A stretch of DNA of 64,000 nt from Macrostomum lignano (lineage: Eukaryota). The DNA is taken from positions 308,879 to 372,878 of the forward strand of contig NIVC01000625.1 of NCBI GenBank assembly GCA_002269645.1, read 5' to 3'. Under the pieces are notes generated by a model. The model did no database searches and was not told where the DNA came from. It saw only the letters and a list, made by a program, of their open reading frames with translations. Shown here piece after piece: positions 1-64,000 of the stretch (within the stretch, counting starts at the first letter, position 1; each line of letters opens with the position of its first letter). The translations under genes were made by a program, and so were the position numbers.

Positions 1-2439
1 TCATCTTATCACTATTACTAAAATACACTTTAAATCTTATAAAAATATCTATTGTTTAGGCTTATTATGAAAATGACTATCTGACAACAAAATGTCTATA
101 ATAGAATGACTTGTCACTAAAAAAACCTATATCCAATTGATATTTGGTCCCAAAAATAGAAGTTTAAGTTTTAAACCACCAGTTTTAAATGCCTCGTCAG
201 CTACTTAGTACTACTACTTAGGTGTTTTTCAGGTAGGCATTTTTGCGACTTCCTTGGTTGGCCACCAAATCAGTTGGCCAGATCAGCCAACTGTTACACA
301 TGTATACATGTATGTATACTTGTGCATGTATGTTTTTTATTTGAATGCACCCCACAGACAGCAACATTTCATTTTTAGCCAATAAGAAATTTAACTTAGA
401 TTGGATTAGTTGGTAGTTCAACACAAAGCAATCAATGATGCAAAAAATTTGCACTTCTTTTTTGCACTTATTAAACTAAGTGCTAAGCTTAATAGGCTAA
501 ATTTCAATAACTAGTCTTCTAGCACCAATGTGCATTAGCAAAAAATAGTCTTGTACTAATAGTCTTCTTATTTTGGGCTATAGCCTTAATATAATGATAT
601 AATAGCAAAAGCTATCAAATCTTGCTAACCAAACAGTAGTGTTTAGAGTTAGGGTTAGGGAACAAGCAGGCATGAAAGCAAATATATAATATTGCATATA
701 GATAGAGCTAATCAAGTGTTATATCTAAGCTTTGAACTATGATAGAAATATTGTTTCCTATACAAACTTCTTGATTTTTCTTATAAAATATTGGACTTGC
801 TCTTATTTTATTCTTATATTTATTAAAAAATGTGAAACAAATCTAGGAACTAAACAAATAGCAAAAACCTTTTTTCCGAATACCAAATAAAAATATCAAA
901 TGACTGTCAGCATAATTTATAATCTGCTATGTTCAGTTGATTTATAATTCATAAGTAGTTATATAAACATTTTTTATATGTAGAGATATAGAATTAGAAG
1001 TTTGACATAATTTGCTTTTTGTAGCTTTGTTTTATTTAGACTAGTATTACAGTTCAAAAGTTATAAGTATTTAAAGTTTAAAACTATGATAGGACCTTCT
1101 TATAGAATGACCCTTACAGCTTGTTTTCTTATAGACCTAATGATAATATTGCTTTGAAAAAATGGGAAACTGCATTAAATTTAATATTTTCTTTATTTTT
1201 AGTAACAAAAGCACAATACTAGTTTCATAATCAAATCTCAAACAACCTAGTAATTATTTTCTACATAGCTTAAGGGAAATATCAATTCAGATTCAACTGG
1301 AAAGGTCCAACAACCATCACATATGTAAACAATTAATAACACTTACATTAAAACATTGACATGACACCCTAAATTATGTCAGAAATACAGCCATAAATTT
1401 TCAATTTTTATTAGAAAAGATACCATCCTAAAATAAATTCCCCATATATAAAATTAAAAAGTACTGTAAAGTTTTGTTTGCATCTAAAATATTTATAAAA
1501 TCTACAATAAAAAATCTGTTGCTGGATTGTCTTGAATTGGGCTCTTCGAGACACTTGCAAGCTTAGCTTAAGGCTGTTTCGCACTGCCATCAAATAAGAC
1601 GAAATTTCGTATGATCACACAATTTGTAAATCAATTCACTTTGATCAAATTTGTAAATCAAAGATTCCTTTGTGCATTGGTCGTGTGAGTTAGTTGGTGG
1701 CTTGTTTGATGGGGTGTGTATGTGAGTGAATGATATAATCAAGGACCACTAGAAGAAGGACGGGACACTTAGTTTCTTGGAAAATTTATTAAAGGCTGAT
1801 CTTCTAGTGGTCCTCTCACTTGGATAAGGATATATATATAATTCGCGCGAGTTTAGAAATGCGTTTTTAAATTGTATCTATGCATTATAGTAGCATAATA
1901 AAACAAAGTTAAACTACTTGTTTGTACACATGTCAAGAAAACAAATAAGTCAAATTTGAAATGGTTAAAAAAATTAACTTCATTGTAAAAATATGAATAT
2001 TCGGTTAATTTTTCGTGTGAAGAGTGTGTATTTTAAATATAATTTAGTACCTCATGATTAAAAATCTCACGTACGTACGTCTAACGTCAGTAGTGTGTGC
2101 CGTCATATTCATAATATCCTAACCTTACTGATGAGATGATTGTAGCTCCTATCCATATCCATGCTACTTTGTGTTCAAAGCTGGAATTGCAGTGATTTCA
2201 TTTACATTCATACAACAGTGCGAAAATGATTACCAATGATAAAAAGTCGCTTTCTTTTCTCAGTCCCTCTTGTTGTTGGGCTACTTAAATTTAAAGGTTC
2301 GATCAATCATTAAGATAGCAAGAACTTTTTTTTGTTGGCTAGCCTTCCTTGGGCTTGAAGCTGACTGTATATTGAGATTACGTTCAGCTTTCTCATTGCC
2401 TTCGCCCTTATGACAGTCAACTAGCATCAGCCAGAAAGG

Positions 2440-5400
2440 ATGAATGAGAGCAAGCATAGGCCAAACGGAGAATATGGTTACCATTACCATGCTCCAACAA
2501 GTAGCAGAACGAATTTTCGAAAAGAGCAGAACGCTTCTCTGACAAAATCAACAGAATCTTTTAATAGAGCTTCTGGGCAAAATCAACGCCAAAACACACG
2601 CATAAATAATGCTGGAAACAGAACAATCCAAGGCTCAGATGAATCTGTGACTGGTATGGCATCTGGTCAAGGCCAAGATTGGTCAAACTCTTCAAAGAAA
2701 GGACCATGGAATAAGCAATATTCACCAAATATTGATACAATTGGCTTAAACCCTACAATGGATACAAAGAAAGAAAAGGTAATCTTTAAAAAATTAAAGT
2801 GAAACTTTCTTTTTATTTCTTTGTTACTTTGTTACTTTGTTACTTTGTTACTTTGTTTCTTTATAAATTTTTGTTTTATGTTTTCTTTAAAGTTTAAGCA
2901 AAGCACAATTCTATTTTGTCTCCCTTTTGGCCTTGGTTATAAATATTTGTTTTAATCAATGACAATAGTTTTTTTAGTTAATTATATTAAAAATATACAT
3001 CTATCTTTTTTATAAATTGATAGATATATAAAAATACACAATCTATAAATATACTAAATCTCTAAGGTTTGTATGCTTGTAGTATTATCTAATTATCACA
3101 TAAGAAGGACTATAACCTATACCAAATTATATTCTAACAGCATAATATATATTTTGTAATTGCCTTTTCTTGGCTTATTGATATAAGCTCTTTAAGTGGC
3201 TCTTTATTATACATTTTTTATCATATTATATACAATAATTTGGGTATACAAATTAGTTTCAACAAAAATAGGACATAGTTGGCTCTATTGGAATTCTCCT
3301 TTTGTTTTGCTTCTTCCTTTTCTATTGCCTTTTCTGTTTATTTTATTTTTCTTTCCTTCATTTTCCCTTGACTCATTTCTTTATTGTTTATTGTTTCTGA
3401 TTAAGGGAAGAGGCAATATTATAACCTAATTTTGGCTAATAGCCCTTTCAACTAGGCTTAGATAATCTCAATTGTTCAGCCAAGTGTTTTGCATATATGA
3501 CCCTTGTATAAAGCCTTTGCTTTTTAAATAATAAATTGACTACACCTTTTCAATTTTAGCCTAGCAGCAGCAACAAGGAGATGCAGTCTGTGGCCAAATA
3601 TATAGTTAAAAAGGTGAGAACTGTTTTAATTAACAGAAATATATAGGCATTTCAGCATCAAATATCTTCAGTTAACTGAATTTATAATAACAATGTCCTC
3701 AACAGCGAGACCAGCATAAAGAAGCCAGTCCCAGTGGCCAGCTAGCTCAGCAATACAAGGACGAATCACCAGGTCCTGAACCTGCTGCCACTGCTGGTGG
3801 AGAGGCAGAGTGGCCCAGCCTGCAGCAACCACAGCGGCTGTCCCGCCCAGCTCGCAGTGTCGCCACCGCCTCAGCACCAGTCTCCACTGCATCACCAACT
3901 CGCCTCGCCCACCTGCAAGAGCTACCACTGCCGCCGGCTCCACTGATGCTGGTGACACCAAGTGGCAAATTTGTTGATGAGGCCCAGCGCCAGGAGTTCC
4001 AGGAATACCTGGACCCGACAAACACCAACTTCAGTGTTGTTGGCGTGCTGGGGCTGCAGGTAGCTAATTTAGAATATTTTCGAAATTTATATCTAGCATA
4101 GAAATAGAAGCAGGGATACTCCTGATCTGCTGTAAAGTGTACAGCTTATACTTGTACAGTACTTGCAGGCTAGAGGTCAGGTAAGAATAGGATCAATTGT
4201 TTATGATCAATGGGATCAATAGATTTTAGCGATCACGAGATCGGGAATGTAATCAGTATCAAGGGATTGGGATGGGATCCCGGGATTGGCATGGGATTGG
4301 GATCCTGGGATGGGGATGTGATCGGGATGGAATGGGATCTCGGGATCAGGATGGAATTGGGATCCCGGGATGGGGATGTGATCGGGATCCCGGGATCGGG
4401 ATGGAATGGGATCCTGGGATCGGGATGGAATGGGATCCTGGGATTGGGATGGAATGGGATCCCGTCTTTCTCTAGTGTTAGTACTGTGGAGAGTCGCTCC
4501 CTTGTTTGTATTTTACCGCCTCTCAGAGCTGCCGAGCTGCAACGGGGAGAACTGGACTCCTTGAGCTCAGCTTTATTGAACAATGGCACTTCTGTTGCTA
4601 TGCAAGTGTTTAAGGTCCCAAAAGTCCGCCAGGCTCACCGTAATCATGACCGCGTGTTGCCTATAGACATCTGCAAATTGCATGTCCCTCAACCTTTTCC
4701 CCTGACAGTCCTCAGGCAAGTCCAGCCTGCTCAACTCGCTGCTGCTCGGCCGCCTGCCAGGCCAGGAGGAGCCACCGGCCGGCCGGGCCTTCGCCGTTGA
4801 AAGCCTAGACAACCTGCTGGGCAACGCGCACCGCACCAGGGGCGTGCAGCTGCAGACAACGCCTGAGCGGGCCTTCCTGCTCGACTGCGAGGCCCTGCTG
4901 GCTCTGTCCAGCGCCGAGGCGCTCATCCAGGCCGCCGCTAGCGAACGGCGCGGCGGCGGCAACAGCGGTGCCGGCTCCACCGGCGCCAACGCCGGCCAAT
5001 CCGACTTCATCACAGTTGAGACCGGCGCCACAATGCACGGCATCCAACTCAGCGCCTTCCTCATGTCCGCCTGCCACCTCCTGCTGGTGGTGGCTGACGG
5101 CTGGCCGGACCCGGACCTGCTCCGCCTGCTGCTCGCCGCCGACATGCTGCGGCCTGCCGTGCTGGACGACACCGGCTTTCAGCCCCGTGTGATCTTTGTG
5201 CTGAACCGGACACCGGCCGGCGCCGGGCCCGCGCCCGCCCGCCTGCGCGAACTGCTGGCCGGCCTGTTTGAGGGGGCCGCCTTCCGGCTCGATGCCGGCA
5301 GCGTCTTCTGCCTGCCGCTGCTGGACGAAGACTGTCCGGGTGAGGGCTGTGACTGTCCGGGTGATGACTGACTGCCTGGTGAGGGCTGTGACTGTCCGGG

Positions 5401-5990
5401 TGAGAACTGACTGTCTGGGTGAGGGCTTGAGGGCTGTGACTGTCTGGGTGAGGGCTGTGACTGTCCTGGTGAGGGCTGTGACTGTCCGGGTGAGGGCTGT
5501 GACTGTCCGGGTGAGGGCTGTGACTGTCCGGGTGAGGGCTGTGACTGTCCGGGTGAGGGCTGTGACTGTCCTGGTGAGGGCTGTGATTTTCCGGTTGGGC
5601 CGGTTTGTTGCAGCAGAGTGAAGATAAATTTTCTTTCTCAACATGCTCGCCGATCTCATGACTCATTCTGCCAGACTCGGCGGCGGCCATCGAGTACACC
5701 GAGGAGCTGGAGCGGCTGCGCAAGCTGATTCTCACGTCTCCCAGGCACCACATGCTGCGCCAGGACCTGTTCAACGAGAAAGTCTGGTAAGATTTGGCTG
5801 ATCGATATTCAAATATTTATTTAATATCGCGTTTTATGCAATCCCTTTACTGTTAGTAGAGTCAGCAGGGCTTTGATTTGCTTTCTTATCTTGCCTTCCC
5901 ATTCTCTGCAGGCTGGACTTTGCCGCCGAAGTGTGGGAGAACATTGAGAAGTCCGTCATGCTAGCCGAGTACCACAGGCTGATCGGGTGA
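2440..5990 (+). CDS. SMG9: Nonsense-mediated decay factor SMG9 (P-loop G-domain protein), 6 exons, about 522 aa
   Basis: Exons 2440-2778, 3560-3613, 3706-4059, 4709-5339, 5675-5786, 5912-5990, all GT-AG with compatible phases. Walker A is split by an intron (VVGVLGLQ|SSGKSS). HGIQLSAFLMSACHLLLVV and the C-terminal NEKVWLDFAAEVWENIEKSVMLAEYHRLIG* match recalled SMG9 motifs. Exons 1-2 are supported only by phase and splice sites and are less certain. Confidence 0.88.
4263..4465. repeat. GGGAT-based low-complexity repeat, SMG9 intron 3
   Basis: GGGATCGGGATGGAATGGGATCC variants. Confidence 0.85.
5330..5585. repeat. 21-bp minisatellite, SMG9 exon 4/intron 4
   Basis: Unit GACTGTCCGGGTGAGGGCTGT. 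Confidence 0.9.
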
Positions 5991-6806
5991 GGCTGGGAGA
6001 TTTGCCAGAGATGAGAAACCGGCAAAAGCTGCCGTCTTTGTTCTGGCGAAGCAGCCGCTGCCTGCCGCGTCCTTCGCATCGCCATAATCTGGCGGGCGGC
6101 CTCCGCGCGCGTGTCCGCGAGCCCGGCAGGAGCGGCAGCTGCCCCGGCCCTGGCAACAGCCCATTATCTAACTGACCGCCCCCTTTTCACGGGGCGGTGT
6201 TGGGCGAAAGACGGCTGCTAATTAATGCCGCGGGGCCGCGCCGACTCCTCTCTGTAATCTGCGAACTGAGGCAGGAGCTGAGAGGCGGTCAGCTCGGAGT
6301 TTTTCCCTCTCTTGTGTTGCCGACGCCCCCCTTTGCTGCTCAACTGTCCCTCATCCGTGCTCTCGTGTGCCGCGTTTCTTTACTCAAGTCTGCTTTGCCC
6401 CTCTCCCCCTACCCAGTCCGATTTGTGCTCGTCAATATTCGGCTGATTTGCAGTGATTTATCGAACCCCGGAGACAAGTTGATTCCTACAGTTGTCTTAT
6501 CTGATAGTAAATTTGATTGACAGATTGTCTGTCCTTGGTGTGACTCTTATTGGCATCACTTAAGCTGCTGGCTCTGCCGTGTTTCCACTACTATTAGTAG
6601 TATGTTTGTTCTGATGTTTATCAACAAATATAAACTAACCTAATCTGCCATTGCATCCCATTATGTCTGCTTGCAATTGCATGTTTCTTCTGCTGTCAGT
6701 TTCTTTTGACTCGGTCGTGTGACCAATTGCCGAAATTCGTATCGCCTAAATTAATGTGAAAGCGTCTTCTAGGCCTCTGAAATGATAACTCACCTTTAAG
6801 GTTTGA

Positions 6807-7380
6807 GCACTTCACCGTGATCATATGTATGAAGTTCACTGTGATCATATGTAAGAAGTTACTGTGTTAGTGTGTGAGCAGTTCACTGTGATCATGTGTG
6901 AGCAGTTCACTGATCATCTGTCAGCAGTTCACTGTGATCATGTGTGAGCAGTTCACTGATCATGTGTGAGCAGTTCGCTGTGATCATCTGTGAACAGTTT
7001 ACTGTGATCGTGTGTGAGCAGTTCACTGATCATCTGTCAGCAGTTCACTGTGATCATGTGTGAGCAGTTCACTGATCATCTGTCAGCAGTTCGCTGTGAT
7101 CATCTGTGAGCAGTTCACTGTGATCATGTGTGAGCAGTTCACTGATCATCTGTCAGCAGTTCACTGTGATCATGTGTGAGCAGTTCACTGATCATGTGTG
7201 AGCAGTTCGCTGTGATCATCTGTGAACAGTTTACCGTGATCGTGTGTGAGACGTTCGCTGTGATCAAGTGTGAGCAGTTCACTGTGTGATCATATGTAAG
7301 AAGTTCCCTGTGATCATGTGTGAGCAGTTCACTGTGTGATCATATGTAAGAAGTTCACTGTGATGTGTGAGCAGTTCACT
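6807..7380. repeat. 22/24-bp minisatellite
   Basis: GAGCAGTTCACT(GT)GATCATGTGT. Confidence 0.9.
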
Positions 7381-10300
7381 AATAAATCATGAGCACAGCG
7401 TAGGCGGTTCAGAAAGCTACAGATAAAGCTAACTCATTCCATGTTTCCGGTCGCTAATTGCGATAAGTTCAGACTGCGCCCCGCCCCTCCAGATAACTCT
7501 GGCTCCGGACTGCCGCGCTGCAGTCGCCGTGTTTGCTGAGCTCTCCAATCTTCTAGAGTCCTCTTGAGAGGCGGAGGTCCTCACCAGTTGCCATGCAGGC
7601 GGGCCCAGCAGCATATTTGCTTAATTATCAAAACGCTGCGCGCAGTGGACTGTCGCAATTTCGTTTAAACCGCCAGTCGGCGACCTCTTTAGCCTCAACT
7701 GTGAGTGGCCGTCTCCACTGCGCTGCCTCGCACCTCTGTCAGTCTGCTCAAGTGTGCCGACCCTGCCCCGGCCTCTGATTGATCCCAGCTCAAAAATCGC
7801 TGACCATCTTGAGTCCACTCGGATCGTTAGCCGTTGCCCCCTGGGGGCGGAGAGGCTGGGAAAAGCGGTTGCCAAGTGGGGGGCCGAGACTGCTGCCGAC
7901 CTCCGCCTATACCCTCAGTGCACTCGGCCCAGTGTTTCCGGGCCGCATGAGAGTGATCGATCGCTGCTGTCCCGCAGCTGCCCGTCCGCCCGACTCGCTG
8001 CGCCTCACACTGGGGGGTGGGGCGGCCATGCAGCTGAATGTGTGAGAAGGCGGCTGCTACAGGTACAGTGCGATGGAATGCACCACTGCCGCAGAATGCC
8101 ATGAATATGAATGTCTGTGCATCGGCTATCTCCGCACAGCCGCAGCTCTGCACACTGGGGGACGGTCTAATCTCCATCCGAATCTCGCCCACAGGCCTCT
8201 GGATAGCAGGCCGGGATCCGGCGCTGCATCTCTGCTGCTGCTCCCCGAGCTGGAATTTTTCTGCTTCTGCTGTGCAGCGGCACAGGATATTGGCCCCTGT
8301 TGCCGAGCCTCGCTTAACTTCCGGTTCTGGGGGATCAGGGAGTTGGCTATTTCTCACGAGCGGGCCCGGGAGTCGAGAGCACTGCTGGCTGTTGCTGCTG
8401 GGGGAAGCGGCGGATCGCGCTTGAGCAGCAAAAGTGCAATCCGGATTTGGGAAGTGAAAGGGAGGAGAGGTCGAGATCGGGGGGAGGCAAGCGGGCTTGG
8501 GAGCGGGATATCGGGGAGCATGGGGAATTGGGATTCCAGAGCCGGCGGGTGTACTCGGGGCCCCCGGCCCATGCAGATAGAATCTGTTCCCAGGCGGAAC
8601 CCGGCAGTTGGATGCTCAGCTGGCCGGTCTCTTCTCCCATTGTCCACGCCGTCATCCCGCGGATTAGCGCCGCTGCCGCCGCGAAATCCCCGTCGGGGAC
8701 GCGAGAGCCACGCGGGGATTGCGAGCGGCGCGGAAAACCACGAGAGGGGGGGGGGGCGAGAACGCCGGGGCAAAAAAATTGGGATGAAGCTCTGCAGCAG
8801 CCGTGGCGGCGATTGCTTTGCATATTCCAATCTGCGATGTCTTCGGCCCTGCTGGAGAAATTGATACAGCGGCGGCGGCTTCCGCATTGCTTCGCACCCT
8901 GAGAGAGAGAGGGGGAATGGAGAACGCTTGAAAATTAGCAGTGCGTGCCGCTGTTTGCAGAGGAGCGCCAGCGCTGGGTATTGGAGTTGTGCTGGGGTCT
9001 GCTGTGAAACTCGAGAGAGATAGGGCTGGCTTGTGTTGGGGGGGGGGGTCTGGACCGAGCTGTGAGAAGCTCCTAGCACGAGTCTCGAGACTCGCATGAG
9101 GCACGTGCAAATCCTGCGGCCCAGCCGCAGTCACTCCTCACCTCCCCAGCTGCATCGGGGGTCAACCTCTCGGCTGTTCCCTCCCGCACTTCCCCCTCTG
9201 CATTCCGAATTCCCAGCACCTTTGTGTGTGTCCCCTTCCTTCCCGCGTGTCCGCGGCCGTCCCACGCAGAGCCGCCTCTGCCCCTCCACCGACAGCCTCG
9301 GATGCTGCGCAGCCTGGCCAGAGCTGATGGAGAGCGGGGAGAGTCCGCACCCCCCGCCCGCGTGTCTCCGCCGCCCGGAAAATGAGCTAAAAATGAGAGC
9401 GAAGATGAGGCGGCCGGCTCTGTGCGGCTGCAATCAGGATGGGTGGGGGAGCGCAACTCGAAGCCCCAGCCACTCTTTCTGCGGGAACATGTCCCAGCAT
9501 CTGCGCCTCATCTCTCCACCCCTATCCGCCTATTTCTCTTCCCTCCATACCCAGGGCTATCCGCAGCCAACAGTCGAGGCTCGAGCTGAATCAGCTTCTC
9601 ACAGTACTTGACAGCGGCCCGACACCCCGCCTCGCCCGCTGCCGGGTGTCATCGCCCAGCATCCTCTTCTTCGCCTCGAGCCCGTATCCAGCCGCTTGCC
9701 CGGGCCCTCCCGCCCCGCAACAAGCTGAGACCAGTCTGCTTTCGCATCTCTCTCCCTCTCTCGCCCCCCGCCCTCCGCCTGAGCGCCCCTCTGTCGTAGG
9801 CGCTGCAGACTCGCCATTTGCTGCCTCCCTCCACCGGCCCGGTCAGAACCGGCGCAGGGGATTGGGGAGGAGGGGCAGATCCTCAGCTCCCCCGCTCTGT
9901 CCGCTCCGCCCTCCCCGCCCGCAGGCCGCGGCGACCCACCAGCAACCCCAGCTTCGACCCGTTTCTTAAGTCTCCCCTCGCCGACTCGCGGCCGGTCGGG
10001 AAACTTGTTCAGCACTGCAGCGCTGGCCGAGGGGCAACTCGGCTGAGAGCGAGCGAGAGGCTTCTTCCAGCAGACTCTGCGATCGGGACGGCCTGCAAAC
10101 TCTCGCAACTTCTGGAGTCCAGCCAGCCGACGAGGTGGCAAGTGGAGGCCGAGTTGAGTCCACTTGGCATTTTAGAAGCTGAGTGAGTCTGCTTGCAACT
10201 GTTTACAAAGACTTTGTTCAAAGTTCATTCAAGCGAAGGCTCTGAGGCTGGTTCGCCAGAAACTTGAAGCAGCTCCGTTGCCAATGCGCAAAAATAATCG

Positions 10301-10689
10301 CAGGCACTAACACGCAGCCCCCACGAGAGATGGAGAGAGAGAGAGAGAGCTTCTCCTAGGAGAGCAAAGACTTCCTAAGAGAGCCCATGGCATTCTCCGG
10401 GCCCAGAAGTCCGTGGGTGAGCCGGTTTGCGCAGAGAAAAGTGCATCTTAGACCGGCATGTCGCCTTCCTGAGCTGCGGCACGGCAGGAAGTGGCGGGGG
10501 GGGGGGCGGGGAGCTGAAGACAGGGAGTGGGTCAAGTAGAGAGGAAATTATCCTAAGGGAGTTATCATTAAGGGAATTTTATTGGCAGGCTTTCATTGGG
10601 GTTTGTAGTCGGGACTCGTTTATCATACCGTAACTTTTCGGGGGTAACGATTAGAGGGTATTTTCGTCAGGGCTTATCACGGGTGTTCT

Positions 10690-10995
10690 ACAATATTTCT
10701 CAGGAGGCATTTTATGAGACTTTATCCTGAGATGGACATTTATGTGGGTATTTCGTCAGGAGTATTTACTCAAGATTATTTTTTCGGAGGTATTTCCTCG
10801 GGGTATTTCCTCAGGGGTATTTCCTCGGGGTATTTCTTCAGGGGCATTTCCTCGGGAGTATTTCTTCGGTGGTATTTCCTCAGGGGTATTTCCTCTTGAG
10901 TATTTCCTCAGAGGTATTTCTTCAGGGGTATTTCGTCAGGGGTATTTCGTCAGGGGTATATCCTAAGGGTTATTTCCTTAGGAGTATTTCCTAAA
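10690..10995. repeat. About 15-bp minisatellite
   Basis: GGTATTTCCTCAGGG variants. Confidence 0.85.
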
Positions 10996-11082
10996 GGTAA
11001 TCAGTCGGTGGTGGGGGTGAACGGAAGGTCAGCTGCTCAGCCTTCGCCTCCAACCGTCTCGGAATTGCAGCGCACTCGCGAC

Positions 11083-11760
11083 ATGGTGGACCGCGAGCTG
11101 CTAAACGTTGTGTGGGTGACGGCCTCTGTGGTGGCGGGCACGGGCACCACCCTGATCGCCCTGGTGCTCATCTGCAAGGTCACTCAGCGCTGCCGGCTAC
11201 GCTGCCGTCGTCGAAAAATTAAAGGCAGCGGCGGTCGCGGCCTCCCAGACAATGCAGACACAGCCTGTTGCTGCTGCTGCTGCGGCAGCGGCGGCGGAGC
11301 TGACAGCTTCGGCCGATCGTCCACCGCTGTCTACGACGCCGCCCGGACTGGCAATAAGCCGGCGATGGACACCTTCGACGACTTTCTGCAGCGGTCCTTC
11401 AGCCCTGGCGGCCACGCGGAGGCCCTGGCCCAGTCCAGTCAACAGCAGCTGCCGCCGCCGCAGCAGCCGCAAGCGCAGCCGAGACCGCCGCCGCCGCCGC
11501 AGCCACAGCCGCTGCCGCAGCCGCAGATTGCGGCAGGCGCGTCGTCCAATGCGGCCGCTGCGGCGGCGGCGGCTGCAGCGGCGGCGGCAGCAGCCTCAGC
11601 AAATCGGCAGTCAGGAACCCCGACAGCGCCGAAACCGCCCCTCGTTGGTGCGGGCTCCATGCCGCATCAGCAGCCGCAATACCAGCAGCGGACTTCGCCA
11701 ATGATTGGCTCGCCGCGTCAGACCCCGCCGCAGCTGCAGCTGCAATCGCAGAGTCTGCAT

Positions 11761-11801
<41 letters not shown>

Positions 11802-11835
11802 TCAACAGCAACAGCAGTACCTTCAACAACAACAA

Positions 11836-11910
<75 letters not shown>

Positions 11911-12636
11911 TACCTGCAGCAGTACCCGTCAAAGGATTCTCAGGCGCTCCTCAACCAGATTGTCGGCGCCCAGCAGCCACAGCTGACGCATCCCGGCCTG
12001 GCGCCCAACCGCATTTCCCGACAGCCGACTCAGCCACCGCCGCAGCAGCAGCAGCAGCTGCTCGGCCATCATCGCTCCATGGCGATGCTGCACGGACCAT
12101 CGCAGCCTCCGCAGCAGCAGCCGCAGCCCCCGACTTCGATGTCACCACTGCGCGGCCGCATGCCAGTCGGCCTGGCGAGGCACCAGTCGGACGCCGCCGT
12201 GGCTGCCTACGCGTACGCGGTGCGGGAGGCCGCAGCGGCCGCCGCCGCAGTCAGCGTCGACCTGCAGTCGATGCCGCCGTCGGCCTACGAGCAGCACCAG
12301 CACCTGCTGCAGCGGCACCACCGGCCCATGGCCTTCGAGATCTGCGAGAGCGACTGCGACCGGTACAGCGACCTCAGTCTGGGCGGTGGCGGCTCCGGCG
12401 GCGGCAACCACCTGGACGGTGTCGGGAGCGCCGTCGAGAAGGCAGCGAAACCGGCCACATCAGTCGCCGTCGCCTTCAACTACGACACGTACGACACCGA
12501 GTGGCCGCTGAACAGCTACGTGCGACCTGGCGCAGCCGCCGGCTTCCACGAAGGCGTGCAGGCCCGCTGCCACCCCGCCAGGAGGGGCCACATCCTCTTC
12601 GGCCGGGGCACCGGCCGCTTCACCGGCAACTTGTGA
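11083..12636 (+). CDS. Uncharacterised single-pass membrane protein with Cys cluster and polyQ/polyA tracts (about 517 aa from ATG 11083)
   Basis: Long GC-rich ORF with a hydrophobic segment (VVWVTASVVAGTGTTLIALVLIC) followed by basic RCRLRCRRRK, then CCCCCC, a Q-rich region and a non-repetitive C-terminus. A possible upstream mini-exon 10387-10416 (MAFSGPRSPW|gtgag) joins in phase at acceptor 11041. Confidence 0.6.
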
Positions 12637-12957
12637 TCGGCGAGGCCTCTGATTGCTCAACTCGCAGCCCGGGATCCCAGGTGAGCAGAGTGGAGTGGCC
12701 GACTTGTAGAGCTTTTGTATGGCCCTGGCTTAACGCTATCGGCGACATCGGCACACAGCCTGCGCTGAGGCAATTCTGCCCATTCCACGGACTCCTGCGC
12801 TAATAGCGTACGCAGGTACGCACTCATACACACGCTCACAGGGTGCACAGCGCCACTGTACATAATCGTCAAGTATGTGCACTCTGTGCCTTGGGGGTTG
12901 GCGGTCCTCATGAGTTGTGAATCTTCCCCAAATGAATGCGGAAGTAAACAGAATCGA

Positions 12958-13380
12958 GCTTGTGAACCTCAGTGTTGAACTTTGAACCTCAGGGTCGAAA
13001 TTGTGGATCTCAGGGTCGAACTTGTGAATCTCAGGGTCGAACTTGTGAACCCCAGGGTTGAACTTGTGAATCTCAGGGTCGGACTTGTGAACCTCAGGGT
13101 CGAACTTGTGAACCTCAGGGTCGAATTTGTGAGCCTCAGGGTCGAACTTGTGAATCTCAGGGTCGAACTTGTGAACCTCAGGGTCGAACTTGTGAACCTC
13201 AGGGTCGAACTTGTGAATCTCAGGGTCGAACTTGTGAATCACAGGGTCGAAATTGTGGATTTCAGGGTCGAACTTGTGAATCTCAGAGTCGAATTTGTGA
13301 GCCTCAGGGTCGAACTTGTGAATCTCAGGGTTGAACTTGTGAACCTCAGGGTTGAACTTGTGAACCTCAGGGTCGAACCT
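12958..13380. repeat. 21-bp minisatellite
   Basis: CTCAGGGTCGAACTTGTGAAT/C. Confidence 0.92.
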
Positions 13381-14309
13381 GCACAAGAATTTCCGGACTG
13401 GTAAAAAAGTTGTGTCCAAATTCTAGAGTGTCCGACCTGAAGTCCAGATTCTGGATCACAGGTGTCCGACATGCCAGTCTCTGTGTCCGGTTTCTAGATC
13501 CCACGGTGTGTCGCTGCAGTCAGACCATCGCAGGTACCAAACTGATGCAGCGGCACCTGTCAGTGATCTATCTGAGCACCTCGAAAATCCCGAGAAATGG
13601 CAGTTTTATAGTTAGCGCAGTCTGTTTTGATGCACGACGATATCTATGAAAATTTACAGATTTTTATCCCTTTATTTTCTCTACAGACTACTGACACGAA
13701 TTTGGACATTAGTGCACTGCGATAATGCGGCCAGCCAAAGTTTTGCAATTTTTCTCATCCCCATCTCTGGCCCCGCAGGACCTCGGGCGGCTCGCGGCCC
13801 GAACCTCAGCGGCTTCGTGAGACTTTAACTTTTTGTCAGTCGAGCGGCGAACTCCAAAATCAGTCGGCTCTCGGCGCGGCAGAGTGAAACCCATCGCTCA
13901 TTGATTTCCGTGACTTTCTCTTTCAGAAGATTTTCTTGTGCAATTGGCACTTTCTTCAAAAATCGTTCGTGATAGCGCAGTTTCTGAGCTTCACTCTTTG
14001 CTAGCAAAGTCTTCCTGACCCCCCCCCCGTTGCCCGCCTCACCCGCCCTCTTCATTCTTTCCCGTCTGTTTCTTGGCCTGGCTGCCGCAACTCTCAGATC
14101 CTCATCTTCAGTTTCTCAGCAAAACAAAACAAAGACCAGAGAGACACGGGCAGGCAGAGCCCGATTTCTAGCTGTTGAAATCGCGGTGACTGTAGGAGTG
14201 CGGTTGCTATTTTGTGCAAGGCAAGCTGACTGCAGCAGCAGCTCCATCACGGTGCAGTTTGCCAGTATGTACAGAGAATCTCGGGGTTCCCGGGTGGGGG
14301 GGGGTCGAG

Positions 14310-14891
14310 TCAGCTGCTGTCCAGAGTCTTCATCGACTGCGACTGACCTCCGGTTGAGGCTGCGGTCGCTGGCGGGTTCTGGAAATCGAACTTCTGACCT
14401 CCGCCGGCCACAAACGTTGCTGAATCCTCGTCAGCAGCCTCCAGCTGCGGCGGCTCCGGCGGCTGCTGCGTCTGCCCGAAGGAAGCTCCCGGACAGCGGG
14501 GTGACAACTCCTCGTCCACCTCTTGGATTTCCTGGAAGGTGACCGGCTGGGTCTTGTAGCGCTCCTGCCGCGCCCGCCGGGCCGCCTTGCCGCGCTGTGG
14601 CCGCTGCAGCGGCACCGCCACCTCGTTGACGCCGGCAGCCGCGGCGGCCGCCACCGCTGCCGCAGCGCCAGGGGCGGCCGGTCTCGGATTGAAGTAGAGC
14701 GGGTCCGCCACCACCGACCGCTTCGAAGCCGCGGCGGCGGCGACGGCTGCAGCAACCGCAGCCGACGTTGCCTCCGAAGCGGCGTCAAGTTGATGGCGTC
14801 GGCGAACCGGATTCGGGCTGCGGAAGACGGGCGGCGGCACTCGCGGCGGGAAAATGTCGTCGCAGCCGCCCGCTGCCCCCGGCGCGTCCAT
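14310..14891 (-). CDS. Uncharacterised 193-aa Ala/Pro-rich protein with an RYKTQPVTFQEIQEVDEE motif
   Basis: ORF from ATG at 14891 with GC-rich coding-like codons and a protein-like motif. A TATA-like TTTAAATA lies about 110 nt upstream on the minus strand. Confidence 0.55.
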   Translation of the reverse strand: MDAPGAAGGCDDIFPPRVPPPVFRSPNPVRRRHQLDAASEATSAAVAAAVAAAAASKRSVVADPLYFNPRPAAPGAAAAVAAAAAAGVNEVAVPLQRPQRGKAARRARQERYKTQPVTFQEIQEVDEELSPRCPGASFGQTQQPPEPPQLEAADEDSATFVAGGGQKFDFQNPPATAASTGGQSQSMKTLDSS

Positions 14892-17800
14892 GGCTGACTG
14901 GCCTCCTGCTTGACTGGAGTGTCGCGTTCGTCCGCTTGGCCGGGCCGGTGCGCGCAGGAGGGGTTCCGGCCGGGAGCGGGGGCGGAGGCGGCGCTTATTT
15001 AAAAAGGCGAAAGGAGGCGCAGGGGGATTGGCTTCGTTCAATCCTCAGCCTCTTCGCTTCTCTGAAGGGTTGGAGTTGGGGATGGCGCCTACTTTGATGG
15101 GGCAGAGAGGCTGGAAGGTGCAATCGTCGCTCGCCGGCAGGGGCGGGTGGGGGCAAACAGAGGAGGGAAAGCAGAGGCAGCGCTGGCGCCTCCTCCCTTA
15201 ACTCGCAGCGATCGGCAGCCCCCGCGGGCCGTCAGGGCGCATACATAATCTTCTTCAGCCTGCTTCATCTTCTTCCTTTCTTGCGCATCCGCCCACTCCC
15301 AGAAATCCGAACTTTTTTTTCGCCACAGCCTCCTCGCCATCGCCTGTTTTGCCCCGGCTCCCCGTCAGTCCGTCCCCGCCCTGTTTCCCCGGGCTTTGAC
15401 TCACGGGCTCCCGGCGCGTGTTGCGCCTGCGGATTGAGGCGCATCCCGCCGCTGCGATCAGCCCGCCCAGAGCTGCACCCGAAGGCCTGCCTTCCCAAGT
15501 CCCGTCTTCCCATTCTCGGCCTTCCTGCCCGCGCCCCTGTCGCGCCCTCCGCTGCTTCGGCTGGCAACCAGCAGCGACTCCATATTGGAGCGCTCAGCCC
15601 CGGGGCGGCGCGCGGATGCGGGAAGCAAATCCAGAATTTGTGTAGACAGGAAGACACAGCCGGAAAGTCCGCGACCCCCCATGTGGGAAACACAGATCCC
15701 AGCATTGCTGGCCCCGGTTTCTTCATTTTTCCTACTAAAAGCAATCAGCCCGCGCCAGAGTTCTCTTCCCCCATCTGCTTCTCCCCTCTCGCTTTCTGGG
15801 GCGCCGTCAACTTTGCTAGGCCTGGTGCGTGCAGGACCGAACGAAGCCTGCATTGCTACATTGATGCAGTCGAGCGATCCGCCCAGTTGAACCCGCTTCC
15901 CCATCCCCTGAAGCGGCAAATGCGGATCCCCCATATGGTGCTCCCGCTCCCCAGGCTGCCGCTCATCACTTGGTCTCGCATCTCCATCCGCTCCATCATG
16001 TCTGTTTTCTTACTTTCTGCCCAGACTTTTTTACTTTTCCACCACACTTACATGCGGGCATGGCGGGGTCCAGTATTGGCTGCGGCGAACATCTTAGCGT
16101 GATTCTATGCAGTGCATGCCCTCCTCTCTGTTCTCTCCTATCCCTGTAAGCAGGTCCAGCTTGTTCCTAAGTTGTGCTGGAGGTTATGCTGCTTTGAACC
16201 AGAGTCGACCCCCCGCATGGTTTTCTTGTTTTTGCACAGCTGACGCTGCTATTCAATTTTAGTCGTTTAAACCAAATCAGCTGGTTTTTTGTTTACACGC
16301 ATCGAATGAATGACTTTGCATGTACGATTAACACGAATAATTTTATGCCGTGCCAGTAATAACGATTATATTTCGTTCCTGCCTCATAAACAATTATTAA
16401 TGTTTTATAGCAACTGCTGTCGTTATTTTGCCTAGAAGGCGGCGATGATATATTTGCTTTGGCATTCTGTATTGTCGATCCACTTAAAATAAATGCAGTG
16501 AAAAATATGTGACTTTCAGATCAATTTTTTCTGGACTTTGTTTTCGTCCTGACTCTTGATCCTTCAATAAATGAGGAAATTGGATCAAGTTTCAAATGTA
16601 AATGTACATGTAGACCTCCACTGTCAAAGTTTCGATTGAGTGTGGTCTTCAGCTAGTTTAGCTTCAGGGACAAACGAGCGTGCGTTACAGTGCTGTAATC
16701 CTTTTTGGTGCATTATTCTCCTAAATGAGTTTATGACCTTTGGCATAGAAACGATTGAACTTTTTTAAATAAGCTCATGTTCAACAATCATTATTTCATG
16801 CTCGTGTAAAAAGGAATTGCATGGCTTAAAATCACGAAATTTGTTTTTTTGCAACCAGGAAGAACGAAGAATGTTCGAGCTAATTGATTTTAGCTTCTCC
16901 GCTCTAAATGTCTACGCGGCTTGCCTCGCTAACTTGTAGATTTAAATCGAGCACGATTTTGAAACGCAGCCATTTAAAACAAACAAAAAACGAAATAATT
17001 TTTAATTACCTATTTTTAAACATAGAGTTGATACAGTCAAAGATAGAAACTATTTAAAAATTTTTTTTTTTTATATGCGAACAATTGTTCTTTTATTGCT
17101 ATTGACACTGAAATATTCAACTACTGCTCCCAAGAACGAATAAAAATTTCTGTTTAAAAAGCGATTTGGCTTTACATTATCGCTTTTGTTTCTAGAACCT
17201 AAGCTATCCGATAAAGTGTTCCCTATAGGAACTTAGTAGAGACAAATAGGCCTAGTTAATAGGTTTTTAAGAATCTGAAGCTTCTAACTGGGTACAGCTA
17301 TTGTAATTTTTAATTTCCTAGTGCGTCGCGGTTATTAGATATTGGACGAGCAAGATGCATGATAACTGATAACTTATGAAACGTTATCCTCATTACAATC
17401 AAATAAATTTGGTCCAAAGTCATTCTTATTGTGCTTTTTACTGCTGTAGTTCGAAATTATTTTTTAAAACATCAATTTGCAAAATAGCAAAAATAACATT
17501 TATTTTTATTGCTGTCATTCTTTAATGAAAAAGCTCAATAAGCTGCACATATTTTTCTTATTACTTCGTATTTTTTCACCTTTCTAACGTAAATCTAGTC
17601 TGATTCAGTACTTAATTCCAAATAAAAAATATGAAACAATATTTCAAGATTGAACTTCATTTTTTTAGTCTCTTATTTAATATATAGGAGATTTTATCAT
17701 TACAAATTAAAATTATCAGTATTCTTGTGAGTAAAAATAAAAAAAACATTTAAATGCTTTTATAACTCAGTAGTATATTTAGACGAATATTTCTATTATT

Positions 17801-17912
17801 TCTCCTTGTAATGCAGACAAAAATTCTCTGAACTACGGTACTTGTGCTTGCTTATCATACATAATATTTTTTGCTCTGCTATGCTAAATCTTTATTCTAT
17901 TGCATGTGCTAA

Positions 17913-20900
17913 ATGGATACGAAAATCGCTAGCAATGGCCAGAAAAGCTATAAACAAGAAAACGAGTCCTCAATTGAAACCGAGGATTCGGACCTGTCGC
18001 CGCTAGTCGAGGAATATCCTGCGGTCAGCGTCGAGTGGGGCGACGCGGATGTTGAGAAAATCGAAGGTAATTCAGCATTGTTCAATACTGTTGCATACGG
18101 TTTGCAAACATCGCAAATATGATTTGGTTTTAAAAATGCTATAGAAAACCCACCGGAGGCGCTCTACCCGGCCATTGGGGACGCTCTTCGGTCCGGCCTG
18201 TCTGGCGAGTCATTGTGTCGCAGTTTCTGCGGCGGGAGGAACTGCAAATACTGCTGCCCGGAGGGGCGCTTCCACAGGGACTGCTTCGCCATACAGGGCC
18301 TGTACTCGCACTGGTGAGCAGCAGGCAGCTAAGCAGAAGGCGGTTCCTAGATGCCTTCGCCATGTATTGATTTAAATTTCCTATGATGAAAATAACACAG
18401 CAGCAATTGCCGCCCCTCTTACTCTTATTGACAGGGTTACCCCAGAAATTCTGGCTATGAGCCGGCCAAGCGATGAAGCAATAAAACAGTTTGACATCAT
18501 TAAACAACTCACTGAGTAAGACTTTTTGAGCAACAGGTGGCTAAATTCATAGCAACCGGAAGCTAGATTCAAAACAACCGGAAGCTAGATTCAAAACAAC
18601 CGGAAGCTAGATTCATAACAACCGGAAGCTAGATTCATAGCAACCGGGAGCAACAGTAGATTCATAGCAACCGAAAGCTAGATTCATAGCAACCGAAAGC
18701 TAGATTCATAGCAACCGCAAGCTAGATTCATAACAACCGCAAGCTAGATTCATAGCAACCGGAAGCTAGATTCATAACAACCGGAAGCTAGATTCATAAC
18801 AACCGGAAGCTAGATTCATAACAACCGCAAGCTAGATTCATAGCAACCGGAAGCTAGATTCATAACAACCGGAAACTAGATTCATAACAACCGGAAGCAA
18901 CAGTAGATACATAGCAACCGGAAGCTAGATTCATAGCAACCGGAAGCAGCAGTAGATTCATGGCAACCGGAAGCTAGATTCAAAGCAACCGGAAGCTAGA
19001 TTCATAACAACCGCAAGCTAGATTCATAGCAACCGGAAGCTAGATTCATAGCAACCGGAAGCTAGATTCATAGCAACCGGAAGCTAGATTCATAGCAACA
19101 GGAAGCTAGATTCAAAACAACCGCAAGCTAGATTCATAGCAACCGCAAGCTAGATTCATAACAACCGGAAGCTAGATTCATAACAACCGGAAGCTAGATT
19201 CATAACAACCGGAAGCTAGATTCATAACAACCGGAAGCTAGATTCATAACAACCGCAAGCTAGATTCATAGCAACCGGAAGCTAGATTCATAACAACCGG
19301 AAACTAGATTCATAACAACCGGAAGCAACAGTAGATACATAGCAACCGGAAGCTAGATTCATAGCAACCGGAAGCAGCAGTAGATTCATGGCAACCGGAA
19401 GCTAGATTCAAAGCAACCGGAAGCTAGATTCATAACAACCGCAAGCTAGATTCATAGCAACCGGAAGCTAGATTCATAGCAACCGGAAGCTAGATTCATA
19501 GCAACCGGAAGCTAGATTCATAGCAACTGGAAGCAACAGTAGATTCATAGCAACCGCAAGCTAGATTCATAGCAACCGCAAGCTAGATTCATAGCAACCG
19601 GAAGCAACAGTATATTCATAGCAACCGGAAGCTAGATTCATAGCAACCGGAAGCTAGATTCATAGCAACATGAAGCTAGATTCATAGCAACAGGAAGCTA
19701 GATTCATAGCAACCGAAAGCTAGATATAGGAACCGGAAGCTAGATTCATAGCAACCGGAAGCTAGATTCATAGCAACTGGAAGCAGCAGTAGATTCATGG
19801 CAACCGGAAGCTAGACTCATAGCAACCGGAAGCAGCAGTAGATTCATAGCAACCGGAAGCTAGACTCATAGCAACCGGAAGCAGCAGTAGATTCATAGCA
19901 ACCGGAAGCAGCAGTAGATTCATAGCAACCGGAAGCAGCAGTAGATTCATAGCAACCGGAAGCAGCAGTAGATTCATAGCAACCGGAAGCAGCAGTAGAT
20001 TCATAGCAACCGGAAGCAGCAGTAGATTCATAGCAACCGGAAGCAGCAGTAGATTCATAGCAACCGGAAGCTAGATTCATAGCAACCGGAAGCTAGATTC
20101 ATAGCAACCGGAAGCTAGATTCATAAGCAACCGGAAGCTAGATTCCTAGCAACCGGAAGCAGCAGTAGATTCATAGCAACCGGAAGGCCATCGCCACACC
20201 GCTCCCAGGCACAGCGTCAAGTCGGTGTTCTGTGTGCAGGAGCCGCACGAGCACGCGCACTGCGGCCGCGGCCTGCTGGGCCCCTATTCCTACGACCAGA
20301 CCGAGCTGATGCGCCACGGCATCAGCGTGTACAACCTGTACTGGGCCGATTACACCTGCCCGAGCTTCTACCGGATGCTGGATCTTGTCCGGGTGATGCA
20401 GTTCGCCCTAACCGAGGGCCGCATCGCCGTGCACTGCCACGCCGGGCTGGGCCGCACCGGCCTCGCCATCGCCTGCCTGCTGGTGTTCAGCCGCCGGCTC
20501 AGCCCCGCCCTGGCCATCGCCTACCTGCGGCTGAAGCGGCCCGGCTCGGTGCAGTCGCATGCTCAGGTGAGCAGCTGGTGGGACGTGGGGGGCAACTGTG
20601 TTGGCCAGAGTGCTGAAGACAACTGGGTGACACCCGAGTGACAACTGTGTGACACCCGAGTGACAACTGTGTGACACCCGAGTGACAACTGTGTGACACC
20701 CGAATGACAACAGTGTGACACCCGAGTGACAACTGTGTGACACCCGAGTGACAACTGTGTGACACCCGAGTGACAACTGTGTGACACCCGAGTGACAACT
20801 GTGTGACACCCGAGTGACAACTGTGTGACACCCGAGTGACAACTGTGTGACACCCGAGTGACAACTGTGTGACACCCGAGTGACAACTGTGTGACACCCG

Positions 20901-23713
20901 AGTGACAACTGTGTGACACCCGAGTGACAACTGTGTGACACCCGAGTGACAACTGAGCATAAAATCCGGCAGCCATTGAATGCCCGCCCCGCCACTCGTC
21001 GGCAACCCCAGGTGGCCGGTGTCCGGGAATTCTCCAAGCGCATTCGCATCCTGCTGGTGCAGTGGCCGGACCGAGGCCTGGCGGCCTGCGGGCACCGGTT
21101 CTCCTACGAGGAGCATCTCCACAGGCAGCGGGCGCTACTGCACGGCGTCGCGGCCAGGAAGCTGCGCCGGCTGTCGCTGCTGGTGCACACAGTCTGCACC
21201 CGGCTGCTGCAGCTGTCGCTGGGCGCGGACAGGTTCGCCTTGGTTAAAGAATCGGGCTGCGGGGCGCGGACAGGTTCGCTTTGGTTAAAGAATCGGGCTG
21301 CGGGGCGCGGGCAGGTTCGCCTTGGTTAAAGAATCGGGCTGCGGGGCGCGGACAGGTTCGCTTTGGTTAAAGAATCGGGCTGCGGGGCGCGGACAGGTTC
21401 GCTTTGGTTAAAGAATCGGGCTGCGGGGCGCGGGCACCCTGGCGCATCGCCTTCGCCGAAATTTCAGCGGCAATTCAGCCCGTTCCGCTGGCTGCTGAGC
21501 ACATTGAAGCGCGCCAATACTGAGCACAGGCACCACTCACACACGCTCACCCAGGGTGCACAAGCAGGCCTTTCACTTTCTAAACGTCAGGGCCAAGGCC
21601 TACTCAAGTAGAAGGACGGGAAACCGTTTCTAAATGTTTGTGAAGATTCTGAACGAAAAGCCTTTTAAATATCAATAGAGCTAAAAGAAAGGCACAGCAT
21701 ATGAAAAGGTGAACATTGGGTCTGCCTCCTATCGAATGCAATAACAATTTTTGTTCTGAAAAACTGAAAACTTCCTATCTCCGCAGTGTATTTTTCAGGC
21801 AGAATCCAGCCTCATAAACATATTCCAAGAAACGAGGTTTCTCGTCCTACTTGAGTAGCCCTTGCGTCAGACATGTGCACACTCTGTGCCTTGGGAATCG
21901 GCCCTCACGAGGTGTGAATCTCAGGACAACCCGCACGCCAACTTCCGTGCGCACAAGCCTCAAGTGAATGCGGCCGTCTTCTCCCCATGCACTTCAGTGT
22001 TGTGGAAAAAATTTTGAAGGCCTAAAAATTCATTGGCTTAACTGATATTTATCAACAGCTGGTGGACTTTTGAAGGTCATTTGAAGCTTGGTCCGAGGCG
22101 GTTTCACAATTTCTATAACAGATTTTGCATTTGGATGCTCTGGCATCTGCACAGAATTGTCCGCAAATTAAGTACAGCTTGACCGCCCTTCCTGTTGCCA
22201 GGCGGCTCACCCTCGAGGCCGTCCTCGCCGCAACCTCGGAGCTGGCGGCTGCCGCTGCTCCGCCACGGCTTGATGACGAGCTGAAAGTCTGGCGGGACCG
22301 CCTGAACTCGGAGGGCAGCTACCGGCCTGTGCTGCACTGCCAGGACCCCGGCAGGCTGTTCCGCTTCCTGCTCTGCTGGCTGTGGGAACTCAAGGCCGCT
22401 GCCGTCACCAGGCAGGTGAGCACTGACCCACTGACCCACCACTGCTCTGGCCCACCACTGCTCTGACCCACCATTGCTCTGACCAACTGACCCATTGACC
22501 CATTGACCCATATTGATCCTCTGACCAAACTGACCCACTGACCCATTGACCCATATTGATCCTCTGACCAAACTGACCCACTGACCCATTGACCATTGAC
22601 CCATATTGATCCTCTGACCAAACTGACCCACTGACCCATTGACCCATATTGATCCTCTGACCAAACTGACCCACTGACCCATTGACCATTGACCCATATT
22701 GATCCTCTGACAAAACTGACCCACTGACCCATTGACCATTGACCCATATTGATCCTTTGTCCAAACTGACCCATTGACCCATTAACCTTCTAACCCATTG
22801 ACCCTCTGACTCACTAGCACACTGTGACTAATTGACCCATTGACCCATAATGACCCTCTGACACACTGACCCATTAAACCTCTGAAACACTGCCACACTG
22901 ACCCACTGACACACTGACCGACTGCCCCACTGACCCACTGACTCACTGATCAACTGACCTACTGACGTACTGATACATTGACCCAGTGATCCACTGACCC
23001 ACTGCCCCAATGACCCACTGACTCACTGCCCCAATGACCCACTGCCCCAATGACCCACTGACCCACTGCCCCAATGACCCACTGCCCCAATGACCCACTG
23101 ACCCACTGCCCCAATGACCCACTGACCCACTGCCCCAATGACCCACTGCCCCAATGACCCACTGACCCACTGCCCCAATGACCCACTGACCCACTGCCCC
23201 AATGACCCACTGCCCCACTGACTCCCCGGTGGCCACCCGCAGCACATCTCGATCCTGCTGGCCTCCCCGACCATCACGGCCGGCCTGGGCGGCCTGAGCA
23301 GCCTCACTGCCACGCTGCTCCGCTACTGCGCGGTTTTCCTTCTGCGCTTCGGCGCTGGCGGCCAGCACGCCATGGACGACCTGGAGGAGGCCGTCATGCT
23401 GCGCCTGTTGTCCGGCCTCACGCAGACCGGCCTGGCCGCCTGGGACACCGCGAATGGCCGCGGCTACCCGGCATTCGCCAAGTACTTCGCCAGCTTCTTG
23501 GACTTCACCGAGTGCCTGGTGGAGCGGCCGGGCGTCGGGCCGTTCCGGGCCTGGGCGGCGCCGCTCGGGCGGCTGTGCGGCGAGCCGCGCGAGGCCGAGG
23601 AGGAGGAGCTGCGGGCTGAGGAGGCGCGCGAGATCGCCGAGAAGGAGCTGCCCTATGGGGAGGCGATGGCGCTGGACGGGGATGCGGAAGAGAGGCTGGG
23701 AGCTGAGGAGTAG
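17913..23713 (+). CDS. PTPDC1: Protein tyrosine phosphatase domain-containing protein 1 (dual-specificity phosphatase), 7 exons, about 555 aa
   Basis: Exons 17913-18066, 18145-18313, 18435-18515, 20209-20566, 21012-21232, 22202-22415, 23243-23713 with consistent phases. CGGRNCKY, IQGLYSHWVTPEILAMSRP, catalytic HCHAGLGRTG, KRPGSVQ, RQRALLHG and WRDRLNS all match recalled PTPDC1 motifs. Confidence 0.9.
18549..20186. repeat. 22/27-bp minisatellite, PTPDC1 intron 3
   Basis: AGCAACCGGAAGCTAGATTCAT and AGCAACCGGAAGCAGCAGTAGATTCAT. Confidence 0.95.
20620..20956. repeat. 22-bp minisatellite, PTPDC1 intron 4
   Basis: GTGACAACTGTGTGACACCCGA. Confidence 0.95.
21221..21435. repeat. About 40-bp tandem repeat, PTPDC1 exon 5/intron 5
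   Basis: GGGCGCGGACAGGTTCGC(C/T)TTGGTTAAAGAATCGGGCTGCG, about 5 copies. Confidence 0.9.
21594..21864. mobile_element. Putative MITE in PTPDC1 intron 5
   Basis: Imperfect TIRs of about 28 bp (CAAGGCCTACTCAAGTAGAAGGACGGGAAACC versus the reverse complement of GGTTTCTCGTCCTACTTGAGTAGCCCTTG). The flanks share CGTCAG (partial TSD). Confidence 0.6.
22423..23222. repeat. ACTGACCC/ATTGACCC-based compound repeat, PTPDC1 intron 6
   Basis: Directly readable 8-mer-derived arrays with higher-order units. Confidence 0.9.
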
Positions 23714-23744
23714 AGCCTTCGATTGGTGTGTTTGGCATGAACTT

Positions 23745-24100
23745 GAGTGGATTGACGTGGATTAATTTGGTTGATGTGGGTTATTGTGGGTTGGTTTAGG
23801 ATTGGTGTGGATTGGTGTGTGCTGGTGTGGATTGGTGTGTGCTGATGTGGATTGGTGTGTGCTGATGTGGATTGGTGTGTGTTGATGTGGATTGGTGTGT
23901 GCTGATGTGGATTGGTGTGGGTTGATGTGGATTGGTGTGTGTTGATGTGGATTGGTGTGTGCTGATGTGGATTGGTGTGTGCTGATGTGGGTTGATGTGG
24001 ATTGGTGTGGACTGGTGTAGATTCGTGTGGACTGGTGTGCACTGCTGTGGATTGGTGTGGATTGGTGTGGACTGGTGTAGATTCGTGTGGACTGGTGTGG
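23745..24100. repeat. GTGTGGATTG-type 10/20-bp repeat
   Basis: GATGTGGATTGGTGTGTGCT variants just 3' of PTPDC1. Confidence 0.88.
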
Positions 24101-25034
24101 ATCCCGATAGACTCAGCTGAGCAATAGGGAGAGGAGACACTGCAAATGGATTTGCAAACTGAGCTGCACTTCTGTCCACAGCTGCTGGTGCCAATAATTT
24201 GCATTCAACCTTGACTCCTGCTTGTGTATCCAACTTGCAGCTTTTTATTTACAATTTTGTTTTACTGCGCAAAGCTTTAACCAGTGCACCATGGATTAAC
24301 CTAAATCCCTGTAGACGTAATCTTCTATATAGAAGCTTACAGCTGCTCAACAATAAAAATTCTGTCTTCCCACGACTTCAAGCAGAAAGAGGTGCCAATG
24401 TGTATTTCCTGCTGGTTTTAAGAGAAAAAAATCAAGCATGGACAGTTGTCTTCATCAGACATTTTGCTTTGTTTATTTACTATAATATATTTGTTAAAAG
24501 TCCTCCATATACTAAAAATGGTCTGTTGGTATGTGTGTGATCGATTTTAGCAAAAACGGCTCAACCGATTTTCTTCGAATTTGCACCATTCGATCAGAAA
24601 TTTTTCCGTGACGGTACATGCATCGTTGCTAAGAAATTGCTCGATGCTAAAGGGATTAAATATTCGAAAAACATGCTTTTTTGCAAAGGTCAAGCAGCTA
24701 TTTCGACTTGAAACGCACTGTAAAAATGCTAGAGAAAAAACTGACTGGTTGAATTCTGATTCTGAAATAGATTGCATCACAATACACTTTATTTATCGTC
24801 TGTGTACTGGCTGAATTTGACACTCAATTGAATTGCGTCACAGCTTTGAGTGTGAAAGTATAGTGCAGTACTGAATTTATATTACGTAACCATATTGTTA
24901 GCTTTCATAGACACTGGTACTGACTTGCCTAAGAAATTGATGATGTCATAACTGCTTCGCGTGACTTTTTACTCTACCTGACTTGGTGTGAGTGTTGAAT
25001 TATATAAGTGGTACAAATTCACTGATAACTTCGA

Positions 25035-25095
25035 TGAGAGCTAGCCTAGAGCTGAGCAGACCAGACTGCTAATGCAGCGACCTGGGTTCGAATCT
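25035..25095 (+). mobile_element. tRNA-derived (SINE-head-like) degenerate sequence, copy 1
   Basis: A-box-like TAGCCTAGAGCTG, anticodon-loop-like CTGCTAA and B box GGTTCGAATC. The stems are degenerate, so this is not a functional tRNA. Confidence 0.5.
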
Positions 25096-25169
25096 AAGTA
25101 GTTTAAAAGTAGTAGTGTAAATTTTTTATTAAAAGCTTTTATTAAAGGACTAAATAAAAACACTTAGAT

Positions 25170-26190
25170 TACTGCACTCGATAAGCTAAGGATTATTGCT
25201 ATTAATAAACCAAGGATTACTGCACTCAATAAACCAAGGACTATTGCTCTTGGCAAACCAAGGATTACTGCACTTGATTAATCAAGGATTATTGCTATTA
25301 ATAAACCAAGGATTACTGCACTCGATAAGCCAAGGATTATTGCTATTAATAAACCAAGGATTACTGCACTCAATAAACCAAGGACTATTGCTCTTGGCAA
25401 ACCAAGGATTACTGCACTTGATTAATCAAGGATTATTGCTATTAATAAACCAAGGATTACTGCACTCGATAAGCCAAGGATTATTGCTATTAATAAACCA
25501 AGGATTACTGCACTCAATAAACCAAGGACTATTGCTATTAATAAACCAAGGACTATTGCTCTTGGCAAACCAAGGATTACTGCACTCGATAAGCCAAGGA
25601 CTATTGCTCTTGGCAAACCAAGGATTACTGCACTCGATAAGCCATGGATTATTGCTATTAATAAACCAAGGATTACTGCACTCGATAAGCCATGGATTAT
25701 TGCTATTAATAAACCAAGGATTACTGCACTCGATAAGCCAAGGATTATTGCTATTAATAAACCAAGGATTATGCACTTGGCAAACCAAGGATTACTGCAC
25801 TCGATAAGCCAAGGATTATTGCTATTAATAAACCAAGGATTACTGCACTCAATAAACCAAGGACTATTGCTCTTGGCAAACCAAGGATTACTGCACTTGA
25901 TTAATCAAGGATTATTGCTATTAATAAACCAAGGATTACTGCACTCGATAAGCCATGGATTATTGCTATTAATAAACCAAGGATTACTGCACTCGATAAG
26001 CCAAGGATTATTGCTATTAATAAACCAAGGATTACTGCACTCATAAGCCATGGATTATTGCTATTAATAAACCAAGGATTACTTACTGCACTTGGCAAAC
26101 CAAGAATTACTGCACTCGATAAGCCATGGATTATTGCTATTAATAAACCAAGGATTACTGCACTCGATAGCCAAGGATTACTGCGCTTGA
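25170..26190. repeat. 24-bp minisatellite
   Basis: CCAAGGATTACTGCACTCGATAAG / CCAAGGATTATTGCTATTAATAAA. Confidence 0.93.
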
Positions 26191-26469
26191 TAAGCTTGGC
26201 TACATGTATAGGATTATTTCTATCCAGGGATGCTTGCTATTTAGGGATTCTTGCTATGTGCAGGATGCTTGCTATCTGGAAGGATGCTTCTACATTATTT
26301 GGGGTATGCTTGCTATCTGCAAGATGCTTGCTATCTGCAGATGCTTGCTATCTGCAGATGCTTGCTATCTGGGTGGATGCTTGCTAGGAGTATTAGGGGA
26401 TGCTTGCTACTGGGGGGATGCTTGCTGTCTTGGGAATATTTTCTATTTAGGGGTAATGACTAAAATTCA

Positions 26470-26530
26470 TGAGAGCTAGCCTAGAGGTAAACAGACTAAA
26501 CTGCTAAATGCAGGGACGATGGTTTGAATT
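26470..26530 (+). mobile_element. tRNA-derived (SINE-head-like) degenerate sequence, copy 2
   Basis: TGAGAGCTAGCCTAGAGGTAAACAGACTAAACTGCTAAATGCAGGGACGATGGTTTGAATT aligns with copy 1. Confidence 0.45.
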
Positions 26531-26591
26531 TTTAGAGAGTAGAGTTTTTTTAATTAAAGCTTTTTAACGCCAAGACAAAAAAAAATTATGG

Positions 26592-27860
26592 AAGCGTCAT
26601 GTAAACAATCATACAAGCGTCATGTAAACAATCATAGAAGCGTCATGTAAAAATCATAGAAGCGTCATGTAAACAATCATAGAAGCGTCATGTAAAAATC
26701 ATACAAGCGTCATGTAAACAATCATAGAAGCGTCATGTAAACAATCATAGAAGCGTCATGTAAACAATCATAGAAGCGTCATGTAAAAATCATAAAAGCG
26801 TCATGTAAACAATCATAGAAGCGTCATGTAAACAATCATAGAAGCGTCATGTAAAAAATCATAGAAGCGTCATGTAAACAATCATAGAAGCGTCATGTTA
26901 AAATCATAAAAGCGTCATGTAAACAATCATACAAGCGTCATGTAAACAATCATAGAAGCGTCATGTAAAAAAATCATAGAAGCGTCATGTTAAAATCATA
27001 AAAGCGTCATAAAAAAATCATAGAAGCGTCATGCAAACAATCATAGAAGCGTCATGTTAAAATCATACAAGCGTCATGTAAACAATCATACAAGCGTCAT
27101 GTAAACAATCATAGAAGCGTCATGTAAACAATCATACAAGCGTCATGTAAAAATCATAGAAGCGTCATGTAAACAATCATAAAAGCGTCATGTAAACAAT
27201 TATAGAAGCGTCATGTAAACAATCATAGAAGCGTCATGTAAACAATCATAGAAGCGTCATGTAAAAAATCATAGAAGCATCATGTAAAAATCATAGAAGC
27301 GTCATGTAAAAATCATAGAAGCGTCATGTAAACAATCATAGAAGCGTCATGTTAAAATCATAGAAGCGTCATGTAAACAATCATACAAGCGTCATGTAAA
27401 CAATCATAGAAGCGTCATGTAAAAAATCATAGAAGCGTCATGTTAAAATCATAAAAGCGTCTTAAAAATCATAGAAGCGTCATGTAAACAATCATAGAAG
27501 CGTCATGTAAACAATCATAGAAGCGTCATGTAAAAAATCATAGAAGCGTCATGTAAAAATCATAGAAGCGTCATGTAAACAATCATAAAAGCGTCATGTA
27601 AAAATCATAGAAGCGTCATGAAAAAATCATAGAAGCGTCATGAAAAAATCATAGAAGCGTCATGTAAAAATCATAGAAGCGTCATGTAAAAAATCATAGA
27701 AGCGTCATGTAAACAATCATACAAGCGTCATGTAAACAATCATAGAAGCGTCATGTAAACAATCATAAAAGCGTCATGTAAACAATCATAAAAGCGTCAT
27801 GTAAACAAGCATAGAAGCGTCATGTTAACATAGAAGCGTCATGAAAAAATCATAGAAGCC
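26592..27860. repeat. 22/23-bp minisatellite
   Basis: AGAAGCGTCATGTAAACAATCAT. Confidence 0.95.
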
Positions 27861-28808
27861 TCATATAAAAACTAATGAAAGTGTGTCATTTAAAAAATTA
27901 AGAAGCATCATGGAAGAATAAAAGAAGCGTAACGTAAAAATCAAAAGAAGCGTCATGTCAGACATGAAACAAGTGTCATAAAAATTATATGAAGCTATAG
28001 TGCTGTGCTGGGGAGAATCACTGAGACGTCAAGGCTCACAGAGAATAACTGAGATTACAGGGGGGTTTCTGAGATGTTAAAGCAAAAGTCAGAAGCTACT
28101 TCAAAGTACATGTACTTTACTTAAGTTTTTTATTGCATTCTTTGTTGGCTTGCCACGTTGGGGGGGGGCGCTGATAGAAGAAGAGTCATGTAAAAATAAA
28201 AGGAGCACTATGTATACATAAAATAAAAGTCATGTCAAAGTTAAAAGATTCATTTAGGAATTGCTACGATGTCAAAGCTTGGAGGGAATCGTTATAGTGC
28301 TGTGATTCTTAAAGAAGGAATCACTTAAATGCCAAGGCTTAGGGAAGAAGAATTGCTGTGATTTCAAGGCTTTAGGTTGGGTAAAAGTTAGGTTTACGTC
28401 AGGTTTGGGTTGAGGGTTAGATTTTAGCGCGTTTCAAGGTTAACAGGGGATTTCTTAGATTTCAAGGTTTATGGGGGGCATCGCTGACATGTCAAGGCTT
28501 ACGAGGGGAATCTATCTATCTATCTATCTATAGCTGAGATGTCAAGGCTCACGGGGGAATAAATGAGATGTCAAGGCTAATGTCAGAAGCTACATGTAGT
28601 TTATTGGAAAAAAGTTATTACATTATTTGTTGGCTCCTCACGGGAGGGATCGCTGATAGAAAAAGCGTAATGTAAAAAAAAAGAAGCTTCATGTCGAAGT
28701 TAAGAGATTCATTTGGGAATCCCTACGATGTCGAGGCTTGCAGGGAATCGCTTTAATGCTGTAGTAGTGCTATAGACTCTTAGAGAGAATTACTGAAATT
28801 TCAATGCT

Positions 28809-28860
28809 TTAGGGTTAGGGTTAGGGTTAGGGTTAGGGTTAGGGTTAGGGTTAGGGTTAG
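28809..28860 (+). repeat. Interstitial telomeric repeat (TTAGGG)8 plus TTAG
   Basis: Directly readable perfect array. Confidence 0.95.
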
Positions 28861-29499
28861 AAAGTAGACAGATTTTTTAAGATTTCAAGGCTTATGGGAG
28901 CATCGCTGAGATGTCAAGGGGGGAGTTGATATGTTAAGGCTTGTGGGGGGGGATTGCTGACATGTCAAGGCTTACACGGGTACTGGTAGCGTACTGAAGC
29001 ATACTGGTAGAAGTAGCTCTGAAAGAAGGCAAGTATGGTTGAATTTCAATGTCTGTTATAAAATTCTGCACAAACATGTTTTATTGGTACATAAGCCTGG
29101 AATTAAAATGAGAATTCGATTCCTAGCCCCCCTCCCTAAGAATTTTTTTTCATTTTAAAGGATTCGTCCCTTGCTTATTGGCCACCCCGAAGGGGGGCGC
29201 TAGATTGCTAGTTATCTCTGAAAAAACGCGTGCTTGTGTGCGTCGGGCGCATTACGAATACGGTGAAATGGAAAATATTTCAAACTCTCTACTAGCAGTA
29301 GAGATGAAGTGAATTCTCCTAAAGTAAAAACAGCGAATTACATGTAGTTGCTTTATTAGAATTACATTTACTGCGCAGAAAGGTACATGTAGTACTTATT
29401 TTGTAAAGGGCAGGGATGTACTCTGCGGTACAAGTTTGGATTGAAAATATAATACTGAAATATATTAAATATTCCATTCTAGAATTGGCGTTAAGCATT

Positions 29500-29985
29500 G
29501 GGTGTGGATTGGATCATTGGAGTGAATTAGTGTGGGTTTGCAGTGGACTGGTGGATTTGGGCTTTGGGGTGGATAGGATGGATTTGGGGTGGATTGGGGT
29601 GGATTGGATTGGATGGATTGGGGTGGATTTGGGATGGATTGGTGGATTAAGGTGGATTTGGGGTGGAAATGGGTTGGATTTGGTGCAATAGGGTGGATTT
29701 GTTGGATTGGGGCGGATTTGGGGTGGACTGGTGGATTGGGTGGAGTTGGTGGATTGGGTAGATATAGTGAATTTGGTGAATTTGGTGAATTTGGTGAATT
29801 GGGTGGATTTGGGTGGATTGGGGTGGATTGGGGTGGAGTTGGGTGGATTGGGGTGGATTGGAATGGATTGGGGTGGAGTTGGGTGGATTGGGGTGGATTG
29901 GAGTGGATTGGGGTGGATTGGAGTGGATTGGGGTGGAGTTGGGTGGAGTTGGGTGGATTGGGGTGGATTGGAGTGGATTGGATCG
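29500..29985. repeat. GGATT/GGGGT/GGAGT pentamer low-complexity repeat
   Basis: Directly readable. Confidence 0.88.
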
Positions 29986-30056
29986 GAGCGTCAAGGCTGA
30001 AAAATGATCCAGCAAAACTCCAAACTCTGAATTCAGTAAAACGGCCTCCCAGCCAA

Positions 30057-30853
30057 TCAGAGCACGCTGGCCTCCGGTGAGTACAGCACGAGCTCCGGGT
30101 TCCTCGGGCTGAAGCTCACGTACTTGGCGGCCGCCCGGCCCCGCCTCTCCTTGAAGTCACCGCCGCTGAGCCGGGGCGGCGGGCGCCTCAGCGGATTCCT
30201 GGGCGCGAACTGCAGATACTTGGTGGGCACCACGCCCGGCCGGAAGTACTCGTCCGCCTGCGGCTCGAGCTCCGAGCTCACCGAGCAGTCGGGCGGCAGG
30301 CTCGGCCGCTCCGGCGGCTCCCCCAGCGCTAGGATGGAGCTCTCCAGCCTCCGCAAGTTGGCGTCCAGCTGGTGCTCCGCTTCGCTCCGCCGCAGCTCCG
30401 GCGGGGTGGTTGGGCGGTGGCGAAGGCGGCGGTGGTCGGCCAGCTCAGCCAGCTCGTCTGGCGAAGCATCGTAGTGGAAGCTGGAGGGCGGCCCGGCCAG
30501 CCGGTCCTGCTCGGGCAGTGGCACGACGCCCCTGGCGGCCCGGTGGCGCCGTAGCTTGTTGGCGAAGTTCACCCCAGCGCAGCAGCTGCAGCCAGGCTGC
30601 TGGGCCGGCTGCATCAGGCGGCGGTTGAGCACCGAATCAGCCAGGCTGCTGGCCGTCAGGTAGTGCGCCATCACCGAGTTCAGCTGGCCGCCTCTGCCGC
30701 CGCCCGGGTTGGCTTCGGCCACGGCCCGGCGGTGCATGGCGTCCCGGATGCGGTGGTCCGGCGGGCTGCGGATCCGACGGCGCACCGCGGCCAGAATGTC
30801 ATCCGAGTCGAAGCGGCCAAAGCTGGCCGGCCTGTCGCCTGTCGCATCTGCCG

Positions 30854-30889
<36 letters not shown>

Positions 30890-31022
30890 ACGGGCGGGTG
30901 TGCCACTGATAGCGGATCGGGTCCTTGTCCGCGTTCGGCGTCTCCGCTCGGTCATGCAGGCTGCGCATCAGCCGCGGCAGCGTCAGGACGTCCGCGCCGC
31001 CGCCTCGCTGAGAATAGGTCAT
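30057..31022 (-). CDS. Uncharacterised protein (main exon about 320 aa; 5' end uncertain)
   Basis: GC-rich non-repetitive ORF segment MTYSQRGGG...KYVSFSPRNPELVLYSPEASVL*. The upstream EATEAE/RRNNRS part of the track ORF is a minisatellite lying between a donor (GTAAGC, 31474) and an acceptor (TTCTCAG, 31008), so it is probably intron. A phase-compatible 68-nt exon 31475-31542 may precede it. Confidence 0.5.
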
Positions 31023-31029
31023 GTTTTTT

Positions 31030-31425
31030 ATGCTGCTTCTGCTGTTTTTTCTGCTTCTGTTGTTTCTTCTGCTTCTGTTGTTTCTTCTGCTTCTGTTGTT
31101 TCTTCTGCTTCTGTTGTTTCTTCTGCTTGTTGTTTCTTCTGCTTCTGCTGCTTCTTCTGCTTCTGCTGTTTCTTCTGCTTCTGCTGTTTCTTGTGATTCT
31201 GTTGTTTCTTCTGCTTCTGTTGTTTCTTCTGCTTCTGTTGTTTCTTGTGCTTCTGTTGCTTCTGCTTCTGCTGCTTCTGCTGTTTCTTCTGCTTCTGTTG
31301 CTTCTTCTGCTTCTGTTGTTTCTTCTGCTTCTGTTGCTTCGTCTGCTTCTGTCGCTTCTTCTGCTTCTGTTGCTTCTTCTATTTCTGTTGCTTCTTCTGC
31401 TTCTGTTGCCTCTTCTACTGCTCGT
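31030..31425. repeat. 18-bp minisatellite (GCTTCTGTTGTTTCTTCT)
   Basis: Directly readable; probably intronic. Confidence 0.88.
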
Positions 31426-31744
31426 TCTGCTTCTACTTCGCCTACCGCCTTCACTTTCTCTGAGTCTAGCTTACTGTCCGAAAGAGAGAGCCGGGGGGCA
31501 GATGGTCACCATGGACAACCTGAGGCTTATTTAGTCGCAGGTCTGTGCGAAGGCGAGTGGAGGGAGCGGAGAGGCGGGGCGGGCGGCAGAGTTATGAAAT
31601 TCTTCTGCGTGCATAATTGTGCCCCTGCAGCTCTCATCTTTTCCTTCTTTCTCTTTTTTCTACCCCCCTTCAACGCTGCAGCTTTCTCGCCGCTCTCTCT
31701 GCCTCTGATGGCCGCAAAACTGGGGTCTGTCAGGCGGGGTCGCT

Positions 31745-32460
31745 TCACAAACAGGAGAGTTCACAAACAGGAGAGTTCACAAACAGGAGAGTTCACAAAC
31801 AGGAGAGTTCACAAACAGGAGAGTTCACAAACAGGAGAGTTCACAAACAGGAGAGTTCACAATCTGGAGAGTTCACAAACTGGAGAGTTCACAAACTGGA
31901 GAGTTCACAAACTGGAGAGTTCACAAACTGGAGAGTTCACAAACAGGAGAGTTCACAAACTGGAGAGTTCACAAACTGGAGAGTTCACAAACAGGAGAGT
32001 TCACAAACTGGAGAGTTCACAAACAGGAGAGTTCACAAACTGGAGAGTTCACAATCTGGAGAGTTCACAAACTGGAGAGTTCACAATCTGGAGAGTTCAC
32101 AAACTGGAGAGTTCACAAACTGGAGAGCTCACAAACTGGAGAGTTCACAAACTGGAGAGTTCACAAACTGGAGAGTTCACAAACTGGAGAGTTCACAAAC
32201 TGGAGAGTTCACAAACAGGAGAGTTCACAAACTGGAGAGTTCACAAACAGGAGAGTTCACAAACTGGAGAGTTCACAAACTGGAGAGTTCACAAACAGGA
32301 GAGTTCACAAACTGGAGAGTTCACAAACAGGAGAGTTCACAAACTGGAGAGTTCACAAACAGGAGAGTTCACAAACTGGAGAGTTCACAAACTGGAGAGT
32401 TCACAAACAGGAGAGTTCACAAACTGGAGAGTTCACAAACTGGAGAGCTCACAAACTGGA
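31745..32460. repeat. 16-bp minisatellite
   Basis: GGAGAGTTCACAAAC(A/T). Confidence 0.95.
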
Positions 32461-33094
32461 CACTTCAAAAGCTAGAAACCTCAAGACACGAGAAACTAGT
32501 TTAGCCAGCGAGCTGTAAAAACCGCATATTTTCCGTTTTCTACCAGGCTGTCATGTCAGGAAGCGGCCTGGCTCGGGGAGGTCTGCGTCAGTGAGTGCAG
32601 GGACAGGCCACGCCATTGTGCTCCGCCTGCGGACTCGCCTCCCCAGCAGCCCCCGCCTCCGCAGTCCCGGGACGGCAGCGATCGATTCGACAAATAACAG
32701 GCGGCTGCAGTGAGGGGGGCTCCATCTCCACCCGGCATTGCTGCATCCCTCCCAGTGTTCCCCACGCAGCCAGCATCCCCAGCCGCATGTGCCTCATCCT
32801 GTTTTCTCTCTGTTGCGTCTGCGCCTGCAGAAAGGAGGAGAGCAGAGGAGGCCGGAGCGCAGCAGCCGGGGCGAAACAAAGGTCTGGAACTGACTTCCGC
32901 CATGCTATTGTCCTGGCTCACCGCGCCTGACAACTGTCTCTTCTGCACCCCAAGCCTCCAATAGCCGACAGCCCCCCCCCCCCTAGCAACTCAGCCCGGC
33001 CCTGAAGAGGCTTCGCTTTTCTTCCCGCCCAAAAACCCCATCTGCCCCTAGGAGCGGCGGAGCAGCCAAGAGCTTCAGTCTTGAGTCTTGAAAC

Positions 33095-33390
33095 ATGTCC
33101 CAGCTGCTGCCTGCCGCGATACTCTTCGCCATCGCGGCGCTGGCTTCCCGGCCAGCCGTGATGGACGCCGCCACCACGACGACACCGGGAGTGACGGCCA
33201 CCGCTTCGCCGACGACCACGTCGCTGCCCGGAACTCGCATTCGCTGCTACGTCTGCGACCCCTGCGACCTGAGCGGCAGCGTCACCGCGGCCAACGCCAT
33301 GAATGACACCGTCTGCGAGCAGTGCGGGTGAGCGGATATGTAGCTAGATAGATTAGATAGATAGATAGATATACAGACAGACAGATACTA

Positions 33391-33435
<45 letters not shown>

Positions 33436-33450
33436 CTAAGACAGATACTA

Positions 33451-33487
<37 letters not shown>

Positions 33488-33502
33488 CTAAGACAGATAC
33501 TA

Positions 33503-33583
<81 letters not shown>

Positions 33584-33598
33584 CTAAGACAGATACTA

Positions 33599-33644
<46 letters not shown>

Positions 33645-33646
33645 AA

Positions 33647-33699
<53 letters not shown>

Positions 33700-33714
33700 C
33701 TAAGACAGATACTA

Positions 33715-33767
<53 letters not shown>

Positions 33768-33802
33768 CACAGAGAGACAGACAGACAGACAGACAGACAC
33801 AC

Positions 33803-33839
<37 letters not shown>

Positions 33840-33970
33840 TACAGACAGACAGACAGACAGACACTAAGACAGACAGACAGACAGACACTAAGACAGACAG
33901 ACAGACAGACAGACAGACACTAAGACAGACAGACAGACAGACACTAAGACAGACAGACAGACAGACACTA

Positions 33971-34011
<41 letters not shown>

Positions 34012-36061
34012 TACATAGAGATACAGAAAGTCTGCAGCCCTATGCATGCAGACCCTGTCAGCAGAGCCGGTGCCATACCAAAGCCATTTTTGTTTGTCCA
34101 GCGGCCAGAAATGTTCTGGCTCGGCTATTTGCTGTTCTGCTTAGAGAAGAAGTCTGGGGCGGCGGGGCCAGCGTTGCGGGTTTCCAGGGGGGGGGGTGGG
34201 CGCAGAGGGTTGTGTTGCAGCCATCACTGTTGCCGTGCAAGCCCAGAGTACTGACGGGAGAGCAAGATGGAAAAGACAGGCAGAGAAAGCGAGCTACATC
34301 TGTAGTGGGCGAGTCGGCCTGTAAGAATTCTGGTTTAAAGTGGAAATGGCAGGGAAAGCGGGGAAGTGGCTGCTTGTTGGGACAGCGGAGGCTGGGCGGC
34401 AAGGAGGCCTGGCTGCAGAAGTTGCAATATGAAGAGCAGCAGGCAGATATAATAGACAGAAGAGAATTGCAGAGGGAAACAGGAAAAGAGCAAAAGCAGC
34501 AATTCAAAGAGGCTGAGCAGAGAGGCGAATCTGCATGAGGATTAGCAGTGCTCAGATGGGGAGCAGAGTGCAAACAGGGCAGGGCATGCTATGCCAGCCG
34601 AGTAAAAGAGAGCTGGGAGTTACTGGGAGGCTGGAATCTCTGCCGGATATTGCATGGCAACCAATTCGAAAACAAAAGACAGAGAGCAGGGGGCAAAGCA
34701 TTTTTGTTGCTAGGCAGCTTTGCTTCTCAACCCTCGTCTGTGCGCCACGCCACGCTCTACAGTGAGCCAGTGCTGAAATCAGGAGCACTGCGAATTCAGC
34801 TTGGTCACGTGGACTTGCCGGCTGGCTGGCTGATGGGGGAGGGTTCAGTTTAATTATAGCTGATGCTCATGCTGTTATTTTATTGCATCCATAAAACACC
34901 GTGTGCGCCAGCAATTATAGTGCGAGTGGCATCAGTCTAATTAAAATGTACCAGATTTGTCAGACCAAATCTGTAATTAGCGCAAAACCAATTTTATTCA
35001 AACTACATTCGTTCAGATTGGTCAGACCAAATCTGTAATTAGCGCAAAACCAATTTTATTCAAACTACATTCGTTCAGATTGGTCAGACCAAATCTGTAA
35101 TTAACGCAAAACCAATTTTATTCAAACTACATTCGTTCAGATTGGTCAGACCAAATCTGTAATTAGCGTAAAACCAATTTTATTCAAACTACATTCGTTC
35201 AGATTGGTCAGACCAAATCTGTAATTAACGCAAAACCAATTTTATTCAAACTACATTCGTTCAGATTGGTCAGACCAAATCTGTAATTAACGTAAAACCA
35301 ATATTATTTAAACTACATTCGTTCAGATTGGTCAGACCAAATCTGTAATTAGCGTAAAACCAGTGGTGTACATAGGATTTTGAAAAGGGGGGATAACTTG
35401 TAGGGACAAAATGGTAGACTAATAAAATAGTTTTTTTGCAATTTTTTGCTCAATGTATGCATTTGGAAAGTACCAAAACTATGTTTATTTTTCTAAAAAA
35501 CTTTACTTTGTTAAAATAAAAAAGCCGGCAGGCGTCTGTCCTGTCTGCGGCATTTTAGGAACTAGGGATTCACGGAAATATCGTTTAAAACATTTTAATA
35601 TTAATTTACGGGTTAAATAGGCCAATTTTTGGCAATTTTGCTAAGTCTAAGCCGCTTTTTGCATTTTTTTCAAAAAACCTAATGCTCGTTTCCTATAAAT
35701 CATCAAAATGGGGGGATATATCCCCGTATCCCCCTTATTTACACCACTGCGTAAAACCTATTATATTCAAACTACATGTACATTCGTTCAGATTGGTCAG
35801 ACCAATGTAAAAATCGGCAAATTACGCAAAACTGCCCGCAGCAAGTCGATGGTCGGCTACCTGGGCACGGTGACCCGCATCAGCAGGCAGTGCTACCGCC
35901 GGGAGGACAGCAGCAATTCCCAGTGCGAGGCCTCTAGGAGCACCGACTCAATGCAGCTGTGCTGCTCCAGCGGCGACCTGTGCAACCCTGCTGGGCGAAC
36001 TCGGGCAACTCTGCTGCTGCCTGCAGTGCTGCTGCTGCAGCAGCTGGCCAGGTCTATTTAG
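33095..36061 (+). CDS. Ly6/uPAR (three-finger) GPI-anchored protein, 2 exons, about 150 aa
   Basis: Exons 33095-33327 and 35842-36061 (phase 2). Signal peptide, Thr-rich stalk, CYVCDPC...C..CGK...RQC...C...[10 protein letters not shown] and a hydrophobic C-terminal GPI-type signal. Confidence 0.85.
33345..34015. repeat. (GACA)n microsatellite, Ly6 intron
   Basis: Long GACA array with ACTAA interruptions, preceded by GATA units. Confidence 0.95.
34950..35360. repeat. 62-bp tandem repeat, Ly6 intron
   Basis: CAGACCAAATCTGTAATTAGCGCAAAACCAATTTTATTCAAACTACATTCGTTCAGATTGGT; resumes after the MITE at 35750-35810. Confidence 0.93.
35361..35749. mobile_element. hAT-type MITE (389 bp)
   Basis: Terminal inverted repeats CAGTGGTGTA...TACACCACTG and a perfect 8-bp target-site duplication CGTAAAAC (35353-35360 and 35750-35757); no coding capacity. 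Confidence 0.85.
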
Positions 36062-36472
36062 TATGGAGTGTCCGAGCAGACGAACAAAACGAGCACAATA
36101 CTCAAGTTGCCTTTTGCAGTTCAATTTATACGGTACAACTGATTACAACAGATTGCACCTCGTTTAGTTAAGAATCAATCCAAGCTAAATATGCCGGATG
36201 CAATAACAGCATGCTGTTAGAAACTCTTTTGCCTTAGTAAACAGCTTAGTTTTAATTCTCTTATCCTGATCGTCCTTTGCCAAATAAAACCTAACTGTAT
36301 TTGCTGTTCTCATTTCAATGTAATAAAATATACTAAAAATCAAACTATCAACATCTATAACTGATATATACAAGCGAGCGAAGACGCCAAGCGAAAAATC
36401 TGATCCGGTAAGACCCTCCTATATACTAAAAATTCTGGCATCCTCTATTGAACACACTTCAAGGCGTTGAGA

Positions 36473-36851
36473 TAAAAATAGAAATCATAAGACAGTTGTC
36501 TAGTTAATGTACGCTTGGCTAAAAATAGAAACCCGATAAGGCTGTCTAGTTAATGTACGCTTGGCTAAAAATAGAAACCCGATAAGACTGTCTAGTTAAT
36601 GTACGCTGGGCTAAAAATAGAAACCCGATAAGGCTGTCTAGTTGATGTACGCTTGGCTAAAAATAGAAACCCGATAAGGCTGTCTAGTTGATGTACGCTT
36701 GGCTAAAAATAGAAACCCGATAAGGCTGTCTAGTTGATGTACGCTTGGCTAAAAATAGAAACCCGATAAGACTGTCTAGTTAATGTACGCTGGGCTAAAA
36801 ATAGAAACCCGATAAGGCTGTCTAGATGATGTACGCTGGGCTAAAAATAGA
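36473..36851. repeat. 46-bp tandem repeat
   Basis: TAAAAATAGAAACCCGATAAGGCTGTCTAGTTGATGTACGCTTGGC. Confidence 0.92.
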
Positions 36852-37605
36852 ATCCTGATTGATAAGACTCACAAAGCCCAGAGCAGAAATAAATCCAAGC
36901 CTGTACTTTAAACATTGTGTTTAATAAATGACTCTCATTACAGTAAGTAAAGCTTGATAGCTTTTATTTTAAAGCAACGATCGCAAATAAGAATGCTAAT
37001 AGGAAATCTAATACCATAGCTGAAATATTTTTACTCAAATAAAATCCGCACACAACACAATACGCATTGCACATCATTTTGCGTAGCTTATTGTATACAT
37101 GCACATATTTCAAAGAGAGAACGGAAAGTTTCAGAAAAATTGATTCGCTAATTCGCACTACTTGCTTCTGTTAAGATATTGAGTAGCAAAGGACGCCCAG
37201 GGAAAATACTTGATAATTAATAAACCGATTGATTTCATCGGCACGGCTAGAAAGAACACAAAAACTACCGAATTAAATTTGAAAACCACTTCTCTGCTTT
37301 ACAGCAGATTGTGAAAGCAAGCTCGGCTTTAGACTGGGACTGCAGATTTCTAATACTACTACGAGTAGGCAGCAGAGGGACAGCAAACTGTCAGTCAGGG
37401 CCGCAATGCCAAAACACAACAGGCGGAATTGAATAAAGAGAATTTGCATTTTTTTGAAGTGGAGAAGATGAAGTAAATCGAACAGAGTATGAAATAAGCA
37501 GGACATCCAATGGCTAACCAAAGTCAATATTAACTGCATGAGCTACTCATAACTATAAAAATAGATATGGAAATGAGACATACAGCACCCGAAAATCCGA
37601 ATCTT

Positions 37606-37967
37606 CCCACATATCAAGACCTCAGATCCATGAAATCCTACATATCAAGACCTCAGATCCATGAAATCCCACATATCAAGACCTCAGATCCATGAAATCC
37701 CACATATCAAGACCTCAGATCCATGAAATCCCACATATCAAGACCTCAGATCCATGAAATCCCACATATCAAGACCTCAGATCCATGAAATCCCACATAT
37801 CAAAACCTCAGATCCGTGAAATCTCACATCTCAAGACCTCAGATCCATGAAATTCCACATCACAAAGACCTCAGATCCATGAAATCCCACATCACAAAGA
37901 CCTCAGATCCATGAAATCCCACATCACAAAGACCTCAGATCCATGAAATCCCACATCACAAAGATCC
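37606..37967. repeat. 31-bp tandem repeat 3' of ABCD
   Basis: ATGAAATCCCACATATCAAGACCTCAGATCC. Confidence 0.92.
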
Positions 37968-37989
37968 GATCCGCAAGTCTCCCAGTTCC

Positions 37990-40900
37990 TTATGCTTCGC
38001 TCGTCGCCGCCTCAACTGCCGAGGCGGTGGACGCGGCAGCGGCGGCGGCCGTGGCAGCAGCGGCGGGCATCTCCTCCAGAGACCAGGCGCCGGCTCCGTC
38101 GAACTTGAGCACGCGGTCGTGAAACGGCCACAGAGAGGGCCGGTGCGTGATGGTCAGCAGGGTGATGCCGGCGTCCTTGGCGGCCTGGTAGATCTTCGCC
38201 TCGACGTCGATGCTGACGGCGGAGGTGCACTCGTCCAGCAGGGCAAAGAGCGGCCGGTGGTACAGCAGGCGCGCCATGCCGAGCCGCTGCTTCTCGCCGC
38301 CGCTGAGCACGTCGGCCCACTCTCGCACGGCCGTCCAGCCGCCCTCCCGCTCGAGCAGGTAGCCGAGGTGCGCGGCCTCCAGCACCGCGCGCAGTTGGCC
38401 GTCTGTGACGCCTTTGGCTCGGCGCTGCTCGGCTGTGTCCGGGTACGTCACCTGTTCGCGCAGGTCGCCAATGCTGAGATAGGGCCGCTGCGGAATATAA
38501 TAGAGAGTTTGCACCGGCGGCTTCACCAGGCGCCCGCCGTAGACTGGCCAGAGGCCGGACAGAATGCGGAAGAGAGAGGACTTGCCGCAGCCGTTGGGGC
38601 CTGCGGGTTCGACAGTATTGTACTTATACATTAAATAGAAGTAAACAAACAAAAAGTATAAAAGCACAATAAAAAAGTACATTAACAAAAATATGCATTT
38701 TAACATAAAGCAAAGAAACCATTAACGAGTACCAAAAACCTTTACATCAATAGTATAAAAAAACAAGTCGAAATACAGTCCAAAGCTTAAAGTCCACACC
38801 AAATCTTAAAGTCCACATCAGTACATCCAGAACCTTCTTCATACCCGAAGCTTAAAGAAAATCCAGAAGCTTAAAGTACACATCACGAAGCTTAAAGTAC
38901 ATATCTCGAAGCTTAAAGTACATTTCCCGAAGCTTAAAGTACATATTCCAAAGCTTAAGTCAAACCTCAAGCTAAGGTTAAAACTAAAGCTTACACTACA
39001 CCTCAAAGCTTACAGCTTAAGATTGATTCTCTCAAGCCAGGTGTTGTCTAAAAATTACGTTCCCCTGTTGATCAGTGTTCCCTCCATAGGAAAAACTAAG
39101 CGAGCATTGGCTAAAAAGTTCTGCGATTCGAGACCACAATACAGTTGGTGAAGGTTTCCGATGGGTGCACAAAAAACGATTTTAAACGAAGAGCTTCAAT
39201 GTGCAGCTTGCAAGCGATGAGGTGGAGTGAATGATGATGATTATTGACTTTGAATTACACTGGACTGACCCGCTCCTTGAACTAACGTACTGCTCATTCC
39301 TCAGATCTGATTGGCTCACCAGTGATCAGCAGATGGGTGCCCCGGTCCAGCCGAAGGCTGAGCGACTCCGCCACAACGTCGCCGCTCGGCGTAACGATGG
39401 GCACGTCGCACAGCTCGATGCAGTCGGCGCTCTCGGTGACCTGGCCTCGGGTGTGCCGCATGCCGGGCCGGACGAACTTGCCGTTCTGCACATCGCTGAA
39501 CACATTCAGCATTGAGGAGACGCGGCTGGTGTAGCCCGAGAGCTCCGTGATCTCCTTGTATGACGTCATGATGCGCTCGATGGCGTCGGCGGCGCTGACA
39601 AGCAGATTGCGGGCCGTGGTGAAGGCCTGTGGGGCCGGCGATTCGGGGAATCGAATTGGGACCAGAGTGAGGATTTGAATGCACCGTAGGGTGCAGGGAT
39701 TCAGATTAGAGATGCAGGGATTCAGGTTAGAGATAAAAAGATTCAGGTTAGAGATGCAGGGATTCAGATTAGAGATGCAGGGATTCAGATTAGAGATGCA
39801 GGGATTCAGATTAGAGATAAAGGGATTCAGGTTAGAGATGCAGGGATTCAGATTAGAGATGCAGGGATTCAGGTTAGAGATGCAGGGATTCAGGTTAGAG
39901 ATGCAGGGATTCAGGTTAGAGAAGCAGGGAATTAGATTAGAGATGCAGGGAATAAGATTAGACATGCGGGGAATTAGATTAGAGATGCAGGGAATCAGAT
40001 TAGATGCAGGAAATCAGATTAGGTGAAGGGAATGGACCTATCGGAGTTAACAGAGGGTAATGAATCGGTATACCGGTCTAAAGCTCATTCCCAATTCCCA
40101 CCTGAGTCCGCTCGGACACTCCGCCGTCCTGGTCCTCATCCACCAGGCTGCCATCGGGCCGCTGCCCCGTGGCGGTGAGGATGGGCACGGCCACCATGGT
40201 CATGCCGGCTGCGCTCCACACGTACTTCATGAGGAACTGCTCCAGCATGACGTACCAGAGGCGCTGGCGGAAGATCCGACTGGACTGTCGGGCCAAGGAC
40301 TCGTAGGAGTCCTCGAGCACCCGACGCTCCAGCTTGTGGCCTCCGTAGAAGGCGATCTCCTCTGCGCAGGCGATCACCCGGCTGTGAATGAAGCGGAGGC
40401 GGCCCTTCCGCCTGGCCTCCTCGGCAACCAGACGGCCGAACTTGGGCGACACGGTGCGCAGAACCTCGCCAGTGAACAGAATGACGGCCGTGGCGAACAC
40501 GCTGGGAAACTTGCTGGAGGCGCCACGGCTGCGGGCCAGGCTGTACAGAGTGTAGGACATGATGGCCACGTCCAGGATGGGCTTGGTCAGGTGTGAGTAC
40601 AGGTGCGCCAGGCTGCCCGTGAACTGCGAGATGTCCTCAGTCAGGCACTGGTCAGCGTTCTGCAGCCGGCTGTCCAGGTTGCCCACCTGTGCGGGGATGG
40701 GGTTGGCGATGCTGGCTTTCAGTTTACTGGGGAACTTGGGGCTGGCATGGGGCCCTGCCACCTCACTGATGGGGGTTTGGCTGCCCCGTGGCTGTTTAAG
40801 AGGGGTGTCTCCCACTGTCTAATGGCAGTGTCCCCCACTTTCTAATGGGTGTCTTCCACTGTCTATTAGGGTGTCTCCAACTGTCTAATAGTGTCTCAAA

Positions 40901-43164
40901 CTGTCTAATGGTGTCTCCCAACTGTCTAATGGTGTGTCTCCAACTGTCTAATGGGGTGTCTCCAACTGTCTAATGGTGTGTCTCCAACTGTCTAATGGTG
41001 TGTCTCCAACTGTCTAATGGGGTGTCTCCAACTGTCTAATAGTGTCTCCAGACTTCAACTGTCTAATGGGGTGTCTCCAACTGTCTAATGGTGTGTCTCC
41101 AACTGTCTAATGGGGTGTCTCCAACTGTCTAATGGTGTGTCTCCAACTGTCTAATGGGGTGTCTCCAACTGTCTAATGGGGTGTCTCCAACTGTCTAATG
41201 GGGTGTCTCCAACTGTCTAATGGGGTGTCTCCAACTGTCTAATGGTGTGTCTCCAACTGTCTAATGGTGTGTCTCCAACTGTCTAATGGTGTGTCTCCAA
41301 CTGTCTAATAGTGTCTCCAGACTCCAACTGTCTAATGGGGTGTCTCCAACTGTCTAATGGTGTGTCTCCAACTGTCTAATGGGGTGTCTCCAACTGTCTA
41401 ATGGTGTGTCTCCAACTGTCTAATGGTGTGTCTCCAACTGTCTAATGGTGTGTCTCCAACTGTCTAATAGTGTCTCCAGACTTCAACTGTCTAATGGGGT
41501 GTCTCCAACTGTCTAATGGTGTGTCTCCAACTGTCTAATGGGGTGTCTCCAACTGTCTAATGGGGTGTCTCCAACTGTCTAATGGGGTGTCTCCAACTGT
41601 CTAATGGTGTGTCTTCAACTGTCTAATGGTGTGTCTCCAACTGTCTAATAGTGTCTCCAGATTCCAACTGTCTAATGGTGTGTCTCCAACTGTCTAATGG
41701 GGTGTCTCCAACTGTCTAATGGTGTGTTTCCAACTGTCTAATGGTGTGTCTCCAACTGTCTAATGGTGTGTCTCCAACTGTCTAATGGTGTGTCTCCAAC
41801 TGTCTAATAGTGTCTCCAGACTCCAACTGTCTAATGGTGTGTCTCCAACTGTCTAATGGGGTGTCTCCAACTGTCTAATGGGGTGTCTCCAACTGTCTAA
41901 TGGGGTGTCTCCAACTGTCTAATGGGGTGTCTCCAACTGTCTAATGGTGTGTCTCCAACTGTCTAATGGTGTGTCTCCAACTGTCTAATGGTGTGTCTCC
42001 AACTGTCTAATAGTGTCTCCAGACTCCAACTGTCTAATGGGGTGTCTCCAACTGTCTAATGGTGTGTCTCCAACTGTCTAATGGGGTGTCTCAAACTGTC
42101 TAATGGGGTGTCTCCAACTGTCTAATGGTGTGTCTCCAACTGTCTAATGGTGTGTCTCCAACTGTCTAATAGTGTCTCCAGACTCCAACTGTCTAATGGG
42201 GTGTCTCCAACTGTCTAATGGTGTGTCTCCAACTGTCTAATGGTGTGTCTCCAACTGTCTAATGGTGTGTCTCCAACTGTCTAATGGTGTGTCTCCAACT
42301 GTCTAATGGTGTGTCTCCAACTGTCTAATAGTGTCTCCAGACTCCAACTGTCTAATGGGGTGTCTCCAACTGTCTAATGGTGTGTCTCCAACTGTCTAAT
42401 GGTGTGTCTCCAACTGTCTAATGGGGTGTCTCCAACTGTCTAATGGTGTGTCTCCAACTGTCTAATGGGGTGTCTCTAACTGTCTAATGAGGTCTCCCAC
42501 TGACTAATGGAATGCCTGGCCCTATCTAACGGGTACTTGAACCCCCATAAGACGGCTTGCAGCCGCTGAATTCGCAGTCTCGCGGCCTCACCTTATAGTA
42601 GGTCTGATCCTTGAAGTACTCCTGGTAGCAGTGCATCACCAGCCGAGTTCTGAGCGCCAACGCCAGCTGGCTCTCCAGAAAGCGGATCAAAGAATTGACA
42701 AAGGTGGCGGGCAGGGCCAGCAGCAGCCACTTGGCGATCTGCAGCACGAACCGCAGTACATTCCGCTGCACGATGGCTTTCACAATCCGGCCGTCCAGCT
42801 TGGCCACATAGACAGACAGGAAAGTCCTGGTGACAAGGGAGGTCGTGTGCAGCAGCAGGATGCCGAACTCCCGGCTCAGCAGGGAGGGCACGCAGATTCG
42901 CACCAGGCGAATCAGGGAACGAATGAAGGCCAAGTCGACTGTGGCTTTCGACGATTCGTCAGCCTGACTGCCGTCTGCGCCGTCTTTGCCGCCGCCGCCG
43001 CCGCCGCCTCTGTCGCGTTTCTGCCGCCTGCCAGTCAGCATGCGGAGCAGCTTGCGCAGGTGCAGCGACATGAGCAAGGCCCCGGCGGTCACCGCAACGC
43101 CGCGCTGATGCGCCCGAACGAAAGTGACGCCGCTGAGAACGAGCTTCGATGCGCTGGGTGCCAT
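37990..43164 (-). CDS. ABCD1: Peroxisomal ABC half-transporter, ABCD1/ABCD2-like, 4 exons, about 691 aa
   Basis: Exons 43164-42592, 40686-40102, 39626-39320, 38600-37990 with consistent phases. EAA-like motif ([15 protein letters not shown]), Walker [10 protein letters not shown], signature LSGGEKQR, and [14 protein letters not shown]. Assignment to ABCD1 versus ABCD2 is not resolvable by eye. Confidence 0.92.
39705..40020. repeat. 21-bp minisatellite, ABCD intron 2
   Basis: GGGATTCAG(A/G)TTAGAGATGCA. Confidence 0.92.
40800..42490. repeat. 22-bp minisatellite, ABCD intron 1
   Basis: CCAACTGTCTAATGG(T/G)GTGTCT. Confidence 0.95.
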
Positions 43165-46100
43165 GGCCGAGCTGGGGGGGGGGGGGTCTTCAACAGAAGT
43201 TTTTTCTTATCCCTGCCTGTCTCTCACACCGCCAGTTGGTTTGCAGCGACTGGAAAATTCAGATCAATAAAGTGCGCTCTTTAACGGGCTCGAATATTGT
43301 TTCACCGACCCCCCCCCCGTTATCGCCAGCTACTGATAGTGAGCGCACGGCTCGGGGCGGACAGGCGGTGACCTTCTTGTGAAGTTTCTGTTCTATCAGC
43401 TGATAGCAGCAGTGCATGCGCGCGCACAATAGTCAATTAGCGTTCAGTGAGAACTTGCAACTGTTTAACCTAGTTCTCAACTGACTCATCCTAAATAACT
43501 TCTCTTATTCTCATCTCTTGGTAGCTTTCACTGTCTATTTCTCTTCATCACAGCATTTAATTCAAATTAAATCATGAAAGTTTCTTGTTGCAGTTCTGTG
43601 TTGCGAAATTTGATATTTGGGTTAACAGGGCAACTCTTTTCCACTTATTCTAATTTCATATTTTTGAGTTAACAGCTTTGGGTTGCAGAAATGAAATATG
43701 AATTACAAGCATGTGGAAGTTAAGTTAAATGGCACTAAGTTTGAAATAGAGGGGGCATTAATGTGGAATTCAGGTTCTTCATTCAGGATGCCAAAATTAA
43801 GTCACACACATGACCTATTTTATAGGGATTCCTGTTGGTTTTTGGGTGCATATTGCACGCAACTTAATGTTTCTCACTCTCTTGCTTTTGTATAAAATTT
43901 TCCTATGGCTTAAACATACACATGTATATATATAACAAACAAATGTAGCCAATGAAACCTCTGACATTTTTAATCTAACAAAGAGCTTATAAGACTGACA
44001 AGACAATGAGTATATGTAAACAATATATTTACAAACAAATAGCTAGGTTCAATAAAGTAAAGTCTATTCTATTCTAGTAGAAAGATTGTATTTTTTAAAC
44101 TGTATCCTAGAATTGAATTTAGACCTTAAGTCTTAGATGAAATTTTGTATCTTAATTTTAGTAAAACCTAGGGCAAGGCCAAGTTTTTTTTAGGTTTTTT
44201 GTGATAAAGATACTACAAAATTGCATCTTAAAGTTGGACCTTAAATATAATTTCATATCTTAATGCTAGCAAAAAATGTATAAAACATAAGGTAGAATCC
44301 TATTAAATATTGTATTGGATTAAGTAGCCCTTTTTATAGAACTGCTTGGCATAGTTCTGTTAAATTTTAGCTTTGGCATGGCATAGAAAATAAGGCATGT
44401 TATGCTAGTGTGAAAAATCTAAATATTGCAATTAACACAAAAAATTAAGTATAAGCATAGTATAAGAATACTAAAATTTAAAAATAATGCAAAATGAATA
44501 CATAAACATTGTAGGCCTATATGTCTATTGTCTAACACTATAAAAAACTGATATATCATAATATAGGCCCTACCTAAAATTTATAGGCCTAGGCATCTAG
44601 TATGCATTGGGGCTTTTTTAAAGAAAGCAGGCCCTATGGTAAAAGCAAAATATTGATGTTAAGGGGAGGCTACAACACAAAAAGAACATTGATATAATAT
44701 TTTAGGCTTAGAGAAGCCTACATAGCCCCAATCCCAAATCTTATATATATGCCAAAAATTATAGTATACAATGGACTTAAAGAAACAATTGGCTTAAAAT
44801 ATTTAGCATACAGAATAATCTATTAAAAAATGCACTACAGAGCCAGCCTATGGCATAGCTATTGGTATACAAAAGACCAAAATGTCAGAATGCAAGAAAG
44901 GGTCTTATATTGTCATAATGCAAGGTCCTTTATTGTTGCAAATGCTTTTTTGATAATGTCCAGCCTATAGATCAAAAGTAAATTTTTGTTAGTGTAAATT
45001 GAATTTATGCGTTATGGTATAGGGGGTCATTTTTCTGGTATATTATAACAGATTTAAGAGTGTGGCTACATAGAGAATAAAAACTAGGCCTAAACTAAAG
45101 GAATTAAGTCTAATATAGTAACCATATTATATTATAATAACTATAAATATAGCAAGATTATTCTTATAATCAATGCATAAAACAAAGACACTTATACTTA
45201 GACTTAAGAATTTAAGATAACCATATGCTAGTGCCCCCCCCCAACAAAATTATTGGGTAGGCTTAGGCCCACCTTGTCCCTAGCTTTGCTATGCTTGTCT
45301 AAAAGACTAAAAGCTCTTAGTTTTAGCATGTTTTTTATAGTTTTTGAAAAGCATTCCAATAGGGATCAGGGATAGTAGAATAAAAAACAACTGATCAAAA
45401 TTTCATGCCAATATAAGCCAAGCCTCTTCTGGCTTTCTAGAGGAAGTCATAGCCAATATAGGTATAGGTAAAGTTGCTTGCTTGGCAAGTAAGATAAATA
45501 GGAAGGCGAAAATCAACATTAAATAAATTTAATTATGAAATAGGCTTTATTGTTTAGCATCACTTTTCTAGAATGTATCGCATTTGAAATTAGGCTATTT
45601 TGTTTGAACAAGTATAATATCAGTAATATTGTGAAATTAAATAAATTATGAAATTTTATTTGTTTTAAAACTTGCCAAAAGGAGTATAAATACACAAGCT
45701 ATTAGCAGGAGAAGAAACGACTTGCCTTGCCTTGCTTTGGGCTTATAATCTATTCTAGTATTTTGAATTGAAGCTTGATAAATACTTGCTGACTTAATTT
45801 AGAAGCACTAGAAACCCCAAGATTGGGAGAGTTCAAACTTCTCAGAAGAATGAGATAATCAGATCTAGAATCTGAGAGATCACTTTTAGAAGGCAGAAAA
45901 AATCCTAACACAGGGTAGAGAAGTCTAGACTTAGAATATGAGAATCCTGCCTCAGGGCAGAATACCCAGTTAGTAAGCTGTGACCCTCTGATTAGTCTAT
46001 GGATGATCAGGGTAGCAGCTGCAGCAGGAGCCGCAGTAGCTGACACCAGTAGGCAATAGCTGGATATTCTTTTGTTAAAACAGGAGCCACAGTAGCTGAC

Positions 46101-46527
46101 ACCATGGCAGCAGCAGCCGTAGCAGGAGCCACAGCGGCCGACACCATGGCAGGAGCCGCAGCAGCCAATACCATGGCAGCAACAGCCAACACCATGGCAG
46201 CAGTAGCTGACACCATGGCAGCAGCAGCTGCGGCAAGAGCCGCAACAGCTGACATCATGGCAGCAACAGCTGACACCATAGCAGCAGCAGCCTTGATGGA
46301 TGATACAGCTACTTTAGCATTGGCAGCAGTAGCCTTGGCAATTGCTAGTTTAGCGATGATTAATGTCACCATTATTGCCTTATAAGGACTTGGTCTGTCA
46401 GCTTAGGCAGACTTGTAGTGACCCGTTGCAGCGAGCCATCCATGGCCTGGAGCAGTAGGCCCCTACTTGATCAGAATTGCATATCTGCAACTTGATCAAC
46501 CACTGCCTTAGTGGTCAATCAATAAAA

Positions 46528-46822
46528 ACAAAATTTTGGGATGTAAATTCAATCAATATTTAAAGCACGCACATGTTTGTTGGTCCAAAAGTCAAAGTCA
46601 AAAGTGCATTCCCCCAACCTCAACACTCAACTCCAACACAGTGGCGTGGGTCCATGGGACATGTTCTCTGTATGTTCTGAGGGAGGGTGCACTGGATAGG
46701 CCTATACATTATATATTTCTAACTATATTGCTATCATTCCATCCCTGGACTTTGCCTCTTGACTTTTGAACCAACAAACATGTACTTTAAATATTGATTG
46801 AATTTACACCCCAAAATTTTGT
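46528..46822. mobile_element. Foldback/MITE-like element with TIRs of about 60 bp
   Basis: ACAAAATTTTGGGATGTAAATTCAATCAATATTTAAAG...CATGTTTGTTGGTCCAAAAGTCAA is mirrored at 46760-46822. No clear TSD. Confidence 0.7.
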
Positions 46823-47514
46823 ACTTATTTACTGCCAAACTCACTCATTTCTTTCGCTCAAAAATAAACCTGAAGATGCACAGTATCATGCAAAATGTGT
46901 CATTCAATTAGATTTATTTAATGTTTATTTTCGCCTTCCTATTCAATATAATATACCCTCTATTATCTATATAATAACTCTATAATAGGCCTAACTCTAT
47001 TTACCTATTATATGCCAACTTGAAAACTTCTAATTGCCAACCCAAATTTATAGTAGGCCTAAGCCCCTACAATAAATTTCTAGCATATCTTAGGCCTACA
47101 CGATCTCCAGTATGGATTTATTCTATATGACCTATCGATATAGTAATCAGTACTGGTGATCCCATAAAAAAGATCTTTGAAACTGTTGTAAAACTGTAAA
47201 ATTTACTATCGTCTATCGAAAGCCTCGACTGAAGATTTCCTAGAAATTCCAAAAAGTTGATTTCTTATTATAAAAACGTTAAAAAATAAATTTGTAACAT
47301 CGGAGTTCTTTATATCTTAAAAGCCTACACCATACTTAAAAACTGCACATTTTAGATAGATAAATTGCAACACACAGACAAACATCGCACCAGTTTTAGT
47401 ATTTAGAGGCTACACCACAAACAAACAAGTCACTCAAAGACATAACATGCGCATTTAATCTACTGTAAGTAGAAATACGATCATTTTATCGTATTTTGTG
47501 AAAAAACAGCCCCA

Positions 47515-47534
47515 TTTCTAGAAATTTCCAGAAT
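47515..47534 (+). promoter_or_regulatory. Perfect 4-unit heat-shock element, sHSP copy 1
   Basis: tTTCt aGAAa tTTCc aGAAt: alternating nGAAn pentamers. Confidence 0.9.
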
Positions 47535-47552
47535 CAAGTCAGTGACACAAGA

Positions 47553-47586
47553 CTTCTAGAAACTTCCAACCGCGCAGTCTATATAA
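47553..47586 (+). promoter_or_regulatory. 3-unit HSE plus TATA box, sHSP copy 1
   Basis: cTTCt aGAAa cTTCc (47553-47567) followed by TATATAA (47580-47586). Confidence 0.88.
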
Positions 47587-47707
47587 GCGCGACAGGCTGA
47601 TTCTCGAAGAGTCAAGTTGCAAAGCAAGCAAACAAGCCAATCGAAAGCAATCCAAGCAAACCAAGCAAAGCACTCGAAGCGTTCAACAATCAAGCGAATT
47701 CGCCACA

Positions 47708-48508
47708 ATGTCGCTCTGGATCGCGCCAAGCAACGTGTACACGCCGTTCTCGCACGCCCTGCCGCTTGCGGCAGCCATGAGCGAGCTGGACGACTGGCTG
47801 ACGCCCGAGTACGACCCGCTGGTGCAGCTGCTACGCCACCGGGGTCCGAGGCGACCTCGGCAGTGGAGCCGGACTGTCGACCTTCGCGGCTTCCCCCCGA
47901 AGGACGTGTCGGTGAAGCGAGAGGACCGGAAGGTGCGCGTGGTGGCTCGGCTCGAAAACGGCGAGGACTCGACGGAGGTGAAGCGGACGGTGGAGCTGCC
48001 GGAGGAGGTGGACGCTGAGAAGCTGAGCAGCGGCTTCACCCAGGACGGCATGCTGGTGCTGAAGGCGCCGTTCAAGGAGCAGCAGCTCAAGCAGCAGCAG
48101 CAGCAGCAGGACTCGGTGTGGGACGAGCTGCGCAGTCTGCTGCGAGGCGACCTGCAGTCCGGCCAGCTGGTGGAGGCCAGCGACGGCAGCAAGCGGTTCA
48201 AGGCGGAGCTGTCGGTGCGCGAGTTCAAGCCAGACGAGATCCGCATCAAGCAGCAGGGCGACTGCGTGCGAGTCGAGGCTGAGCACAAGGACGAGTCGAA
48301 CGGGCAGCGGATCCACAAGCGGCTGGAGAGAGAGTTCCAGCTGCCCGCCGGCACCAAGCTGGACCAGGTGGCCAGCAAGCTCAGCCAGGACGGCCGGCTC
48401 TGCATCGAGGCGCCGTTCGAGGCTCCGCCCGCCAAGGAGAAGCCGCAGCTCAAGGATGTCCCCATGGAGATCGACAAGCCTGCCGAGCTGCAGAATGGGG
48501 CTAAGTGA
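47708..48508 (+). CDS. Small heat-shock protein with two tandem alpha-crystallin domains (p40/Tsp36-like), intronless, copy 1
   Basis: Two ACD-like repeats: VDLRGFPPKDVSVK...LSSGFTQDGMLVLKAP and LSVREFKPDEIRIK...REFQLP...SKLSQDGRLCIEAP. HSEs and a TATA box lie upstream. Confidence 0.92.
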   Translation: MSLWIAPSNVYTPFSHALPLAAAMSELDDWLTPEYDPLVQLLRHRGPRRPRQWSRTVDLRGFPPKDVSVKREDRKVRVVARLENGEDSTEVKRTVELPEEVDAEKLSSGFTQDGMLVLKAPFKEQQLKQQQQQQDSVWDELRSLLRGDLQSGQLVEASDGSKRFKAELSVREFKPDEIRIKQQGDCVRVEAEHKDESNGQRIHKRLEREFQLPAGTKLDQVASKLSQDGRLCIEAPFEAPPAKEKPQLKDVPMEIDKPAELQNGAK

Positions 48509-49043
48509 TGTGCCGGTTGTCATGGCAACTGCCTTAACTCGAAATGACAGTTGAGAACAGTGGCATGTACTTTGGGTCTCACTGACCTGCATGTACATGT
48601 ATGAGTATGCTTTGAGCTAAGTTGATAGCTTTTATTGTTATACTGCGATCTATTACATTGCCTACCTGTATTATGAATGACTGTCTGATTTAGTAGCTCA
48701 TTAGTACTGCTTGCATTTACTCCAGATTTACAGGTTGCACAGCAGCCAGCACTGCATTCGCATTGAAATCATTGTAAACTGCTGGCATTGAAATCATTAA
48801 CAATATACTGCAGGCATTCGCCCTGATCTTGAGGGCATTGGTCGTTTACTTTACCTTAATAAGAACTGTTCCTGCATTTTGTTCTGACTTTATTATTCAC
48901 ATTAGGCGAAGAACGGGGCAAAGCCAGTGAAGGCTTCAATTTGCACCATTTTACTGACGCGCCTGTGCATGGGGCTTAACGTCATGAAGAAAAACTTACC
49001 TTGGTGTTTAGAAAATCAAGTCAAAAGAGAGATGAAGCATGAG

Positions 49044-49772
49044 GCATCTCATTGATCCCCCTTCCTTAGCATTGGCATCTCATTGATCCCCCTTCCTTAG
49101 CATTGGCATCTCATTGATCCCCCTTCCTTAGCATTGGCATCTCATTGATCCCCCTTGAGCATTGGCATCTCATTGATTCCCATTGAGCATTGGCATCTCA
49201 TTGACCCCCCCTTCCTTAGCATTGGCATCTCATTGATCCCCCTTGAGCATTGGCATCTCATTGATCCCCCTTGAGCATTGGCATCTCATTGATCCCCCTT
49301 GAGCATTGGCATCTCATTGATTCCCCTTGAGCATTGCATCTCATTGATCCCCCTTGAGCATTGGCATCTCATTGATCCCCCTTGAGCATTGGCATCTCAT
49401 TGATCCCCCTTGAGCATTGGCATCTCATTGACCCCCCCTTCCTTAGCATTGGCATCTCATTGATCCCCCTTGAGCATTGGCATCTCATTGATTCCCATTG
49501 AGCATTGGCATCTCATTGATCCCCCTTGAGCATTGGCATCTCATTGATCCCCCTTGAGCATTGGCATCTCATTGATCCCCCTTGAGCATTGGCATCTCAT
49601 TGACCCCCCCTTCCTTAGCATTGGCATCTCATTGATCCCCCTTGAGCATTGGCATCTCATTGATTCCCATTGAGCATTGGCATCTCATTGATCCCCCTTG
49701 AGCATTGGCATCTCATTGATCCCCCTTGAGCATTGGCATCTCATTGATCCCCCTTCCTTAGCATTGGCATCT
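49044..49772. repeat. About 28-32-bp minisatellite, left copy
   Basis: GAGCATTGGCATCTCATTGATCCCCCTT variants. Confidence 0.93.
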
Positions 49773-50074
49773 CAGTCAAAAGAGTCAAAAGTCAAAGTCA
49801 AAAGAGAGATGTAGCATTAAAAAGTTGAAGCCGGAGAGATAAAATTTAAATTGAATACAAAGCAAAGCTGGGTTGCAAAAAGGCTCTCCAGACACAAATA
49901 ATGTCACATTTTTGTGGAAAAGCATGTGTCACCAGCCAGGGCAAAATTCTATAGGCTGTGCATATGTCTAAACTTATATCCTTCTAGATTAAAGTTGTGA
50001 CCAAATTGTACCTCGTAACAAATAAAGGATATAAAATATACTAATACTGCCTTCTAATGTTTAGCAATACTAAA

Positions 50075-50452
50075 TGCCAATGCTCAAGGGGAATCAATGA
50101 GATGCCAATGCTCAAGGGGAATCAATGAGATGCCAATGCTCAAGGGGGATCAATGAGATGCAATGCTCAAGGGGAATCAATGAGATGCCAATGCTCAAGG
50201 GGGATCAATGAGATGCCAATGCTCAAGGGGGATCAATGAGATGCCAATGCTCAAGGGGGATCAATGAGATGCCAATGCTAAGGAAGGGGGGTCAATGAGA
50301 TGCCAATGCTCAATGGGAATCAATGAGATGCCAATGCTCAAGGGGGATCAATGAGATGCCAATGCTAAGGAAGGGGGATCAATGAGATGCCAATGCTAAG
50401 GAAGGGGGATCAATGAGATGCCAATGCTAAGGAAGGGGGATCAATGAGATGC
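50075..50452. repeat. Same minisatellite inverted, right copy
   Basis: AAGGGGGATCAATGAGATGCCAATGCTC variants. Confidence 0.93.
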
Positions 50453-50987
50453 CTCATGCTTCATCTCTCTTTTGACTTGATTTTCTAAACACCAAGGTAA
50501 GTTTTTCTTCATGACGTTAAGCCCCATGCACAGGCGCGTCAGTAAAATGGTGCAAATTGAAGCCTTCACTGGCTTTGCCCCGTTCTTCGCCTAATGTGAA
50601 TAATAAAGTCAGAACAAAATGCAGGAACAGTTCTTATTAAGGTAAAGTAAACGACCAATGCCCTCAAGATCAGGGCGAATGCCTGCAGTATATTGTTAAT
50701 GATTTCAATGCCAGCAGTTTACAATGATTTCAATGCGAATGCAGTGCTGGCTGCTGTGCAACCTGTAAATCTGGAGTAAATGCAAGCAGTACTAATGAGC
50801 TACTAAATCAGACAGTCATTCATAATACAGGTGGGCAATGTACTAGATCGCAGTATAACAATAAAAGCTATCAACTTAGCTCAAAGCATACTCATACATG
50901 TACATGCAGGTCAGTGAGACCCAAAGTACATGCCACTGTTCTCAACTGTCATTTCGAGTTAAGGCAGTTGCCATGACAACCGGCACA

Positions 50988-51788
50988 TCACTTAGCCCCA
51001 TTCTGCAGCTCGGCAGGCTTGTCGATCTCCATGGGGACATCCTTGAGCTGCGGCTTCTCCTTGGCGGGCGGAGCCTCGAACGGCGCCTCGATGCAGAGCC
51101 GGCCGTCCTGGCTGAGCTTGCTGGCCACCTGGTCCAGCTTGGTGCCGGCGGGCAGCTGGAACTCTCTCTCCAGCCGCTTGTGGATCCGCTGCCCGTTCGA
51201 CTCGTCCTTGTGCTCAGCCTCGACTCGCACGCAGTCGCCCTGCTGCTTGATGCGGATCTCGTCTGGCTTGAACTCGCGCACCGACAGCTCCGCCTTGAAC
51301 CGCTTGCTGCCGTCGCTGGCCTCCACCAGCTGGCCGGACTGCAGGTCGCCTCGCAGCAGACTGCGCAGCTCGTCCCACACCGAGTCCTGCTGCTGCTGCT
51401 GCTGCTTGAGCTGCTGCTCCTTGAACGGCGCCTTCAGCACCAGCATGCCGTCCTGGGTGAAGCCGCTGCTCAGCTTCTCAGCGTCCACCTCCTCCGGCAG
51501 CTCCACCGTCCGCTTCACCTCCGTCGAGTCCTCGCCGTTTTCGAGCCGAGCCACCACGCGCACCTTCCGGTCCTCTCGCTTCACCGACACGTCCTTCGGG
51601 GGGAAGCCGCGAAGGTCGACAGTCCGGCTCCACTGCCGAGGTCGCCTCGGACCCCGGTGGCGTAGCAGCTGCACCAGCGGGTCGTACTCGGGCGTCAGCC
51701 AGTCGTCCAGCTCGCTCATGGCTGCCGCAAGCGGCAGGGCGTGCGAGAACGGCGTGTACACGTTGCTTGGCGCGATCCAGAGCGACAT
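50988..51788 (-). CDS. Small heat-shock protein, copy 2 (protein identical to copy 1, inverted)
   Basis: The ORF-track translation is identical to 47708..48508, and the gene sits in the mirror arm of the palindrome. Confidence 0.92.
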   Translation of the reverse strand: MSLWIAPSNVYTPFSHALPLAAAMSELDDWLTPEYDPLVQLLRHRGPRRPRQWSRTVDLRGFPPKDVSVKREDRKVRVVARLENGEDSTEVKRTVELPEEVDAEKLSSGFTQDGMLVLKAPFKEQQLKQQQQQQDSVWDELRSLLRGDLQSGQLVEASDGSKRFKAELSVREFKPDEIRIKQQGDCVRVEAEHKDESNGQRIHKRLEREFQLPAGTKLDQVASKLSQDGRLCIEAPFEAPPAKEKPQLKDVPMEIDKPAELQNGAK

Positions 51789-51909
51789 TGTGGCGAATTC
51801 GCTTGATTGTTGAACGCTTCGAGTGCTTTGCTTGGTTTGCTTGGATTGCTTTCGATTGGCTTGTTTGCTTGCTTTGCAACTTGACTCTTCGAGAATCAGC
51901 CTGTCGCGC

Positions 51910-51981
51910 TTATATAGACTGCGCGGTTGGAAGTTTCTAGAAGTCTTGTGTCACTGACTTGATTCTGGAAATTTCTAGAAA
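51910..51981 (-). promoter_or_regulatory. TATA box, 3-unit HSE and 4-unit HSE, sHSP copy 2
   Basis: Mirror images at 51910-51916, 51929-51943 and 51962-51981. Confidence 0.88.
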
Positions 51982-52367
51982 TGGGGCTGTTTTTTCACAA
52001 AATACGATAAAATGATCGTATTTCTACTTACAGTAGATTAAATGCGCATGTTGTTTTTGACTTTTCTATTTATTATGGAGTTTTGTATAATTAAATTTTC
52101 TTCTGTATACTTTAATATAAAAGACCAAAATTTTGAGAAAGTTTAATAAGACTGCGATACGATGAATGTCTGTTGTTTTTTTAACATAGATTATTCAAGT
52201 TGTCCAATCGTTTCTGGGTAACTTCTAGACGCCTTTCCGAACCCCGTTCTCTCCGAGCGGACTCAAAATTCTCAGCTGCAGCTACTGCAGCCACCCTCCC
52301 AGTCCTTGGTGCGTACTTTCTTTACAGCATTTTTAAAGAACTGTTTTGAAAATTATAGAAATTAACT

Positions 52368-52387
52368 TTTCAGGAACTTTCTTGAAA
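52368..52387. promoter_or_regulatory. Additional perfect 4-unit HSE outside the palindrome arm
   Basis: tTTCa gGAAc tTTCt tGAAa. Confidence 0.75.
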
Positions 52388-53351
52388 TAGGATAGTTTTC
52401 TCGGGAAATACGATTAAATGATCGCATTTCTACTTACAGTAGAGGAAATATACAATGCGCTTATTTTTCTTTTGCGGGTGATTATCATACAAATTTTGGG
52501 AAAACGAATAGTGCGAAATTTTGGCAAAGGCTTCGAAAAGTACACTTTGATGAGGAATATTAATCCTAGTACGACAGATTGGCGGGTGCAAATGAGGCAT
52601 TCACCAGTCCAACGCATGCCACGCGTACGAGTTAAACAAGAGCGTAATTTATTTAGCATATAAACTACAGCAACCCGAGCTTCACACATGCAACAGATGC
52701 AGCAAATGTTTATCACCAAAGATTGACAATCTTAATGCACGTTTCCGAATTTCCTGTATCGATTTAAACAAAATGCTAAGCGCGAATTTAAAATATATCA
52801 GCGGCTTAAGCTGAGTCATGTTGCGGAGGATAATAAACCGGCTGTTGATCGCGCTTGAGCGATTTTATCAACCTCACAGACGGTGGCGGCCTGTCAGTGC
52901 GCGTGGCTGTCTTCTGTGAGCTCCTCATTATGGGAAATCGGGATGAAATGCAGATTTGCAGGGCCGTGAGGTGCAATTACCAATGCAGCTGGGGGCTTAT
53001 TGATTCAGCGCTGAAGGCGCCGCACTTCCCTTTCATTTAGCAAGTAGCTGATCATCTGACAGACAGCACAGGCTGGCTGCCCCATTGCTAAGCATGCCGT
53101 TCTTCCCCAGGCTCCCGGATGCACGCATCGAGAGCGTGTCAGCCGCTGGCGTGACGAGATGCGAATCAGCCAAGCCTTGCTGCAGTCCCAACTCGTTAAA
53201 AAAACAAAGAACAACACGAAAGGCTGATGGAAGCAGTTTTTATTGGGTAAATTATTTGAAAAGTTTACAGTAAGATTAACAATGTCTCTTCTTTGCTCAT
53301 TAAAAAGTCAATTAATTATCTGAGTAAGCAAGTCGGAAGAAATCTGGTAAC

Positions 53352-56300
53352 TTATTTTCGCGTCGGCGTTGACTTCTCAACGGGGCTCTTGTGAGACGAG
53401 CCCACCTTGGGCGAGCGGCCCTTTTTTGCGCGCTTGCCGCCGTCCTCCTTCTCGGCGGCAGTCTCGGCTTGCCCGGACGGGGCCCGCTTGGCAAACAGGC
53501 TGTCCAGCGAGTTGTGCCGCCTCAGCCCCATGAGGTGGCGGCAGCGGTCTGAGATGCCGTGGTAGGCCTGCTCAGCCAGCCGCTTGCCGCGCAGATGATC
53601 GTCTCTGACTACGAACACTTTGAACTCCGTCTCGGTGAAGACGAGGGCCACCTTCCCGGCGTGGCCGACAACCAGCTGGAAGTCCTTTTCTTCGTCATCC
53701 TCTCCGGAAGGAGTCTGACCCTGCTGCCTCTTCCGCAACCTGTGCAGGATGGACCTGCCGAGGACGGTGCCGCTGCCCGCAGAACCGTCGTTGCGAAGGA
53801 TGGTCAGCTCGTTCTGCGCCTTGTCCAGCACGACGATGAGCGAGCCGTCTCCGATGAACCGGGGAATCGTGTCCAGCTGCTGAGCGTCGGCACCATCCGG
53901 GGACAGGCTGAGCTGCTTGAGGGCGTCTCCACGGGTGGTGTCGTACAGGCGCAAGCTCTTGTCGATTCCGACCTTGCCGTCCCTAGTGATGTCCCGGATG
54001 TAGTCCTGCGTTGAGAAGGAGGAGATGACACAGGCTTTCTGAATGTCTACCTTAGCGTACTGGATCTCGTTCTCCTTGATGACGAATTGGAGCAGCACGA
54101 TGTTGGGACTTTCGTCCGGCACTAGCATGCCCTTGATCAGGGGGATTCTGGCGTACTCGTCGATTCCCTTCAACAGACTCGCCACATCAACCTCGTGCTG
54201 GACTCTCTCGAACAGCTTGCCCCCGAGCGTCTTGACGAAGCGGCCGTTTCTGCCGCAACAGATCACCAAGCGGCTGTTGGACTCAACAAGTTTTGACGCG
54301 ATGATCCTGTGCTCGAGATACGTCTGCTGAAGGAACTGGCCGGTCTGCAGGTCGTACGCGCTCAAAATGTCATTCGCTTCCGGCGACTCCCGCGTCCTGC
54401 TGGCGTGGTCCGGCTTCAGCGTGAGCAGCAGTCGGCTGGTGACGTGGCTCACGGCTTCTCCGGTGATGGAAATCTGGCTTACCAACTGCCCCGTGTCCGT
54501 GTCGTGCACCCGAATCACCTTCTGACCATACGGATCGCCCGGGCTTGGCCGCGGCTTTGCTGGCCTTCCCACTGTTGGCGTGGCCTCGATGTAGAGACCG
54601 CCGGTGAAGTAGTTCCTGTTCGGCAGCTCAGGCTTCCGCAGGTTTGCTCCCCTTTCCCGCGCCACGGCGCCGCCTCGGGCATCTGGCTGGCTTGAAAAGT
54701 CTTCAGTTGCTGACGCGCGCTTTGGCTTCTTGGCTTCAAAAATGAGAAGCAGCTTCTCTCCGTCCGGAGTGATCTTGCGCTGCACTGGAAAGCTGCCGAT
54801 AACCTCGGATTTGTGCGTCATGTCGTAGCTCAGGTAGCTGCCATTGTCCAGATTGAGGAAGGTGAAGTCGCAAAGATTCGGGTTGTTGTCATACAGAATG
54901 TTCAAGTCGGTGTGGTAGTAGGGGCTGTTCAACGCCGTGCCGTAGTAGGCAACCTGGGCCTCCACCTGAGTTGGACGATCACTGGGTGACTTCAGACTGC
55001 TTAGAGTGACCTGATTCGGCGTGACCAACAGGGTGAGTCGCTCCTTCACTACGTAGACATCTTCGATCCGGCTTCCAATACTGACCTGCTGGACGAGCTC
55101 TCCAGAGCTGCAGTTGAACAGGCGGACGGTGGTGTCGCTCTCGCTGTGCAGCACGAACTGGTACACGTGCGCGCCGTCCACGGAGAACCGGGTTACTGCG
55201 TTGGGCACCTGCGGCAACACGGCCTGAACAGTTTTCTGACTCAATGACCAGATTGTCTCCACTGTGCGAATGTCGTTGATGTTGTACTCAACAATGAGAT
55301 ACTTCTCATCGATAGACAGCATCATGTTGGTCACGGATGTGTGAGACTTGTATTTAGCGAACAGGCTCTTAAACTCGGGTCCAAGGTTTTCTTGCCTCTC
55401 TAAGCTGAACTCCATGGAAGGCGTCAGCTTCTTGATGTCGCGCTTGATGGCCTGGGCGATGTCGTAGCGCAAGACGAGTCCGAGGTTTTTGCAGCCAACG
55501 AACACAAACTCGGTGCGCGCGTTGGACAGCAGGCAGGTGGAATAGAGGTGGCAGGACAGAACGCAAACCTGGTCTCCTGTTGTTGTGTTGAGCAAGCGCA
55601 GGTTCGTCTCAACCTTACTTGAGTCGGTCTTCCAAGCTTTTGGCGCGATAATGTACTTGTCGTTGGGCGTGATCAGGAACGGCCAGTGGAAGTTCTTGAA
55701 CTCCAGGGCCGGTGACGCATTCGAGTGCTGGTAGACGCGCACTTTGCCATCCACGCGAAGCACAACGTAGCTTTTGGTCAGGTAAACAATTTTAGGTTTC
55801 TCCGAGGCTCTGAACTCCAGCTTGTTGTCAAAGGTGGCGGTGCTGAGGTTCAGAAACAAGTAGCCGCAGGTGTCCCTGTCAGAGACCCGCTTTTTATAGT
55901 AAAGCAGCATCTGCTCGTCAGTCTGCGGCATGTAGGTGATGCTCAAAAACTTGCTGCCATCGTGCTCGCCTAAGTTGAGGATCTGCGACTTCGTGGCGGA
56001 CTTCGCGTCCCACACGTAGAGGAACAGCTCGCCGTTGATGAGCAGCAGCGTGGCCAGGAATCGGTTGTCCGGCGACAGGGCGCACTGGATCGGAACGCTT
56101 GCGGGCCCCGGAAGTGGCACCTTGGTTTCGTCCATCTCCACTGGCGGAAATGAAGGCACAACCGGGCAGAGGCAGTTCACGCGGCTTCCCTGACTGTCGA
56201 TCTGCTGCAGCAGACCGGTGATGAGAACCTGTGAGCCGGCCAGGTGGCAGAGACGGCCGGACAGTTCGATTCCCATGAGGCTGAGGTCTTTCTCGATTAT

Positions 56301-59300
56301 TGGAGCGAGCAACCTGAGCAGAGAAATCAGCACCTCAACCTCCTGGTTTGCTCGAACCTCGTAGTTCTGGCGCAGAAAGTAGAACTCGGAGATCAAATCG
56401 TTTACGCTGAACGCGTTGAGCTTGGCGTACAAGTAATCAAAGTTGAAGAGGCAGGAGCGGTACAGGTCGGACACTTTCTCCCCCTTGAGGAGACTGTAAG
56501 TGAGCTCGCTCAGCTTCCTGTTGTTGCTCACGGAAAGATCGCGTCCACTCCACATGAAGGACTGGTACAGAGCCACTCGGTCCACGTTGACGCTTTTGGA
56601 CTCATCGCCGTCTGTCTGAGACTTTTCAAAAAGCGGCTTCGCCTTGGCCCCGGCCCAGCGACCGCTCCAGTACTCGGCGAGCTGCTGGCTGACCTGCACG
56701 CCGAACTCCTTGTTGAGCTGGTAGTAGTCTGTCACAGCTGAGCGGAGGACATCGTGTGCCCACGTGTACACCAGTCGGTCATCCAGCTGCACCCGGATCA
56801 GGTAGAGCTCGACGTCGTCCAGAAATGCCGTGATGATCCCCATGGGGACTCGGTAGAAGTTCGAGTGCTTGGCGTCGAACCCGGAGTCTACAGCGACAGA
56901 ATTGTCCAGGCTGAGGACATCCTGCAGCTCCGGGAGCGACAGGCCAAAGCGCGAGCAGCTGATGTACGACAGAATGCTCTTCACTACCCACAGGCCGTGC
57001 TTCTGCTCAAGCTGCTCCAGGCGTTTCATAAAGACGAGCTTGACTCGGTCGGGCAGCTTGTCTTCGCGGCAGGGCAGGACATCGGCCAGGATGATTGTGT
57101 ACAGCGGATACGAGTTGTTCTGCAGCAGCGAGTTCGCCAGCTCGCGGTTCTTGTCGCCGATGGCTTTTCCTTTGGCCGCCAGGATGCTGGGAAACTCCTT
57201 GATGGCCGCGGATGGGACGACGCCGGTCAGCGTCAGGGAGCTGCTGTCGTCAAAGCGGCGCTTGAAATTGGTGAGGAAACTTTCGCTGCCGGCCGTCACC
57301 AGCACTTTGACGTTGGCCGGCAGCCGGTGCGGCAGCCAGCGGAACAGCTCGGTGTGGCTCTGCGGGTACAGAAGGTCGATGTCGTCCAGCACGATCAGCA
57401 GCTGCTTCTTGAAGCCGGGAAGCTGCAACGCCCGCGTGAAGTCGTACACGACCTGGGCGTACTCGCAGCTAGGCGCGAACTGTCTCCTGGCGTGGAAGTA
57501 GATTTCCTGCGTGACGCTGGCGATGATCTGCTGCAGCGTGCAGGACAGAGTGGTTCGCCCGCAGCAGCGCTTGATGATCACCAGATTGTCGTCAGTCATC
57601 TGGTCAATCAGCTGCTTGATGATGGCGGTCTTGCCTGAGCCGTGGTCGCCGTAAAGAAGGCCGGGCAGCTGAGACTTGGAGGCCACGTAGTTCTGCAGGA
57701 TTTTGAGCTCCCGGTCTCGGCTGAACACGGGCGGACGGACCCGCTGGCCTGCCAAAACGGCGCTGTGCGTCTCGATCTCCATCGGCAGCGGCAAGGCCAG
57801 GAACTCGTGTCTGCCGCAGAATTTCATCACGTGATTCTTCAGCTTTTCAAAGGTCTGCTTGGCAAAGATGGTCAGGTAGGTTGTGGCCTTCATGTCCTTG
57901 CTGGCCAGCGGGGTCTCGGCCAGCTTGCTGACCACGTTCGACTTGTTCCGCTGCACCAGCTTGTACTCGGACAGCATGGCGGACGAGATGGAGAATCGAA
58001 CGTAGTTCTCCTTGGGCAGGCGCTGCAGGAACTCCTCGCGCAGCTGCTGCACCTTCTCGTTGCTCGACTGGCTGAATCGACCGAATGCGTCCAGGTCGAG
58101 GAACTGCTCCTTCAGCTCCGGGTCCTCGGTGGCGCCCCATTCGCGGACGTCTTTCAGCACTCGGGCAAAGGCGATGCACTGATCAATGGGTTTCTTGTCC
58201 GTCCTGAGGTACTTCAGGTAGTGCTCAACGGCTGCAAGTCAGGGTTCAGGGTTCAGTTTTTTAGTTAGATTTTAGTTAGAGGCAGGTCGCTGTGTGCACC
58301 CTGGCGCACTTTAGGCGACATTGTCGCACAACCGGCGAGAGGCATTGCTGCCCATTCCGCCGACCCCCCTGAGCAGGCACACAAGCGCGCGGATACGTAC
58401 GCAGTCATACGCAAAGGCACACACTCGCGCAGGAGTGTACAGCGGCCCTAACTTTATTTATCGTTAGGAATGTGCACTTCACTGTGCCTTGGGGGTTGGC
58501 CATCAAGGCCGTTAATTGCACTCGAAATCGAGACAGCTCAGCTAGGCCCCCGTTCGCGATTCGGCTTACGAGGAACGAAAAGAGCGTCGACCTGGTCCTG
58601 CGTCAGCGTTCCGTCGCCCACCGCCTCGCTGGCGACCTGCGGCAGTCGCTGGCGAAGGCTCTCGGCCAGGTCGGGCGCCGCGCCCTGCAGTTTGTAGCTC
58701 AGGTCCGACTGCTTGGCGTACAGCTTCTGGAAGCTCGTCCACAGCGGGTCATTTTTCTTTTTCAACCCGTTGAGAAAGGCGGCGAACTCCGGCTCGCTCA
58801 GCTGGGGCGGGAGCTTTGAGTTGCCGAACTTCTCGCCCACGAGCACCTACGATAGGGAAGTGGGCAGGCAGTGCAGTTGTGAGTAGGCGAGCTGCAAGCA
58901 CAGAGTAGTGCTGAGGAATCCCTGTCTGCTCAAGAGTTGATCCTGATCACCCTAGAACGAGTCCTGATCACCAATAACCTGTCCCGATTACCGCACGAGT
59001 CCCAATTACCCAAGAACCGGTCCCAATTACCCAAGAACCCGTCCCAATTACCCAAGAACCGGTCCCGATTACCCAAGCACCTGTCCCGATTACCCAAGCA
59101 CCAGTCCCGATTACCCAAGAACCGGTCCCGATTACCCAAGCACCAGTCCCGATTACCCAAGCACCAGTCCCGATTACCCAAGAACCGGTCCCGATTACCC
59201 AAGCACCAGTCCCGATTACCCAAGAACCGGTCCCGATTACCCAAGAACCGGTCCCGATTACCCAAGAACCGGTCCCGATTACCCAAGCACCAGTCTCGAT

Positions 59301-59834
59301 TACCCAAGCACCAGTCCCGATTACCCAAGCGCCAGTCCCGATTACCCAAGCACCAGTCCCGATCACCAGTCCCGGTCACGGATCAAGAATCACTCTGCCA
59401 GGCAGACTCACCAGAGCCGCGGGCCCATCGCTGGTGTCGAAACAGTCGTCGCTGTCCCGCAAGCAGTCGCGGGATGACCTCTTGGGCAGTTTGACCCCGG
59501 CAGAGCTTTGCAGCGGGTCGATGAGCTGTTGGAGGGGGGATTTTGAGCCCAGATTGAGCTGAGGCAATCACAATCAAGGCCCATCCAGAATTGAAATCTC
59601 ACCAGAAAGTCGGTAGAAAATGTCTCGATACAAAACTTTCTCAGCTGAGGCGTGACCACGTTCTGCAGGATGGACTTCTCCACTTCGAACTCTGAAATGT
59701 TGCGGAGGGGGGCTGCAGTGGCTGGGGGGGGTCCTTGGCTCAGCAAAAGAATGCAGCTGACTGGAGCTGAACCAACCTCCTTCGTTGGAGAACAAGAAGA
59801 CGCGGACCTCCCGCCTGAGCTTCTTGCTGGCCAT
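53352..59834 (-). CDS. NWD1/NWD2-like STAND NTPase (N-terminal DUF4062-like domain, NACHT, divergent beta-propeller C-terminus), 5 exons, about 1805 aa
   Basis: Exons 59834-59777, 59691-59603, 59525-59412, 58846-58570, 58231-53352 with consistent phases. N-terminus EVRVFLFS...EKSILQNVVTPQLRKFC, VLVGEKFG, Walker A LYGDHGSGKT, Walker B LLIVLDDID, LFRWLP, and SCSRFGLSLPELQDVLSLD match the recalled NWD family pattern. Confidence 0.85.
58965..59365. repeat. 21-bp minisatellite, NWD intron 3
   Basis: CCCGATTACCCAAGAACCGGT / CCCGATTACCCAAGCACCAGT. Confidence 0.92.
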
Positions 59835-60947
59835 GGCAGCTGGCTGGGACCTGACGGGCAAGTCAGAGTTGCTTATTAGTTTTCGGCTTGAGAACTGCTC
59901 AGGAAAAGCAGCCTGTTTTGCTTGCTTAGCGCACTCGAGCATCTAACTGAGTATGAAGTAAGCGACGGCTGCGGTTGAGATAATGGGGCGCTCTGTCGGC
60001 ATGGCGACTCACCCTGCCCCCCCCCCCAGACCCCGCTAGTCTCGTCTTACAGCTCGCCTCTTTGCTCATTTTGCGGGCTCAGATTCTTCTGTATAACAAA
60101 AGCAATTGTATCTGAGTGAGTGCTCAGGCTGCCCGGCGAGTGCACAGCTCGCTCAGCTTGGGACCCCTCCTGCACTGCCTTCATTGCGCTCGCCGGGGTG
60201 GGGCCTGAGAATTTCAAACCTATTGAGCTGTGCGCTCAAATTGAGCAGCAAAATCGAATGGTGCAGCTGAATCCCATCGAGAGCTGGGACTTTGTTTGCA
60301 CCGGCGGGGCGACGGCTCTAGGGAAATCTCGATGATGAAGCTAGCGGGAGGCTGGGATAAAGTTCGGAGGGGGGAGGGAATGTCGCACTACCGCAGGGGA
60401 TCTTGAGGCACTGTAGAAAATTGCTCGAGACCCTCATGGGACGGCAGCTTGGAGATATTTAAAACTCTGTCCCGGTCGCTGATCAACCGGATTGCCCCGG
60501 CAGGCAGGCGCAAGAAAGCCTGGATTGAAAGAGCAGTGCGATGGAGGCCAGAGCCTGACCCCGGAAGCGCGTTGCAATTTTGCTGGAACACGGGTGGGGC
60601 CTAGCAGGATACCTGGATAATTACTCCTTCATCTGTGTTTGCAATTTCCAGACGCGTGAAAGAGTCATTAATGAAAGCCGGCGGCGCAAGGGAAGCGCAA
60701 AGGGAGGCATAGGTGATGAAGCATTGCAGCAGCCGATTCTGCCGCAGATTCTGCGCAGAAGCATCTCCCGATCGGGGAAACGAGGGGGCTGTGGGGAGGG
60801 GGTCACCGGCCTCCCCAGACACTAGCAAACACCCAGAGTCGGAGCCTGAGATCGCAACTCCCCAGACTGCAGGTTTTCAGTTTACACACAAAGGCAAGGC
60901 GACTACATGTTACATTCTTGCAAAAACTTGGTCTCAGTTTTAAGCTC

Positions 60948-61280
60948 AGTGGAATCCCTCAGTGGAATCCCCTCGATGAAATCCCCTCAATGGAATCCCT
61001 CAATGGAATCCCTCAATGGAATCCCTCAATGGAATCCCTCAATGGAATCCCTCAGTGGAATCCCCTCAATGGAATCCCTCAGTGGAATCCCTCAATGGAA
61101 TCCCCTCAATGGAATCCCTCAATGGAATCCCTCAATGGAATCCCTCAATGGAATCCCCTCAATGGAATCCCTCAATGGAATCCCACAATGGAGTCCCTCA
61201 GTGTAATCCCTCAATGGAATCCTTCAGTGGAATCCCCTCTGTGGAATTCCCTCAGTGGAATCCCCTCTGTGGAATCCCAG
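60948..61280. repeat. 13/14-bp minisatellite
   Basis: GGAATCCCTCAAT variants. Confidence 0.9.
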
Positions 61281-62596
61281 ACGGTGGATTTTCTCAGCAT
61301 CACTCATCATTTCCTTTGTTGGGACGAAAGTTGAGCACTGCTAAGCTGATGAGCTGATCGATGTTTATTTATTCTCAAAAGATGAACAGAAAACTTGCCA
61401 CTAGAGGGGGAGAGGATGGCCACATTTAAAGTGCATGAATGTACGTGCTGTACGCAAGGTGCTCATGTACTCATATATCGTTTGAGCATTACATCTCTCC
61501 TCACTCGGATTAAATAATAAAGGGATAAAAGCAAAACATCATTTAAGGCTCATTCACACTGCCATCAATCGAGCCACCAAAGCACACGACCAATGTTTAA
61601 ATGAATCCAATTTGATGTACATATTGCGTGATCACACAGAATTTGGTCTTATTTGATGGCAGTGTGAACGAGCCTTCAGACTCGATGCCTCCTGGAGCCC
61701 GGCTCCGTGCAGTGCTCCGTCTGCGGGCTCGCCAGTCGCCTCTTCGACGCCTGTCTCAGCGGTTGACTCGGCCTGGCACTTACTTGACTCAGCTGCAGGG
61801 GTTCCGGGCATCCGGATGCAGCGAGGAGGCGTTGCCGCCCATTCTGCCAATCCCTGGCCACCACGGGCAGCTGGTGCTGACTCCATAAGTCGCTGAAAGC
61901 CCGACCGCCCGACCGCTAGCAACCGGGAAACTCCCCGGCTAAGAGCCCGGACGAACCAAAGGACCATCAGCGCGGTGCCACACTGGGCCCTTGAAAGGGG
62001 ACAGTAGGGCTGTTTCCGGAGCCTGCGGACTGGCCGCATACCCTGTTAAGGTCAGAGGGTGATACCTGTTCCTCAGAGCCGTGACCAGAGGTACCTGATG
62101 CACTACAGGTGCACTACGAGTGGAGCCCGTACCCAAAACGGCCAAGACAGAAGCCAAGGCCACGGATGGGTTGCCGCCGCCGGAGCCCAGTCAGTCCAGC
62201 AGCCCTGGAGCTGCCTTGAACACACGCGGACGGTGAACCCCAGGGTCGGCTTGCGAGTCAGCTTGGAGAGAGCTCGTCTACCGTAAGCCTGGTGTGTCTC
62301 ATGCTACACAGGCGTGTTGAGCCCACCATTGCATGCTGCAGCTCCGGCAGCTTCTTGACCTGGTTGGCGTGTCGTTGGCAGGGGCTCTCGCCACGCTGAA
62401 TGACCAGGGCGTCTCCGTGGACCTCGGCCTGGGAGCACTTCAGTTTGCAAGCAGGAAGTGTCTCCAGCTTCTGGCTCTGGGCCTCCTTGTCACTGGCTGG
62501 CCCCCTCGGACCAATCAGGGAGTTTTATCCTGATAGTTAAATTTTCTTTGAGGCAGCCATAGGGAGACAGCCGAGACCTGCTGCCCGCCTGCCGCC

Positions 62597-63813
62597 ATGT
62601 TCGAAGGCGCCTTCATCAAGCGCAGGTTCGGCCTGAACGCCACTGAATGCGGCCCGCTGCGGCCCATGCTGAACTTCAGCAGGGACCAGCTGGTCAGCCG
62701 GTCCTGCGACTCTGCCGACGTCACCATGTCCTACGCCCTGCTGCCCGCCTCCCTGCTGGCCCTGCTGCTCAGCCTCACCGCCCTGCAGGTGCTCAGGTCG
62801 CCCCGGCACCGGCGCAACGCCTTCCGGTTCTCCCTGGCTGCGCTGAGCGCCTGCCAGTGCCTCTACCTGCTGTGCGCCACCCTGGACTTCGCCAACCTGG
62901 CCAGCGGGGCCTGCCTGTACTGGTCGCAGCCGGACAAGCACGCCAGGGTGCTGCTGGCAGGCATCGTCTGCTGCCTGGGCGACAGCTTCCTGAGCCTGCG
63001 CAACTGGTGCTACGTGCTGATCACGGCGCAGCGGGCCGAGGCCCTGGCCTGCCCTCTGCGCGGCCGGAAGCTGCTGCGGCCGAGGAACTTCCTGCTGGGC
63101 CTCGGCGTGGCCTGGCTGGCCGCCCTGCTGCTGGCCGTCACCCGGTCCCTCGCCGAGGTCTTCGTTGTCTGCGAGGACGCCGAGGCCGATCAGACAGTCG
63201 GGCACGTCGGCATGCCGGCCAAGGCCCAGGACTCTGACCTGGAGGACACCTACAACTTCCTCAACGGTAGCTGGTTCGACAAGTTCGAGGTTGGTGCCTA
63301 CTTCCTGTACCAGACGAATGGGCCCATTGCTCTGGTGATATTCTTCACGGTTGTCATGGTCGTCAAGATGTTCAAGAGCAGCAACGACAGTCGGCAGGAG
63401 CAGCGGCAGTCAGAGAGACAGCAGCCGCAGGCGCGGCTTCAGCTGGTGCAGACCAGCCGGATGCGGAGCAACAAGCTGTACGCCAGCCGCACCGTCCTGT
63501 GCATGGCGCTGGTGTTCTCCGTGCTGCACCTGCCCGCCTTCGTGGGCACCGCGCGCTGCAGAACTTCTCTCCAGACTTCGACATTACCAGCACCTATGGC
63601 AAAGCGTTCCAGGGCGTCTGCGAGGTCAGCCTGCTGCTGGACTTCATCTGCACCGTCCTGGTGCTGATCGCCTTTGTGCCCGAGTTCAAGTACGCCTGCT
63701 CCAACCGCTGCTGCTGCTGCTGCCGGGCCCGCCAACGTCAGCCGAGGCCAGCGGTGCGGCAGGCAGCTTGCAGGCAGCGGGCCAGGCGGCAGCTGGCTGA
63801 TGCCGCCGTCTGA
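62597..63813 (+). CDS. Class A (rhodopsin-like, peptide-receptor-type) GPCR with an apparent 2-nt frameshift before TM7
   Basis: N-glycosylation sites NAT and NFS, six hydrophobic helices, DRY-equivalent ITAQRAEALACPLR and TM6 VFSVLHLPAFV. TM7/helix 8 (SLLLDFICTVLVLIAFVPEFKY...CCCCC) is in another frame from 63556. Removing 2 nt of GCGCGC (63551-63556) gives a protein of about 404 aa. Confidence 0.75.
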
Positions 63814-63827
63814 TTGGGAGATGCGGT

Positions 63828-64000
63828 ACAATCACGTGACTTATTGCCGCCTGACTGGGGAAGTGTTTCGATTACGTGACTTATTGCCGTCTGTCTTGGG
63901 AAGGCAATTTAATCACGTGACTTATTGCCGTCTGTCTGGGGAGGTGGTTCAATCACGTGACTTATTGCCGCCTGACTGGGGAGGTGGTTCAATCACGTGA
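63828..64000. repeat. 40-bp tandem repeat containing TCACGTGA (continues past the window end)
   Basis: AATCACGTGACTTATTGCCGCCTGACTGGGGAGGTGGTTC. Confidence 0.88.

What the first reader, a model, noticed from the sequence alone, without database searches (positions are those of the whole stretch)
47444..52052. Tail-to-tail palindrome of two identical sHSP genes that folds back inside a minisatellite
Seen: two arms of about 2 kb, each with promoter, HSEs, CDS, 3' region and minisatellite, are near-perfect reverse complements. I noticed only two substitutions, both 3' of the CDS. The order of minisatellite variants matches between arms, including a single-G variant (CATTGCATC near 49330 and 50160). 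The right arm then ends inside the array. The unique spacer of about 300 bp starts with stuttered AGTCAAAAG pieces and a near re-copy of the arm sequence AGTCAAAAGAGAGATG(A/T)AGCAT (49019 versus 49795). Inference: the duplication arose by template switching at the minisatellite and is recent or kept homogeneous by arm-to-arm gene conversion, as known for inverted Hsp70 pairs.
Basis: partly seen in the sequence, partly recalled or inferred. Interest (0 to 1): 0.7.

Follow-up and report, generated by a model that had tools for sequence, protein, structure and literature searches.

The report
Conserved heat-shock gene palindrome, flatworm
Two nearly identical copies of a heat-inducible small heat-shock protein gene sit tail to tail in the flatworm Macrostomum lignano. 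The pair is an old palindrome kept uniform by copying between its arms, a known kind of arrangement for heat-shock genes.

Summary
Arms 47444-49423 and 50074-52052 are reverse complements, with 4 substitutions and 1 homopolymer indel in 1980 nt. Each arm holds a complete heat-shock unit (HSEs, TATA box, intron-less 266-codon ORF, 3' region) plus a 28-32-nt minisatellite. A 299-nt unique spacer lies between the arrays.

The window is the last 64 kb of Macrostomum lignano contig NIVC01000625.1. The gene is an unannotated two-alpha-crystallin-domain sHSP, 65% identical to the heat-inducible Mlig-hsp20.

The decisive evidence comes from two sister contigs of this neopolyploid genome. Contig NIVC01000758.1 has the same palindrome with all four junctions at identical positions. 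Its arms differ from the window's at 23-29 of 1599 sites, whereas arms within a contig differ at only 2 (window) or 12 (contig 758). There are 19 sites where both arms of one contig differ from both arms of the other, and 0 sites following arm position. So the palindrome is real, older than the subgenome split, and homogenised by arm-to-arm gene conversion.

Contig NIVC01000108.1 lost the right arm through a deletion running from the minisatellite into a piggyBac-like element. The arrays are hypervariable (10-91 units). Origin by template switching is only weakly supported.

This is a new member of a known kind (C. elegans hsp16, Drosophila hsp70).

The parts
47444..49423 (+). Left arm of the palindrome: promoter, 5' leader, CDS, 3' region and the first 13 minisatellite units
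   Evidence: It runs without a break into the left flank, as in contigs 108 and 758.
50074..52052 (-). Right arm, the reverse complement of the left arm (4 substitutions, 1 indel)
   Evidence: The same outer and inner junctions are present in contig 758.
47460..47472 (+). Conserved upstream motif CTACTGTAAGTAG; its mirror copy is at 52024-52036
   Evidence: Read from the sequence. Related CTACTnnnAGTAG motifs lie upstream of the HSEs of Mlig-hsp20 (L001) and of the L004 gene.
47516..47533 (+). Distal four-unit heat-shock element TTCtaGAAatTTCcaGAA; mirror copy at 51963-51980
47554..47566 (+). Proximal three-unit heat-shock element TTCtaGAAacTTC; mirror copy at 51930-51942
47580..47587 (+). TATA box TATATAAG, 128 nt before the ATG; mirror copy at 51909-51916
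47708..48508 (+). Left CDS: a 266-aa sHSP with two alpha-crystallin domains (residues 50-131 and 159-247)
50988..51788 (-). Right CDS, identical in sequence to the left one
49019..49040 (+). 22-mer AGTCAAAAGAGAGATGAAGCAT next to the array; mirror copy at 50456-50477
49041..49774 (+). Left minisatellite: 25 units of 27-32 nt, variant order aaabcdbbbebbbdbcbbbdbcbba
49775..49817 (+). Junction J1: stuttered GTCAAAAG pieces and a 21/22 direct recopy of the 22-mer (49796-49817)
   Evidence: Also present in contig 758.
49775..50073 (.). Unique spacer (299 nt) between the two arrays
   Evidence: No homology to nearby sequence. Present in contig 758 with a short deletion.
50074..50455 (-). Right minisatellite: 13 units, variant order aaabcfbbbebgh
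52345..52472 (-). Orphan promoter fragment, 81% like arm positions 47436-47569. It has the CTACT..AGTAG motif and a perfect four-unit HSE (52369-52386), but no gene follows it.
   Evidence: Conserved in contig 758.
52414..52417 (.). TTAA site. It is empty here and occupied by a piggyBac-like element in contig 108.

Best explanation
This is a genuine, evolutionarily old palindrome in Macrostomum lignano, made of two complete heat-shock transcription units facing each other tail to tail. Each unit encodes an intron-less sHSP with two alpha-crystallin domains, a paralogue of Mlig-hsp20. Each unit carries a conserved upstream motif, a four-unit HSE, a three-unit HSE and a TATA box. Each is followed by about 535 nt of 3' sequence and a hypervariable 28-32-nt minisatellite, and a spacer of about 300 nt separates the two arrays.

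Shown: the palindrome predates the divergence of at least two of the subgenome copies of this locus, and its arms evolve in concert. The arms are far more alike within a chromosome copy than matching arms are between copies. This requires repeated non-reciprocal exchange between arms, that is, gene conversion. In the window's copy the last homogenising event was recent. It covered the whole arm up to its outer edge and reached about 11-13 units into the array.

Inferred: both copies are induced by HSF on heat shock, so the pair doubles the dose of the gene. Conversion together with purifying selection keeps both copies intact. The spacer and the non-pairing arrays keep the palindrome stable. 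The minisatellite is a recurrent site of breakage and repair. The founding event was an inverted duplication whose junction J1 carries a templated-insertion scar.
For: 1. The palindrome and its parts are confirmed.

2. The window is M. lignano contig NIVC01000625.1: its NWD1-like neighbour gene matches at 100%, and L010 is identical to the window.

3. Contig NIVC01000758.1 (L011) has the same architecture, with J0, J1, J2 and J3 at identical positions. It clearly comes from a different molecule. Its arrays have 20 and 91 units, against 25 and 13 here. It has an insertion of about 985 bp in the left flank and a deletion in the spacer. It is 1.4-2.4% diverged.

4. Over the 1599 unique arm positions the difference counts are: WL-WR 2, GL-GR 12, W-G 23-29. 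Site patterns are 19 concerted, 0 positional and 0 cross.

5. The single-copy contig 108 shares the contig-758 state at 17 of the 19 concerted sites, so these differences are real. It also shares four left-arm-specific variants with GL.

6. All five CDS copies are intact. W versus GR shows 9 nucleotide differences and only 1 amino-acid difference.

7. The promoter layout matches that of Mlig-hsp20, whose promoter is more than 100-fold heat-inducible and drives a heat-shock reporter (PMC6371448). The published reverse primer matches L001 at the ATG.

8. Pfam HSP20 hits both halves of the protein, and the best PDB hit is 2BOL.
Against: No reads were available. Some arm identity in the window could therefore be inflated by read correction or polishing across near-identical arms, and Mlig_3_7 is known to contain errors and chimeric scaffolds (PMC10733133). 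No expression data were examined for this gene, and it is absent from the deposited annotations, so heat induction is inferred from the promoter alone. Conversion is inferred from site patterns, not observed. The origin mechanism is unresolved: J2 and J3 show no microhomology, and the array single strands fold worse than shuffled sequence, so hairpin-based fragility is not supported.
Confidence: 0.85

Rival explanations
1. A young, one-off inverted duplication in this chromosome copy, as in the reader's first alternative. The arms would be alike simply because too little time has passed, with no gene conversion.
For: The arms differ at only 2 of 1599 unique positions, and the first 11-13 array units are in the same order. 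Contig 108 has a single copy.
Against: Contig 758 carries the same palindrome with identical junctions J0-J3, yet it is 1.4-1.8% diverged from the window in both arms. All 19 sites informative among the four arms follow the concerted pattern. Contig 108 is nested with contig 758 (8-12 differences against 23-25 to the window). It shares left-arm-specific variants with contig 758's left arm, so its single copy is a secondary loss.
Confidence: 0.03
2. An assembly artefact: a fold-back or chimeric long read, or a misjoin of subgenome copies in Mlig_3_7, created a palindrome that does not exist in the animal.
For: Mlig_3_7 is a Canu assembly of PacBio RSII reads from a repeat-rich neopolyploid. It has known errors, and 36% of its length lies in chimeric scaffolds. 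Divergence from contig 108 steps from 1-4% to 0.3% or less exactly at the palindrome. Contig 635 breaks 870 bp to the right of it.
Against: The same structure was assembled independently on contig 758 from clearly different molecules. The palindrome has a 299-nt unique spacer, unequal arrays and unique flanks on both sides. No SMRTbell adapter 15-mer occurs in the window. A fold-back read would give arms running to the read end with no return to a unique flank. An inversion chimera would put the same end of the spacer next to both arrays, which is not what is seen.
Confidence: 0.04
3. The palindrome is real and old, but the near-identity of the window's arms (2 differences) is partly produced by consensus or polishing across arms. 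Real arm divergence would then be nearer that of contig 758 (0.75%) or higher.
For: Short reads cannot be placed uniquely within arms 99% or more identical. Pilon polishing used randomly placed multi-mapping reads.
Against: The same pipeline kept 12 arm differences in contig 758, four of which are confirmed by the single-copy contig 108. It also kept W-type and G-type alleles apart at 19-29 sites. Artificial homogenisation would have to pick the W-specific allele on both arms at all 19 sites.
Confidence: 0.1
4. On origin only: the founding inverted duplication arose by replication template switching (FoSTeS/MMBIR-like) that landed in the minisatellite. The alternative is end joining of a broken and copied fragment.
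For: Both inner ends of the arms lie in the array. J1 carries stuttered GTCAAAAG pieces and a 21/22 templated recopy of a 22-mer from 750 bp upstream, the kind of scar left by repeated priming. An independent deletion in contig 108 also starts in the array.
Against: J2 and J3 have no microhomology, although the pre-duplication sequence is unknown. J1 is ancestral and may be an unrelated repair scar. The array strands show no hairpin potential. No copy with the unduplicated state was found, since contig 108 is a secondary deletion.
Confidence: 0.35

Closest known systems
C. elegans hsp16-1/hsp16-48 locus (Russnak & Candido 1985, cited in PMC3966223)
   Same: sHSP genes with HSE promoters lie in two arms of about 1.9 kb forming an inverted repeat. 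Arm identity is essentially 100%, a unique spacer of a few hundred bp separates the arms (416 bp there, 299 bp here), and the flanks are unrelated. Gene conversion is invoked there to explain the identity.
   Different: Each C. elegans arm holds a divergent pair of two genes; each arm here holds one gene with two alpha-crystallin domains plus a minisatellite. In C. elegans conversion was argued from the diverged flanks. Here it is tested against matching arms on sister subgenome contigs. The original paper could not be opened.
Drosophila Hsp70Aa/Ab and Hsp70Ba/Bb pairs (PMC3924832; Bettencourt & Feder 2002, cited there)
   Same: These are heat-inducible chaperone genes in mirror-image pairs. 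Paralogues are more alike within a species than orthologues are between species, which is attributed to ectopic gene conversion.
   Different: The gene family differs (Hsp70). From general knowledge, not checked here, the Drosophila 87A pair is divergently rather than convergently oriented. No minisatellite sits at the centre.
Sex-chromosome palindromes with arm-to-arm gene conversion (PMC3723533, PMC8981503, bioRxiv 10.1101/800185; abstracts)
   Same: Arm identity is 99% or more and is maintained by intrachromosomal conversion. The palindromes are conserved across lineages while the arms stay alike, and the spacers are unique.
   Different: Those arms are 10 kb to Mb long, on sex chromosomes, and hold testis-expressed genes. 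This palindrome has 2-kb arms and holds a stress gene. Its chromosomal and subgenome assignment was not determined.
Mlig-hsp20 (Mlig005128), the heat-shock reporter gene of M. lignano (PMC6371448)
   Same: Same species and the same two-domain sHSP type (65-69% amino-acid identity). The promoter layout is the same: an upstream CTACT..AGTAG motif, a four-unit HSE and a three-unit HSE about 35 nt apart.
   Different: Mlig-hsp20 is a single gene on each of its three contigs, with no inverted partner within 10 kb and no such minisatellite. Its induction has been measured; that of the window gene has not.
Tsp36 of Taenia saginata (PDB 2BOL) and other flatworm sHSPs with two alpha-crystallin domains
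   Same: It is the best solved-structure match (E = 5e-12). The alignment runs from the end of the first domain through the linker and the second domain, and both halves hit Pfam HSP20.
   Different: Sequence similarity is low. The window protein is shorter (266 versus 314 aa) and has a poly-Q linker. Chaperone activity has not been tested.

Membership tests
Small heat-shock proteins, flatworm type with two alpha-crystallin domains | Two HSP20/alpha-crystallin domains in one polypeptide | tested here: met
   PF00011 hits residues 50-131 (E = 1.3e-9) and 159-247 (E = 4.5e-15) when the two halves are scanned separately. The best PDB hit is 2BOL.
Small heat-shock proteins, flatworm type with two alpha-crystallin domains | ATP-independent holdase activity and oligomer formation | not testable with these tools
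   This needs purified protein.
HSF-regulated heat-shock genes | Arrays of three or more alternating nGAAn units close upstream of a TATA box | tested here: met
   A four-unit and a three-unit HSE lie at -192 and -154, and the TATA box at -128. All 8 trimeric matches in the 64 kb lie in the promoters or the orphan fragment, against 0.7 expected.
HSF-regulated heat-shock genes | Transcript induced by heat | not tested
   No expression data were accessible for this unannotated gene. Induction is shown only for the paralogue Mlig-hsp20.
Palindromes maintained by arm-to-arm gene conversion | Two inverted arms with a unique spacer and unrelated flanks | tested here: met
Palindromes maintained by arm-to-arm gene conversion | The structure is shared by diverged lineages, shown by identical junctions | tested here: met
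   J0-J3 are identical in contigs 625 and 758.
Palindromes maintained by arm-to-arm gene conversion | Arms are more alike within a lineage than matching arms are between lineages | tested here: met
   There are 2 and 12 differences within contigs against 23-29 between them. Site patterns are 19 concerted and 0 positional.
Palindromes maintained by arm-to-arm gene conversion | Conversion events or tracts seen directly in pedigrees or populations | not testable with these tools
   This needs resequencing of lines or pedigrees.
Inverted duplications made by template switching or fold-back (FoSTeS/MMBIR) | Microhomology at the novel junctions | tested here: inconclusive
   No shared bases are seen at J2 or J3 when the arm continuation is compared with the flank. 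The pre-duplication sequence is unknown.
Inverted duplications made by template switching or fold-back (FoSTeS/MMBIR) | Templated insertions at a junction | tested here: met
   J1 has stuttered GTCAAAAG pieces and a 21/22 recopy of the 22-mer from 49019-49040. It is shared with contig 758. The link to the founding event is inferred.
Assembly artefact (fold-back read or chimeric join) | The structure lacks independent support, and the arms run to a contig or read end or flank an adapter | tested here: not met
   A second contig has the same structure. Both flanks are unique, and no adapter 15-mer is present.

The most novel reading that the evidence does not exclude
The G5/C5-periodic minisatellite sits between two convergent genes that are strongly induced by stress. 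It may be where heat-shock transcription, including read-through, collides with replication and causes breaks. If so, stress itself would drive array turnover, arm-to-arm conversion and occasional arm loss. The palindrome would then be a self-repairing, stress-coupled gene pair, and convergent read-through could also yield double-stranded RNA that feeds back on expression.
Probability: 0.1. Interest if true: 0.6.

Novelty: new member of a known kind. Interest (0 to 1): 0.38.

Why it matters
The locus is a clean, small example of concerted evolution in a palindrome outside sex chromosomes. It lies in the genome of a neopolyploid flatworm whose subgenome copies serve as built-in outgroups. Three states of one locus are available side by side: freshly homogenised arms, arms drifting apart from their outer edge, and one arm deleted. 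This could be used to estimate conversion rate and tract length relative to subgenome divergence.

There are also practical points for the M. lignano community. An intact, conserved sHSP gene with a full heat-shock promoter is missing from the deposited annotations in all five copies. It is a second candidate heat-inducible promoter beside Mlig-hsp20. Because it is present in five near-identical copies, any knock-out or knock-down design has to take that into account.

Tried and rejected
- **Synteny with the Mlig-hsp20 loci (L001-L003).** Only the CDS and low-complexity repeats match, so these are paralogous loci. They have no inverted partner within 10 kb.
- **Exact-sequence look-up of the window protein.** It is not on record.
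- **Contig 108 as the 'empty site'.** Rejected. Its single copy is a secondary deletion from the array into a piggyBac-like element, so it does not show the ancestral state.
- **piggyBac-mediated origin of the palindrome.** Rejected, because J0-J3 lack TTAA.
- **Hairpin-prone minisatellite.** Both strands fold worse than shuffled sequence, with z-scores of +5.0 and +3.3. G-quadruplex or i-motif potential could not be assessed.
- **Residual homology.** None was found for the 292 nt between the right arm and the orphan promoter, for the spacer, or for the outer flanks; all scores fall within the shuffle range. There is therefore no sign of an older, larger palindrome beyond the orphan fragment.
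- **SMRTbell adapter.** Absent from the window.
- **Rfam.** No hit in the window.
- **Bacterial promoter/terminator scan.** Irrelevant for a eukaryote.
- **Russnak & Candido 1985.** The paper could not be opened.
- **Contig 635 (L012).** It starts 870 bp to the right of the palindrome and is uninformative.

Full report
**Observation.** The window contains one large inverted repeat. Ungapped, the arms are 47444-49210 / 50286-52052 (1767 nt, 100%) and 49206-49423 / 50074-50291 (218 nt, 99%). A gapped alignment joins them into 47444-49423 versus 52052-50074. It shows four substitutions: 48653 T/G and 48663 T/C in the 3' region, and 49377 and 49405 C/T in array units 12 and 13. It also shows one C7/C6 indel. 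Identity stops abruptly at 47443/47444 and at 52052/52053. Each arm holds an identical 266-codon ORF (47708-48508 +, 50988-51788 -). A minisatellite of 27-32-nt units follows each gene, with 25 units on the left (49041-49774) and 13 on the right (50074-50455). The variant order is the same over the first 13 units apart from the small differences listed above, and it includes the 27-nt single-G unit. The unique spacer is 49775-50073. It opens with GTCAAAAGA GTCAAAAG TCAAAG and a 21/22 recopy (49796-49817) of the 22-mer that precedes each array (49019-49040; 50456-50477 on the minus strand).

**Source and gene.** The neighbouring 1602-codon ORF (53352-58160, minus strand) is 100% identical to Macrostomum lignano BOX15_Mlig011309g1, an NWD1-like NACHT protein. 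Locus L010 of contig NIVC01000625.1 is identical to window 43352-64000, and the window ends at the contig end. The palindrome gene is a small heat-shock protein. Pfam HSP20 hits residues 50-131 and 159-247. The best solved-structure match is 2BOL, the two-domain Tsp36 of Taenia saginata. Only two proteins in the 5.8-billion-cluster collection are related to it: a 75% match from unnamed sequencing runs, and at 65% BOX15_Mlig005128g1. Mlig005128 is Mlig-hsp20, whose transcript rises more than 100-fold at 35 C and whose promoter drives the hsp20::mScarlet heat sensor (PMC6371448). The published reverse primer matches L001 at its ATG. The window protein itself is on record nowhere. No near-identical protein was found either, so the gene is unannotated in all its copies.

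**Promoter.** All eight matches to a trimeric HSE in the 64 kb (0.7 expected) fall in the two arms or in one further spot. Each arm has a four-unit HSE at -192, a three-unit HSE at -154 and TATATAAG at -128. An inverted-repeat motif, CTACTGTAAGTAG, lies about 45 nt further upstream. The same layout, including a CTACTnnnAGTAG motif, is found upstream of Mlig-hsp20 and of the 75%-identical gene on L004. The arm's outer edge lies 16 nt upstream of that motif, so each arm is a complete regulatory and coding unit. Heat induction is inferred from this, not measured.

**Sister contigs.** M. lignano is a neopolyploid with three subgenomes that differ at 1.4-2.4% of sites. Mlig_3_7 is a Canu/PacBio assembly with substantial redundancy and known errors (PMC5730564 and PMC10733133). 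The NWD1-like protein and its cluster members led to three more contigs that carry this locus.

- *Contig NIVC01000108.1 (L009, 'H').* It has one copy of the gene in left-arm orientation and runs without a break through the left junction. Its 10-unit array is fused to 1.1 kb of a truncated piggyBac-type transposase (PF13843, E = 6e-38). The 5' end of that element abuts a TTAA that is unoccupied in the window (52414-52417). The spacer, the right arm and 52053-52413 are missing.
- *Contig NIVC01000635.1 (L012).* It begins at the equivalent of 52921 and is uninformative.
- *Contig NIVC01000758.1 (L011, 'G').* It carries the same palindrome, with arms at 18196-19789 / 23537-25130 in its own coordinates. 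The left flank/arm junction (J0), the array/stutter junction with the 22-mer recopy (J1), the spacer/array junction (J2) and the arm/right-flank junction (J3) are at exactly the same positions as in the window. G is plainly a different molecule. Its arrays have 20 and 91 units in an unrelated order. Its spacer has a short deletion, its left flank has an insertion of about 985 bp, and substitutions run at 0.4-3% along the locus.

**Concerted evolution.** I aligned the 1599 unique arm positions (47444-49042) of the window's arms (WL, WR), G's arms (GL, GR) and H.

| Comparison | Differences |
|---|---|
| WL-WR | 2 |
| GL-GR | 12 |
| WL-GL | 29 |
| WR-GR | 23 |
| WL-GR | 25 |
| WR-GL | 27 |
| H-GL | 8 |
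| H-GR | 12 |
| H-W (either arm) | 23-25 |

 Among variable sites, 19 have the pattern (WL=WR) differing from (GL=GR). None has the positional pattern (WL=GL) differing from (WR=GR), and none has the cross pattern. Because the junctions show that the palindrome formed once, before W and G separated, arms evolving independently would differ at least as much as W differs from G. They differ 2- to 12-fold less, and every informative site is concerted. This requires non-reciprocal exchange between arms after the split.

H has no second arm that could confuse an assembler. It carries the G state at 17 of the 19 sites, so these are real lineage differences. H also shares four variants with GL that GR lacks (47551, 48980, 48984, 49042), which fits H being the left arm of a former palindrome. 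H therefore lost its right arm, and its deletion begins in the array. At the window's two 3' differences, H, GL and GR all carry the right-arm state, so the left arm's T and T are new and not yet converted. In G, 7 of the 12 arm differences lie in the outermost 130 nt, so its arms are diverging from the outer edge inwards. In W the arms are identical up to the last base.

**The arrays.** Unit number and order differ completely between G's two arms (20 versus 91 units), between contigs, and in H (10 units). The array therefore turns over much faster than the unique sequence. The shared order in the window's arms is thus best read as a recent conversion that ran from the unique arm some 11-13 units into the array. 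It is not the footprint of the original duplication breakpoint. Both arms end in arrays at the old junctions J1 and J2.

**Origin.** Three independent rearrangement end points lie in this array: J1, J2 and H's deletion. J1 carries a stutter plus a templated 22-mer, the kind of scar left by repeated priming during repair synthesis. Beyond that, the template-switching model cannot be tested here. J2 and J3 show no microhomology when the arm's continuation is compared with the flank. No copy preserves the unduplicated state. The array strands fold worse than shuffled sequence, so hairpins are not the reason for fragility. TTAA is absent from the junctions, so the piggyBac-like element is not implicated in the founding event.

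**Artefact.** A fold-back read would give arms running to a read end around an adapter. Here there is a 299-nt unique spacer, unequal arrays, unique flanks on both sides and no adapter 15-mer. An inversion chimera would put the same end of the spacer next to both arrays, which is not the case. Above all, the structure was assembled twice from diverged molecules. What cannot be excluded without reads is some inflation of arm identity by polishing. Against this, the same pipeline preserved 12 arm differences in G. A caution remains: divergence between the window and H steps from 0.7-4% left of the palindrome to 0.3% or less to its right. This means either exchange between subgenome copies or a switch of subgenome within a contig at this repeat.

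**Function (inferred).** On heat shock, HSF should bind both promoters and induce both convergent copies, which doubles the dose. All five CDS copies are intact. W and GR differ at 9 nucleotides but at only 1 amino acid, so the protein is under purifying selection. Conversion between arms spreads or removes new variants, so the two copies are effectively selected as one. The spacer, together with the fact that the arrays do not pair in register, should protect the palindrome from the instability typical of long perfect palindromes (general knowledge).

**Comparison with known cases and verdict.**
- The closest precedent is the C. elegans hsp16-1/hsp16-48 locus: two identical 1.9-kb modules in inverted orientation, 416 bp apart, with gene conversion proposed (PMC3966223).
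- The Drosophila Hsp70 pairs show the same pattern of within-species similarity (PMC3924832).
- Sex-chromosome palindromes are the best-studied case of arm-to-arm conversion.
- No paper in the held library combines Macrostomum with palindromes or gene conversion.

This is therefore a new member of a known kind. It is well supported, modest in surprise, and useful as a compact system and as an annotation fix.

Noticed in passing
window 52345-52472 (minus strand): An orphan promoter fragment, 81% identical to arm positions 47436-47569. It has the CTACTGTAAGTAG motif and a perfect four-unit HSE (52369-52386), but no gene follows it. It is conserved in contig 758 and is cut at its TTAA by the piggyBac-like element in contig 108. 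The 292 nt between it and the right arm match nothing nearby. Its origin is unexplained; it may be a relic of an earlier duplication, or it may act as an extra upstream HSE for the right copy.
   Followed up: partly
L009 17518-18616 (contig NIVC01000108.1); insertion site = window 52414-52417: A truncated piggyBac-type transposase gene (PF13843). Its 5' end lies at a TTAA, and its interior is fused directly to the sHSP minisatellite. This marks a deletion that removed the spacer, the right arm and 361 bp of flank.
   Followed up: yes
window 39965-49320 versus 52414-64000, compared with L009, L011 and L012: Divergence from contig 108 is 0.7-4% to the left of the palindrome and 0-0.3% to the right, falling to zero beyond 56 kb. 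Contig 758 differs on both sides. Contig 635 is 99.8% identical from 52921 onward. Either the subgenome copies are mosaics with an exchange boundary at the palindrome, or a contig switches subgenome there.
   Followed up: partly
window 47708-48508 and 50988-51788; L009; L011: This intact and conserved sHSP gene has no counterpart among deposited M. lignano proteins for any of its five copies. The annotation submitted with the genome excluded transcripts that overlap repeat annotations (PMC5730564), which may be why.
   Followed up: partly
window 47460-47472 / 52024-52036; L001 about 9830; L004 about 605: A short inverted-repeat motif, CTACTnnnAGTAG(AAATA), lies about 45-55 nt upstream of the distal HSE in three diverged sHSP promoters. 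It is a candidate binding site of unknown factor.
   Followed up: no
L011 25258-26241 (equivalent to window about 47266): An insertion of about 985 bp, found only in contig 758, lies 180 bp upstream of the left arm. It is GC-rich and was not identified.
   Followed up: no
L005-L008 (Logan contigs of runs SRR31628435, SRR31628393, SRR31628436 and SRR31628425): Four independent short-read contigs of the 75%-identical gene all stop exactly 8 nt after its stop codon. This suggests a branch or repeat boundary there in that unnamed species, possibly another duplicated arrangement.
   Followed up: no
L001 16083-17742: A 655-nt inverted repeat (99%, with a 350-nt spacer) lies 5-7 kb downstream of Mlig-hsp20 on one of its three contigs only.
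   Followed up: no
window 40847-42487, 46122-46292, 58941-59367: These are tandem-repeat tracts. The first and third give ladders of offset matches against the sister contigs, and the third lies inside the NWD1-like ORF. The second has 21-, 27- and 63-nt periods and lies in overlapping Ala-rich ORFs at 46007-46385.
   Followed up: no
window 48653 and 48663: The only two arm differences in unique sequence lie 10 nt apart. Both are changes to T on the left arm. Such clustering suggests a single mutational or repair event, or a local consensus error.
   Followed up: partly
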